Sequence record: SRR31156797_2194
DNA: 45,697 nt
Reading direction: 5' to 3' (one strand)
The notes beneath the pieces are model-generated. The model was not told the origin of the DNA, searched no databases, and saw nothing but the letters and a program-made list of their open reading frames with translations. The position numbers were made by a program, and so were the translations under genes. Shown here in pieces: positions 1-45,697 of the stretch (position 1 is the stretch's first letter; each line of letters starts with the position of its first letter).

Positions 1-66
1 TGTACCAATAAGAAACTAAAACTTATATATCTATATTGATATTTTAAAATTAGGAGATGTTGTAAG

Positions 67-720
67 ATGAATGAAAAGTCTCTTCATATTAATGGTTATA
101 ATGAACGACATATTAATAATAATTTCTATTCTCATTCTGAAGAAAACACGAAACTTGCTATTATGTTCCCCGGGATTGCTTATACTAATGATAAACCTGC
201 ACTTTATTATAGCAGGCAGCTTTTTTTACAAAAAGGCTATGATGTTCTTGATATTGAATTTGACTATTTAAAAAACAAGGATTTTTTATTTCTTTCACAT
301 TACAGAAAAGAGATTGTCTTTGAAGAAGATGTTGAAGGGATTCTTAAAGCCTTAAAATCATTGCAGGGGTATTCAGAAGTAATCATAAATGCTAAATCTA
401 TCGGAACAAAGGCTCTTGCACAAATACACCAGAAATTGCCTTTTAATAATATTAAGATTATCTGGCAAACACCTTTATTAAAAGAGGAAAATATCTTAAA
501 TGAGATGATTACATGTAAATATACATCATTAGCAATAATAGGGACTGATGATCAGCATTATCAGCCAAAATTAATAAGATCTTTATTAAAAAATGATAAC
601 TTTGTTTTTTTTGAAGTTAAGGGTGTTAATCATTCATACGACAGTAGTGATTCCGTATTTGATGCCATAGAAAAATGTAAATTGATAATTCATAGAATAG
701 AAGACTTTATCTATAAATAA
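67..720 (+). CDS. alpha/beta hydrolase fold protein
   Basis: FPGIAY oxyanion-like motif, nucleophile elbow AKSIG, GTDD acid and NHS histidine; RBS-like AGGAG upstream. Confidence 0.75.
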   Translation: MNEKSLHINGYNERHINNNFYSHSEENTKLAIMFPGIAYTNDKPALYYSRQLFLQKGYDVLDIEFDYLKNKDFLFLSHYRKEIVFEEDVEGILKALKSLQGYSEVIINAKSIGTKALAQIHQKLPFNNIKIIWQTPLLKEENILNEMITCKYTSLAIIGTDDQHYQPKLIRSLLKNDNFVFFEVKGVNHSYDSSDSVFDAIEKCKLIIHRIEDFIYK

Positions 721-758
721 AGTCCTAAATTAATAAATAAGCAAAGGGGGAGCATTAT

Positions 759-2042
759 ATGTCGCATCTTTCAGTAAAATCAGGCTATACTAGCTTAGCA
801 GAAAGGTTGAATAAATTTCCGCAAGGAGCACCACCTAATGAAACTTTATATAAAATTCTAAAATTACTTTTTACAGAAAAAGAAGCTGAATTAGTTGCTA
901 AACTTCCTATTAAGCCCTTTACAGCTCAAAAAGCCGCAAAAGCCTGGGGATTAACAGAAGCTGAGGCTGATAAAATTTTAATTGAGTTAGCAAGTAGAGC
1001 AATTTTATTGGATATTCAACATGAGGGACAACAGCGATATATTTTACCGCCACCTATGGCTGGTTTCTTTGAATTTTCCATGATGAGAATTCGCGGGGAT
1101 ATTAATCAAAAATATTTAGCTGAACTCTATTATCAATATATGAATGTTGAAGAAGATTTTATTAAGAGTCTCTTTACAAGGGGAGAAACTCAATTGGGAA
1201 GAGTTTTTGTAAACGAACCTGTTCTGACTAACGAAAACGCAATACATGTTTTGGATTATGAAAGAGCCTCTCACGTTATCAAAACAGCTGAGCATATTGG
1301 ACTTGGTGTTTGTTACTGTAGGCATAAGATGGAGCATAAGGGATTAAACTGTGATGCTCCTATGGATATCTGCATGACCTTCGGTAATACTGCTGCATCA
1401 CTTATAAAAAATGGATATGCCAGAAGTATCTCCGTAGATGAATGTATGGATAAACTTCATCTTGCATATGAGCATGATCTAGTTCAATTTGGTGAAAACG
1501 TTAGAAATAATGTTGCATTTATTTGCAACTGCTGCGGATGTTGCTGTGAAGCTTTAGTTACACAAAAAAGATTTGGCTTTTTAAACCCGGTTCATACTTC
1601 TAATTTTATTATTGAAATTAAAGAAGAAAAATGTACAGGTTGCGGGAAATGCGTGGATATATGTCCTGTTGAAGCACTTAATTTAGTTTCATCAAATGAC
1701 CCACATAATAATAAAAGAAGAAAAGCTAAACTTACCGAACATGATTGTCTAGGTTGTGCAGTTTGTGTACGAAATTGCCCTACTAAAGCTATAAAACTTA
1801 ATACAAGAGACAAAAGAGTTATTACTCCTGCTGATTCGGTTCATAGAACAGTTATGATGGCAATAGAGCGAGGAAATTTAGCTAATCTCATTTTTGATAA
1901 TCAAGTATTTCAAAGTCACAGGGCTATGGCAGCAGTTTTAGATGTCATTCTTAAAATGCCTCCTGTTAAGCAAATTCTTGCTAATGAACAGATTAAATCA
2001 AAATATTTGGAGAAATTAATTAACAAAGTTGTTAAATTTTAA
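759..2042 (+). CDS. 4Fe-4S dicluster-domain protein (ferredoxin-like, Cys-rich)
   Basis: Two CxxCxxCxxxCP motifs (CTGCGKCVDICP, CLGCAVCVRNCP) plus CYCR and ICNCCGCCC clusters; RBS GGGGGAG. Confidence 0.85.
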   Translation: MSHLSVKSGYTSLAERLNKFPQGAPPNETLYKILKLLFTEKEAELVAKLPIKPFTAQKAAKAWGLTEAEADKILIELASRAILLDIQHEGQQRYILPPPMAGFFEFSMMRIRGDINQKYLAELYYQYMNVEEDFIKSLFTRGETQLGRVFVNEPVLTNENAIHVLDYERASHVIKTAEHIGLGVCYCRHKMEHKGLNCDAPMDICMTFGNTAASLIKNGYARSISVDECMDKLHLAYEHDLVQFGENVRNNVAFICNCCGCCCEALVTQKRFGFLNPVHTSNFIIEIKEEKCTGCGKCVDICPVEALNLVSSNDPHNNKRRKAKLTEHDCLGCAVCVRNCPTKAIKLNTRDKRVITPADSVHRTVMMAIERGNLANLIFDNQVFQSHRAMAAVLDVILKMPPVKQILANEQIKSKYLEKLINKVVKF

Positions 2043-2052
2043 ATATAATAAA

Positions 2053-2111
2053 TAAAGCTTATAACTCTATGTTGTTAATTCAACTTAGGGATATAAGCTT
2101 TACTTTTTTTT
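2053..2111 (+). terminator. intrinsic terminator
   Basis: TAAAGCTTATA...TATAAGCTTTA inverted repeat followed by a T run. Confidence 0.65.
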
Positions 2112-2194
2112 CTTTTTTGATATAATTACATTATAGATTTTTATAGATTTTTTTATATTATACTAATTTTTCTACTTTGATGCAGGAGGGAATT

Positions 2195-3271
2195 ATGAAA
2201 GTTAGAATTGATAATTTACAAGATGGAATGATATTAGATAGTGATGTTTTTACAAAAAATGGAGCATTTATACTTCTTTCTGAAGGAATGAAGTTAAACA
2301 GACTTTTAATAAACAGGTTAAAAGATGCAGGAATTAGGGAAGTTGATATTCTTGTTGAAAAAAAAGCTGAAGAACTTAAAAAACCGGAAATTAAAATAGA
2401 GGTTAAGAAATTTGGACAACCGGAAATTAAAGCAAATTTAGATAAAAACTTTAATAAGGTATCAACAAGTATTCAGAAAATAATTGACAATCCAAATTTG
2501 GGTGGTGACAAAATTTTATCATTCTCAAAAAAACTTTTGGACTTTATCGAAGATTCCTTTTCTGATCACACCTTATATATTCTTGAAAGCATTGCGTCAA
2601 ACGAAAATTTTGATGATGAGTTAGTAACTCATATGACAAATGTTGCTATTCTTTCTCATATGATTGGACAATGGTTAAATTATAGAAAATATCAGCTTGA
2701 CAGAGTAACCTTAGCAGCTCTTTTTCATGATATCGGAATGCTAAAAATCAATGATGTTTTATTAAATAAAAACGAAGAATTATCATATTATGAATTCAGA
2801 GATATCAAAAAACATTGCAGACATGCAAGAGATCTTTTAATAGAATGGAATTTTGAAAAAGAGGTAGTTGAAGGTGTTTTTCATCATCATGAAAGAATCG
2901 ATGGCTCAGGTTATCCTCTGCATCTTGAAGGAAGTGAGATAAACGAAATCTCAAAGATTATTGCTGTAGCTGATGTCTTTGATGCACTAACTTCTCACAA
3001 GCCTCATAGAGACGCTTTCTCAATCCTAGAAGCACTTAAAGAGATGGAAAATGAAGCCTTGAATAAACTTGATACAAGAATTACTAAACTTTTTATTTCA
3101 AAATTTTTCCAAAATTATCTTGGGCAGGGTGTTGAGTTAAGTAATAATATGAAAGGAAAAATCATTAGGCTTAATTCAAATATGATTACCAGACCTCTAG
3201 TAGCATGTACAGATGGAACCATTTTCGATTTGGCTGTAGAGAGAAACATTTCAATAAAAAACTTTTTATAA
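2195..3271 (+). CDS. HD-GYP domain c-di-GMP phosphodiesterase
   Basis: HDIG, HHERIDGSGYP, IIAVADVFDALTS motifs; start moved to ATG 2195 behind GGAGGG. Confidence 0.9.
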   Translation: MKVRIDNLQDGMILDSDVFTKNGAFILLSEGMKLNRLLINRLKDAGIREVDILVEKKAEELKKPEIKIEVKKFGQPEIKANLDKNFNKVSTSIQKIIDNPNLGGDKILSFSKKLLDFIEDSFSDHTLYILESIASNENFDDELVTHMTNVAILSHMIGQWLNYRKYQLDRVTLAALFHDIGMLKINDVLLNKNEELSYYEFRDIKKHCRHARDLLIEWNFEKEVVEGVFHHHERIDGSGYPLHLEGSEINEISKIIAVADVFDALTSHKPHRDAFSILEALKEMENEALNKLDTRITKLFISKFFQNYLGQGVELSNNMKGKIIRLNSNMITRPLVACTDGTIFDLAVERNISIKNFL

Positions 3272-3337
3272 TAAACATAAGTAATTTAGTATTTATTGAT
3301 CATTTTTGCTAAATTTTACGCTTACAAACTAAAGCTC

Positions 3338-3366
3338 TTGACATATCAATTTATTTCGACTATACT
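3338..3366 (+). promoter_or_regulatory. sigma70-type promoter of the MATE gene
   Basis: TTGACA (3338-3343), 17-nt spacer, TATACT (3361-3366). Confidence 0.75.
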
Positions 3367-3372
3367 TAGCGT

Positions 3373-3423
3373 ATGTTTAGAAATACTCACGACTTGTATA
3401 GTTTAAATTTATTTATGTCATAA
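3373..3423 (+). CDS. putative leaderless leader peptide (16 aa, MFRNTHDLYSLNLFMS)
   Basis: ATG lies at the expected transcription start, 7 nt after the -10 box; translated by hand. Confidence 0.35.
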   Translation: MFRNTHDLYSLNLFMS

Positions 3424-3444
3424 TCATAATTTAAAAATTCAACT

Positions 3445-3496
3445 TGGCAGATTAAAAAGATGTATTTCAAATACACTTATTAATCTGCCATTTTTC
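3445..3496 (+). terminator. terminator-like hairpin in the MATE 5' leader (putative attenuator)
   Basis: TGGCAGATTAA...TTAATCTGCCA stem with inner TGTATT/AATACA stem, followed by TTTTT; lies between promoter and ATG. Confidence 0.55.
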
Positions 3497-3565
3497 TAAA
3501 TATAGTTATAATTTATTGGTAAATAAATACTTGTCATTAATTTTTACATCAAACAGGAGATCAAT

Positions 3566-4915
3566 ATGCTAAAAGACAAAACATTTTACAAAACGATGCT
3601 TGGGATAGCACTTCCAATTGCATTACAAAATTTAATAATATCATCCATTAATGTTGCCGACGTTTTCATGATTGGGAAATTGGGAGAAGCAAGTATTTCC
3701 GCTCTTGGACTAGCTAACCAAATAATGTTTCTACTAATTTTATTCCTATTTGGAATCAATAGTGGTGGTTCTATATTTATGGCTCAATTCTGGGGTAAAA
3801 AAGATATCAAAAGCATGCACAAAGTTTTAGGACTTGTTTTAAGTGCAAGTATCTTGATGGCTGGCTTGTTTTTTATTTTAAGTCAATTTATGCCTCGATT
3901 TCTTATTAGAATATATACTCCAGAAAAAGAAGTTATCGCTTTAGGAGCATCTTATATTAAAATTGTTGGATGGTCATATCTATTAACAGCTGTAAGTTTT
4001 GTTTTTTCCATTCAATTAAGAAGTATTGGAAAAACTAATGTTTCAGTTATATCAAGTGTTATCGCACTTATTTTAAACGTTACTTTAAACTATATTTTAA
4101 TCTTTGGTAAATTAGGTTTTCCTGCTTTAGGAATTACCGGTGCGGCAATTGCAACATCAATTGCAAGAACTATTGAGTGCGTTTTTATCGTAGCTTATAC
4201 TTATATTAGAAAATATGCATTAGCTAGTTCTTTAAAAGAGATGGCAGCATTTAATTCTGCCTTTGTAAAAAAATTCCTTGTAACAGCATCTCCTGTTATT
4301 ATCAATGAAATAATATGGGCAGTCGGAATAACAACCTATAGTATGCTCTATGGTAGAATGGGAACCAGCTCTCTAGCCGCTGTTAATATTGCAAACAGTA
4401 TTGAGAGAATATTATTCGTTGCATTAATCGGTTTAGCTAGTGCTTGTGGTGTAATGGTAGGTAATAAGATCGGTGAAAATAATGAAGAAGAGGCATTTAT
4501 CTATTCTATCAAATTTTCATATGTAACTGTTATTGTATCAATTTTTATTTCAATATTGGTTATTGCAATTATTAGCCCAATTTTAAAACTATATAATGTC
4601 TCACCGGAAGTTATGCAGTCAACTAAATATATTGTAATTGTAATTGCATGTGTTCTTCCATTTAAAGGCTTTAACTGTACAAATATTGTCGGTTCACTTA
4701 GAGCTGGAGGAGATACAAATTTCTGTTTAATGATGGATATATTCGGAGTATGGGCTATTGGTGTTCCATTTGCATTTATTGGTGCTCTTTACTTTAAATT
4801 TCCTGTTTATTTAGTCTTTTTATTGGCATCTTCAGAGGAGATTATCAAATTAAGTTTTATATTAAAAAGATTATTATCTAGAAAATGGATCACTAATTTA
4901 GTTAGTGAAATGTAA
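3566..4915 (+). CDS. MATE family efflux transporter
   Basis: About 12 hydrophobic segments, ALPIALQNL, DVFMIGKLG, LGITGAAIAT, LRAGGDT. Confidence 0.92.
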   Translation: MLKDKTFYKTMLGIALPIALQNLIISSINVADVFMIGKLGEASISALGLANQIMFLLILFLFGINSGGSIFMAQFWGKKDIKSMHKVLGLVLSASILMAGLFFILSQFMPRFLIRIYTPEKEVIALGASYIKIVGWSYLLTAVSFVFSIQLRSIGKTNVSVISSVIALILNVTLNYILIFGKLGFPALGITGAAIATSIARTIECVFIVAYTYIRKYALASSLKEMAAFNSAFVKKFLVTASPVIINEIIWAVGITTYSMLYGRMGTSSLAAVNIANSIERILFVALIGLASACGVMVGNKIGENNEEEAFIYSIKFSYVTVIVSIFISILVIAIISPILKLYNVSPEVMQSTKYIVIVIACVLPFKGFNCTNIVGSLRAGGDTNFCLMMDIFGVWAIGVPFAFIGALYFKFPVYLVFLLASSEEIIKLSFILKRLLSRKWITNLVSEM

Positions 4916-4941
4916 ATCAAATATAAATTTGCAAAAAAATA

Positions 4942-4985
4942 GAAAAGAACCGTTTCAGTGGGGAGAACTGAAGGCGGTTCTTTTC
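4942..4985. terminator. bidirectional intrinsic terminator
   Basis: GAAAAGAACCG...CGGTTCTTTTC stem between convergent genes. Confidence 0.75.
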
Positions 4986-5046
4986 ATTTGTACATATATA
5001 AGCTTATATGGAAAGAATTAAATTTATTTTAATATTTATTAATTTT

Positions 5047-5367
5047 TTAACTTATTACCCAACTAATTCCAAAAAAAACGAAACCTACAATTATAGTGAT
5101 GCAAAAGATAAAATATTGAAAACTTCTCGATTCAAAATTCTCTTTTTCTACTTTTTTATAAACAATTTCAAAGATTTTAATAGGTTCATAAGGTTCTCCT
5201 AAATGCGAATAACCAATAAAACTATATATAATCGCTGTAAAAACTGTTAATTTTGACATCTCTATATTAAATATTCTACTTAATGCAAAATCAAGCGCTA
5301 AGCCAAATAATGTAAGAAAAGTTATCCATTCAATTCCGTGTGAAATTCTAATTACGACTTTTTTCAT
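5047..5367 (-). CDS. hypothetical membrane protein (about 3 TM segments)
   Basis: GGAGGA RBS upstream; three hydrophobic stretches. Confidence 0.65.
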   Translation of the reverse strand: MKKVVIRISHGIEWITFLTLFGLALDFALSRIFNIEMSKLTVFTAIIYSFIGYSHLGEPYEPIKIFEIVYKKVEKENFESRSFQYFIFCITIIVGFVFFGISWVIS

Positions 5368-5637
5368 GATTTTTTCCTCCTTTTATATTGGGCTGTTTCC
5401 AATATTATCGGATGAAGCTTCACTTCTTAATTTTATTATCGGTCAGCTTTATCTAAAATATAATACTTTTTTATAATTTTTTTTAGATAAAAAGCTAAAA
5501 CTCATTTAATATTGTTACAAATTATATTTTCACCTATCATTCATATATTGTATCAATTTTTATTTGTAGTGTTTGATTCTATATGATATCATATAGAAAG
5601 AGTATATGCAGCAAATCATACAGATGGAGGTAAAATT

Positions 5638-6747
5638 TTGATTAACACTAAACTTAACTTAGCTATAATATTTGGAGGAAAATCAGCAGAGCATGAAGTA
5701 TCTCTTCAATCTGCTAAAAATATATTGGAAGCAGCAAAAAAAGAAAAATATAATATATATTTAATCGGAATAGATAAAGAAGGAAAATGGTATTATTTTG
5801 ATAATCATGATTTTTTAATTAATAAAAATGATATGAATTATAGTGATTTAAGTAAAGAAGGAGAAGAGATTTCATTTAGAATCGGTAATCCTAAAAAACA
5901 GTTTTTCGTTAATAAAACTCATGAATTTCTTCCTAAAATTGATGTTATTTTCCCAATTGTACATGGTACAAACGGAGAAGACGGATCATTCCAAGGTTTC
6001 TTTAATCTTCTAAATATACCTTACGTTGGTGCCGATGTTCTTGGTTCCTCTGTAGGTATGGACAAAGATATTATGAAAAAACTTTTTAGAGATGCTAATA
6101 TCCCAATTGGAAACTTTATCTCAATTAACAAAACTGAAGTTGCTACAGTTACTGAAGAACTAGTCAATGAAAAGCTTGGTTTCCCCGTTTTTGTCAAACC
6201 AGCTAATATGGGTTCTTCTATAGGAGTAACTAAAGCTTCGAATTTTAATGAGTTAAAAGAATCAATTGATATTGCTCTTAAATTTGATACTAAAGTTGTA
6301 ATTGAGGAATTTATTAAGGGACGAGAAGTCGAGTGTGCAGTTCTTGGTAATTATGAACCTAAGGCTTCTACTGTTGGAGAAATAGTTACTAATACAGATA
6401 GTTTTGATTTCTACTCATATGAAGCGAAATATCTAGATGAAAACGGTGCCGAATTACACATTCCGGCGAAATTACCAGAAGAAGTCATTAGCAACTTAAG
6501 AAATATGGCAGTCAAAGTTTTTAAGACACTTGATTGTTTTGGAATAGCCAGAGTAGATTTCTTTGTTACAGAGGAAAATAAAATTATTGTTAATGAAATA
6601 AATACTCTGCCCGGATTTACAAAAATAAGTATGTATCCAAAATTATGGGATCACAGCGGAATTAAATATAGTGATTTAATAGATCAATTACTTGAATTTG
6701 CAATTAATAGAAATAAAGAAATTAACAAACTTCAGGTAAGTTTTTAA
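5638..6747 (+). CDS. ddl: D-alanine--D-alanine ligase
   Basis: FGGKSAEHEVS, HGTNGEDG, FVKPANMGSSIG, FYSYEAKY omega loop, NEINTLPGFT. Confidence 0.95.
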   Translation: MINTKLNLAIIFGGKSAEHEVSLQSAKNILEAAKKEKYNIYLIGIDKEGKWYYFDNHDFLINKNDMNYSDLSKEGEEISFRIGNPKKQFFVNKTHEFLPKIDVIFPIVHGTNGEDGSFQGFFNLLNIPYVGADVLGSSVGMDKDIMKKLFRDANIPIGNFISINKTEVATVTEELVNEKLGFPVFVKPANMGSSIGVTKASNFNELKESIDIALKFDTKVVIEEFIKGREVECAVLGNYEPKASTVGEIVTNTDSFDFYSYEAKYLDENGAELHIPAKLPEEVISNLRNMAVKVFKTLDCFGIARVDFFVTEENKIIVNEINTLPGFTKISMYPKLWDHSGIKYSDLIDQLLEFAINRNKEINKLQVSF

Positions 6748-6778
6748 TTTCTTAATAAATTAAAGTTTTAAAGAAAAT

Positions 6779-6820
6779 AGGAGCTCTGCAGGCTAAACTG
6801 CAGAACTCCTTTATTTTTTT
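6779..6820. terminator. intrinsic terminator between convergent genes
   Basis: AGGAG.TCTGCAG...CTGCAGA.CTCCT stem followed by a T-rich run. Confidence 0.7.
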
Positions 6821-6821
6821 A

Positions 6822-8222
6822 TTAATCACCAAATGTGAAGCCATCTTCAAATTTTGGTTTAAATATTTCTTTTCCAAATAGTTTATTTACTAAACTTTTT
6901 CCTTCTTCTAAAATCGTTACCGTTGTAAGATCTTTAATTGTATCTAATAAAATTAATATATCTTTTTTAGGCATTATTTTTAAAAGCTCTACAATTTCAA
7001 AATGTTTAAATACTCCAACTAAAAGATCATCAATATCATCATCATTAAGTGAAAGAGTAAATACTTTCTCGCAATATAAAGGCCCTTTTTCTCCGAAAGC
7101 ACCTTTTTTAGGATCGAACATTTCGATAAATTTATCTAATAATCCTGATGATGAATGTGCTAAGAAATGTGTAACAAGTTGATCTATATTAAATTGATTC
7201 TCAGTATAAATATCAAATTCAACAATATCTTTTAGATGTCTCTTTGATAATTTATCTTCTTTAAATTTTTCCATTAAATTATTTGCATATCTTTTATAAT
7301 TAGCAATAATCGTTGTCATACCCCATCCACACGGAGTTGTCCATACCCCTGCATCTCCGATGAATGATACTCTATCTCGAGCAATTTCAGTTGATTTTGA
7401 TCCACCAGACGGATACCAACCAAATTTTGGTTCAACATACTTAATATTACTAAAATACTCAGTTACTGTTGGTTCTTCCATAATAGCTTCAAATTGAATT
7501 TTCATTATATCAGCTTCAACTAAATCTTTTTTAAGGAAGAAAATAAATATAAATGCCTGTTTTTCATTTAGGATTTCATATTCAAGAATTGGTCTACCTG
7601 ATGCCATTGAAGCATTCCCGCTTACATTAGTAGTTCTAAATGTTTGCCATAATTGATAATCCCCAACTTTTAAACCTTCAGGTACTCCATCTTCAAATTC
7701 AACAATAGCTCCGTAAACTGACCAATAATAGATATCACTATCTTTCATTTTAAATTTCTTTTTAATAAATGAATTCGTTCCAGAACCATCAATTAGAAGT
7801 TTTGCAGTCACACCATCTTCTTTAGTTGTGTAAACTTCTACCCCTTCTTTTGTTACATTGAAATCTTCACAAAGAGTTCCTAGTGCAATGTCCGCACCGT
7901 TTTTCTTACAAATATCTCCCCAGTATTGAAGAATACTTTTTTCATCTACGAATGGATAATATTGGTACGAATCCCATAATACATCTGCACCAGAATAAGT
8001 ACTAGTAAAGAATCTACCTATTCCATTGTAAAGGCTCGGTCTGATATCATCAGCATCTCCCGCCTTAATCGCTGCATCAGGAACAAACCAGCTTTTTGAA
8101 GTATAATTAAGTTCTTTCTTCTTGTCAATTATTAGGACATCTAAATCTTTCGATAGTTCTGATCCAACTGACAATCCTGCCGGTCCTGCACCAACAATAA
8201 TTACATCATAGTTTTTCTTCAT
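6822..8222 (-). CDS. FAD-dependent oxidoreductase (geranylgeranyl reductase / lycopene cyclase-like superfamily)
   Basis: VIIVGAGPAG Rossmann motif, LIDGSG, FIGDAG...TPCGWG; start moved to ATG 8222 behind GGAGGT. Confidence 0.75.
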   Translation of the reverse strand: MKKNYDVIIVGAGPAGLSVGSELSKDLDVLIIDKKKELNYTSKSWFVPDAAIKAGDADDIRPSLYNGIGRFFTSTYSGADVLWDSYQYYPFVDEKSILQYWGDICKKNGADIALGTLCEDFNVTKEGVEVYTTKEDGVTAKLLIDGSGTNSFIKKKFKMKDSDIYYWSVYGAIVEFEDGVPEGLKVGDYQLWQTFRTTNVSGNASMASGRPILEYEILNEKQAFIFIFFLKKDLVEADIMKIQFEAIMEEPTVTEYFSNIKYVEPKFGWYPSGGSKSTEIARDRVSFIGDAGVWTTPCGWGMTTIIANYKRYANNLMEKFKEDKLSKRHLKDIVEFDIYTENQFNIDQLVTHFLAHSSSGLLDKFIEMFDPKKGAFGEKGPLYCEKVFTLSLNDDDIDDLLVGVFKHFEIVELLKIMPKKDILILLDTIKDLTTVTILEEGKSLVNKLFGKEIFKPKFEDGFTFGD

Positions 8223-8290
8223 GTAAATACCTCCGCCTATTTTTATTTGTAAAATCATTATTGCTAAATTTAAGTATTTATCTGTTTCTA

Positions 8291-8668
8291 TTACTCTGCA
8301 ATCAATTTATAAGGTACTTCTAAATCTTCTAATAACTCTTCTGCTACTTCTAACATATTTCTATCTTTAGCTTGATAAAACCAGTTAATTTCTACTACTC
8401 CGCCTTTTATATAATACTCTTCAAGTTCATCTAAAAGTTCCATTATACACTTAAGTGAACTAGAATTTAAGTATTCAACCCTAAAATTAAGTTTAACCTC
8501 TTTATTTATTTTTTCCAAATATTCTTCAACCCAATCAAAAATTGGATTAAAAAAGTCTAGGGCGTTTTCCGGATAAGATGTTCCCTTTAATTCGATTTCT
8601 CCTGATTCGACTAAGCATTCAACTCCGAAAGCATCTTTTTGCTGCGCTATAAATAAATCTTTCAACAC
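8291..8668 (-). CDS. siaC: SiaC family phosphoprotein (DUF1987)
   Basis: LKGTSYPENA, EYLNSSSLK, INWFY, AEEL motifs; 125 aa; GTG start abuts the stop of the SiaB-like gene. Confidence 0.85.
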   Translation of the reverse strand: MLKDLFIAQQKDAFGVECLVESGEIELKGTSYPENALDFFNPIFDWVEEYLEKINKEVKLNFRVEYLNSSSLKCIMELLDELEEYYIKGGVVEINWFYQAKDRNMLEVAEELLEDLEVPYKLIAE

Positions 8669-9241
8669 TTACCCCTCCTTATTAACCTTTACTTCCAATA
8701 TTAAAAAATCATGTTCTGAGTCAACATTCTGTGAACTAAACTCAAGTTTATTTCCAGACTGTCTTGCCATTTGAATTAGACCCAGTCCTGCGCCTTTTGA
8801 TCCTTCAGGTCTAGGCGCTCTTAATTTCTCTTTATAAAATTTTCTCAATTCTTTTGCTTCTAAACTATTAATATGTTCACATTTTTCAATTACACCAGCA
8901 GTTTGATCTTTTTTAACCCAATTTCCCGAAGTAACTCTAAAGCAATCACTATCTTCAATAATTATGATTACTCCGGTTCCAACTTCATGGTCATCTCTTT
9001 GAATTCTTTGAGCTGAGTAATGCTGTATATTTTGAGCTAACTCAATAAATATAGAATATACTTTTTTAGCTATAAAATATTTCTCATCATCTACCATCTC
9101 ATTTTCATCCATAGATAATTTTTCTTTCAAAGTTTCAACTAAATTTTTTAGTATTCCCTGAGAAAATTCCCCTTCAAATAATAAGATTATTTTATTCTCT
9201 TTAATTATTTGCTGAAGTTCAAACAAATCTAACTTTTTCAT
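8669..9241 (-). CDS. siaB: SiaB family protein kinase (GHKL / anti-sigma-like)
   Basis: FEGEFSQ, SIFIELAQNIQHYS N-box, GAGLGLIQMARQSG G-box. Confidence 0.85.
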   Translation of the reverse strand: MKKLDLFELQQIIKENKIILLFEGEFSQGILKNLVETLKEKLSMDENEMVDDEKYFIAKKVYSIFIELAQNIQHYSAQRIQRDDHEVGTGVIIIIEDSDCFRVTSGNWVKKDQTAGVIEKCEHINSLEAKELRKFYKEKLRAPRPEGSKGAGLGLIQMARQSGNKLEFSSQNVDSEHDFLILEVKVNKEG

Positions 9242-9274
9242 TAGAGGCTCCTTTCAATATATAAATTCATTGTT

Positions 9275-12200
9275 TTAGATTCTTATTCCAACAAGTGTTA
9301 TATCATCTCTCTGCTGCTCTTCCGACATATGATCTTCTAACTCTCTTGTTAGAATTGTTTCTTGTTTTATTAAGTCATGATCTGCAATGTTAAGAATTAA
9401 TTCCTCTAATCTCGTCATACCGAATCTTTTGTTGTCAATATCATGTTGATAAACATATCCATCGGATAACATATAGATCATATCTCCTTCTTGAAGGGTT
9501 ATTTCATTATTCTTAAATACTCTTTTATCTTCTTTTTGACGCCCACCAATTGATTTTCTATCACCTTTAACCTCAATCAATTCTCTGGAATCAGAATTTT
9601 TCTTAGCTATGTATAATGATCTTTTTGCTCCGGCAAATTCGATAAGTCCATCTTGCGTATTTATTTTACATAAACAAACATCCATTCCGTCTAACTGATC
9701 TAATCTTCTCTTTTTAAGATTCTGCTTTTCCTGTCCAAGAGCTATCCTTGTTTCCACATGGAGATTCTCAAGTATCGAAGATGGTTGTAATACTCTATTT
9801 TCATTAACTATTTTATTTAGCAGTGTATTTCCAATCATTGATAAAAATGCTCCGGGAACTCCGTGTCCGGTACAATCTACAACAGCGAAAAATAAATTAT
9901 CTCCAACTTTTGAATACCAGTAAAAATCTCCAGATACAATATCTTTTGGTTTATAAATTATAAATGCCTGATCAAGATATTCTTTTATTTTTGTCATATC
10001 AGGTAGCACTGCATTTTGAATTCTTTTAGCATATTTGATACTACTTGTTATATTCATATTTTTAGAAATTAATTCTTCATTCATCTCATTTAGAGCTCTT
10101 GTTCTTTCATTTACCTTATCTTCCAGAGTTTTACTATACTCCTCCAGATTTTGATAAAGTTTTGCATTATCAAGAGCGATTGCCATCTCAGATGAAAGCA
10201 TCTTAAGTATTCTAACTCGATCTTGAGTAAAGGCATGAGTTGTTAAATTATTTTCTAAGTATAAAATACCCGTAATTTCATCTTTTGTAATTAACGGTAT
10301 ACAAAGTAATGATTTTATATCTTTAGCAGTAACATATTTATCATTTGTAAACATACCATCTTTAGTTGCATTATCAAGAACTATATTTTCTTTTGTTCTT
10401 AGACAATACCTAACTATAGATAACGCTAAATCTTTGCAATCTTCCAAAGGAATTGGAGTTAAGTCAATCTCTTCATTTTCTTTCAAAGAACCTTTAGCTT
10501 CTACATAAAATCTTGGTCCTCTTTTAATTAAAAGTGCTCCAAATTGTGCTCCTGCATTTTCCATTAAAAAATTCTTTAATTTAAGGATCAATTTTTCCAT
10601 AACAATTTCACTGGAAAGTGCCTGTGAAGCTTTCTGTAAACTTTCTAAATCAAGACTAGAACCTTCAATAATTGAACTTCTACTTGTCATGCTAATTGTA
10701 GGTATGCTTGAGGTTTTTTGGAGTGTCTCAGAGTAATATTCGTTAAAATTGTTAAGTGGTTTAGTTTTATTAATTACATGCGAATATTTTTCCTCTAAAA
10801 ATTCTACTTTATTAACTGCTTCCCATCTATAATATAGATATACAGCTTCTGTCATATATGGTGTTGCAATTTTATCTCTTTTTTTCTTTAATAGATGTTG
10901 AGCCATCAATTCATTTCCAAGACTTTCAAACATTAATGAGTTCATTCTTTCTGCTTCTTGAATAGCGTATTCATAGTAATCAAATGCCTTCGCATCATCA
11001 CCTTTGATACTATACTCTTCAGCAAGTAAAACAAACCACATAAACGCGAAGTTTTCTTTACAAATTGAAACCCATTTTCTTAAGTCTTCTTTATTTCGGT
11101 TATAAAGTTTTTTATGCTCATTATTTAAACTTTTGTATTTTTTTAGTATAGCTAAGCAAGTAAAGAAAGTATAAATTATTCTGGTATATGTTCCGTCAGT
11201 AACGACTTCTTTAGTAATTGCCGGGTTAGTAGCAGCTTCTACAGCTTCATCATATTTTTCATAATAGTAGTTTTTAATTATCTTACATACTGTGTGATAA
11301 AAAACTCCCATTGTAGAAGTTTTATTTTTTTCAAAATAATCTGCTGCTTCTTTTTCATCATCAATTTCATGATCAAGTGATTCTTTATCATTAATTGTTT
11401 TCATTAAATTCATAAATAGGTTTCTATGAAGCTTGTGAACGTGAAACGGCTCTATCTGCTTTGCCTTTTCAGAGAAATTTTTCTCTCTGTCAGCAGTTCT
11501 TACAATATCACTTAATGATTGTGATAGTATAACTTCCTGCCAGAATCCAAATAGATACATATATGAGGCCCAGAAATACTCACCAGTTTCAATTAGTTTA
11601 ATAAGTCCGGTTTTTCTAGGTTCTGTTAATTCCGCTAATGGTTGTTTCCAATATAAACAGAAGCTTGTAGACATAAAATATACTCTTGCTTCCATTGGCG
11701 GATATTCAGCAAATGGGTTATACTCCATAGCTAATTTTCCAAACTTATACGAATCCTCGAAATTATTTAATTTCGACCAAAGTAAACCGTAACCTGAATA
11801 AGCAAAAGATGCAACCGGTCCATTTCCATGTTCAAGTGTCAAATTAAACATTTTAAGTATAATATATGGAAGTAAGTTAGTATTACCTTGCAGATACGCA
11901 GGAGCTATTAACTCTTTTAGTAAACTAAAAATTGTATGGGTATTTTCATCAGTAAACTTAGGCATCTCCTTCAACATTTCAGGAGTTTTTCCAATCAGCT
12001 TAATTTTAGATTTCCCTAACTCTTTTACTAAATCAAACATAGTAGGATATCTTGGTATACTTACTTTATACATTTTAAGAGTCGATAGTGCAATTTCTAT
12101 TGCTTTATCCATCTCTCCGGCTCCACCGTAATATAAAATTAAAATACTATTTATCTCTACTTTTTCCTCATTTGATTTACAATCACGAATTAATTCATCA

Positions 12201-14662
12201 GCAAGTTTAACACCCTCACTATCATTTGAAAGTAAAAATTCAACTTCCAATAAACCTTTTCTAATTTTATAATTTATTTCATAATATTTTTCTTTATTTA
12301 ACTCTTTAATAAGTTCAAGTGCCATTAGATAATACTCTTTAGCAGGTCCGTAAGCAGTTGCTTCTTTAGCCTTATCTCCTGCTGAGAGATTTAAATGAGA
12401 TAATTTCATTTTTTCTTCTTTATCTGTTATTAAAACATAACTCTTATTCAAGTGCTCTACAATATCAAAAATTGCTGCCTCAAGTTCTTCTTGAGGAGTC
12501 TCTTTTAATAATAATCTTCCAATCTTTAAATGTGTTTCTTTTTTTCTTTCATCTTCAATTAACATATATGCTGCTTGCTGCACTCTATCATGAAGAAACT
12601 TATCAATTATTTCAGGAAATTCATCTGTTAACTCAAACTGATGAGAAACAAGTTCTTTAAGTAATGAATGTCCTTCTGTTTCTGCACTCAGATGCCCTGC
12701 CCTAACAGCAGGCCAAAGATTTTTCGCAACATCAATAATATTCATTTCACTAATAATTGCCAAAGTTTTAAGATTAAAAGTATTTCCGATACATGCTCCC
12801 AGTTTTAAAAGTTCTTTAGTTTCATCTGGAAGAGTTTCCAATTTAGCAATCATTAAATCAACCACATTATTGGCTATATCTTCTCTTCTTATCTTATCAA
12901 CATCCCATTCCCATTTTTCAGTTTGAGAGTTGAAGTTTAAGAATCCATTACTATATATACTCTTTAAAAATTGATTAACGAAAAACGGATTTCCATTAGT
13001 TTTATCAATAATTAATTTTGACAAAGGCTCTACTTCATTATATTCTCTGTTAACTGTCTCTGATATCATTTGATTAATATGCTCTAGCGTCAATGGTGTC
13101 AGAGTTAAAATAGGCATATCAACACCTTTAGTTCTAATATCCTCGGTCATCTGAATAAATGGATGATGTTCATCAACTTCATTATCTCTGTAAGCTCCCA
13201 TGAAGAAAAAATATTCATGCTTTTCCTCAGTTGTAAACAGTTTAATTAAGTTAAGAGTTGCTAAATCTGCCCATTGCAGATCATCTAAGAATAAAACCAG
13301 AGGATGTTCTTTTTTATTAAATACTTTTAAAAATTCTTGAAATACACTATTAAAACGATTTTGATTTTCCTCAGTTCCAAGATGTGAAACTTCTGGTTGA
13401 GGTCCAATTATTTTTTCTAACTCAGGAATAATTTCTATTAATACCTGACCATTAACTCCAAGAGCCTTTAATATTTCTTTTTTCCATTTCTCAAGCTCCT
13501 CAGTTGATTCACTTAATAGTTGCTTAATTAGAACTCCAAAAGCTTTTGAAATTGCTGAATAAGGGATATTTCTTTGGAATTGATCGAATTTTCCTTCTAA
13601 AAAATAACCATGCTTTTCTACTATTGGTTTATGAACTTCATTAATTAGCGAAGATTTTCCAATACCAGAGTACCCTCCAACTAAAAGTGACCTGAAATTC
13701 CCTTCAGATGCTTCAAGGAAAAGATTCATTAATAAGTCAATCTCCTTGGTTCTACCATAAAGTTTCTCAGGTATTTCAAAACGATCCGAGACGTCATTTT
13801 GACCCGGAACGAAATCTTCAATTATTCCATTTTCTGATAATTGCTTTTGACATAATTCTAAATCAAATTTTAGTCCAAAAGCACTCTTATATCTGTCTTC
13901 TGCTGTTTTAGACATCAGCTTCTCAATAATAAGGGCAATTGCTTCTGGTACATCATTTCTAAATTCACTAATTGATTTAGGGTTTTTAGCTATATGCGAG
14001 TGGATCCAACTCATAATATCGTTTTCACCATCAAACGGAAGTGAACCGGTCAATAATTCAAATAGTGTTACTCCTAAAGAATAAAAATCTGTCCTATAAT
14101 CAACAGGTCTATTCATTCTACCAGTTTGCTCCGGGGACATATAAGATAACGATCCCTTAAACATTTCAGCAGCCTGTCTCTGTTTTTCATTTGAAAGCTC
14201 ACTAGCTATTCCAAAATCAATAATTTTTATTCTTTCTTTTGAAGAGTTCCATAAGATATTTTTTGGTTTAATATCTTTATGCACAATAAATTGCTGATGG
14301 ATTTCTCCTAATACTTGTGCAAGTTGAATCGCTATCTCCAAAAACAGCTCTAGAGATATCTGTTTAATTCCCTCTATTAATTCCGAAATATCTCCGCCAT
14401 TAACATATTCCATGATCATAACTAAGTTATTTCCATACTTTACAAGGTCATATACTTGAGCAACTCCATTTGATTTTAACTTCTTATGCATTTGATATTC
14501 ATGTTGGAATCTTGCTATTTCATGCCTTGATGGGTATTCGTTATTTAGCATCTTCAAAATTACAACTTGACTATCTTCACTTCTTTTCCCTAAATAAATT
14601 TTGCTTCTGGGTGACTGATAAATTTCTTGACTAATTTCATACCCAGGAATATCTATATACAT
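9275..14662 (-). CDS. multidomain Ser/Thr kinase - AAA/STAND-like ATPase - helical repeat - GAF - PP2C/SpoIIE phosphatase
   Basis: Kinase HKDIKPKN, DFG, YMSPEQTGR; Walker A GYSGIGKS, Walker B LFLDDLQWAD; GAF LCIPL...LYLEN; PP2C VSGDFYW, DCTGHGVPGA, SDG, DDIT; start moved to ATG 14662 behind AGGAGG. Confidence 0.9.
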   Translation of the reverse strand: MYIDIPGYEISQEIYQSPRSKIYLGKRSEDSQVVILKMLNNEYPSRHEIARFQHEYQMHKKLKSNGVAQVYDLVKYGNNLVMIMEYVNGGDISELIEGIKQISLELFLEIAIQLAQVLGEIHQQFIVHKDIKPKNILWNSSKERIKIIDFGIASELSNEKQRQAAEMFKGSLSYMSPEQTGRMNRPVDYRTDFYSLGVTLFELLTGSLPFDGENDIMSWIHSHIAKNPKSISEFRNDVPEAIALIIEKLMSKTAEDRYKSAFGLKFDLELCQKQLSENGIIEDFVPGQNDVSDRFEIPEKLYGRTKEIDLLMNLFLEASEGNFRSLLVGGYSGIGKSSLINEVHKPIVEKHGYFLEGKFDQFQRNIPYSAISKAFGVLIKQLLSESTEELEKWKKEILKALGVNGQVLIEIIPELEKIIGPQPEVSHLGTEENQNRFNSVFQEFLKVFNKKEHPLVLFLDDLQWADLATLNLIKLFTTEEKHEYFFFMGAYRDNEVDEHHPFIQMTEDIRTKGVDMPILTLTPLTLEHINQMISETVNREYNEVEPLSKLIIDKTNGNPFFVNQFLKSIYSNGFLNFNSQTEKWEWDVDKIRREDIANNVVDLMIAKLETLPDETKELLKLGACIGNTFNLKTLAIISEMNIIDVAKNLWPAVRAGHLSAETEGHSLLKELVSHQFELTDEFPEIIDKFLHDRVQQAAYMLIEDERKKETHLKIGRLLLKETPQEELEAAIFDIVEHLNKSYVLITDKEEKMKLSHLNLSAGDKAKEATAYGPAKEYYLMALELIKELNKEKYYEINYKIRKGLLEVEFLLSNDSEGVKLADELIRDCKSNEEKVEINSILILYYGGAGEMDKAIEIALSTLKMYKVSIPRYPTMFDLVKELGKSKIKLIGKTPEMLKEMPKFTDENTHTIFSLLKELIAPAYLQGNTNLLPYIILKMFNLTLEHGNGPVASFAYSGYGLLWSKLNNFEDSYKFGKLAMEYNPFAEYPPMEARVYFMSTSFCLYWKQPLAELTEPRKTGLIKLIETGEYFWASYMYLFGFWQEVILSQSLSDIVRTADREKNFSEKAKQIEPFHVHKLHRNLFMNLMKTINDKESLDHEIDDEKEAADYFEKNKTSTMGVFYHTVCKIIKNYYYEKYDEAVEAATNPAITKEVVTDGTYTRIIYTFFTCLAILKKYKSLNNEHKKLYNRNKEDLRKWVSICKENFAFMWFVLLAEEYSIKGDDAKAFDYYEYAIQEAERMNSLMFESLGNELMAQHLLKKKRDKIATPYMTEAVYLYYRWEAVNKVEFLEEKYSHVINKTKPLNNFNEYYSETLQKTSSIPTISMTSRSSIIEGSSLDLESLQKASQALSSEIVMEKLILKLKNFLMENAGAQFGALLIKRGPRFYVEAKGSLKENEEIDLTPIPLEDCKDLALSIVRYCLRTKENIVLDNATKDGMFTNDKYVTAKDIKSLLCIPLITKDEITGILYLENNLTTHAFTQDRVRILKMLSSEMAIALDNAKLYQNLEEYSKTLEDKVNERTRALNEMNEELISKNMNITSSIKYAKRIQNAVLPDMTKIKEYLDQAFIIYKPKDIVSGDFYWYSKVGDNLFFAVVDCTGHGVPGAFLSMIGNTLLNKIVNENRVLQPSSILENLHVETRIALGQEKQNLKKRRLDQLDGMDVCLCKINTQDGLIEFAGAKRSLYIAKKNSDSRELIEVKGDRKSIGGRQKEDKRVFKNNEITLQEGDMIYMLSDGYVYQHDIDNKRFGMTRLEELILNIADHDLIKQETILTRELEDHMSEEQQRDDITLVGIRI

Positions 14663-14716
14663 AGTCGCCTCCTGAAAAGAAAAATTTATAATCAAATTTC
14701 TTTATTTTTTCTACCT

Positions 14717-14826
14717 ATTATATCATATTTGAAGCAAATGAGTAAAGCTGAATGCTAAATTTTTCCTAAGTTTCTTAACTATTCCGGAAAGATTTATTGG
14801 ACAAAATAAGTAAAATAAATTATACT
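14717..14826. promoter_or_regulatory. divergent promoter pair
   Basis: Minus strand extended -10 TGaTATAAT (14725-14717); plus strand TGGACA-17-TATACT (14798-14826). Confidence 0.55.
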
Positions 14827-14864
14827 AAATATAGTACAATTTATTCTGGAAGGGTGGAGAAAAA

Positions 14865-15656
14865 GTGGAGAAAATTGTAGTTTCAGATTTAGATAAACAA
14901 TTATTCGAAAAAGAAATAGACGCTCTAAAAAAAGCCTCAGAAATATGTGACTCTATAAGGTTTGACGACGGACTTAAATTCAATCATTTGGCAGAAGAAT
15001 ATCAAGCCTTAACAGCTTACTATGAGAAAATTTTAAGAGCAGCAATTAAAATAACAAACATTGGTGACAAAAGTCAACAAAAATTATATTTCGCCTTAGA
15101 AAAGATAAAACAACAAAAAAATGATATAGAGGAAAGAAATCGGGAATTATATCATCTTTCTATTTCAGATCATCTGACTAAAATATATAATAGAACATTT
15201 GTTATTGAAAAACTCGAAGACGAATTTGATAAATCAATCTTTTCTGATTCAAATTTATGCTGTATTTTATTTGACCTTGATCATTTTAAGCTAATAAATG
15301 ATAATCACGGTCATTTAGTAGGAGATTTTGTCCTTGAAAAATTAGCACGTCTTATAAAATCATCTATTTCCGATGCATATTATTTTGGAAGATATGGTGG
15401 AGAAGAATTTCTTTTAGTTCTTCCAAAAACTGATAAAAACAAAGGACTAGAAGTTGCTAATCATATAAGACAAAAAATTGAAGAAACACATTTTATATAT
15501 AATTCATTAGATATAAACGTTACTATCAGTTGTGGCGTCGCTGATAACCAAGCCATCAATGTTTCAAACATTGATGATTTACTTAACAATGCTGATAATG
15601 CTATGTATCAAGCTAAAAAGCTTGGAAGAAATCATAGTGTTATTTTTGAAAACTAA
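14865..15656 (+). CDS. diguanylate cyclase, SiaD-like
   Basis: DHLT, DLDHFK.IND..GH..GD, RYGGEEF, AMYQAKKLGRN; helical N-terminus with KITNIGDKSQ and no sensor domain. Confidence 0.9.
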   Translation: MEKIVVSDLDKQLFEKEIDALKKASEICDSIRFDDGLKFNHLAEEYQALTAYYEKILRAAIKITNIGDKSQQKLYFALEKIKQQKNDIEERNRELYHLSISDHLTKIYNRTFVIEKLEDEFDKSIFSDSNLCCILFDLDHFKLINDNHGHLVGDFVLEKLARLIKSSISDAYYFGRYGGEEFLLVLPKTDKNKGLEVANHIRQKIEETHFIYNSLDINVTISCGVADNQAINVSNIDDLLNNADNAMYQAKKLGRNHSVIFEN

Positions 15657-15681
15657 ATTAATACAATTATTATCATAAATT

Positions 15682-15710
15682 AAAAACAGAGCACCTAAGC
15701 TCTGTTTTTT
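15682..15710. terminator. bidirectional intrinsic terminator
   Basis: AAAAACAGAGC...GCTCTGTTTTT between convergent genes. Confidence 0.8.
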
Positions 15711-15712
15711 AA

Positions 15713-17263
15713 TTATTCATCTTCAAAGTCATCTATTAATATTTCATTCTCTTTTGCCTCTTTTTCTGCTTCTAAACGAATTCTTTCGAGTTCTATTTCA
15801 AGTAATCTTTCCTGCTCCAAATCCCATAGGATTCTCTCTAATTGCGAGTCATTTTTTTCAAGAAACTCTTCATAATTCTTATTATATATTTGATCAGGAA
15901 TTACTCCTCTTTCAAATGAATATAGTTGAATAATTGACAGCTCTATCTCCTTATGTGGAATTTTAACTATAATCCCTGTATTTGGCAGTTCGTATTTAAG
16001 AATAGCTTCTCCGGTACTTCTGAGAGCTCCTCCCTTTGTTTCTTCGCCAGAAGAAAAAGGGTCTCTAAAATGTTCAAGCAAAGATAGAAAACGTACTGAA
16101 TCGTGTATAAAGCTTGAATTAACCAATAAAAATAACTCACCATTAAAATTTAGCTCACTGTTAGAATTAAACTCATTTTTTTTATCTAAAGATTCAAATT
16201 TTTCTATTGTTTTTTTGAATACAGAGGTTTTCATTTCATTTTCAATAAGTTCAATTTCCTTATTTGAGTTTAATAAATATTTTTTATAAGGAATTTTCTG
16301 TTTTGCAAATCTTTTCGGATAAATAAAATTTCCATTTTGTAATATTAAATAAGACAACATCTCATTTAATATTACTCTACTTCCATTAGTATACTTCCGT
16401 AAATCAATAATTAAATTTTTAGTTTGAGATCTTTTCAAAGCTTTAAATAATATCTCAAATTCCTCTTGCGCGTAATCCAGTGGAATCTCTCCAACTAGAC
16501 CAATATACGCTGTTCCTGAATTAATTCTTTTATATAGGATTTCGCTTTTTTCTTCTACTCTCTTTTTTTCTTCTACTCGCTTTTTCAGCATTATTCTAGT
16601 CTCAGCAACTCTATTTTTATAAAGATATTTTACCAATAAACTTTCGCTGCTTCCATAATAATTATAAAAAAACTCATTGAACTTCTCTTTATCTTCCAAA
16701 ACTCTATACTTATGTGCTATTGATTCTCCATCTGTAAAAGTAAATATAGCTAGTTGATTTAATATTTTATCAATATCAACATTATTTATACTTAAAATCT
16801 GAGATCCATATGGAATTTCAAACTCCTTTGAAGTAAAGTAAATATCTGTCCCTATAAACTCTAAATTAAAAGGGATTTCTGAAGCCATATTGTAATTATT
16901 TTGTTCAACTAATGAATGAGAAATTTCAATATTCCCATCTCCTATCTTATCTAAAATTATATGTAAAAAATTATAAAAAGCAAAATAATCCATTTCAGCA
17001 TCAATTTTTTCAAGACTAAGATCAAAAAGTTTATCTAATTCTTCCTCTTCCAGATAAAATTCAGCATCAGGATGTATTTCGATTAATAAATTTTTAACTA
17101 AATTCAAATCCACCTCTAGCTCTTTTTTAGAATAAATTTTTACACCCTGGTGATTAGAGTTCTCTAATAAGGATTTTACTTCTCTATTATATTTATTAAA
17201 ATTTATTGCAAGGATAATTAAAGAAAACATCGAATATATAATTAGACTTATTAATTTACGCAT
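15713..17263 (-). CDS. secreted S41-family peptidase homolog, probably inactive
   Basis: Signal peptide; PDZ-like GSQILSINN; LIIDLR, GEETKGG, LPNTG, GVIPD; catalytic-Ser segment degenerate. Confidence 0.7.
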   Translation of the reverse strand: MRKLISLIIYSMFSLIILAINFNKYNREVKSLLENSNHQGVKIYSKKELEVDLNLVKNLLIEIHPDAEFYLEEEELDKLFDLSLEKIDAEMDYFAFYNFLHIILDKIGDGNIEISHSLVEQNNYNMASEIPFNLEFIGTDIYFTSKEFEIPYGSQILSINNVDIDKILNQLAIFTFTDGESIAHKYRVLEDKEKFNEFFYNYYGSSESLLVKYLYKNRVAETRIMLKKRVEEKKRVEEKSEILYKRINSGTAYIGLVGEIPLDYAQEEFEILFKALKRSQTKNLIIDLRKYTNGSRVILNEMLSYLILQNGNFIYPKRFAKQKIPYKKYLLNSNKEIELIENEMKTSVFKKTIEKFESLDKKNEFNSNSELNFNGELFLLVNSSFIHDSVRFLSLLEHFRDPFSSGEETKGGALRSTGEAILKYELPNTGIIVKIPHKEIELSIIQLYSFERGVIPDQIYNKNYEEFLEKNDSQLERILWDLEQERLLEIELERIRLEAEKEAKENEILIDDFEDE

Positions 17264-17446
17264 TTTTCCTCCAGTTTTATAATTATTTTTGGCTTCTTAT
17301 ATAAATTATATGAAATAACAATATAAAAAGTCAAATAGTTATCTGATTTATATTGTTATTTCATTAGATTCTAGATTTTACTTGACCTTTAACAACAATT
17401 TGGAGTATCATTAAGAGGGATCAAGTTTATTTTGTGGGGTGTGGTT

Positions 17447-18148
17447 ATGAGTGTTCTTTTAAGTGATATTTTAAATGTCCTAATACGAAAAATGGACTCG
17501 GGAAATGAAGTTTCAGTTGAGATTATTTCTTATAATCAAGAATTTAATTTTCTATATCTAAAACCTTTTATTGATTTAGATAATTTAGAGTTCAAAGAAA
17601 AAGATAAAATAGAAATGAAGTTAGTCCGGCATGACGGAATTTACTATTTCGATAGTAGCGTTGTAAAAACGGATCAAGCAGGTGGACTATTATGTATTAC
17701 GTCTCCTAAAACATGTAAAAAAATGAATAGAAGGAGAAGTTCTCGTCATAAATTCGAAACTGAAATCAAAATTAGAAGTGGTAATAACGATAAATACGGG
17801 CTTTCTTTTGATTTGAGTGAAGGTGGCTTAGGATTTTACAGTAAAGAATTTTTCTACACAGGTGATATTCTTTTTATAGATTTTTATAGTGAAGTGGAAA
17901 GAAAAAAATATCATGTTGAAGTAACTGTTAAGGACCTATTTATAGGAGATGATGGTTATATCAAATATGGTGTCCAATTTGCTGAATGGGTAAATGATGA
18001 ATTTAATCAATTGCATAAATTTTTGAAAAAAAGAGAAGATCATAAGAAAAATATTGAAAAGAAAAAACTTCAGGAGAAAGCAGAAACTACTTCTGAATTT
18101 AAAGGAAGCTTTTTTAATAAATTTATTTTTCCAAAAAAAATGAAATAA
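17447..18148 (+). CDS. PilZ domain c-di-GMP receptor (YcgR-like)
   Basis: RRSSR (RxxxR) and DLSEGG (DxSxxG) motifs after a beta-rich N-terminal domain; alternative TTG start at 17432. Confidence 0.85.
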   Translation: MSVLLSDILNVLIRKMDSGNEVSVEIISYNQEFNFLYLKPFIDLDNLEFKEKDKIEMKLVRHDGIYYFDSSVVKTDQAGGLLCITSPKTCKKMNRRRSSRHKFETEIKIRSGNNDKYGLSFDLSEGGLGFYSKEFFYTGDILFIDFYSEVERKKYHVEVTVKDLFIGDDGYIKYGVQFAEWVNDEFNQLHKFLKKREDHKKNIEKKKLQEKAETTSEFKGSFFNKFIFPKKMK

Positions 18149-18163
18149 AAACGACTAAAAATT

Positions 18164-18213
18164 AATAAAGATAAAGGAGAGTAGATCGAAATCTACTCTC
18201 CTTTATCTTTATT
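18164..18213. terminator. perfect 23-bp inverted repeat / terminator
   Basis: AATAAAGATAAAGGAGAGTAGAT-CGAA-ATCTACTCTCCTTTATCTTTATT. Confidence 0.7.
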
Positions 18214-18328
18214 CCGGTATTTACATTTCTTGAAATTACCGGACCATTTTTAAGTGTGTCACTATTTTTCTCTATAATGCATACATTTTTAAGAGAAAAT
18301 CTAAATAGAAATTTTGGATAAAAAATAC

Positions 18329-18365
18329 AAAAGAGACCAGCATTATACTATGCCAGTCTCTTTTT
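18329..18365 (-). terminator. intrinsic terminator of the efflux operon
   Basis: AAAAGAGAC...GTCTCTTTT stem downstream of the RND gene. Confidence 0.6.
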
Positions 18366-18403
18366 ACTTGACTAAAAGATTTGATGTTTTCTATATAAAT
18401 TCT

Positions 18404-21400
18404 CTACATATGATCTATATCATGAATTTCGTATTTGTACTCTTTGAAATTAACTCTATAGAATAATGAGAACATTATAGGTAAAATTACTAATACTATT
18501 AAAATGATTCCTGCAAGTCCTGCCATCATAACAACTGCCATAGTTGAGAACAGAGGCCCTCCAGTTAACCATAATGGAATTAATCCACAAATAGTTGTCG
18601 CAGTAGTTAAGAAAATTGGTCTAAATCTTGCTTGAGCTGATTCAACAATTGCTTCATGCAGATCTGCTCCATTTTCCATCTCTATATTAATTCTATCCAT
18701 TAACACTATAGCTGTATTAATTGTAATTCCCATTAATGCAATTAACCCTAACATTGGCATAAATCCAAATGTTCTTCCAGTGATAAATAGAATTAATGCT
18801 ACCGGTATCATAATAAACGGTACAATCGAGAATATTACTCCAACTTTCATATATGAGTTGAACTGCATTATAAGTAATAGAAGGATGATCATTCCTGCAA
18901 TTGGAAGAACTGCTGTAATTGAATCGATACTTTCAGTTGTTGTTTCAAGTTCTCCACCAATTTCATATGAATATCCATAGCCCCAGTTTTCTTTTTCCTG
19001 ATCTAACCAAGGTACAATTTCTGAATTGATTATATCAATAGCGTTATAACCATTCATCAAGTCAGATGTAACTGTTATTGTTCTAAATCTATCTTCTCTG
19101 TAGATAACAGAAGGTTCCCATTCAAATCTCATATCAGCAACTTGACTAAGGTTTGTTGAATCTCCTGATGTTAGTGCATATATTTTTGATGTTTTAATAT
19201 CATCTAATTTATTTGATTGACCCTCTTTTGATTTAAGTACAATCGGAACTAAGTCACTTCCTTCTCTAAACTGACTTACAGGATATCCATCAATCATTGT
19301 ATATAATGATCCTGCTACATCTTGTGACGTTAATCCGGCTTTTCTTGCTTTAGCCTGATTAATATCTACTACAACTTTTTTAGATTTAAGTCCCCAATCA
19401 TCTGATATATTTTTAGTTCCTTCAATTGTTTTGACTTTCTCTTTAACTTGAGCAACGATATCATAAAGTTTATTTATATCTCTTCCTAATATTCTAATTT
19501 GAACAGGTTTTCCTACAGGAGGTCCCATCTCTAATCTGTTAAGTGAAATGTCAATTTCAGGAAATCTATTATATGCAAATTCTTCAACTTTAGGAATTAT
19601 CTCATCAATAACTTGACCTGAAGTAGTATTAACAAGCATAAATGCATATTCAGGTGACGATAATTCAGGTGTAAATGATAAATAGAATCTAGGAGCACTT
19701 TCTCCTATAAAAGTTCCCCAGTTTAGAACTCCCTCTTCTGCATATTTCTCTACAGTTCCACCTGTCATTATTTTTTCTAATAAACTTGGCTCTAATTTAT
19801 TTGCTTCTACTTTTAACTCCTTCTCGAAAAATGCATCAATTTCCTCCATTACTGCTTCTGTTTTTTGAATTGATGTTCCTCCAGGGAATTTAATTTCAGC
19901 AGTCATAACTGCTTTATCTGATTCGGGCATAAATACAAATGGTACTTGCCCCATTAATTTCATTCCAAAAAAGAAAGTTACTAATAAAATTCCTAAAGAT
20001 ATATATTTATTCTTTAATGAAGTTACTAAGAAACCTCTATAAATTCTATAAAATGGTGAGTCAAATTTCTCCTCTTTCTTTTCAACTTTTAGGAAAAGAA
20101 CACATAATAAAGGAATCAATGTTAAAGAAAGTAACCAAGAACATAAAAGTGTCATTGATACTACTTGGAACAGTGATAAACAAAATTCACCAACATCTGA
20201 TTTTGCAAGTGCTATTGGTAAAAACGCACTACAAGTTGTAAGTGATGAAATTAATAATGGAAGTACAAGTTCACTTGAAGACTCAATTGCTGCAGTCTCA
20301 GGATCTTTACCATGTTCCATTTTAACCATTATACTTTCTGATACAACTATAGAGTTATCTACCAGCATCCCAAGGGCAATTATCAGTGCAGCCAGAGATA
20401 CTTGCTCTACCATTACACCAAATGTTGACATCAACAGGAACGTAACCATAATTATTACAGGTATCATTGCCGCTACTATAATTCCCGTTCTAAGTCCAAG
20501 GAATACAAGTAGTACAACCATAACTGTTACTATACTTTGAATAAGTGATGCAGCAAAACTATTTACTTTATTTTCAACCAGTTTTGGTTGGAAGGAAATA
20601 AGTTCTGTATCTATCCCTATAGGAGTTATCTCTTTAAAGTAATTTAATTTTTCTTTAATTGATTCTCCTAAATCAATTATATTTCCACCATCTTTCATTG
20701 AAATAGCTATTGCAAGAGATGGTTTATTACTTACTTTTATCTTAGAAGATGCTGGATCTACATACCCTCTTGTAATCTCAGCTATATCTTCAAGATAAAA
20801 CAACATATTTGAATTAGGAACACTAATAACTGTTCTTTTTAAATCCTCAATTGTATTAAAGTTTCCAGATGGTTCTAAAGATAAAATCTCACTATCAACA
20901 TACACATCTCCACCAGGAATTACTATATTTGTTGCCGCTAAGATAGCCTGTAATTGATATGGTGATAATCCTATTTCAGCTAATTTATCATTTTTATACT
21001 CAATAAATATTTGTTCTTCCTGAGTTCCAATTATATCTACTTTCGCTACATTAGAAATCGTTAAAAATTCATCTTTCATCATTGTAGCTATATCATCAAG
21101 CTCTTTGTATGAAAAATCTTCTCCACTTACTCCAACTATCGTTCCAAATACATCTCCAAATTCATCATTTACGAATGGTCCTATAGCACTTGTAGGAAGG
21201 GAGATAGCACTTACTTTTCTTCTAAGTTTATCCCAAATCGGCTGCATATCATCGTATTCATTACTTACCTGAACTGTTACCATTGAAAATCCATTTTTAC
21301 TTGTACTTGATATTTCATCTATTTCAGGCATAGTATTTAGTGCCTCTTCTATTTTGTCGGTCACTAATTCTTCTACTCTCTGTGGACTACCACCAGGAAA

Positions 21401-21550
21401 ATATGTTACAACAATCGCTGCCCTAATTGTAAATCCCGGATCCTCAGCTTTTGGCATAGAATTATATGATAATATTCCTCCCAAAACAGCTAAGAATATA
21501 ATAGTAAATGATACTACTTTATTCTTCAAAGCTAATTCAGTTAACTTCAT
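18404..21550 (-). CDS. RND efflux permease (AcrB/AcrD/AcrF family)
   Basis: 1048 aa; RVEELVTDKIEE, GMLVDNSIVVSE, RFRPIFLT; 12-TM layout with two large periplasmic loops. Confidence 0.95.
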   Translation of the reverse strand: MKLTELALKNKVVSFTIIFLAVLGGILSYNSMPKAEDPGFTIRAAIVVTYFPGGSPQRVEELVTDKIEEALNTMPEIDEISSTSKNGFSMVTVQVSNEYDDMQPIWDKLRRKVSAISLPTSAIGPFVNDEFGDVFGTIVGVSGEDFSYKELDDIATMMKDEFLTISNVAKVDIIGTQEEQIFIEYKNDKLAEIGLSPYQLQAILAATNIVIPGGDVYVDSEILSLEPSGNFNTIEDLKRTVISVPNSNMLFYLEDIAEITRGYVDPASSKIKVSNKPSLAIAISMKDGGNIIDLGESIKEKLNYFKEITPIGIDTELISFQPKLVENKVNSFAASLIQSIVTVMVVLLVFLGLRTGIIVAAMIPVIIMVTFLLMSTFGVMVEQVSLAALIIALGMLVDNSIVVSESIMVKMEHGKDPETAAIESSSELVLPLLISSLTTCSAFLPIALAKSDVGEFCLSLFQVVSMTLLCSWLLSLTLIPLLCVLFLKVEKKEEKFDSPFYRIYRGFLVTSLKNKYISLGILLVTFFFGMKLMGQVPFVFMPESDKAVMTAEIKFPGGTSIQKTEAVMEEIDAFFEKELKVEANKLEPSLLEKIMTGGTVEKYAEEGVLNWGTFIGESAPRFYLSFTPELSSPEYAFMLVNTTSGQVIDEIIPKVEEFAYNRFPEIDISLNRLEMGPPVGKPVQIRILGRDINKLYDIVAQVKEKVKTIEGTKNISDDWGLKSKKVVVDINQAKARKAGLTSQDVAGSLYTMIDGYPVSQFREGSDLVPIVLKSKEGQSNKLDDIKTSKIYALTSGDSTNLSQVADMRFEWEPSVIYREDRFRTITVTSDLMNGYNAIDIINSEIVPWLDQEKENWGYGYSYEIGGELETTTESIDSITAVLPIAGMIILLLLIMQFNSYMKVGVIFSIVPFIMIPVALILFITGRTFGFMPMLGLIALMGITINTAIVLMDRINIEMENGADLHEAIVESAQARFRPIFLTTATTICGLIPLWLTGGPLFSTMAVVMMAGLAGIILIVLVILPIMFSLFYRVNFKEYKYEIHDIDHM

Positions 21551-22903
21551 CTATTTTACCTCCTCGTATAATCTCACTTTCTGTCCAGGTACTACTCTGC
21601 TTACTCCAGCTGTTACAACTTTCTCGTCTTCCTCTATTCCGGATAATACCTGAATTCTATTATTTACGAGGTCTCCAATTATAATCTCTTTTTTAATTAT
21701 TTCACCTTGATTATTCTCAATTTTTTCAACTACATATACAAATTTTTCCCCTGTACTTGCTTCATTTACTGCTGCTAATGGTAAAGAGATGAAGCTTTCT
21801 TTTTTCTCTGATTTAAGGTTAACTTCTACTGCCATTCCAGCTTTTAATTTTTCATCATTCTTAGTTATATTAACTTTGATTGCATATGTTCCACCAAAAC
21901 CAGTTGCTCTGTTTCCAACTTCCGTTACTACACCCTCTTCAACTAAATCTAATGAAGATACAACAACAGTTGCTTTATCACCAATTTTGATTTGATTAAT
22001 TGCTGATTCAGATACGTATATTTCAGCTTCTAATTCATCTCCAGCATCTAATCTAAATACCGGATACCCAGCTCCAACATTTTCATTTACTTCTGTCATT
22101 TGAAGAGCAATTGTACCTGCTAGAGGGGCTCTTAATTCTGCATATGAAAGTTGCAATTCTGCTAATTCAACTTGTTTTTCAACTGATTGTTTTTGAGCTA
22201 ATGCAGCTTCTTTTCCAGCTTTTGCTTGTTCTAGTAGAGCTGCTGCCTGATCTTGCTGTGCTTCTGTTTGAGCATAGACTGCTTTTGCTTGAGCAATCGC
22301 CGCTGCTGCCTGATCCACAGCAGAATTAGCTTGTTCTAATCCTGACTTTGCACTATCATAGATATTTTGTGCAATATTATCATTTAAGTATAACTCTTTA
22401 TATCTTTCAAACTCTTTTCTAGTATTTTCCTGTACAGATACCGCTCTTGCATGTGCTGCTGTTGCTTGGTCAATAGCTGATTGTGCTTGTAAAACTCCTG
22501 TCTTTGCTTGTGCTATTCCTGTCTTTGCTTCAGCAATTTTTGAATCAACCTGACTTATAGAAGCATTTACCTGCTCAAGAGCTGCCTCAGCCTGTTGCAT
22601 TTGAAGCTTATAACCACTTCTATCTAATTCAGCTAACAGTTGACCTTTTTTAACTGAATCTCCAAATTTAACATGTACTCTTTCAATTGTTCCAGGTATC
22701 TTGAAACTTAAGTTTGATTCCACTGCTGGCTTTAAAGAACCTGAAAATCTTAAACTTGCTCTATTTTCATTTAAAGTTGTTTCCTCATATTTTACCATTC
22801 TAATTATTTCTTTTTCCTGAGTTACTTCTTCTTTCCCACATGCAACTAATAATGCCGCTGCTATTAATACAAATGCTAGTTTTTTGAATCTGAATTTATT
22901 CAT
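21551..22903 (-). CDS. RND periplasmic adaptor (MFP) lipoprotein with long helical hairpin
   Basis: Lipobox LVAC, VKFGDSVKKGQLLA, LRAPLAG, Ala/Gln-rich coiled coil; start moved to ATG 22903 behind AGGAGG. Confidence 0.92.
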   Translation of the reverse strand: MNKFRFKKLAFVLIAAALLVACGKEEVTQEKEIIRMVKYEETTLNENRASLRFSGSLKPAVESNLSFKIPGTIERVHVKFGDSVKKGQLLAELDRSGYKLQMQQAEAALEQVNASISQVDSKIAEAKTGIAQAKTGVLQAQSAIDQATAAHARAVSVQENTRKEFERYKELYLNDNIAQNIYDSAKSGLEQANSAVDQAAAAIAQAKAVYAQTEAQQDQAAALLEQAKAGKEAALAQKQSVEKQVELAELQLSYAELRAPLAGTIALQMTEVNENVGAGYPVFRLDAGDELEAEIYVSESAINQIKIGDKATVVVSSLDLVEEGVVTEVGNRATGFGGTYAIKVNITKNDEKLKAGMAVEVNLKSEKKESFISLPLAAVNEASTGEKFVYVVEKIENNQGEIIKKEIIIGDLVNNRIQVLSGIEEDEKVVTAGVSRVVPGQKVRLYEEVK

Positions 22904-23059
22904 TTTGGATTTTCCTCCTATTTTAAATTTAACTACAATGAACGTTATAAATCTTAGCACAATCGATCAGAATTACTAATGCTTTAATAGCTTTTCTTGA
23001 GAAGTATTATGCTGTAGATTTGTTCGTTCATTATAATTAAATACTAATATTAATTTTTT

Positions 23060-25489
23060 TTATAAACTTTCGCTGATTTTCCCTAACTCATCTGCTACTG
23101 TCGCTCTATCTGATTCCGATCTAAAGATAAAGTAACTTCCAACTGCTCTCTCTGCTCTCATAATAGCAGCCATCAAATCATACATAACAGTTGATTTATA
23201 TTGATTAGCTGATATAGATGCTGTTTGTGCATCTAATAAGTCAGCTACGGATGCCACTCCCTCTTGATATGCATCTTTTACTAAATCAAAAGCTTTGTCT
23301 GCAGCATTCGCTGAAATTTCTGCATTTTTGATTTTTGAGTATTCAGATACTATTTGAAGTGTATATGAGATTACTTTTTGCTCAAGTACCTTTTTAAGTC
23401 CTTCTTTTTGATGCTCTAGTGTATTTACTTCACTTTGAGCAATTTCTCTATCTGCTTGTAATTCTCCTCCGGAATAAAGTGGTAAACTAAAGCCTACTCC
23501 TATACTCCAATCATTTTCATCAGGATCACCAAATGCATCTACAATTCCGCTTAATGCACTTCCAACTCCCGGATAAGCACTATCCAGAGCAGTTAAACCT
23601 GAGTAATCAGCTGATTCAGAACCTTCCCCTTCAGCAATAATATTATTAATCGTAAATTGTGCTTGAAGTGCTACAGTTGGCATATACCTTTTATTTCTAG
23701 TATTTTGAACAACTCTTTCATAAATATTTACACCACTCTCTATTTGTGCAATTTCAGGTGAAAGCTCATGCGATTTTATAACCATATATTTAATTAAAGC
23801 ATCTACTTTAGTTTGGTTAGATATATATTCCAATGTTCCTTCATCACTTGTCATTAAATATTCACTGTCAAGTGACATTAACTCAATATCAATATCTTGA
23901 GTTAAATCATAATTTATGATTCTTTTTAAGTTTGTTTTAGCCATATCAACATTTAGCATTGCACTGATTAATCCAGTAACACTATTAGCTAATTGACTTT
24001 CCCATCTATATATATCAGCCGGACCTGAAATTCCTGCTGCTTTTCTTCCTTTTGCTAATTCTAAATTTTGTTTTGTCATTTCTAAATTTTGTTTTTGAAT
24101 TCTTGCATATGCTTCAGCTTTTAGAACAGTAAAATATGCTTCAGAAGCTTCTAATATTAAGTCTAATTTAGATTGCTCATATTCAGCTTTTTTCATTTTC
24201 TTTTGCTCTTTTTTTACATCAACATTCATGTTTGCATCTTCGCTGAATATTACTTGTGTTAATGAAACTCCTGCTGACAGTGTTTGTTCTGCCGGTGTTA
24301 ATAAACTCTCAGCTCTATCTTGATCTATTACTAGTGCTGTTGCACTTGCCTCTATATCAGGTTTATAATTAGATTTTGCTTTTTTTATTTGCAGGTCAGT
24401 CTCTCCAACTTCTTCTTTTAGTGCATTTAGAATTGGATTATTTTCAACTGATGTTTCTATTACTTCTTTTAAGTTAAGAGCCATTGGTGAATCTTCTTCT
24501 GATTCAAAGTTAATTAGTTTCGAATCAGCTATTACATCCCAACTTGGCCAAATTCCAGTTTCTTCAATAACTTTCATATTAATTACTAATTCTGGTTTTG
24601 CTGCTTTTACAGCTACTTGTAACTCCTCTACTTTATCTCCATCTTTTGCCAATGACATATTTACAGCCATTGCTCTAATTCTTTTTCTGGCTTCTTTTTC
24701 ATATGAATGTCCTGCTAAGATTCCAAGATCCATATCTCCAGTTCCTAACATAGAGTAACTAGGGGTTTTATTTTCATTTAAATAATCTAAAATTGTTGTT
24801 AATTCACCGGGAGTGACTCTTCTAATTGGTGCAATCGCAACTGCTTCAGCTGCTTCAATTTGACTTAAGACTCCATCAATATTTGATGATTCTACTTCTA
24901 CAAATTCAAATTCTAAATCAATATCGTTTGCTTTTATGTAATTAGCAAATATCTCATCAAGATCAGGAATAACTTCCATTATTTCTTTTCCTATTAAAAT
25001 AGTTAATTTTTTAAAATCCTTGATTTTTCGAAAATTTTCTATTTCTGTTTTTATATCAAGATTTGTGACAATATAGTTTAAATTTTTAATACCAGATGAT
25101 TTTTGATTATTCAGAGTTAATCTCGCATTATTAATTATAAATGGTGCATATACCGGCTTAGACAAGTTTCTTTTCTCAATGGCAATATATGAAGAAAGAA
25201 CTCCTCCAGCTATAACAGCATCAACCTCATCATCAGCTAATAATTGATCCATTTTCTCTGAAATATCTTCCCTATTAAAACTATCGATTAGTTTTTTCTC
25301 ATCTGGAAAGACAATGTCATATTTACTCCCCATAAGATTTAAAATCTCAGTTTTAATTTCCTTTTCTAAATAACTATTTTCTCTTGTTTCTCCATCATAT
25401 ACTACCCCTAATACAATTTTTTCTTTCTCTTGTGAGAAAGCTGAAATTGAAATTAATAAGAGTAATAGTAATGATATCGTTTTCTTCAT
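23060..25489 (-). CDS. TolC-family outer-membrane factor with N-terminal periplasmic binding-protein-like domain
   Basis: Signal peptide; C-terminal ~470 aa with two OEP repeats (NYKPDI, EAYFTVL, FSLPLYSGG, YQEGVASVADLLDAQ); extra ~330-aa alpha/beta N-terminus. Confidence 0.85.
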   Translation of the reverse strand: MKKTISLLLLLLISISAFSQEKEKIVLGVVYDGETRENSYLEKEIKTEILNLMGSKYDIVFPDEKKLIDSFNREDISEKMDQLLADDEVDAVIAGGVLSSYIAIEKRNLSKPVYAPFIINNARLTLNNQKSSGIKNLNYIVTNLDIKTEIENFRKIKDFKKLTILIGKEIMEVIPDLDEIFANYIKANDIDLEFEFVEVESSNIDGVLSQIEAAEAVAIAPIRRVTPGELTTILDYLNENKTPSYSMLGTGDMDLGILAGHSYEKEARKRIRAMAVNMSLAKDGDKVEELQVAVKAAKPELVINMKVIEETGIWPSWDVIADSKLINFESEEDSPMALNLKEVIETSVENNPILNALKEEVGETDLQIKKAKSNYKPDIEASATALVIDQDRAESLLTPAEQTLSAGVSLTQVIFSEDANMNVDVKKEQKKMKKAEYEQSKLDLILEASEAYFTVLKAEAYARIQKQNLEMTKQNLELAKGRKAAGISGPADIYRWESQLANSVTGLISAMLNVDMAKTNLKRIINYDLTQDIDIELMSLDSEYLMTSDEGTLEYISNQTKVDALIKYMVIKSHELSPEIAQIESGVNIYERVVQNTRNKRYMPTVALQAQFTINNIIAEGEGSESADYSGLTALDSAYPGVGSALSGIVDAFGDPDENDWSIGVGFSLPLYSGGELQADREIAQSEVNTLEHQKEGLKKVLEQKVISYTLQIVSEYSKIKNAEISANAADKAFDLVKDAYQEGVASVADLLDAQTASISANQYKSTVMYDLMAAIMRAERAVGSYFIFRSESDRATVADELGKISESL

Positions 25490-25531
25490 TCTACTCTTTC
25501 CTCCTTATTAAAAAACCATATATTTTTAATT

Positions 25532-25547
25532 TACATTCGTGTATGTA
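25532..25547. promoter_or_regulatory. TetR/AcrR-type operator copy 3
   Basis: TACATTCGTGTATGTA, palindromic TACATnCnnGnATGTA, between tetR and tolC. Confidence 0.7.
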
Positions 25548-25574
25548 TTTATATGTGCGTGAAAAAGCCTATTC

Positions 25575-26186
25575 TTACGGCTTTATAAATTTCACCATAT
25601 TTTCCAATATATCTTGACACTCAAATTTAATACCTTCTGATTTAATTGGAGATAAAGTCATACTTTCATAACCAAATATCCAGCTCATTAATGAAACTGA
25701 TAAAAATTCTGCTGACATATCAGTTCGAATTTCCCCACTTTCTTGCCCGTTCTTCATCACAATCGTAATTTTTTCACGTATTCCTGCTTTAAATTTTCCA
25801 AACAACTCACTAATTTCTTCCGTATCTTCCGTAAAGGATATTTTAAGCTCAACTACTCTTCTGAATTTTAATGTCTCAGGATTATTTAGTATATTATTAA
25901 CATAATTCTCCAAAAGAATTTCTATAGTTCTAATTGGACCAGCGTTATTATCACTTATCTCTTTATAAACTTCATTTAGGAACTGACCAAAATATTTATC
26001 CATTAGTTCTCTTAATATATCGAATTTATTATTGAAATGCCAATAGATTGCTCCTCTAGTTACTCCGGCTTTTTTTGCTATATTACTAAGTGTTGCAGTA
26101 TCATAACTTTTTTCGTCAAAAACTTCTAATGCCGCTCTTAGTATATCCTGTTTTGTTTGCTCAGCTTCTTCTTTAGTTCTTCTCAT
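25575..26186 (-). CDS. TetR/AcrR family transcriptional repressor
   Basis: MRRTKEEAEQTK, IAKKAGVTRGAIYWHFNNK helix-turn-helix; start moved to ATG 26186 behind GGAGGTG. Confidence 0.93.
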   Translation of the reverse strand: MRRTKEEAEQTKQDILRAALEVFDEKSYDTATLSNIAKKAGVTRGAIYWHFNNKFDILRELMDKYFGQFLNEVYKEISDNNAGPIRTIEILLENYVNNILNNPETLKFRRVVELKISFTEDTEEISELFGKFKAGIREKITIVMKNGQESGEIRTDMSAEFLSVSLMSWIFGYESMTLSPIKSEGIKFECQDILENMVKFIKP

Positions 26187-26208
26187 TTCCCACCTCCAGA
26201 ATTTACCA

Positions 26209-26266
26209 TACATTCATGTATGTAATTTTATACTGATATACTAACATGCACGTATGTATCTGTCAA
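26209..26266 (-). promoter_or_regulatory. tetR promoter with two operators
   Basis: TTGACA (26266-26261)-17-TAGTAT with TG extension; operators TACATTCATGTATGTA (26209-26224) and AACATGCACGTATGTA (26243-26258). Confidence 0.75.
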
Positions 26267-26320
26267 CAATGTTTGTATATTTTTTTCGTCGCCGCAATGC
26301 ACTGAAAATAAAAGAACAAA

Positions 26321-26355
26321 ACACCCATGAATTTAAAAAATAAATTCATGGGTGT
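26321..26355 (-). terminator. terminator at the end of the polA-to-oxidoreductase gene run
   Basis: Perfect 15-bp stem ACACCCATGAATTTA/TAAATTCATGGGTGT with T-rich tail on the minus strand. Confidence 0.75.
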
Positions 26356-26364
26356 ATGTATAAT

Positions 26365-27933
26365 CTATTCATATACTTCTGCGAAGATATTATCTACTAT
26401 TTTTAATCCATCAATAGCAGCACTAACTATTCCTCCTGCATATCCTGCTCCCTCTCCTATCGGGTACAGATTAAATACATTTAGAGATCTTCCCTCTTGA
26501 TCTCTTGTTATTCTAATTGGTGCAGAAGTTCTTGTCTCCGGTGCGATAAAGTTAGCTCTTTCTGAAATAAAATGTTTATTTCTACTCCAGTAATCTAGTG
26601 CTTTATGCATATTTCTATTTATTACATCAGGAAAAAATTCATTTAGATTATGAGAATGAAGTCTCATACCATAACTTGACTCTATTTCCTTTTTTGTTTT
26701 TTTATTTTTCTTATAATCATGCACAGATTGATATAAGCCACCATAATTTCCTATTATTTCATATGTTTGCTTTTCTAATTTTTCCTGAAACTTTAGTCCT
26801 GCAAATAGTTCTGAACCATAGTCCTCTTCTCTTACAGCAACTACTACAGCAGCATTTGAGAATTTTCCATCACGTCCACTATAACTCATTCCATTTACCA
26901 AGCTCATACCCTCTTCAGAAGTTGCATTTACTATCTCTCCACCTGGACACATACAAAATGAGAATACTCCACGTTTCTCTTCTCTATTATTATAGACATA
27001 GTTATATGTAGCAGCTCCAAGATTTGGATGACCGGCAAATTTACCATATTGCATCTTATCTATATCTTCTCTTGGATTTTCTATTCTGGCTCCTACTGCA
27101 AAGTCTTTATTCTCCATAAACACAGCATGTTCATGAAGCATTCTATAAGTATCTCTTGCACTATGGCCAATTCCTAATAGAACATGAGCTACCTCTATTT
27201 TTTCACTATTATTAATCTCTATCTCATTTACTTTGTTATTAACTATCTTGACATCTGTAATTTGAGAATTAAAATAAAACTTTCCACCGGCACTTTTAAT
27301 TTTCTCTCTCAAATTTTTAACTACTTCTTTTAGCACATCTGTACCCACATGAGGTTTATAATGATATAAAATCTCTTCCTGAGCTCCATTTTCAACTAAT
27401 TCAGTAAAGACTTTATTCATATACCCGCTTCTAACTCTGGTAGTAAGTTTCCCGTCCGAATAAGTCCCAGCGCCACCTTCACCAAACTGGATATTAGAAT
27501 TTTTATTTAATTGATCATTTTTATACAAGGCTTCAACAGATTTATCTCTGTTCTCTACATCTTCCCCTCGTTCAAATATAAGAGGCTCATAACCATACTC
27601 AACTAGTCTAAGCGCAGCAAACAAACCTGCTGGTCCTGTTCCCACTACCGCTATCTTTCCTTCTAATTTTTTTGATTTTCTTTTTGCTTCCTGTTTTGAC
27701 ACTGCTTCTTTGCAATTTTTGATTTTACTAATATTCATTTTATTTTTTAGCTCAACAGATAGATTATAGATAAATTTTATATCATTTCTTTTCCTGCTAT
27801 CAATTGATCTTTTAATATATTCAACTTTTATTATATTACTCTTTTTTATTCCTGCTCTTTCAAGATGTTGCAATATTGCTTTATCTTGATTTTTTTCTAC
27901 AGAAATAGTTATATTACTAATCTCTATTTTCAT
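26365..27933 (-). CDS. FAD-dependent dehydrogenase (COG2509-like)
   Basis: VVGTGPAGLFAA, FGEGGAGTYSDGKL, SFCMCPGG, GEGAGYAGGIVSAA. Confidence 0.9.
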   Translation of the reverse strand: MKIEISNITISVEKNQDKAILQHLERAGIKKSNIIKVEYIKRSIDSRKRNDIKFIYNLSVELKNKMNISKIKNCKEAVSKQEAKRKSKKLEGKIAVVGTGPAGLFAALRLVEYGYEPLIFERGEDVENRDKSVEALYKNDQLNKNSNIQFGEGGAGTYSDGKLTTRVRSGYMNKVFTELVENGAQEEILYHYKPHVGTDVLKEVVKNLREKIKSAGGKFYFNSQITDVKIVNNKVNEIEINNSEKIEVAHVLLGIGHSARDTYRMLHEHAVFMENKDFAVGARIENPREDIDKMQYGKFAGHPNLGAATYNYVYNNREEKRGVFSFCMCPGGEIVNATSEEGMSLVNGMSYSGRDGKFSNAAVVVAVREEDYGSELFAGLKFQEKLEKQTYEIIGNYGGLYQSVHDYKKNKKTKKEIESSYGMRLHSHNLNEFFPDVINRNMHKALDYWSRNKHFISERANFIAPETRTSAPIRITRDQEGRSLNVFNLYPIGEGAGYAGGIVSAAIDGLKIVDNIFAEVYE

Positions 27934-27973
27934 TTTATTTTTATCCTTTTATTATAAATTCTTAAATTAAAGC

Positions 27974-28579
27974 TTATAAGAAGTTTTCTTTATAAAATTC
28001 AATAAGTGTTGGGAATTGATCAAAACTTTCTATTTGATGTTCTAAATATCCATATTGTTTTGCTTGCTCTAACATCTTAAAAACTTCTTTTCTTGCTTTT
28101 AATAGTTTATAGTTATTCAATTTCAAAATATCATCTACTGTTTCATTTTTAAATTCATTCAGTTCTGATTTTTTTGATATTATTTCTAAAGTCATCTCGT
28201 CATAAGTAAAATAATCTTTTGGATTCATTTCTACTGGATTTACAAATTTATCACTATATTTATGACCTTTTGTTTCTCCACAACTTTCTTTAGAATTACA
28301 ACATAAACTAAGGTTCATATAGTTTTGAAATTCATTTGAAAATTTAGCCCCTTTAGGTTTTATATGTTCAATATGACTAGAGTTATTATCTAAATCCACT
28401 TTCCTTTCACAATACACACATATATAATTTTCTTTATAACTCTGCTCATTATCACCAACATATTTTTTAATTTTACCTCTAATTCCGTCATTTCTATAAT
28501 CAGCCCAGTTTTTAGGCTTGTACTTCTTTTTATATTTTTTCATAAACTCTGGTTCAATAGTTTTATTAATATTTAGCAC
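27974..28579 (-). CDS. HNH endonuclease, PtuB / TIGR02646-like
   Basis: CVYCE, HIEHIKPK, YMNLSLCC...SCGETKG, then NP...LKLN; probable GTG start at 28579 behind AAAGGTG, overlapping the ATPase stop. Confidence 0.8.
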   Translation of the reverse strand: MLNINKTIEPEFMKKYKKKYKPKNWADYRNDGIRGKIKKYVGDNEQSYKENYICVYCERKVDLDNNSSHIEHIKPKGAKFSNEFQNYMNLSLCCNSKESCGETKGHKYSDKFVNPVEMNPKDYFTYDEMTLEIISKKSELNEFKNETVDDILKLNNYKLLKARKEVFKMLEQAKQYGYLEHQIESFDQFPTLIEFYKENFL

Positions 28580-29765
28580 TGCGCTCACCTTTTTTTCTCG
28601 CAATTGCCATATCTATCAAAATCATATCTTGATCAATTGTTCCAAGTAATTCTTTCAATTCATTATAGCTTTCCTTAAACTCAACTGTGAGAAATTTATC
28701 TCTTCTTACCAAATCTCGTAAATACTTTAATTTTTCTTCAACCTCAGGATCACGAATAGTATCTACTCCCATTAATTCTTTTAATACTACATCCACAGGT
28801 AGCCCTAGTGCTCCATCTAAATTTTCACCATCAATTATTTCAACACCATCATCACTTGATTTACTAAGTAGTTTTAATGATTCTACTTTTACTGATGAAA
28901 CAACATGTGGAGAGTGAGTTGCAATAATTATTTGATTATTTTCACCTATATTTTCATAGACTTTGACTACTCTTTGTTGCCATTTTGGGTGTAACGATAT
29001 TTCAGGCTCATCAATTAAAATAATCGAATTATTTACATTAAGCATTTTTAAAGTCATTGCTCTTACAAATAGTTGCTTTTCACCTGACGAAAGCGAGTTT
29101 ATATCGAATTCCGCACCAAATTTATTTTTAAATAGAGGAAGATTTTCTTCATCTTTTTTTACTCCAATCATTTTTATATCCAGATCTAAAATGGAGTATA
29201 TTATATTAATTTCATCACATATTTTTTTAATAGCTTGTTTAATTGGTAAATCTTCATTTTTATATATTTCACTGTTAATTTTTGTCACAAGAAATGAAGG
29301 AATATCATTAATTATATTTTGGTCAATTATATTGCTAAATTTATATTGATTTGTATAATTTCTTGTTTCGACATTCATATTAGAAAAATTAATTTCTGTA
29401 GGCATGTAAATTAATTTAATTTTTTTATTTTCTAAATCTTCATTTAATTTTTTTTGATACAATCGATTAAAAATATAATTTTTATTATAGAGTTTATCAT
29501 TGCCAAATTCTTCTTTTAACTTGTAAACCATATTTTTTATTTTAAGATCTGCTATATTTTCAAGAGTAAACTCTAAAGATGAATCATGTTGATTATTTTC
29601 ATAAGTTAAAATATCATATATCATTTTGAGTAATGTGGTTTTCCCACTCCCATTACTTCCTGCTAATACTACTGTATTTAATACCTCTCCATCTGAATTC
29701 TTAAGATTAATATCTGCATCTTTAAAAAGATGGTGATTTTTTATTCTTAATTTCGTTAATTTCAT
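28566..29765 (-). CDS. ABC-type (AAA_21-like) ATPase, PtuA-like
   Basis: Walker A GSNGSGKT, signature LSSGEKQ, Walker B ILIDEPEISLHPKWQ, IIATHSP; no TM domain; start moved to ATG 29765 behind GGAGG. Confidence 0.85.
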   Translation of the reverse strand: MKLTKLRIKNHHLFKDADINLKNSDGEVLNTVVLAGSNGSGKTTLLKMIYDILTYENNQHDSSLEFTLENIADLKIKNMVYKLKEEFGNDKLYNKNYIFNRLYQKKLNEDLENKKIKLIYMPTEINFSNMNVETRNYTNQYKFSNIIDQNIINDIPSFLVTKINSEIYKNEDLPIKQAIKKICDEINIIYSILDLDIKMIGVKKDEENLPLFKNKFGAEFDINSLSSGEKQLFVRAMTLKMLNVNNSIILIDEPEISLHPKWQQRVVKVYENIGENNQIIIATHSPHVVSSVKVESLKLLSKSSDDGVEIIDGENLDGALGLPVDVVLKELMGVDTIRDPEVEEKLKYLRDLVRRDKFLTVEFKESYNELKELLGTIDQDMILIDMAIARKKGERSAKY

Positions 29766-29792
29766 AATTATATCCTCCACCGTTATAATTAT

Positions 29793-31349
29793 TTACATTA
29801 ATTCTTGTTCCCAATATCGTTCTATCTTATTTTGTCTTATTTGGCTATATTGCTTAATTTGCTTCTTAACTATATTTGAGATATACTTTATCTTCTCTTC
29901 GTCAGCAGGATAATATATCGGTGTTTCACAAAGAGGCATTGCATATAGTTCAAGTACATCACCTTTCATTTTTCCATTATGTTGAAACCATTTATAGAAA
30001 AATTTTGAATTTAGATAACCTAAAATATAGTACAGATCAACACTAGTATTTAAGGCAGTCAAATAATAAATATCCGCACTTCCATAAAATTTACCTTTAT
30101 CAAAAGCAAAGTCATTTAGTCTATTTCGTTGTCTTCCTACTATCTTGGGTTTATTAAATATCTCTTCTGTTCTTGGCCACTGCAGTTCCCACCAATTTAT
30201 TATCTCTTTTATTACTTCTCTTCTATTTTTCAGCTTTTCAGAATAATTTGATAAATGTTCAATAAGTTCCTTACTTGGTTTCTTATTTTTATCAAGATAT
30301 AGAATCCAATACCTATTTTCTTTATTAACTTTATATTTACCAACATCTGTATTTTTATAAAACGGCTTTAAATATTGTTTTAATTCTTCATCATACTCTT
30401 TTAACACAAAAGCTTTATCACAACCACTTACGATTCCCTGATTTATTTTAAGTAAATCTTTTAACAAGTGTGTTCTTTTATTATATATTTTATCCAAAAT
30501 TTCTTGAGTATCTCTGCATGCAAGCAATATTTTATCATTATGATTATATAATTTACTGTTTTCTAAACAATATTTTGATCCATCACTTTGAACTATTTGT
30601 GCCTGCTCTTTTAGTTGTTTTGATTTTACTAAGCTAAATACAATATTATGCTGTCCTATTGCATCTTTAAATACTGATTTATTATAATCATTAATAAAAT
30701 AAAAGGAAGTATCTGTTTTTATCTTTTTTCTTAATTTAGTTGCATAGTCTGCCTTTAACCAATAATTTGTAGTTATATAAGTAAGAATACCATTTTCTTT
30801 CAGGCAATCTATCCCCTTCTCTATAAAGAAATAAAGATAGTCCATTCTACCTTCATAATATTTTTTTCCAAACTCAGTTTCTTTAATTTTAGCGAATATC
30901 TCTTTATTATTTTTTTCTCCTAAATAAGGGGGATTTCCAATAAGAATATCATATCTATTTTCTATTTTTGCAAAAAGCGAATTTTGAGAGAATAGTTTTA
31001 TTTTTTTATCTTTTAAGTTATATTTTTCGAATATCAGTTTAGCTCTGTCTTCAAATATAGTAAGAGCTTTTTTATCTATATCATAACCTTCTATCCACTC
31101 TTCTTTATAATCATAAACGCCAAAGTATATTTTATGAATTTTAATCAGGCTCTCTATTGCATCGATTAATAAATTTCCTGTTCCACATGAAATATCAGCA
31201 ATTTTTAAATTATTAAGTGCTTCTTGTTTATTTTTATTATTCTTAAAATAATATCTTAAACTAACTGCCAGCATCATTCTAGAGATATGTTCAGGCGTAT
31301 AAACTTTATAGTTAGTAGTTGTCTTCTTAAGTTCATTAATTAAAGACAT
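29793..31349 (-). CDS. gamma-class N6-adenine DNA methyltransferase (TaqI/Eco57I-like, resembles CamA)
   Basis: YTP, DISCGTGN (motif I), GNPPY (motif IV), C-terminal target-recognition region; start overlaps the murJ stop. Confidence 0.88.
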   Translation of the reverse strand: MSLINELKKTTTNYKVYTPEHISRMMLAVSLRYYFKNNKNKQEALNNLKIADISCGTGNLLIDAIESLIKIHKIYFGVYDYKEEWIEGYDIDKKALTIFEDRAKLIFEKYNLKDKKIKLFSQNSLFAKIENRYDILIGNPPYLGEKNNKEIFAKIKETEFGKKYYEGRMDYLYFFIEKGIDCLKENGILTYITTNYWLKADYATKLRKKIKTDTSFYFINDYNKSVFKDAIGQHNIVFSLVKSKQLKEQAQIVQSDGSKYCLENSKLYNHNDKILLACRDTQEILDKIYNKRTHLLKDLLKINQGIVSGCDKAFVLKEYDEELKQYLKPFYKNTDVGKYKVNKENRYWILYLDKNKKPSKELIEHLSNYSEKLKNRREVIKEIINWWELQWPRTEEIFNKPKIVGRQRNRLNDFAFDKGKFYGSADIYYLTALNTSVDLYYILGYLNSKFFYKWFQHNGKMKGDVLELYAMPLCETPIYYPADEEKIKYISNIVKKQIKQYSQIRQNKIERYWEQELM

Positions 31350-32799
31350 TTACTCCACCTCTTTTCAGAGGGTATGCCCAAATTCCTATATACACTCCGG
31401 CAAACATTAGTAATCTCAGGATTGAATTTTCAAATACAAAACTAAGTAGTAATGCTAAAATTGCACTCAAGAAAATAAAAAACAAAAACTTTATCACTTT
31501 TGCTAAATCAAGTTCTTGATATTTTTTATTAAAAACAATATAGAGCAATGTAAAATTAATACCTGAAGCAATTGCCGTAGACATCGCAAGTCCTATATGC
31601 TGGTAATACTGTATTAAAATATAATTTAATATTATGTTTGTAATTATAGAAATTATTGAGAAAATAACCGGAAATTTAGTATTTTTCATACTATAAAAGG
31701 CCCTACTCATTAGATGAACTGCTGTATAAAAATACAATCCTATGGAATAATAAAGTAAACATTCAGCAGTTATTTTAACTGATTCAGCGGTGTAATTCCC
31801 ATGTCCAAATACTATATTGATCACATCTTCTGAATAGATCATCAAAACTAACATACTTGGAATAATAAAAAATCCCAATATTTTTAATCCAGCTTCAATT
31901 TTATTTTTAAACTCTTTTTTATTTTCATTTGCTATTGCTTGGGACATATATGGATAAACTATTGTAGATAATGATATTCCAAATACTCCCAATGGTAAGT
32001 TATATATTCTCGTAGCATTTTCAAGTGCCGAAACTCCTCCACTTGGCAGATATGATGCGAAATATACATCTGCAAGGGAATTCACCTGTCTTGCAAATAT
32101 TCCTGCAAGCATTGGGATTATCATAATAAATATTTTTTTTAATGATTCATCTTTGAAATCTATAATAATTTTATATGTCTTTACTGATTGCCAAAACGAA
32201 GGTATTACTATTAAAAATTGTAATACGCCTCCTACAATTACCCCAAAAGCTAAGGCATAGATTCCATATTTATTTGAAAATATTAAAGCTCCAAGTATAA
32301 TTGAAATATTAAAAAACAGTGAAGTACTTGCCGGGATTGCAAATTTTTTGAAATTATTAAGTATTGCGCAGATCATTCCTGACAGGCCTATAAATAAAAT
32401 ATAAACTGCCATTATTTTTAATAATCTACCTGCTAATAATTGTGTTTTTGCATCATATCCTCGTGCTGCAAAACTCATAATTTGATTAGAAAATAAAAAT
32501 CCAAATGCAAATACAAAAATTAAAAAAATGAAAAGTAAATTAAGTATTGAGAAAATCAGCTTTTTACCTGCTTCATCTCCCTCCTCTTTTACTTTTTCAT
32601 TATAAATAGGAATAAATACTGTTCCCAGAGCACCTTCGCCTAATAACTGCCTAAATAAATTTGCTATTTTAAATGCAGAAAAATAAGCGTCTGTTAAAAA
32701 AGACGCTCCAAATAAATTTGCAATTATTGTTGCTCTTCCAAGTCCCAATACTCTACTAAGCATTGTTATAGCCATTACAATCATTCCGCTTTTAAACAT
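31336..32799 (-). CDS. murJ: lipid II flippase MurJ (MviN)
   Basis: SRVLGLGR, DAYFSAFKIANLFRQLLGEGAL, LPLGVFG, RAFYS; about 14 TM. Confidence 0.95.
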   Translation of the reverse strand: MFKSGMIVMAITMLSRVLGLGRATIIANLFGASFLTDAYFSAFKIANLFRQLLGEGALGTVFIPIYNEKVKEEGDEAGKKLIFSILNLLFIFLIFVFAFGFLFSNQIMSFAARGYDAKTQLLAGRLLKIMAVYILFIGLSGMICAILNNFKKFAIPASTSLFFNISIILGALIFSNKYGIYALAFGVIVGGVLQFLIVIPSFWQSVKTYKIIIDFKDESLKKIFIMIIPMLAGIFARQVNSLADVYFASYLPSGGVSALENATRIYNLPLGVFGISLSTIVYPYMSQAIANENKKEFKNKIEAGLKILGFFIIPSMLVLMIYSEDVINIVFGHGNYTAESVKITAECLLYYSIGLYFYTAVHLMSRAFYSMKNTKFPVIFSIISIITNIILNYILIQYYQHIGLAMSTAIASGINFTLLYIVFNKKYQELDLAKVIKFLFFIFLSAILALLLSFVFENSILRLLMFAGVYIGIWAYPLKRGGVNVFN

Positions 32800-33489
32800 C
32801 TACGCTACCCCGTTTACTTGTATTGTTTGTTCTGCTTCGTTTATGTAAACATCTCCGTTTCTATATAACTCTAGCACTCCTAGAAACAGATAAACTAAGT
32901 GAAGTTTACTTTTGGCACTTTCAAATATTTTTTTAATACATTGTTTCTTAACTCTAAATACTAATTCTCTAAGCGACAGCATCTCGTCTTCTAACGAATA
33001 TTGTTCATCGATGACTATTTCAAGTTCTTCAACTGTTTTAGCATCCAGAATTTTATAATATGTTTGAAATACTTTCTCAAGAGTCAATTTACTCAGATCA
33101 ATCTCTTTCGTTTCTTCATAATGCTTTTCTATTCCATTTCTTTCATAAGCAATATTGTGCTCTTTTTCCAAGAGACTAACTTTTTGACTAAGCATTTTAT
33201 ATCTATGATATTTAATAAGCCTCTGTTCCAGCTCATCTTCTTTTTCCTCTTTTTCCTCTATATTAAGTACGGCAAGCGCCTTTATCTCAAGAAGCTCAGT
33301 TGCCATTGTTAAAAACTCAACTTTTAGATTAACATCAGATTCTTGTAAACTATTTATTAAATTCAGATATGTTTCTATTAACTCCATCATATTAATTTTA
33401 CTTATCTCAAATTTATCTTTTTCAACAAGATGAAGAAGAAGTTCCAGAGGTCCTTCAAAATTTTCAATTTTAACTGTCAATTCTGTCAT
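32800..33489 (-). CDS. scpA: segregation and condensation protein A (kleisin)
   Basis: FEGPLELLLHLV, EFLTMATELLEIKA, FLGVLEL; start moved to ATG 33489. Confidence 0.9.
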   Translation of the reverse strand: MTELTVKIENFEGPLELLLHLVEKDKFEISKINMMELIETYLNLINSLQESDVNLKVEFLTMATELLEIKALAVLNIEEKEEKEDELEQRLIKYHRYKMLSQKVSLLEKEHNIAYERNGIEKHYEETKEIDLSKLTLEKVFQTYYKILDAKTVEELEIVIDEQYSLEDEMLSLRELVFRVKKQCIKKIFESAKSKLHLVYLFLGVLELYRNGDVYINEAEQTIQVNGVA

Positions 33490-33497
33490 TTTACACC

Positions 33498-34430
33498 TCA
33501 ATTATTTTTCAAATAATCTTTCCACACAATTACATCATTTTCTATTGTAGCTTTAAGTTCTTCCATCGAGTTAAATTTTCTCTCTTCACGAATGAACTTT
33601 TTAACTTTAACCAATAACTCTTTATCATATATATCCTGATCAAAATCAAGTATATGAACCTCTACGCTAAATTCACCCGGTTTAAGAGTGGGGTTGTTGC
33701 CTATATTCATAACAGCGTTATATATCTTAGCTTCACCCTCTATTGCTACTTCCACACCGTATATTCCAAGTGGCGGATATATTTTATTAAATATTCTCAA
33801 ATTAGCAGTTGGAAATCCCATCTTTCTACCCAGTTTTTTACCGTGGATTACATCTCCAATTATAATGAAAGGATAACCAAGATACTCCTCGGCTTTTTCC
33901 ATTTCACCTTTACCAATCAAACCTCTGATCAAAGTACTGCTAACTACATTATCTTCTATCTTAACAGGATTAACAACATGTACATCCATACCAAGTTGTT
34001 TTCCCATATTAACTAAAAGTTCAGGTTTCCCTGCTCTTCCTTTTCCAAATGTATAATTAAATCCAACAAAAACATGTTTTGCGTTAAGTCTGCCCTCTAT
34101 GATTTGAATAACAAACTCTTCAGCACTTAGGTTCTTAAACTCTTCGGTAAAATGAACAATTAGATGAACATCTACACCAAGCATTTTAAGAAGATGTCTT
34201 TTCTCTTTTTCATTATTTAAAAGTATCGTATTATTTTGTTTTCCAAAAATTGTTTGCGGATGTTGACTAAAAGTCATCACTACAGAAGTACCATTCATTT
34301 CACGGGCTTTTTCTACAGCACTTTTTATCAACTTCTTGTGCCCTTGATGTATTCCATCAAAGGTTCCAAGCGCCAAACAAATATTATTATAATTCTTAGT
34401 TAAGTTTTCCAGTCCAACTATTACTTCCAT
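33498..34430 (-). CDS. ribF: bifunctional riboflavin kinase / FAD synthetase
   Basis: GTFDGIHQGH, VSSTLIR, GRKMGFPTAN, NIGNNPT, EVHILDF. Confidence 0.95.
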   Translation of the reverse strand: MEVIVGLENLTKNYNNICLALGTFDGIHQGHKKLIKSAVEKAREMNGTSVVMTFSQHPQTIFGKQNNTILLNNEKEKRHLLKMLGVDVHLIVHFTEEFKNLSAEEFVIQIIEGRLNAKHVFVGFNYTFGKGRAGKPELLVNMGKQLGMDVHVVNPVKIEDNVVSSTLIRGLIGKGEMEKAEEYLGYPFIIIGDVIHGKKLGRKMGFPTANLRIFNKIYPPLGIYGVEVAIEGEAKIYNAVMNIGNNPTLKPGEFSVEVHILDFDQDIYDKELLVKVKKFIREERKFNSMEELKATIENDVIVWKDYLKNN

Positions 34431-34462
34431 ACCCACTTCTCCTCACTAAGGATTCTACCAGA

Positions 34463-34507
34463 GGCTGAGCGAAATTATTATTTAAAAAATAATTTTTTCG
34501 CTCAGCC
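34463..34507. other. intercistronic hairpin between whiA and ribF
   Basis: GGCTGAGCGAAA...TTTCGCTCAGCC inverted repeat; no U-tract on the coding strand. Confidence 0.55.
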
Positions 34508-34537
34508 AATATTTTTCTCTTTTATTAATTTATTATT

Positions 34538-35473
34538 TTATCCTTCAAAATCTTCGTCTTTTAGCTCAGCATGTAATTTCTCAAGTCTTCTAAATCTGTT
34601 TCTGATTCCTGATTTAGATATCCCTGCTATTACAGCTACTTCAGTAAGACTACTTTCAGGGTTCTCCAGCCTTATCTTTGCTGCTTCCTGCAGCACTTCA
34701 CTTAGATTCCCAAGACCATATTCATCATCTATAAATTCTATCATCCTAATCTGCTTTTGAGCAGTATCAAGTGTTTTCGTTTCATTTGCAACTTCCCAGT
34801 TCATTTCCCTGATAGTTCTGTTTTTCAGATCTTTCATCATGGTAACTTCTTCATATTCAAAGAACATTCTCATTGCACCGACAAGCACCATTATATCCAT
34901 TATATCTTCAGAATTCCTTAAATAAACTAAATTCTTATTTCTCTTATGAGTAATAAATACTCTTTTATCTCTTTTCTTTAACACATCATATAATACTCTT
35001 GCTGCTTCTTCACAATCAATAAAGAAATCCAGAGCATACTCCTTTTGTGGCTCTTTAATATAACCTGTCGCAAGAAATAATCCTCTAATATATCCAGCAA
35101 TATCTGCATCTCTTAATTCTTCTTCTGTTTGAATCACCGGAAGTTCAGCATTTATATGATCAAAAGCATTTTTTTGTAGTCTGGCTACATACTCTCTAAA
35201 TCCTCTTTGCAAAGGAATTAAGACAGTATAAACTCTATGCTCTCCAAAATTTTTACTAATTGAATATTTTGTAGAGATTATTAAATCAGTATCTTCGGAT
35301 AAAATTTTATAAAATCTCTTCGCAAGAGACATATTTTCTAATTTTAACTCTATTCTATTATCATAAATCGCATTCTTTGATTTTAAAATTGCATATATCT
35401 CTAATTCTCTGTCGAATTCTTCAGAGGGGTCATTTAAAAGAATTTCTTCTTTTACACGATTAGTATATGACAT
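34538..35473 (-). CDS. whiA: DNA-binding protein WhiA
   Basis: YIRGLFLATG LAGLIDADG-like segment, NWEVANETKT, RLENPESSL, ISKSGIRNR. Confidence 0.92.
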   Translation of the reverse strand: MSYTNRVKEEILLNDPSEEFDRELEIYAILKSKNAIYDNRIELKLENMSLAKRFYKILSEDTDLIISTKYSISKNFGEHRVYTVLIPLQRGFREYVARLQKNAFDHINAELPVIQTEEELRDADIAGYIRGLFLATGYIKEPQKEYALDFFIDCEEAARVLYDVLKKRDKRVFITHKRNKNLVYLRNSEDIMDIMVLVGAMRMFFEYEEVTMMKDLKNRTIREMNWEVANETKTLDTAQKQIRMIEFIDDEYGLGNLSEVLQEAAKIRLENPESSLTEVAVIAGISKSGIRNRFRRLEKLHAELKDEDFEG

Positions 35474-35501
35474 CGCAAGTTTCAACCTCCCTTAAAATAA
35501 T

Positions 35502-38288
35502 TTATTTTGCTTCACTCCAATTTTTACCTGAAGCAATATTAACTTCTAATTTTACATTTTTAAGATCAATAGTATTCTCCATGATATCTTTAATCATTTT
35601 ACTATACTCTTCAACTTTCTCATCTTTAACTTCAAATATAAGTTCATCGTGAACCTGTAAGTTCATAGTAATATCTTCTTTATCTTTCAATTCTTTATGA
35701 AGTTTAACCATTACTACTTTCAAAATATCAGCTGCACTTCCCTGTATAACCGTATTTACAGCCATTCTGATTGCTTGATTCTTAAGATTTTTATTTTTAC
35801 TGTGAATTCCTTCTATTGTTCTTTTTCTTTTGAACATAGTTCTTACGAAACCATATTCCTCAGCACTAGCAACTATCTCTGCTTCAAAAGGTCTAACAGA
35901 TTTATATTGATCGAAATATTTTTCGATATATTCTTCCGCTTCTTTTCTGGTAATTTTAAGTTCTCCGGCAAGTCCAAATGCAGTTTTACCGTAGATAATA
36001 CTAAAATTTACTATTTTTGCCATTGTTCTCTGAGGAATAGTTACTGTATCTTCTTCAGAAAGTTCAAATAGTTTTCTTGCAGTTAAATCATGCAGGTCTA
36101 AACCATTTTTGTAAGCATTTACTAAAGCTTCATCTTCACTTAACTCAGCTAAAACTCTTAATTCTATTTGTGAGTAATCAAGTGAAAGAATAGAGTAACC
36201 ATCTTTTGCAACAAAACCTTCTCTGATTTTTCTACCTTCTTCTGTTTTCGCAGGAATGTTTTGCAGATTAGGATTAGTTGATGATAATCTTCCTGTTGCA
36301 GCTCCCGTTTGATTAAAGCTGGTATGTAATCTGCCAACTCCGTCAGTTAACTTTGGTAATGCTTCAACATAAGTATTTTGAAGTTTAGATAATTTTCTAA
36401 ATTCAAGTATATATTCAGCTATTTTCTCTCCTCTGTCTTTAAGAGTTTCAAGCACTTCAACATTTGTAGAAAAACCTGTTTTAGTTTTCTTAACAGGAGT
36501 AATATTCATTTTCATAAACAATATTTCTGATAATTGTTTTGGTGATGCGATATTAAACTCTTCACCTGCTAAATTATAAATTTCTGATTTTAGGCCCTCT
36601 ATTTTTTCTAGTAGTTCAGCATTATATTTAGCAAAGAAATCTTTATCTATTTTGATTCCAACTCTTTCCATTCCGCTAAGAACCTTAATTAGTGGTTGCT
36701 CAAGTTCAAACAATAATTCATGAAGTTCAGCTGTATCAATCTCTTTAGAAAGGTTAAAATATATTTCATCTAACATTTCTGTTCTTTTAGCATAAAATTC
36801 TGCTAATTCCTCTATCATTACACTTTCCGGTTGAGCCTTACCAAACTTATCTTTGAAAGTCTCAAAAGTTTCGCCGGTTTCAGTAAATAACATATGATCT
36901 AAATCTTCTTTTGTATTTGAATAAAGAAGATAATAAGCAATCATCGTATCAAAATAAAAATTCTGAACTTCAAAGTCTTCATTTAGGATGTTTTTTAATT
37001 TATATGTAATTAATTTTTTATCTGCGTTAAGTATTTTTTGAATTGCCTGTTTCGATAAATTTACAGCACCTAAATAGTTATGTCTATAAGGCATATATGC
37101 TGTTTTGTTATCAGTTAATACCGTAAAACCAGCTCCGTTAAAGTAAACTATTACTTCTTCGCTTAACTCTTTAAGAAGTTCATCAACTTCAGCATCAGTT
37201 TTTATTATAATCTGTTCTCTATTTTTCCTCTTGAATCCTTCCTCTGATTCATCTTCAGAATTCATGTTTTCAGTACCAAATAGATCTTCAATAATTTCAG
37301 ATTCTTCCTCTTTTTCTTCAACTTCACCGAAAGTTTGATTAAAAAGAGTCATTGCAGGAGCAGCTGATTCATTCTTTTTAGCTTTACTAGTTCCTATTTT
37401 ATCTAATCCAAACTTTGATATAAATGATTTAAAATTAAGCCTTTGACTGATATCTTTTAGTTTAGCTTTATCCATCCCTTTATATTCAAGTTCACTTATA
37501 TTGATTTCTATATCTATTTCAGTTTCTATCGTAGCAAGTTCTCTGCTTAAAAATGCTAAGTCCTTATCTTCCACTATATTATTTACTAAGGATTTTCCAA
37601 CACCTTTGAATTCAATCAGGCTATCTACATTTTCATATATTCCCTCTAAATCTCCATATTTATCAAGCATTGGTACAGCTTTTTTCTCTCCAACTTTTCT
37701 AACTCCCGGAATTCCATCACTAGAATCTCCGATTAGTCCAAATAAATCCGGAATAAGAGTTGGTTTAACACCAAGATATTCTATTACGTCAGCCTCTGTT
37801 GTTAGATATTTAAGTCTACTTTTCCCTTCACCTTTTCCAAGTAAGCAGATATTTATATTATCATCAAGAAGTTGCGCTAAATCTTTATCTCCTGTTATTA
37901 TATAAACTTCTATTCCTTCTTTTCCGAGTTTTTTAGCCAAGGTTCCCATAACGTCATCGGCTTCATACCCTTCCACTTTAAATCTATCAATATTCAGAGC
38001 ATCGATCATGTTATCTATCTCTTCAAGCTGTCCGGCTAAATCTTCCGGCATAGGTTTTCTATTCGCTTTATATTTTTCAAATTTCTCTGTTCTTTTAAGA
38101 GTTGATCTCTTAACATCAAACGCTGCCATTACAAAGTCAGGATTTATTTCTTCTATAACAGTTGTAATTGTATTTGCAAGTCCGTAAACTGCCCCTGTAG
38201 GTTTTCCCTCTCTATTTCTCATATTCATAAGTGAATAGAAAGCTCTGTACATAATTGCACTCGTATCTAGTATTACCGCTTTTTTCAT
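35502..38288 (-). CDS. polA: DNA polymerase I
   Basis: YRAFY, EADD, GDSSDGIPGV (5' nuclease); TGRLSSTNPNLQNIP, DYSQIELR, QVHDEL (polymerase). Confidence 0.97.
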   Translation of the reverse strand: MKKAVILDTSAIMYRAFYSLMNMRNREGKPTGAVYGLANTITTVIEEINPDFVMAAFDVKRSTLKRTEKFEKYKANRKPMPEDLAGQLEEIDNMIDALNIDRFKVEGYEADDVMGTLAKKLGKEGIEVYIITGDKDLAQLLDDNINICLLGKGEGKSRLKYLTTEADVIEYLGVKPTLIPDLFGLIGDSSDGIPGVRKVGEKKAVPMLDKYGDLEGIYENVDSLIEFKGVGKSLVNNIVEDKDLAFLSRELATIETEIDIEINISELEYKGMDKAKLKDISQRLNFKSFISKFGLDKIGTSKAKKNESAAPAMTLFNQTFGEVEEKEEESEIIEDLFGTENMNSEDESEEGFKRKNREQIIIKTDAEVDELLKELSEEVIVYFNGAGFTVLTDNKTAYMPYRHNYLGAVNLSKQAIQKILNADKKLITYKLKNILNEDFEVQNFYFDTMIAYYLLYSNTKEDLDHMLFTETGETFETFKDKFGKAQPESVMIEELAEFYAKRTEMLDEIYFNLSKEIDTAELHELLFELEQPLIKVLSGMERVGIKIDKDFFAKYNAELLEKIEGLKSEIYNLAGEEFNIASPKQLSEILFMKMNITPVKKTKTGFSTNVEVLETLKDRGEKIAEYILEFRKLSKLQNTYVEALPKLTDGVGRLHTSFNQTGAATGRLSSTNPNLQNIPAKTEEGRKIREGFVAKDGYSILSLDYSQIELRVLAELSEDEALVNAYKNGLDLHDLTARKLFELSEEDTVTIPQRTMAKIVNFSIIYGKTAFGLAGELKITRKEAEEYIEKYFDQYKSVRPFEAEIVASAEEYGFVRTMFKRKRTIEGIHSKNKNLKNQAIRMAVNTVIQGSAADILKVVMVKLHKELKDKEDITMNLQVHDELIFEVKDEKVEEYSKMIKDIMENTIDLKNVKLEVNIASGKNWSEAK

Positions 38289-38407
38289 CTCTTCTAACCT
38301 CCTACAGTTTTTTAGCCAAAATAAATCGGCTTAAATTATTAATTGAATCTATAACATAAATTTTCATAGTTTTTCATAATATTATATCACAAAATTACCT
38401 GTAGCAT

Positions 38408-38465
38408 AAAAAAAGTCTTAGGTTTCTCAGAAATTTCTTATGAAACCTAAGTACTTTATTTTTTT
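38408..38465. terminator. intrinsic terminator upstream of polA
   Basis: AAAGT-CTTAGGTTTC...GAAACCTAAG-TACTTT stem with A/T runs on both sides. Confidence 0.65.
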
Positions 38466-38507
38466 ATCTATTAATTTATAGTTAACTATAATTATTGAGG
38501 AATATTT

Positions 38508-38666
38508 TTACTTTTTACCCCAGAATTTATTTGCAATTTTTCCCCATAGATTTTCCTCAACTTCTTCACCGTCTTGAATTCTATAATAATTGTTCATAAT
38601 TCCTCGGAGACCTACAGCTAAATATATAATCAAAAACGTTACTGCTAATGTTAATGGATGTGTCAT
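38508..38666 (-). CDS. small membrane protein (52 aa), absent from ORF track
   Basis: Hand translation MTHPLTLAVTFLIIYLAVGLRGIMNNYYRIQDGEEVEENLWGKIANKFWGKK; AGGAGGG RBS; TGtTATAAT at 38718-38710; downstream terminator. Confidence 0.7.
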   Translation of the reverse strand: MTHPLTLAVTFLIIYLAVGLRGIMNNYYRIQDGEEVEENLWGKIANKFWGKK

Positions 38667-38773
38667 ATTCCCTCCTGTTTAAATCAACTCATTTTCTTTT
38701 TTGCATTAAATTATAACATATTTGTTAAGTTTGGTTAAGAAATATACTTATTTATATTAAATTAATTTTTAAT

Positions 38774-40357
38774 TTAAATTCTTATTATTCTAGTTGCTAC
38801 ACTTTCTACAAAATATTTATCATGTTCAATAAAAAGCATAGTTGGTTTATACTTCAGTATAGCTTCCTCCAAACGTCTTCTTGTTGATACATCTAAGTAG
38901 TTAAGTGGTTCATCCCAAATAAGCAGTGATGATTCATTTAACATTGATTTAGTTAATTGAATCTTTTTTCTCTCACCTTCGCTAAATTCACTTGATGTTT
39001 TATAGAAAATATCCTCCTTCACTCCAAAGCAAGCCAGTATATTCCTAAATTCACTTTCATTAATATTTTCATTTTGCAAATACTCTCTTAAATTAGAAAA
39101 TTTTAAGTTAAAATCCTGACTTGCGTATACTACTTCTTGATCACCATGCATATGGATAACTCCACTATTATATGATACTTTCTTCAATATCGAATTAATT
39201 ATACTGCTTTTTCCACATCCGTTTTTCCCAATTAAAGCTACTCTATCTCCCTTTTCAATATGTAAATTAAAGTTTTCTATCACATGATTTCCGCTATACT
39301 CGATATTTAAATTATTAATTGTTAATATCTTTTTTCCTGATTTTTTTAGCAGATAAAATTTTAACTCATACTCTTTTTCATAATTTTTCAAGAGACTTTT
39401 CATTTCTGTTATCTGTTTATCAATTCTACCTTCGATATTTTTAGCTCTTTGCATCAATTTGGCAGCTTTATGTCCGATATAACCTCTATCCACTACAGGA
39501 CTTTTACATACTCCGCTACTTTTTTGCTTTTCCTTTGAGCTTGACCATTTTTCTTTTTCATACATACTTTGAGTTAATTTACTAATATCTTTTTTAAGTT
39601 TAAGATTTTTCTTATGCTCACTCTCTTCTTTCAAAATCTTTTCAGTTTCCCAATTCGAATAACTTGTTTTGGAAAGCTCTAATCCTGTTTTTTCAATACT
39701 CAAAATATGATCAGCAATTTGATCCATAAAAAATCTATCATGAGAAACACATATAAAACCACTTTTTCTATTCAAATATTTTGCAACTATTTCTCTGCTA
39801 TAGATGTCTAAATGATTAGTTGGTTCGTCAATCAAAATATAATTGTCTTTTCGTAAAAATAAAGCAATTAGCATTAATTTTGTTTGTTCTCCACCGCTTA
39901 AAATCTGAAATTCTTTATTTAATATACTCTCTTCTAATTCTAATTCTTCCAGTTCTTTTTTAATTAGTGCTTCAATTTCATAACCATTTAAACTTCTAAA
40001 TTTTTCTTCTATCTCGCCATACTCTTCCAATGAAATAGCATCGCCTTTAGTTAGTAATTCCTCTATTCTTCTTTGCCAATATCTAAAAGGAGCTATCATA
40101 TCTTTAACAACATTCATTACAATATTTTTTTTATCAACTATTTCAAATGGAAAATATGAAACTTTAATATCTTTTATAATTTCACCTTTACTTGGCAGAT
40201 ATTTTTCTGCTAATAATTTTAATAGTGTCGTTTTACCCTTTCCATTTTTTCCAACTAAACCTATCTTCCATTTCACATCTAGTTCAGTGTTGAAACCATC
40301 AAATACCTCTATACCGTTATAATCAAATCCTAAATTTTTTATATAAATTTTCCCCAT
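38774..40357 (-). CDS. ABC-F ribosomal protection protein, Lsa/CplR-like
   Basis: Two ABC domains without TM (GKNGKGKT, LSGGE, LIDEPTNHLD; GKNGCGKS, IWDEPLNYLD); linker GYIGHKAAKLMQRAK; start moved to ATG 40357 behind AGGAG. Confidence 0.85.
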   Translation of the reverse strand: MGKIYIKNLGFDYNGIEVFDGFNTELDVKWKIGLVGKNGKGKTTLLKLLAEKYLPSKGEIIKDIKVSYFPFEIVDKKNIVMNVVKDMIAPFRYWQRRIEELLTKGDAISLEEYGEIEEKFRSLNGYEIEALIKKELEELELEESILNKEFQILSGGEQTKLMLIALFLRKDNYILIDEPTNHLDIYSREIVAKYLNRKSGFICVSHDRFFMDQIADHILSIEKTGLELSKTSYSNWETEKILKEESEHKKNLKLKKDISKLTQSMYEKEKWSSSKEKQKSSGVCKSPVVDRGYIGHKAAKLMQRAKNIEGRIDKQITEMKSLLKNYEKEYELKFYLLKKSGKKILTINNLNIEYSGNHVIENFNLHIEKGDRVALIGKNGCGKSSIINSILKKVSYNSGVIHMHGDQEVVYASQDFNLKFSNLREYLQNENINESEFRNILACFGVKEDIFYKTSSEFSEGERKKIQLTKSMLNESSLLIWDEPLNYLDVSTRRRLEEAILKYKPTMLFIEHDKYFVESVATRIIRI

Positions 40358-40387
40358 TTCAATCACTCCTTTTTATTTGTTCGTAAT

Positions 40388-40487
40388 AAAAAAAGCCCCT
40401 AAAACTAAACTTCATTAGAATTAAAGGCTTTGACACATGTTATATTTTGCAAAAAATTAAAAAAGCCGAGAAACAAATTCCTCGGCT
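40388..40487 (-). terminator. two tandem terminator-like hairpins in the ABC-F leader
   Basis: Minus strand AGCCGAG...CTCGGCT-TTTTT (40487-40459) and AAAGCC...GGCTTT-TTTT (40431-40388). Confidence 0.65.
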
Positions 40488-40534
40488 AATATACTAAATT
40501 AAAATATTTATCAAAAACTATATTATCAGAAATT

Positions 40535-40591
40535 TCATTTCATAGAAGTTAAATTATTTAATTGATATAATTTTTTAACTTCTAAAAACAC
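40535..40591 (-). CDS. putative leader peptide (18 aa, MFLEVKKLYQLNNLTSMK)
   Basis: GGAGG 6 nt before a GTG start; lies between a promoter and the leader terminators. Confidence 0.5.
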   Translation of the reverse strand: MFLEVKKLYQLNNLTSMK

Positions 40592-40633
40592 TAATTTCCT
40601 CCATCTTATTATTAATTTTTTCTAACTGAATTA

Positions 40634-40662
40634 AGTATACAACATCTTTATCTATTTTTCAA
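40634..40662 (-). promoter_or_regulatory. sigma70-type promoter of the ABC-F leader
   Basis: TTGAAA (40662-40657)-17-TATACT (40639-40634). Confidence 0.65.
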
Positions 40663-40667
40663 GTAAT

Positions 40668-40835
40668 TTATTCGTCATTTTTATCAAAGTCAGGGTTAAT
40701 AATAAAATCTCTTAGTTTTTCATAAATTTCATCTTCCAAAGCTTCCTCCTCTTCTATTTCAAAATCATCAAATGTAAGTGTTAGGTCAGCAATATGTCTT
40801 AATTCATTTCCGGAAACACTAATATATTTATTCAT
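40668..40835 (-). CDS. small acidic protein (55 aa), absent from ORF track
   Basis: Hand translation MNKYISVSGNELRHIADLTLTFDDFEIEEEEALEDEIYEKLRDFIINPDFDKNDE; strong GAGGAGGGG RBS. Confidence 0.7.
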   Translation of the reverse strand: MNKYISVSGNELRHIADLTLTFDDFEIEEEEALEDEIYEKLRDFIINPDFDKNDE

Positions 40836-40985
40836 TTCTCCCCTCCTCGTACTTCGATTTTATAATCTAAGTATACAAGTTTATTCTTAGAGAGGTGTGA
40901 ATACTTGTTTTAAGTCTATCTTAATCCGTTTTTAAGTTTATTCTAATAAAAAAATAAACACTTCATCTAATTAAATTTGAAGTGT

Positions 40986-41582
40986 TTATTTTGATACATA
41001 CCTATTGTCTTTAATATAAAATCGCCAGAGTTTATCTATATATTCTTCTGCATAATCAATATTAATTCTTTTAGACTCAACTATTTCTATTTTTTTCTTA
41101 TTTTCATCTTTCATAATATAGAGTTCATTCCCATTAAATAAATTATAAGTATTTAATTTTTTATCTATCTCCATTGCTTTACATAATTTTCCGGGACCGT
41201 TTGTTAAATCCTCTATTTTTTTACTTTTAATATTTCTATTTTTCTTAATTAATTCCAATCCCTCAATTGGCTCAACAACCCTTATTAAAACACCTTCAGG
41301 TTTATTCTCTATATTAGTTATAACATTAAGGCAATTATACATTCCATATATCAGATACACATATGAATATCCTCCGTGTTTAAACATCACTTCTGTTCTA
41401 ACAGTTCTTTTATTCCCATAAGCATGACAAGCTTTATCCTCTGGTCCAATATAAGCTTCTGTCTCAACAATTTTACAAATTATTTTTTCGCCGTTAATTT
41501 CTCTTACTAACAATTTTCCTAATAATTGCTGAGCTACATTCAATGCATCTTGTTTATAAAATTCTAATCCCAGTTTTTTCAT
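40986..41582 (-). CDS. DNA-3-methyladenine glycosylase (MPG/AAG family)
   Basis: IVETEAY, YVYLIYGMY, VLIR, NGPGKLC, WRF. Confidence 0.92.
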   Translation of the reverse strand: MKKLGLEFYKQDALNVAQQLLGKLLVREINGEKIICKIVETEAYIGPEDKACHAYGNKRTVRTEVMFKHGGYSYVYLIYGMYNCLNVITNIENKPEGVLIRVVEPIEGLELIKKNRNIKSKKIEDLTNGPGKLCKAMEIDKKLNTYNLFNGNELYIMKDENKKKIEIVESKRINIDYAEEYIDKLWRFYIKDNRYVSK

Positions 41583-41613
41583 ACTTTGTTCTTCCAATCT
41601 ATTATTCTCAAAT

Positions 41614-42279
41614 TCATTTATTTCTCAAATAATACATACGATTTGTTAAGTCATATTCTTTAAATTCAACTACTATTTCTTCTTCAATGATAAAATATGG
41701 TTTTATTATTTCTCTGAATTTTTCATCACTTAAATTCCATAAAAAAAGTCCCGATTCCTCTTTATAAAATTCTTTTGATATTTCCCTAAATTTCCCCTGT
41801 TCTCGCTGTTCTTTTTCTATATAAGGATTTATTTTCAGCAGAATCTTTCCACCTGGTTTGATGATCTTATTTATGGTATTTAATACATGCATTGAATCTT
41901 TTGGATCAATATTATCTATTATGTTAAAGAGTACAGCGCAATCAACCGAATTATGCATAAATAAATTTAATTGTTCCACCCCACCTGTTAGTAAATCCAA
42001 TTTTTCTTTATGTCCATAATTAGTAAGAATTTGCTTTGCAATCTCAACTGCATCTTTACAAATATCTATTCCATGAGCAAATTTTATTCCTTTGTCTAAG
42101 CATCTACTAATTACTTTTCCATTTCCACAACCAAAATCAATAACTGATCTATTATTTTCTATCAACCAATCTAAGCCTGATTCTATTTCGTTTATATTGA
42201 TTTTTTCACTCGGTGAATATGCTGGTGCTTCACCAAATACTTCACTCCAAAACTCTTTTGTCTCGTCATAGTTTTTCAT
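41614..42279 (-). CDS. class I SAM-dependent methyltransferase
   Basis: VIDFGCGNG, GIDI, IKPGG. Confidence 0.85.
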   Translation of the reverse strand: MKNYDETKEFWSEVFGEAPAYSPSEKININEIESGLDWLIENNRSVIDFGCGNGKVISRCLDKGIKFAHGIDICKDAVEIAKQILTNYGHKEKLDLLTGGVEQLNLFMHNSVDCAVLFNIIDNIDPKDSMHVLNTINKIIKPGGKILLKINPYIEKEQREQGKFREISKEFYKEESGLFLWNLSDEKFREIIKPYFIIEEEIVVEFKEYDLTNRMYYLRNK

Positions 42280-42296
42280 AATGCCCCCTCATTTAT

Positions 42297-43025
42297 TTAA
42301 ATACTATGAATCAAATCAAAATTCGACTGATGAATCTTTCGTCTATACTCATCATCAAACTCTATTTTCTTTCCCGACTTTAAATCTTTCAAATACTTAA
42401 TTATCTCTTTCAGCTCATTTATTGTTATTTCCAAATTATGTGCAGCATAAATTTTATTCGGTTTGTATCTTAAATAATTTTCTAATGTTCGTATATAAGT
42501 GTCTATATCATTGTCCTCAACATAAATAATTGGTTTTTCCAAATTATCACCAGCATAGAGTATTCTATTCTCATGATCAAATATTGAGATACTATCCTTT
42601 GTATGTCCCGGAGAATAGAAAATTTCTATTTTATCATCATGAAATTCCAACTTATTCTTAAAAGTAACATTTGGTAGTACTTTTTTTACCTCACCAAATA
42701 AGTATTTGCTATTTCTTTCAATTTGACACTCCCATTTTTCATCAATAAGTTTTCTACACAATTCATGAGAAATTATATTTTTATTTTCAAAGCAACAATT
42801 CCCCCATATATGATCCCAATGAAAATGTGTATTAATAATAACTAACTCTTTATCTTTAATTTTCTCAATATCCTGTATAATGCTCTTTAGGCTTTCAGGC
42901 CCGCAAAATGTATCTATTAAATAAATTCGCGATTTTTTCTCTATAAAATAAAGATAAGTCTCAAAATTTTCAAGTTCATCAAAACAATAAACTATAACTT
43001 TATTTGATAATATAGTTTTTTTCAT
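42297..43025 (-). CDS. MBL-fold metallo-hydrolase
   Basis: LIDT, NTHFHWDHIWGN, PGHT, AGD, AH metal ligands. Confidence 0.88.
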   Translation of the reverse strand: MKKTILSNKVIVYCFDELENFETYLYFIEKKSRIYLIDTFCGPESLKSIIQDIEKIKDKELVIINTHFHWDHIWGNCCFENKNIISHELCRKLIDEKWECQIERNSKYLFGEVKKVLPNVTFKNKLEFHDDKIEIFYSPGHTKDSISIFDHENRILYAGDNLEKPIIYVEDNDIDTYIRTLENYLRYKPNKIYAAHNLEITINELKEIIKYLKDLKSGKKIEFDDEYRRKIHQSNFDLIHSI

Positions 43026-43602
43026 CTTGCCTCCTAGAAATCACTCTTTTTTCTATTTTGTTTAGTTCCGATTCAATATCAAATTTCCAAACCATATGAT
43101 GATCACCTTCACCCCAGTAATTTTCTAAAAAATATTGAGGTTCTCCAAATTTTTTATTCCAGGTTTCTTGCGCCAACTTATAGCCTGAGTCAAAGCATGC
43201 TTCCTTAACTCTATCCACTTGCATTTGATTTAAAACATTTAATAATAAGTGATCACTTACTCCTTTTCCTTGATAAATAGGATCAACAAATACAGTTCCT
43301 ATTTCTGGCAGGTGAGCTAATTCATTATTAGTGCACTCTTTTATTAATTTATTTGCATTTCCATATTCAACACTTCCTATTATTTCACCCTCTAATTCAG
43401 CAAGAAGAAAAAATCTATGCGAACCATCTGTCTCAAAATCCTGCTCCAAACACTTTATTTTATCTTCTATCTCTTCATGTAGCAAATCTTGCATTGTTAT
43501 TAAATCATTCCTAAAAAAAGTATCCAAAAGTACCTTACGAAAAAAAACATTAATTGACTCTTTCTCATGCTCTTCTGGTCGTCTAATTATCAATTTTTCC
43601 AT
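43000..43602 (-). CDS. GNAT family N-acetyltransferase
   Basis: VFVDPIYQGKGV acetyl-CoA binding motif A. Confidence 0.85.
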   Translation of the reverse strand: MEKLIIRRPEEHEKESINVFFRKVLLDTFFRNDLITMQDLLHEEIEDKIKCLEQDFETDGSHRFFLLAELEGEIIGSVEYGNANKLIKECTNNELAHLPEIGTVFVDPIYQGKGVSDHLLLNVLNQMQVDRVKEACFDSGYKLAQETWNKKFGEPQYFLENYWGEGDHHMVWKFDIESELNKIEKRVISRRQDEKNYIIK

Positions 43603-43621
43603 TACTCACTCCATTTTCATA

Positions 43622-44196
43622 TTAATCCTTATATATAGATAACATTTCCTTTGCAAACTCATATTTTTCTTTCATAATTTCTCGTGCTTCGGGTATTAAT
43701 TTTTTCCAGCTTCTGCTTATTTTGCCATCTACCCATTTTGCACCTTCACTAACACTTAACTGCCTTTTGCAATAAGCTAATTTCAACAGTGAAGGAATAT
43801 GCTCAATATGAGACATCGCATCAGCACTTGCAACACACGCTGCTTCAACGCTACTATATTCAATTCTTACACTTCCTCTATGCTGACAATACACTCTTTC
43901 ACTTTATCAATTTTTTCTTGAGGATACGCTAAATTCTTCAAGATGAGTTCTGCATCCTCAGCTCCGTATAAATGATGTTTTTCCTGTTTTGAATAATCAT
44001 TTATCCCGGCATAATCATGAAGAAGAGCGGCAATCACAACTATTTCAATATCTGCATTAAGTTTAATAGCGAGTATTTTAGAATACTTCACAACATCTAC
44101 TATATGATACTGCCATATATCATAAGTAAAAAAGTTCGTCTCCTTCTTACACACATCCTCAACAAGTCTTGAAACTTCATTTATAATTTCACTCAT
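43622..44196 (-). pseudogene. HD-domain phosphohydrolase split by a frameshift
   Basis: 5' ORF has H...ALLHD...HH.YGA...VKECI; the overlapping 3' ORF continues HRGS...ADAMSH in another frame; one added base near 43888 restores ECIxQHRGS. Confidence 0.75.
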
Positions 44197-44204
44197 TTAT
44201 TTCC

Positions 44205-44666
44205 TCAATTCTTATCCCAGTTTTGTATTTCAATAATATTTCCTTCTGGATCATTTGCATAAACCACTGTCAGTATTCCTATTCCATCAAACTCTTTTTT
44301 TATTACCTTTCCTAATTGACTTCCACCATTTGCAATTATAGTTTCCAAAACTTGTTCTACAAAATCAACATGAAAAGCCAAGTGCGCAAAACCTGTTTGA
44401 TTAATTAAGTGCTTCTTTTCTATCGAAGGAGAATATTCGAATATTTCAAGTGTTGGACCATTCTCTTCATAGCCAGGTAAAGCTAAATGCATTCCTTTAA
44501 TTTCTACACTTTCTATTCCGATTATCTCATCAATCCACTCACCTTTTAAATCTCTTTCAGGTAGCAAAGGTTTACAATTCAATACTTCGATATAAAATTT
44601 AGCCAGCTTTCTCCAATCTCTTGCAATTAAATTAGTATGAACATATTTTATATTATTTTTATTCAT
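44205..44666 (-). CDS. VOC / glyoxalase family protein
   Basis: HTNL...FY, LEIF, GFAHLAFHV, DPEGNIIEI; start moved to ATG 44666 behind AAAGGTG. Confidence 0.88.
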   Translation of the reverse strand: MNKNNIKYVHTNLIARDWRKLAKFYIEVLNCKPLLPERDLKGEWIDEIIGIESVEIKGMHLALPGYEENGPTLEIFEYSPSIEKKHLINQTGFAHLAFHVDFVEQVLETIIANGGSQLGKVIKKEFDGIGILTVVYANDPEGNIIEIQNWDKN

Positions 44667-44670
44667 AGAC

Positions 44671-45519
44671 TCACCTTTCGAATTTTTCAACATTATAAAA
44701 TGAACCCAGTATCTTAATATGATTATTTTTCATCACTTCTTCTATAGAATCTCTAACTCTTTCATCCTTCGTATAGCATCCCTCTATATCAATAAAAAAG
44801 TTGTATTTTCCAAGTTCTTTTTTTGTCGGTCGTGAAATAATAGATAGTAAATTTATATTATTTTTTGCAAAACAATTCAATACTTCACTTAATAATCCCG
44901 GTCGATCATTTTCATTACTAATTACAAAGGAGCTTTTCCACGCTTTATCTCCAGTTAATTCATTATTATCATATGGATTTAATATAACAAATCTCGTCTC
45001 ATTCTCTATAGAATCAGCAACATTATCAACTCTATATTTATAGGTTGCTCTGTTATCTAACATATGACTTGGAATAATCGCCGCATCGCATTCAGCGTTT
45101 TCTAAAAATTCTCGATAACTCGCACCATTACTTTCAGTCGTTATAACATTCACTTCATCCAGTTTTTCTATAAAATCTAAACATTGATTGTGAGTCTTAA
45201 ACTGGACAAATAAATTTTTTATCTTTTTATTTTTATCTTTTTTTGATATAAATAAAAAATCAATCGGGAGAATTACCTCATGGATTATTTTTAGGTCACC
45301 TTTTGCTAATAGATCTAAAGTAATTTGGACATATCCATCCAAAGTATTTTCAATTGGGAGAATTCCTAATTCACAATCATTACATACAGCTTCATAAGTT
45401 TTTCGTATAGTTGAATAATAATTTTTATCCAACTCTTTATTTATAATTCTAGAATATTTTTCTGCTGCTAAATCTGTAAAAGTGTTCTCAGGTCCTAGGA
45501 TAGCTATTTTTGTCATCAA
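44671..45519 (-). CDS. pheA: prephenate dehydratase with ACT domain (PheA-like, divergent)
   Basis: LGPENTFT, PIENTLDG, NETRF, ACT domain DRPGLL...SRP...YNFFID, LGSF. Confidence 0.75.
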   Translation of the reverse strand: MMTKIAILGPENTFTDLAAEKYSRIINKELDKNYYSTIRKTYEAVCNDCELGILPIENTLDGYVQITLDLLAKGDLKIIHEVILPIDFLFISKKDKNKKIKNLFVQFKTHNQCLDFIEKLDEVNVITTESNGASYREFLENAECDAAIIPSHMLDNRATYKYRVDNVADSIENETRFVILNPYDNNELTGDKAWKSSFVISNENDRPGLLSEVLNCFAKNNINLLSIISRPTKKELGKYNFFIDIEGCYTKDERVRDSIEEVMKNNHIKILGSFYNVEKFER

Positions 45520-45697
45520 TATTCACCACACTTATTCTAATTTATATATTTCCTAAGTAGTTCTAGGCAATATAACACTCGTTAATTTTCTATTGTCACC
45601 TTTAATTATATCACTTCACTGTGTTACGTTCAACTTTTTTCTTATTTTATAAGAGGGCTTCACCGACAAACAAAATTCAATATTGGCGAAACCTTTA

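What the first reader, a model, noticed from the sequence alone, without database searches (positions are those of the whole stretch)
27974..31349. Methyltransferase + PtuA/PtuB-like ATPase-HNH module without a retron, inside a housekeeping operon
Seen: three co-directional, tightly packed genes, N6-MTase, then 27 nt, then ABC-type ATPase overlapping an HNH nuclease. They sit between murJ and a conserved FAD dehydrogenase, and I see no terminator until 26321. Known: this ATPase/HNH pair matches Septu (PtuAB) and the effector of type I-A retrons, where RT-msDNA restrains it. Here there is no RT and no room for an msr-msd. Inference: either a stand-alone Septu captured by the polA operon, or an undescribed three-part system in which the MTase protects self DNA or acts as the guarded sensor that triggers PtuAB.
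Basis: partly seen in the sequence, partly recalled or inferred. Interest (0 to 1): 0.8.

Follow-up and report, generated by a model that had tools for sequence, protein, structure and literature searches.

The report
Ordinary Septu cassette beside resident methylase
A standard two-gene Septu anti-phage module (PtuA ATPase plus PtuB nuclease) has been inserted into a housekeeping operon right behind a methylase gene that was already there, so the apparent three-gene system is a neighbourhood accident and not a new defence system.

Summary
On the minus strand lie murJ, an N6-adenine MTase (29793-31349), 27 nt, PtuA (28566-29765), PtuB (27974-28579, 14-nt overlap), 40 nt, then an FAD-dependent protein gene. 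PtuA and PtuB match Septu models strongly, their catalytic motifs are intact, and the window holds no RT or retron RNA.

- Four Fusobacteriaceae relatives carry the same operon (polA-whiA-ribF-scpA-murJ-MTase-FAD gene), with the MTase stop touching the FAD gene start and no ptuAB.
- The MTase occurs in 98 of 131 family genomes, usually behind scpA or murJ. It resembles CamA, the orphan methylase of C. difficile.
- PtuA is patchy (27 of 131) and never lies beside this MTase. Counts: 0 of 30 and 0 of 79 MTase loci hold ptuAB, and 2 of 80 PtuA loci hold a loose MTase homolog.
- The closest PtuA (60%) sits elsewhere in a genome that has the intact operon.

Verdict: an ordinary type I Septu inserted between two resident genes. 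This scan noted true methylase-linked Septu subtypes on other DNA. Their PtuA was reported to carry an extra N-terminal domain, which this one lacks.

The parts
27934..29792 (-). Inserted segment: 27-nt leader, ptuA, ptuB and a 40-nt trailer (1859 bp). It is absent from the same junction in four relatives.
   Evidence: In L117-L120 the MTase stop overlaps the FAD gene ATG or lies 10 nt before it. The MTase C-terminus and the FAD protein N-terminus of the window align to their ends.
28566..29765 (-). ptuA: Septu ABC/SMC-type ATPase, 399 aa
   Evidence: PADLOC PDLC00289 2.1e-132 over the full length. Best PDB hit by sequence is PtuA 8ee4, 7e-15. Walker A (G36-K42), signature (S226-Q231), Walker B (D252 E253) and the H-loop histidine (H284) are invariant in 20 homologs and present here.
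27974..28579 (-). ptuB: Septu HNH nuclease, 201 aa, overlapping ptuA by 14 nt
   Evidence: PADLOC PDLC00332 2.8e-36. TIGR02646 scores 53.6 bits against a cut-off of 52.15. C54, Y56, C57, E58, H72, N89, C94 and C100 are invariant in 14 homologs and present here. H72 aligns with the His that is Ala in the variant chain 9o4a of the retron Ec83 HNH.
29793..31349 (-). Resident CamA-like orphan N6-adenine DNA methyltransferase (flank, not part of the cassette)
   Evidence: Pfam Eco57I plus TaqI_C. PDB hit 7lni/8cxz: 4e-37 with the single sequence, 8e-62 with the profile, nearly full length. 7LNI is CamA. Found in 98 of 131 family genomes, behind murJ or scpA in 23 of 30 loci.
31336..32799 (-). murJ (upstream flank), 14-nt overlap with the MTase start
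   Evidence: Pfam MurJ 1.9e-108. murJ-MTase adjacency is conserved.
26365..27933 (-). FAD-dependent protein gene (downstream flank)
   Evidence: Pfam FAD-depend_C 3.8e-61. It lies directly after the MTase in L117-L120 and L238.
26321..26355 (-). Terminator-like hairpin ending the operon
   Evidence: 15-pair stem followed by a T run

Best explanation
This is a stand-alone type I Septu system (PtuA ABC-type ATPase plus PtuB HNH nuclease). A bare two-ORF cassette of 1859 bp was inserted exactly into the junction between two resident, formerly translationally coupled genes at the end of the polA-whiA-ribF-scpA-murJ operon of a Fusobacteriaceae bacterium. Those two genes are a CamA-like orphan adenine methylase and an FAD-dependent protein gene. 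Shown here: the gene identities, the intact catalytic motifs, the empty site in relatives, and the independent distributions of the MTase and PtuAB. Inferred: the cassette has no room for its own promoter or terminator (27-nt and 40-nt spacers), so it is probably transcribed by read-through from the housekeeping operon and translated from its own ribosome-binding sites. Inferred from published work on other Septu systems (passages read in PMC12640716): PtuA and PtuB form a 6:2 complex whose nuclease is held off by ATP and which nicks or cleaves DNA when activated during phage infection. The methylase is a bystander that most likely serves a housekeeping or epigenetic role, like the orphan methylase CamA.
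For: Identity: PADLOC PtuA 2.1e-132 and PtuB 2.8e-36, both better than the retron I-A models (2e-39 and 5.1e-27). Motifs are intact.

Empty site: 4 of 4 relatives that share the operon have the MTase stop overlapping the FAD gene ATG or lying 10 nt before it, with no ptuAB. Metagenome contig L238 shows the same junction.

The MTase is resident. It is found in 98 of 131 family genomes, 91 of them at E of 6e-128 or better. It lies directly behind murJ in 14 and behind ribF-scpA in 9 of the 30 best loci. In 39 of 79 metagenome loci it follows scpA. Its identity to relatives (47-61%) tracks that of its housekeeping neighbours.

PtuAB is mobile. It is found in 27 of 131 family genomes, always at a different contig or a distant position from the MTase, and 9 of those genomes have no MTase hit. 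MTase homologs were found in 0 of 20 family PtuA loci and in 2 of 80 PtuA loci across phyla, neither adjacent.

The closest PtuA (60%, G001) lies on another contig, with its own leader and terminator-like hairpins. G001 also has polA...murJ-MTase with no PtuA or PtuB hit in the 2.4 kb downstream of the MTase.

Tree: the window plus G001 form a clade (SH-aLRT 99). It is sister to PtuAs of Aminicenantes, Deferrimicrobiota and Desulfobacterales, and lies apart from the main Fusobacteriaceae PtuA clade of 20 rows.
Against: No expression or phage data exist for this locus. Only the probable source run holds the sequence. No genome closer than about 60-68% protein identity in the flanking genes was available, so the insertion cannot be dated, and loss from relatives is not formally excluded. 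The root of the PtuA tree is unknown. Base composition does not mark the cassette as foreign: PtuA is 0.259 and PtuB 0.248 GC against 0.261 for the resident MTase. PtuAB does sit inside restriction-modification or BREX operons in a minority of other loci, so methylase proximity may not always be neutral.
Confidence: 0.85

Rival explanations
1. A functional three-part system formed by capture. After insertion, PtuAB came to depend on the neighbouring methylase, either through the m6A mark as a self label (restriction-modification-like) or through the MTase protein as a guarded sensor.
For: The three genes are tightly packed and co-directional, with no room for separate regulation. In other phyla PtuAB is embedded in methylase-containing operons: hsdS-ptuAB-hsdR in L017, L024 and L025, hsdR-ptuAB-hsdM in L043, and mod-ptuAB-res in L042. 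Earlier unchecked notes of this scan describe methylase-linked Septu subtypes.
Against: The MTase exists without PtuAB in every other locus examined: 0 of 30 and 0 of 79. PtuAB of this lineage exists without the MTase: 78 of 80 loci, and 9 family genomes with PtuA and no MTase hit. The methylase-linked PtuA subtype noted earlier in this scan is said to carry an extra N-terminal domain of about 180-210 aa. This PtuA starts its Walker A at residue 36 and matches the 404-position PtuA model end to end. The MTase is of the orphan CamA type.
Confidence: 0.05
2. MTase-ptuAB-FAD gene is the ancestral order in this lineage, and ptuAB was deleted precisely in the relatives. This concerns history only. 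PtuAB would still be an independent Septu.
For: The relatives are distant (about 60-68% identity in flanking proteins), and the direction of change cannot be rooted.
Against: It would need clean deletions restoring tight MTase-FAD junctions in two junction types, TAATG overlap and a 10-nt spacer. The PtuA sister (G001) is at another locus. PtuA is present in only 27 of 131 family genomes.
Confidence: 0.07
3. The cassette is an inactive remnant that is merely carried along in the operon.
For: It has no promoter or terminator of its own. No expression data exist.
Against: Both ORFs are full length against their models. All ATPase and HNH invariant residues are present, and each gene has a ribosome-binding site.
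Confidence: 0.05

Closest known systems
Septu type I (PtuA/PtuB; Doron et al. 2018, recalled and not read here; E. coli PtuAB structures 8EE4/8EE7/8EEA)
   Same: It is a two-gene ATPase plus HNH pair with overlapping ORFs, strong PADLOC PtuA and PtuB matches and intact motifs. PtuA 8ee4 is the best solved relative by sequence.
   Different: Sequence is only distantly related to the solved E. coli proteins (7e-15 over the C-terminal third). It is embedded without its own regulatory DNA in a housekeeping operon.
Type I-A retron / Septu type II (Retron-Eco4/Ec83, Retron-Eco7/Ec78)
   Same: The effectors are homologous: NCBIfam retron Ec78 PtuA 1.8e-34 and PtuB 7.1e-24, both below their cut-offs; PDB chains of Ec83 and Ec78 are hit.
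   Different: No RT and no msr-msd are present, and the spacers are only 27 and 40 nt. The retron PtuAs are about 540-550 aa, against 399 aa here.
CamA, the orphan adenine methylase of Clostridioides difficile (PDB 7LNI; PMC8187626, passages read)
   Same: For the MTase only. It is a gamma-class N6-adenine MTase with a TaqI-like target-recognition domain and nearly full-length similarity (profile E 8e-62). It has no nuclease partner in relatives and is conserved across a clade.
   Different: The match is distant (phmmer E 4e-37 over residues 40-496; identity not computed). The target motif is unknown. It sits in the polA-scpA-murJ operon of Fusobacteriaceae. [quoted passage not shown]
Hma (helicase, m5C methyltransferase, ATPase), reported to occur often near Septu type I (PMC8565338, passages read)
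   Same: It is a published case of a methyltransferase-containing module found beside Septu.
   Different: Hma is a separate three-gene candidate system with an m5C MTase and a helicase. There is no helicase here, and the MTase is an N6-adenine enzyme resident in the operon.
MADS (mad1-mad8 methylation-associated defence system)
   Same: There are weak generic hits: the MTase to mad2 (2e-13) and PtuA to MAD3 (66 bits).
   Different: The MAD3 score is far below its 420-bit cut-off. No mad1 or mad4-mad8 genes are present, and the effector is HNH, not Toprim.

Membership tests
Septu type I | PtuA: ABC/SMC-type ATPase matching PtuA models, with Walker A/B, signature motif and H-loop | tested here: met
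   PDLC00289 2.1e-132, model positions 1-398 of 404; invariant motif residues present
Septu type I | PtuB: HNH nuclease matching PtuB models, with catalytic His and Cys ligands | tested here: met
   PDLC00332 2.8e-36; TIGR02646 above its cut-off; C54 Y56 C57 E58 H72 N89 C94 C100 conserved
Septu type I | ptuA and ptuB adjacent and co-directional, with no RT gene upstream | tested here: met
   14-nt overlap; no RT in the window's ORFs of 110 aa or more
Septu type I | Protects against phage; forms a 6:2 PtuA:PtuB complex | not testable with these tools
Type I-A retron (Septu type II) | RT gene and msr-msd non-coding RNA next to ptuAB | tested here: not met
   No RT domain; no Rfam match in the 45.7 kb; spacers of 27 and 40 nt
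Type II restriction-modification pair (MTase with PtuAB as its nuclease) | Methylase and nuclease are co-inherited as a unit | tested here: not met
   MTase loci without PtuAB: 30 of 30 and 79 of 79. PtuA loci without an adjacent homolog of this MTase: 80 of 80, with non-adjacent homologs in 2.
Methylase-linked Septu subtype noted earlier in this scan (e1-2615965, e1-4189909; unchecked AI notes) | PtuA carries an extra N-terminal domain of about 180-210 aa | tested here: not met
   Walker A begins at residue 36 of 399, and the protein matches the plain PtuA model end to end
MADS | Eight-gene mad1-mad8 operon; MAD3 ATPase above the NCBIfam cut-off | tested here: not met
   MAD3 66.3 bits against a 420-bit cut-off; no other mad genes beyond generic hits
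CamA-like orphan adenine methylase (for the MTase) | Gamma-class N6-adenine MTase with a TaqI-like TRD, full-length similarity to CamA, no partner nuclease, conserved across a clade | tested here: met
   NPPY; 7lni/8cxz; 7LNI is CamA; resident; flanked by murJ or scpA and the FAD gene
CamA-like orphan adenine methylase (for the MTase) | Methylates a defined motif (CAAAAA for CamA) with a regulatory role | not testable with these tools
   Needs methylome sequencing of the organism or of a host expressing the gene

The most novel reading that the evidence does not exclude
Having landed directly behind a core CamA-like orphan methylase, and being co-transcribed with it, this PtuAB has come to use that enzyme's m6A mark (or the enzyme itself) to tell self from phage DNA. 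That would be a restriction-modification-like pairing created by capture and not by co-inheritance. It would also give a natural test of how Septu discriminates self from non-self.
Probability: 0.05. Interest if true: 0.65.

Novelty: new member of a known kind. Interest (0 to 1): 0.2.

Why it matters
As it stands, this is an ordinary Septu type I system. Its value is mainly as a caution: tight packing next to a methylase does not make a three-gene system. It does show that a bare ptuAB cassette can be inserted cleanly into the junction of two translationally coupled housekeeping genes and ride on their transcription. The more useful by-product concerns the methylase. A CamA-like orphan adenine methylase is a near-core gene of Fusobacteriaceae, fixed in the polA-whiA-ribF-scpA-murJ operon. 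The CamA literature read here treats CamA as nearly specific to C. difficile.

Tried and rejected
- Co-fold of PtuA (alignment A1) with the MTase (alignment A2).
- Search for sequencing runs. Only one holder was listed, marked as a possible source of this DNA, and no RNA holder was listed. I did not lay reads, so there is no independent population or expression evidence.
- Whole genome of the window: none is held. Relatives were reached through loci of other genomes.
Indirectly, no PtuA above 60% identity exists in the 5.8-billion-protein collection, so an orthologous ptuAB on those contigs is not on record.
- Base composition as a mark of foreign origin was uninformative.
- The promoter scan was uninformative: 90 sites found against 81 expected.
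- Earlier findings of this scan for this place and for this MTase sequence returned nothing.
- Literature on Septu embedded in hsd operons returned only irrelevant hits, because 'septu' also matches 'septum'. The search on Septu, PtuA and methyltransferase listed 13 papers. I read passages from three, and in those I saw no Septu-adenine-methylase system. PMC12318543 (Li et al. 2024) is not held, so its content is cited only through passages of PMC12640716.
- MADS and retron I-A readings were rejected on the membership tests above.
Full report
**1. What is there**

All genes of the region lie on the minus strand. In transcription order they are:
- polA (35502-38288)
- whiA (34538-35485)
- ribF (33498-34436)
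- scpA (32800-33501)
- murJ (31336-32799)
- a 518-aa methyltransferase (29793-31349; Pfam Eco57I plus TaqI_C; GNPPYLGEK motif)
- a 27-nt spacer carrying GGAGG
- a 399-aa ATPase (28566-29765)
- a 201-aa HNH protein (27974-28579, overlapping the ATPase by 14 nt)
- a 40-nt spacer
- a 522-aa FAD-dependent protein gene (26365-27933)
- a strong terminator-like hairpin (26355-26321)

The ATPase matches PADLOC PtuA model PDLC00289 at 2.1e-132 over the full length. The HNH protein matches PtuB model PDLC00332 at 2.8e-36. Both matches are better than those to the retron I-A effector models (2e-39 and 5.1e-27).

NCBIfam TIGR02646 is passed by PtuB. The retron Ec78 PtuA and PtuB equivalogs are hit but fall far below their cut-offs. 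By sequence, the best solved relatives are E. coli Septu PtuA (8ee4, 7e-15) and the retron Ec83 HNH (1.4e-5).

The catalytic residues are in place. In PtuA, Walker A (G36-K42), the signature motif (S226-Q231), Walker B (D252 E253) and H284 are invariant in an alignment of 20 homologs and present here. In PtuB, C54, Y56, C57, E58, H72, N89, C94 and C100 are invariant in 14 homologs and present here.

No RT domain occurs in any ORF of 110 aa or more in the window. No Rfam family reaches its gathering score. The rest of the window is housekeeping and signalling genes with no other convincing defence system.

**2. Is the methylase part of the system?**

No whole genome is held for the window, so I reached relatives through other loci.

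*From the PtuA side.* A scan of one genome per species with a PtuA alignment gave 530 relatives, of which the best 80 were kept with up to 10 kb on each side.
- tblastn with the window's proteins found PtuB next to PtuA in 58 of 80 loci.
- It found a homolog of this MTase in only 2 of 80: L072, 1.8 kb upstream, and L080, 3 kb downstream. Neither is adjacent.
- The closest PtuA is only 60% identical (L001, a Fusobacteriaceae MAG) and has no MTase homolog in the 5.1 kb upstream.

*From the flanking-gene side.* The FAD protein was found in 115 of 131 genomes of that family. I fetched 19-kb regions for 20 of them.
- Four (L117-L120) carry the whole operon polA-whiA-ribF-scpA-murJ-MTase-FAD gene with no ptuAB.
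- The other 16 have the FAD gene elsewhere.
- In the four, the MTase stop overlaps the FAD ATG (TAATG) or lies 10 nt before it.
- The window's MTase C-terminus and FAD N-terminus are complete, so the extra DNA is exactly 27934-29792 (1859 bp).

*From the MTase side.*
- The MTase is present in 98 of 131 family genomes, 91 of them at E of 6e-128 or better.
- In the 30 best loci it follows murJ directly in 14 and ribF-scpA in 9. None of the 30 holds PtuA or PtuB.
- A scan of metagenome contigs with an MTase alignment gave 79 loci. Of these, 39 show scpA and 34 show murJ upstream, one (L238) shows the FAD gene directly downstream, and 0 of 79 hold PtuA or PtuB.

*PtuA within the family.*
- PtuA occurs in only 27 of 131 family genomes, each time on another contig or far from the MTase.
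- Nine of these genomes (G002, G003, G034, G038, G039, G041, G044, G045, G046) have no MTase hit at all.
- None of 20 family PtuA loci has an MTase homolog within 1.5 kb.
- In G001, which holds the closest PtuA, the operon polA...murJ-MTase lies on one contig with no PtuA or PtuB hit in the 2.4 kb downstream of the MTase. ptuAB lies on another contig, with its own 152-nt leader and terminator-like hairpins on both sides.

*Tree.* I built a quick maximum-likelihood tree of 58 PtuA rows. I left out the more distant loci L056-L080, L167 (the same place as L001), partial matches under 340 residues, matches with stops, and duplicates. The window and G001 fall together (SH-aLRT 99). Their clade is sister to one of Aminicenantes, Deferrimicrobiota and Desulfobacterales. 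It lies apart from the main Fusobacteriaceae PtuA clade of 20 rows. The root is not known.

**3. What the methylase is**

Its relatives in the protein collection are Fusobacteriota proteins (Hypnocyclicus, Ilyobacter, Psychrilyobacter, Cetobacterium, Haliovirga, Fusobacterium necrogenes), named adenine-specific or Eco57I-domain methylases.

Against solved structures, a profile of the family matches 7lni/8cxz at 8e-62 over nearly the whole length. The single sequence matches at 4e-37. 7LNI is CamA, the orphan adenine methylase of C. difficile (passages read in PMC8187626).

[quoted passage not shown] The gene is therefore best read as a resident, CamA-like orphan methylase with a housekeeping or epigenetic role. 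That role is inferred and its target motif is unknown.

**4. Mechanism**

The best-supported reading is an independent type I Septu. Passages read in PMC12640716 say that stand-alone PtuA and PtuB assemble 6:2, that ATP binding inhibits the nuclease, and that the complex nicks plasmid DNA. The same passages report that retron-linked relatives deplete tRNA-Tyr or cut ssDNA. I infer the same general mode here.

The only local peculiarity is that the cassette has no regulatory DNA of its own, so it probably depends on read-through from the operon. That is inference from the spacer lengths, as the promoter scan was uninformative. According to PMC8565338, only 7.6% of Septu systems have an RT, so the lack of a retron is normal.

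**5. What speaks for a link with methylases**

Among 72 ORFs directly upstream and 64 directly downstream of PtuAB in the 80 loci, a minority are restriction-modification or related genes:
- HsdS upstream with HsdR downstream in L017, L024 and L025
- HsdS upstream in L056
- HsdR upstream with HsdM downstream in L043
- a Type III-like Mod upstream with Res downstream in L042
- an HsdR N-terminal fragment downstream in L008
- PglZ downstream in L014
- SNF2 helicases in L023, L030, L035 and L041
- AbiH in L047

Only one locus (L042) has a DNA methylase gene tightly upstream, and it belongs to another family (N6_N4_Mtase). PMC8565338 also reports an m5C-methylase-containing module, Hma, often near Septu.

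Earlier unchecked notes of this scan describe methylase-linked Septu subtypes on other DNA, one with an extra N-terminal domain on PtuA. That domain is absent here.

These points keep a small probability for functional coupling by capture. My attempt to co-fold PtuA with the MTase was not executed by the tool, so it says nothing either way.

**6. Verdict**

Of the two interpretations offered, the plain one holds: a stand-alone Septu captured by the operon. This is a new member of a known kind, and its interest is low.

Noticed in passing
window 29793-31349 (-); L117-L120, L137-L166, L190-L242: The methylase is a CamA-like orphan N6-adenine MTase (PDB 7lni/8cxz, profile E 8e-62). It is present in 98 of 131 Fusobacteriaceae species genomes and sits behind scpA or murJ in the polA-whiA-ribF-scpA operon. 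The CamA papers read here describe CamA as rare outside C. difficile. A clade-wide homolog in a chromosome-maintenance and cell-wall operon may be an unstudied epigenetic regulator.
   Followed up: partly
L017 8598-14741, L024 8538-14758, L025 3544-9809, L043 7149-13388, L042 8077-14838, L014 840-5266: In several Clostridia and other loci, ptuAB is wedged inside restriction-type operons with spacers of about 30 nt. The arrangements are hsdS-ptuAB-hsdR, hsdR-ptuAB-hsdM and mod-ptuAB-res, and in one case ptuAB sits directly before a BREX PglZ gene. This could be a conserved arrangement, reminiscent of PrrC inside a Type I system (recalled), and not only defence-island clustering.
   Followed up: partly
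L187 (G115:C33) 6309-9630: In another Fusobacteriaceae genome, a PtuA gene (42% identical) lies convergent with the ortholog of the same FAD-dependent protein gene, at its 3' end. This is a second, independent Septu insertion beside this gene. No PtuB was detected by tblastn in the 587-nt gap.
   Followed up: no
window 8291-14695 (-): An 1806-aa protein with Ser/Thr kinase, AAA_16, GAF and SpoIIE phosphatase domains is followed by DUF6272 and SiaC-family genes. This looks like a large partner-switching signalling module. Its PADLOC kinase hits (PD-T4-6, mad6) look generic.
   Followed up: no
G071:C1:1272782-1274082: In one family genome the otherwise conserved MTase gene is broken by several stop codons, so the gene is dispensable in at least one lineage.
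   Followed up: no
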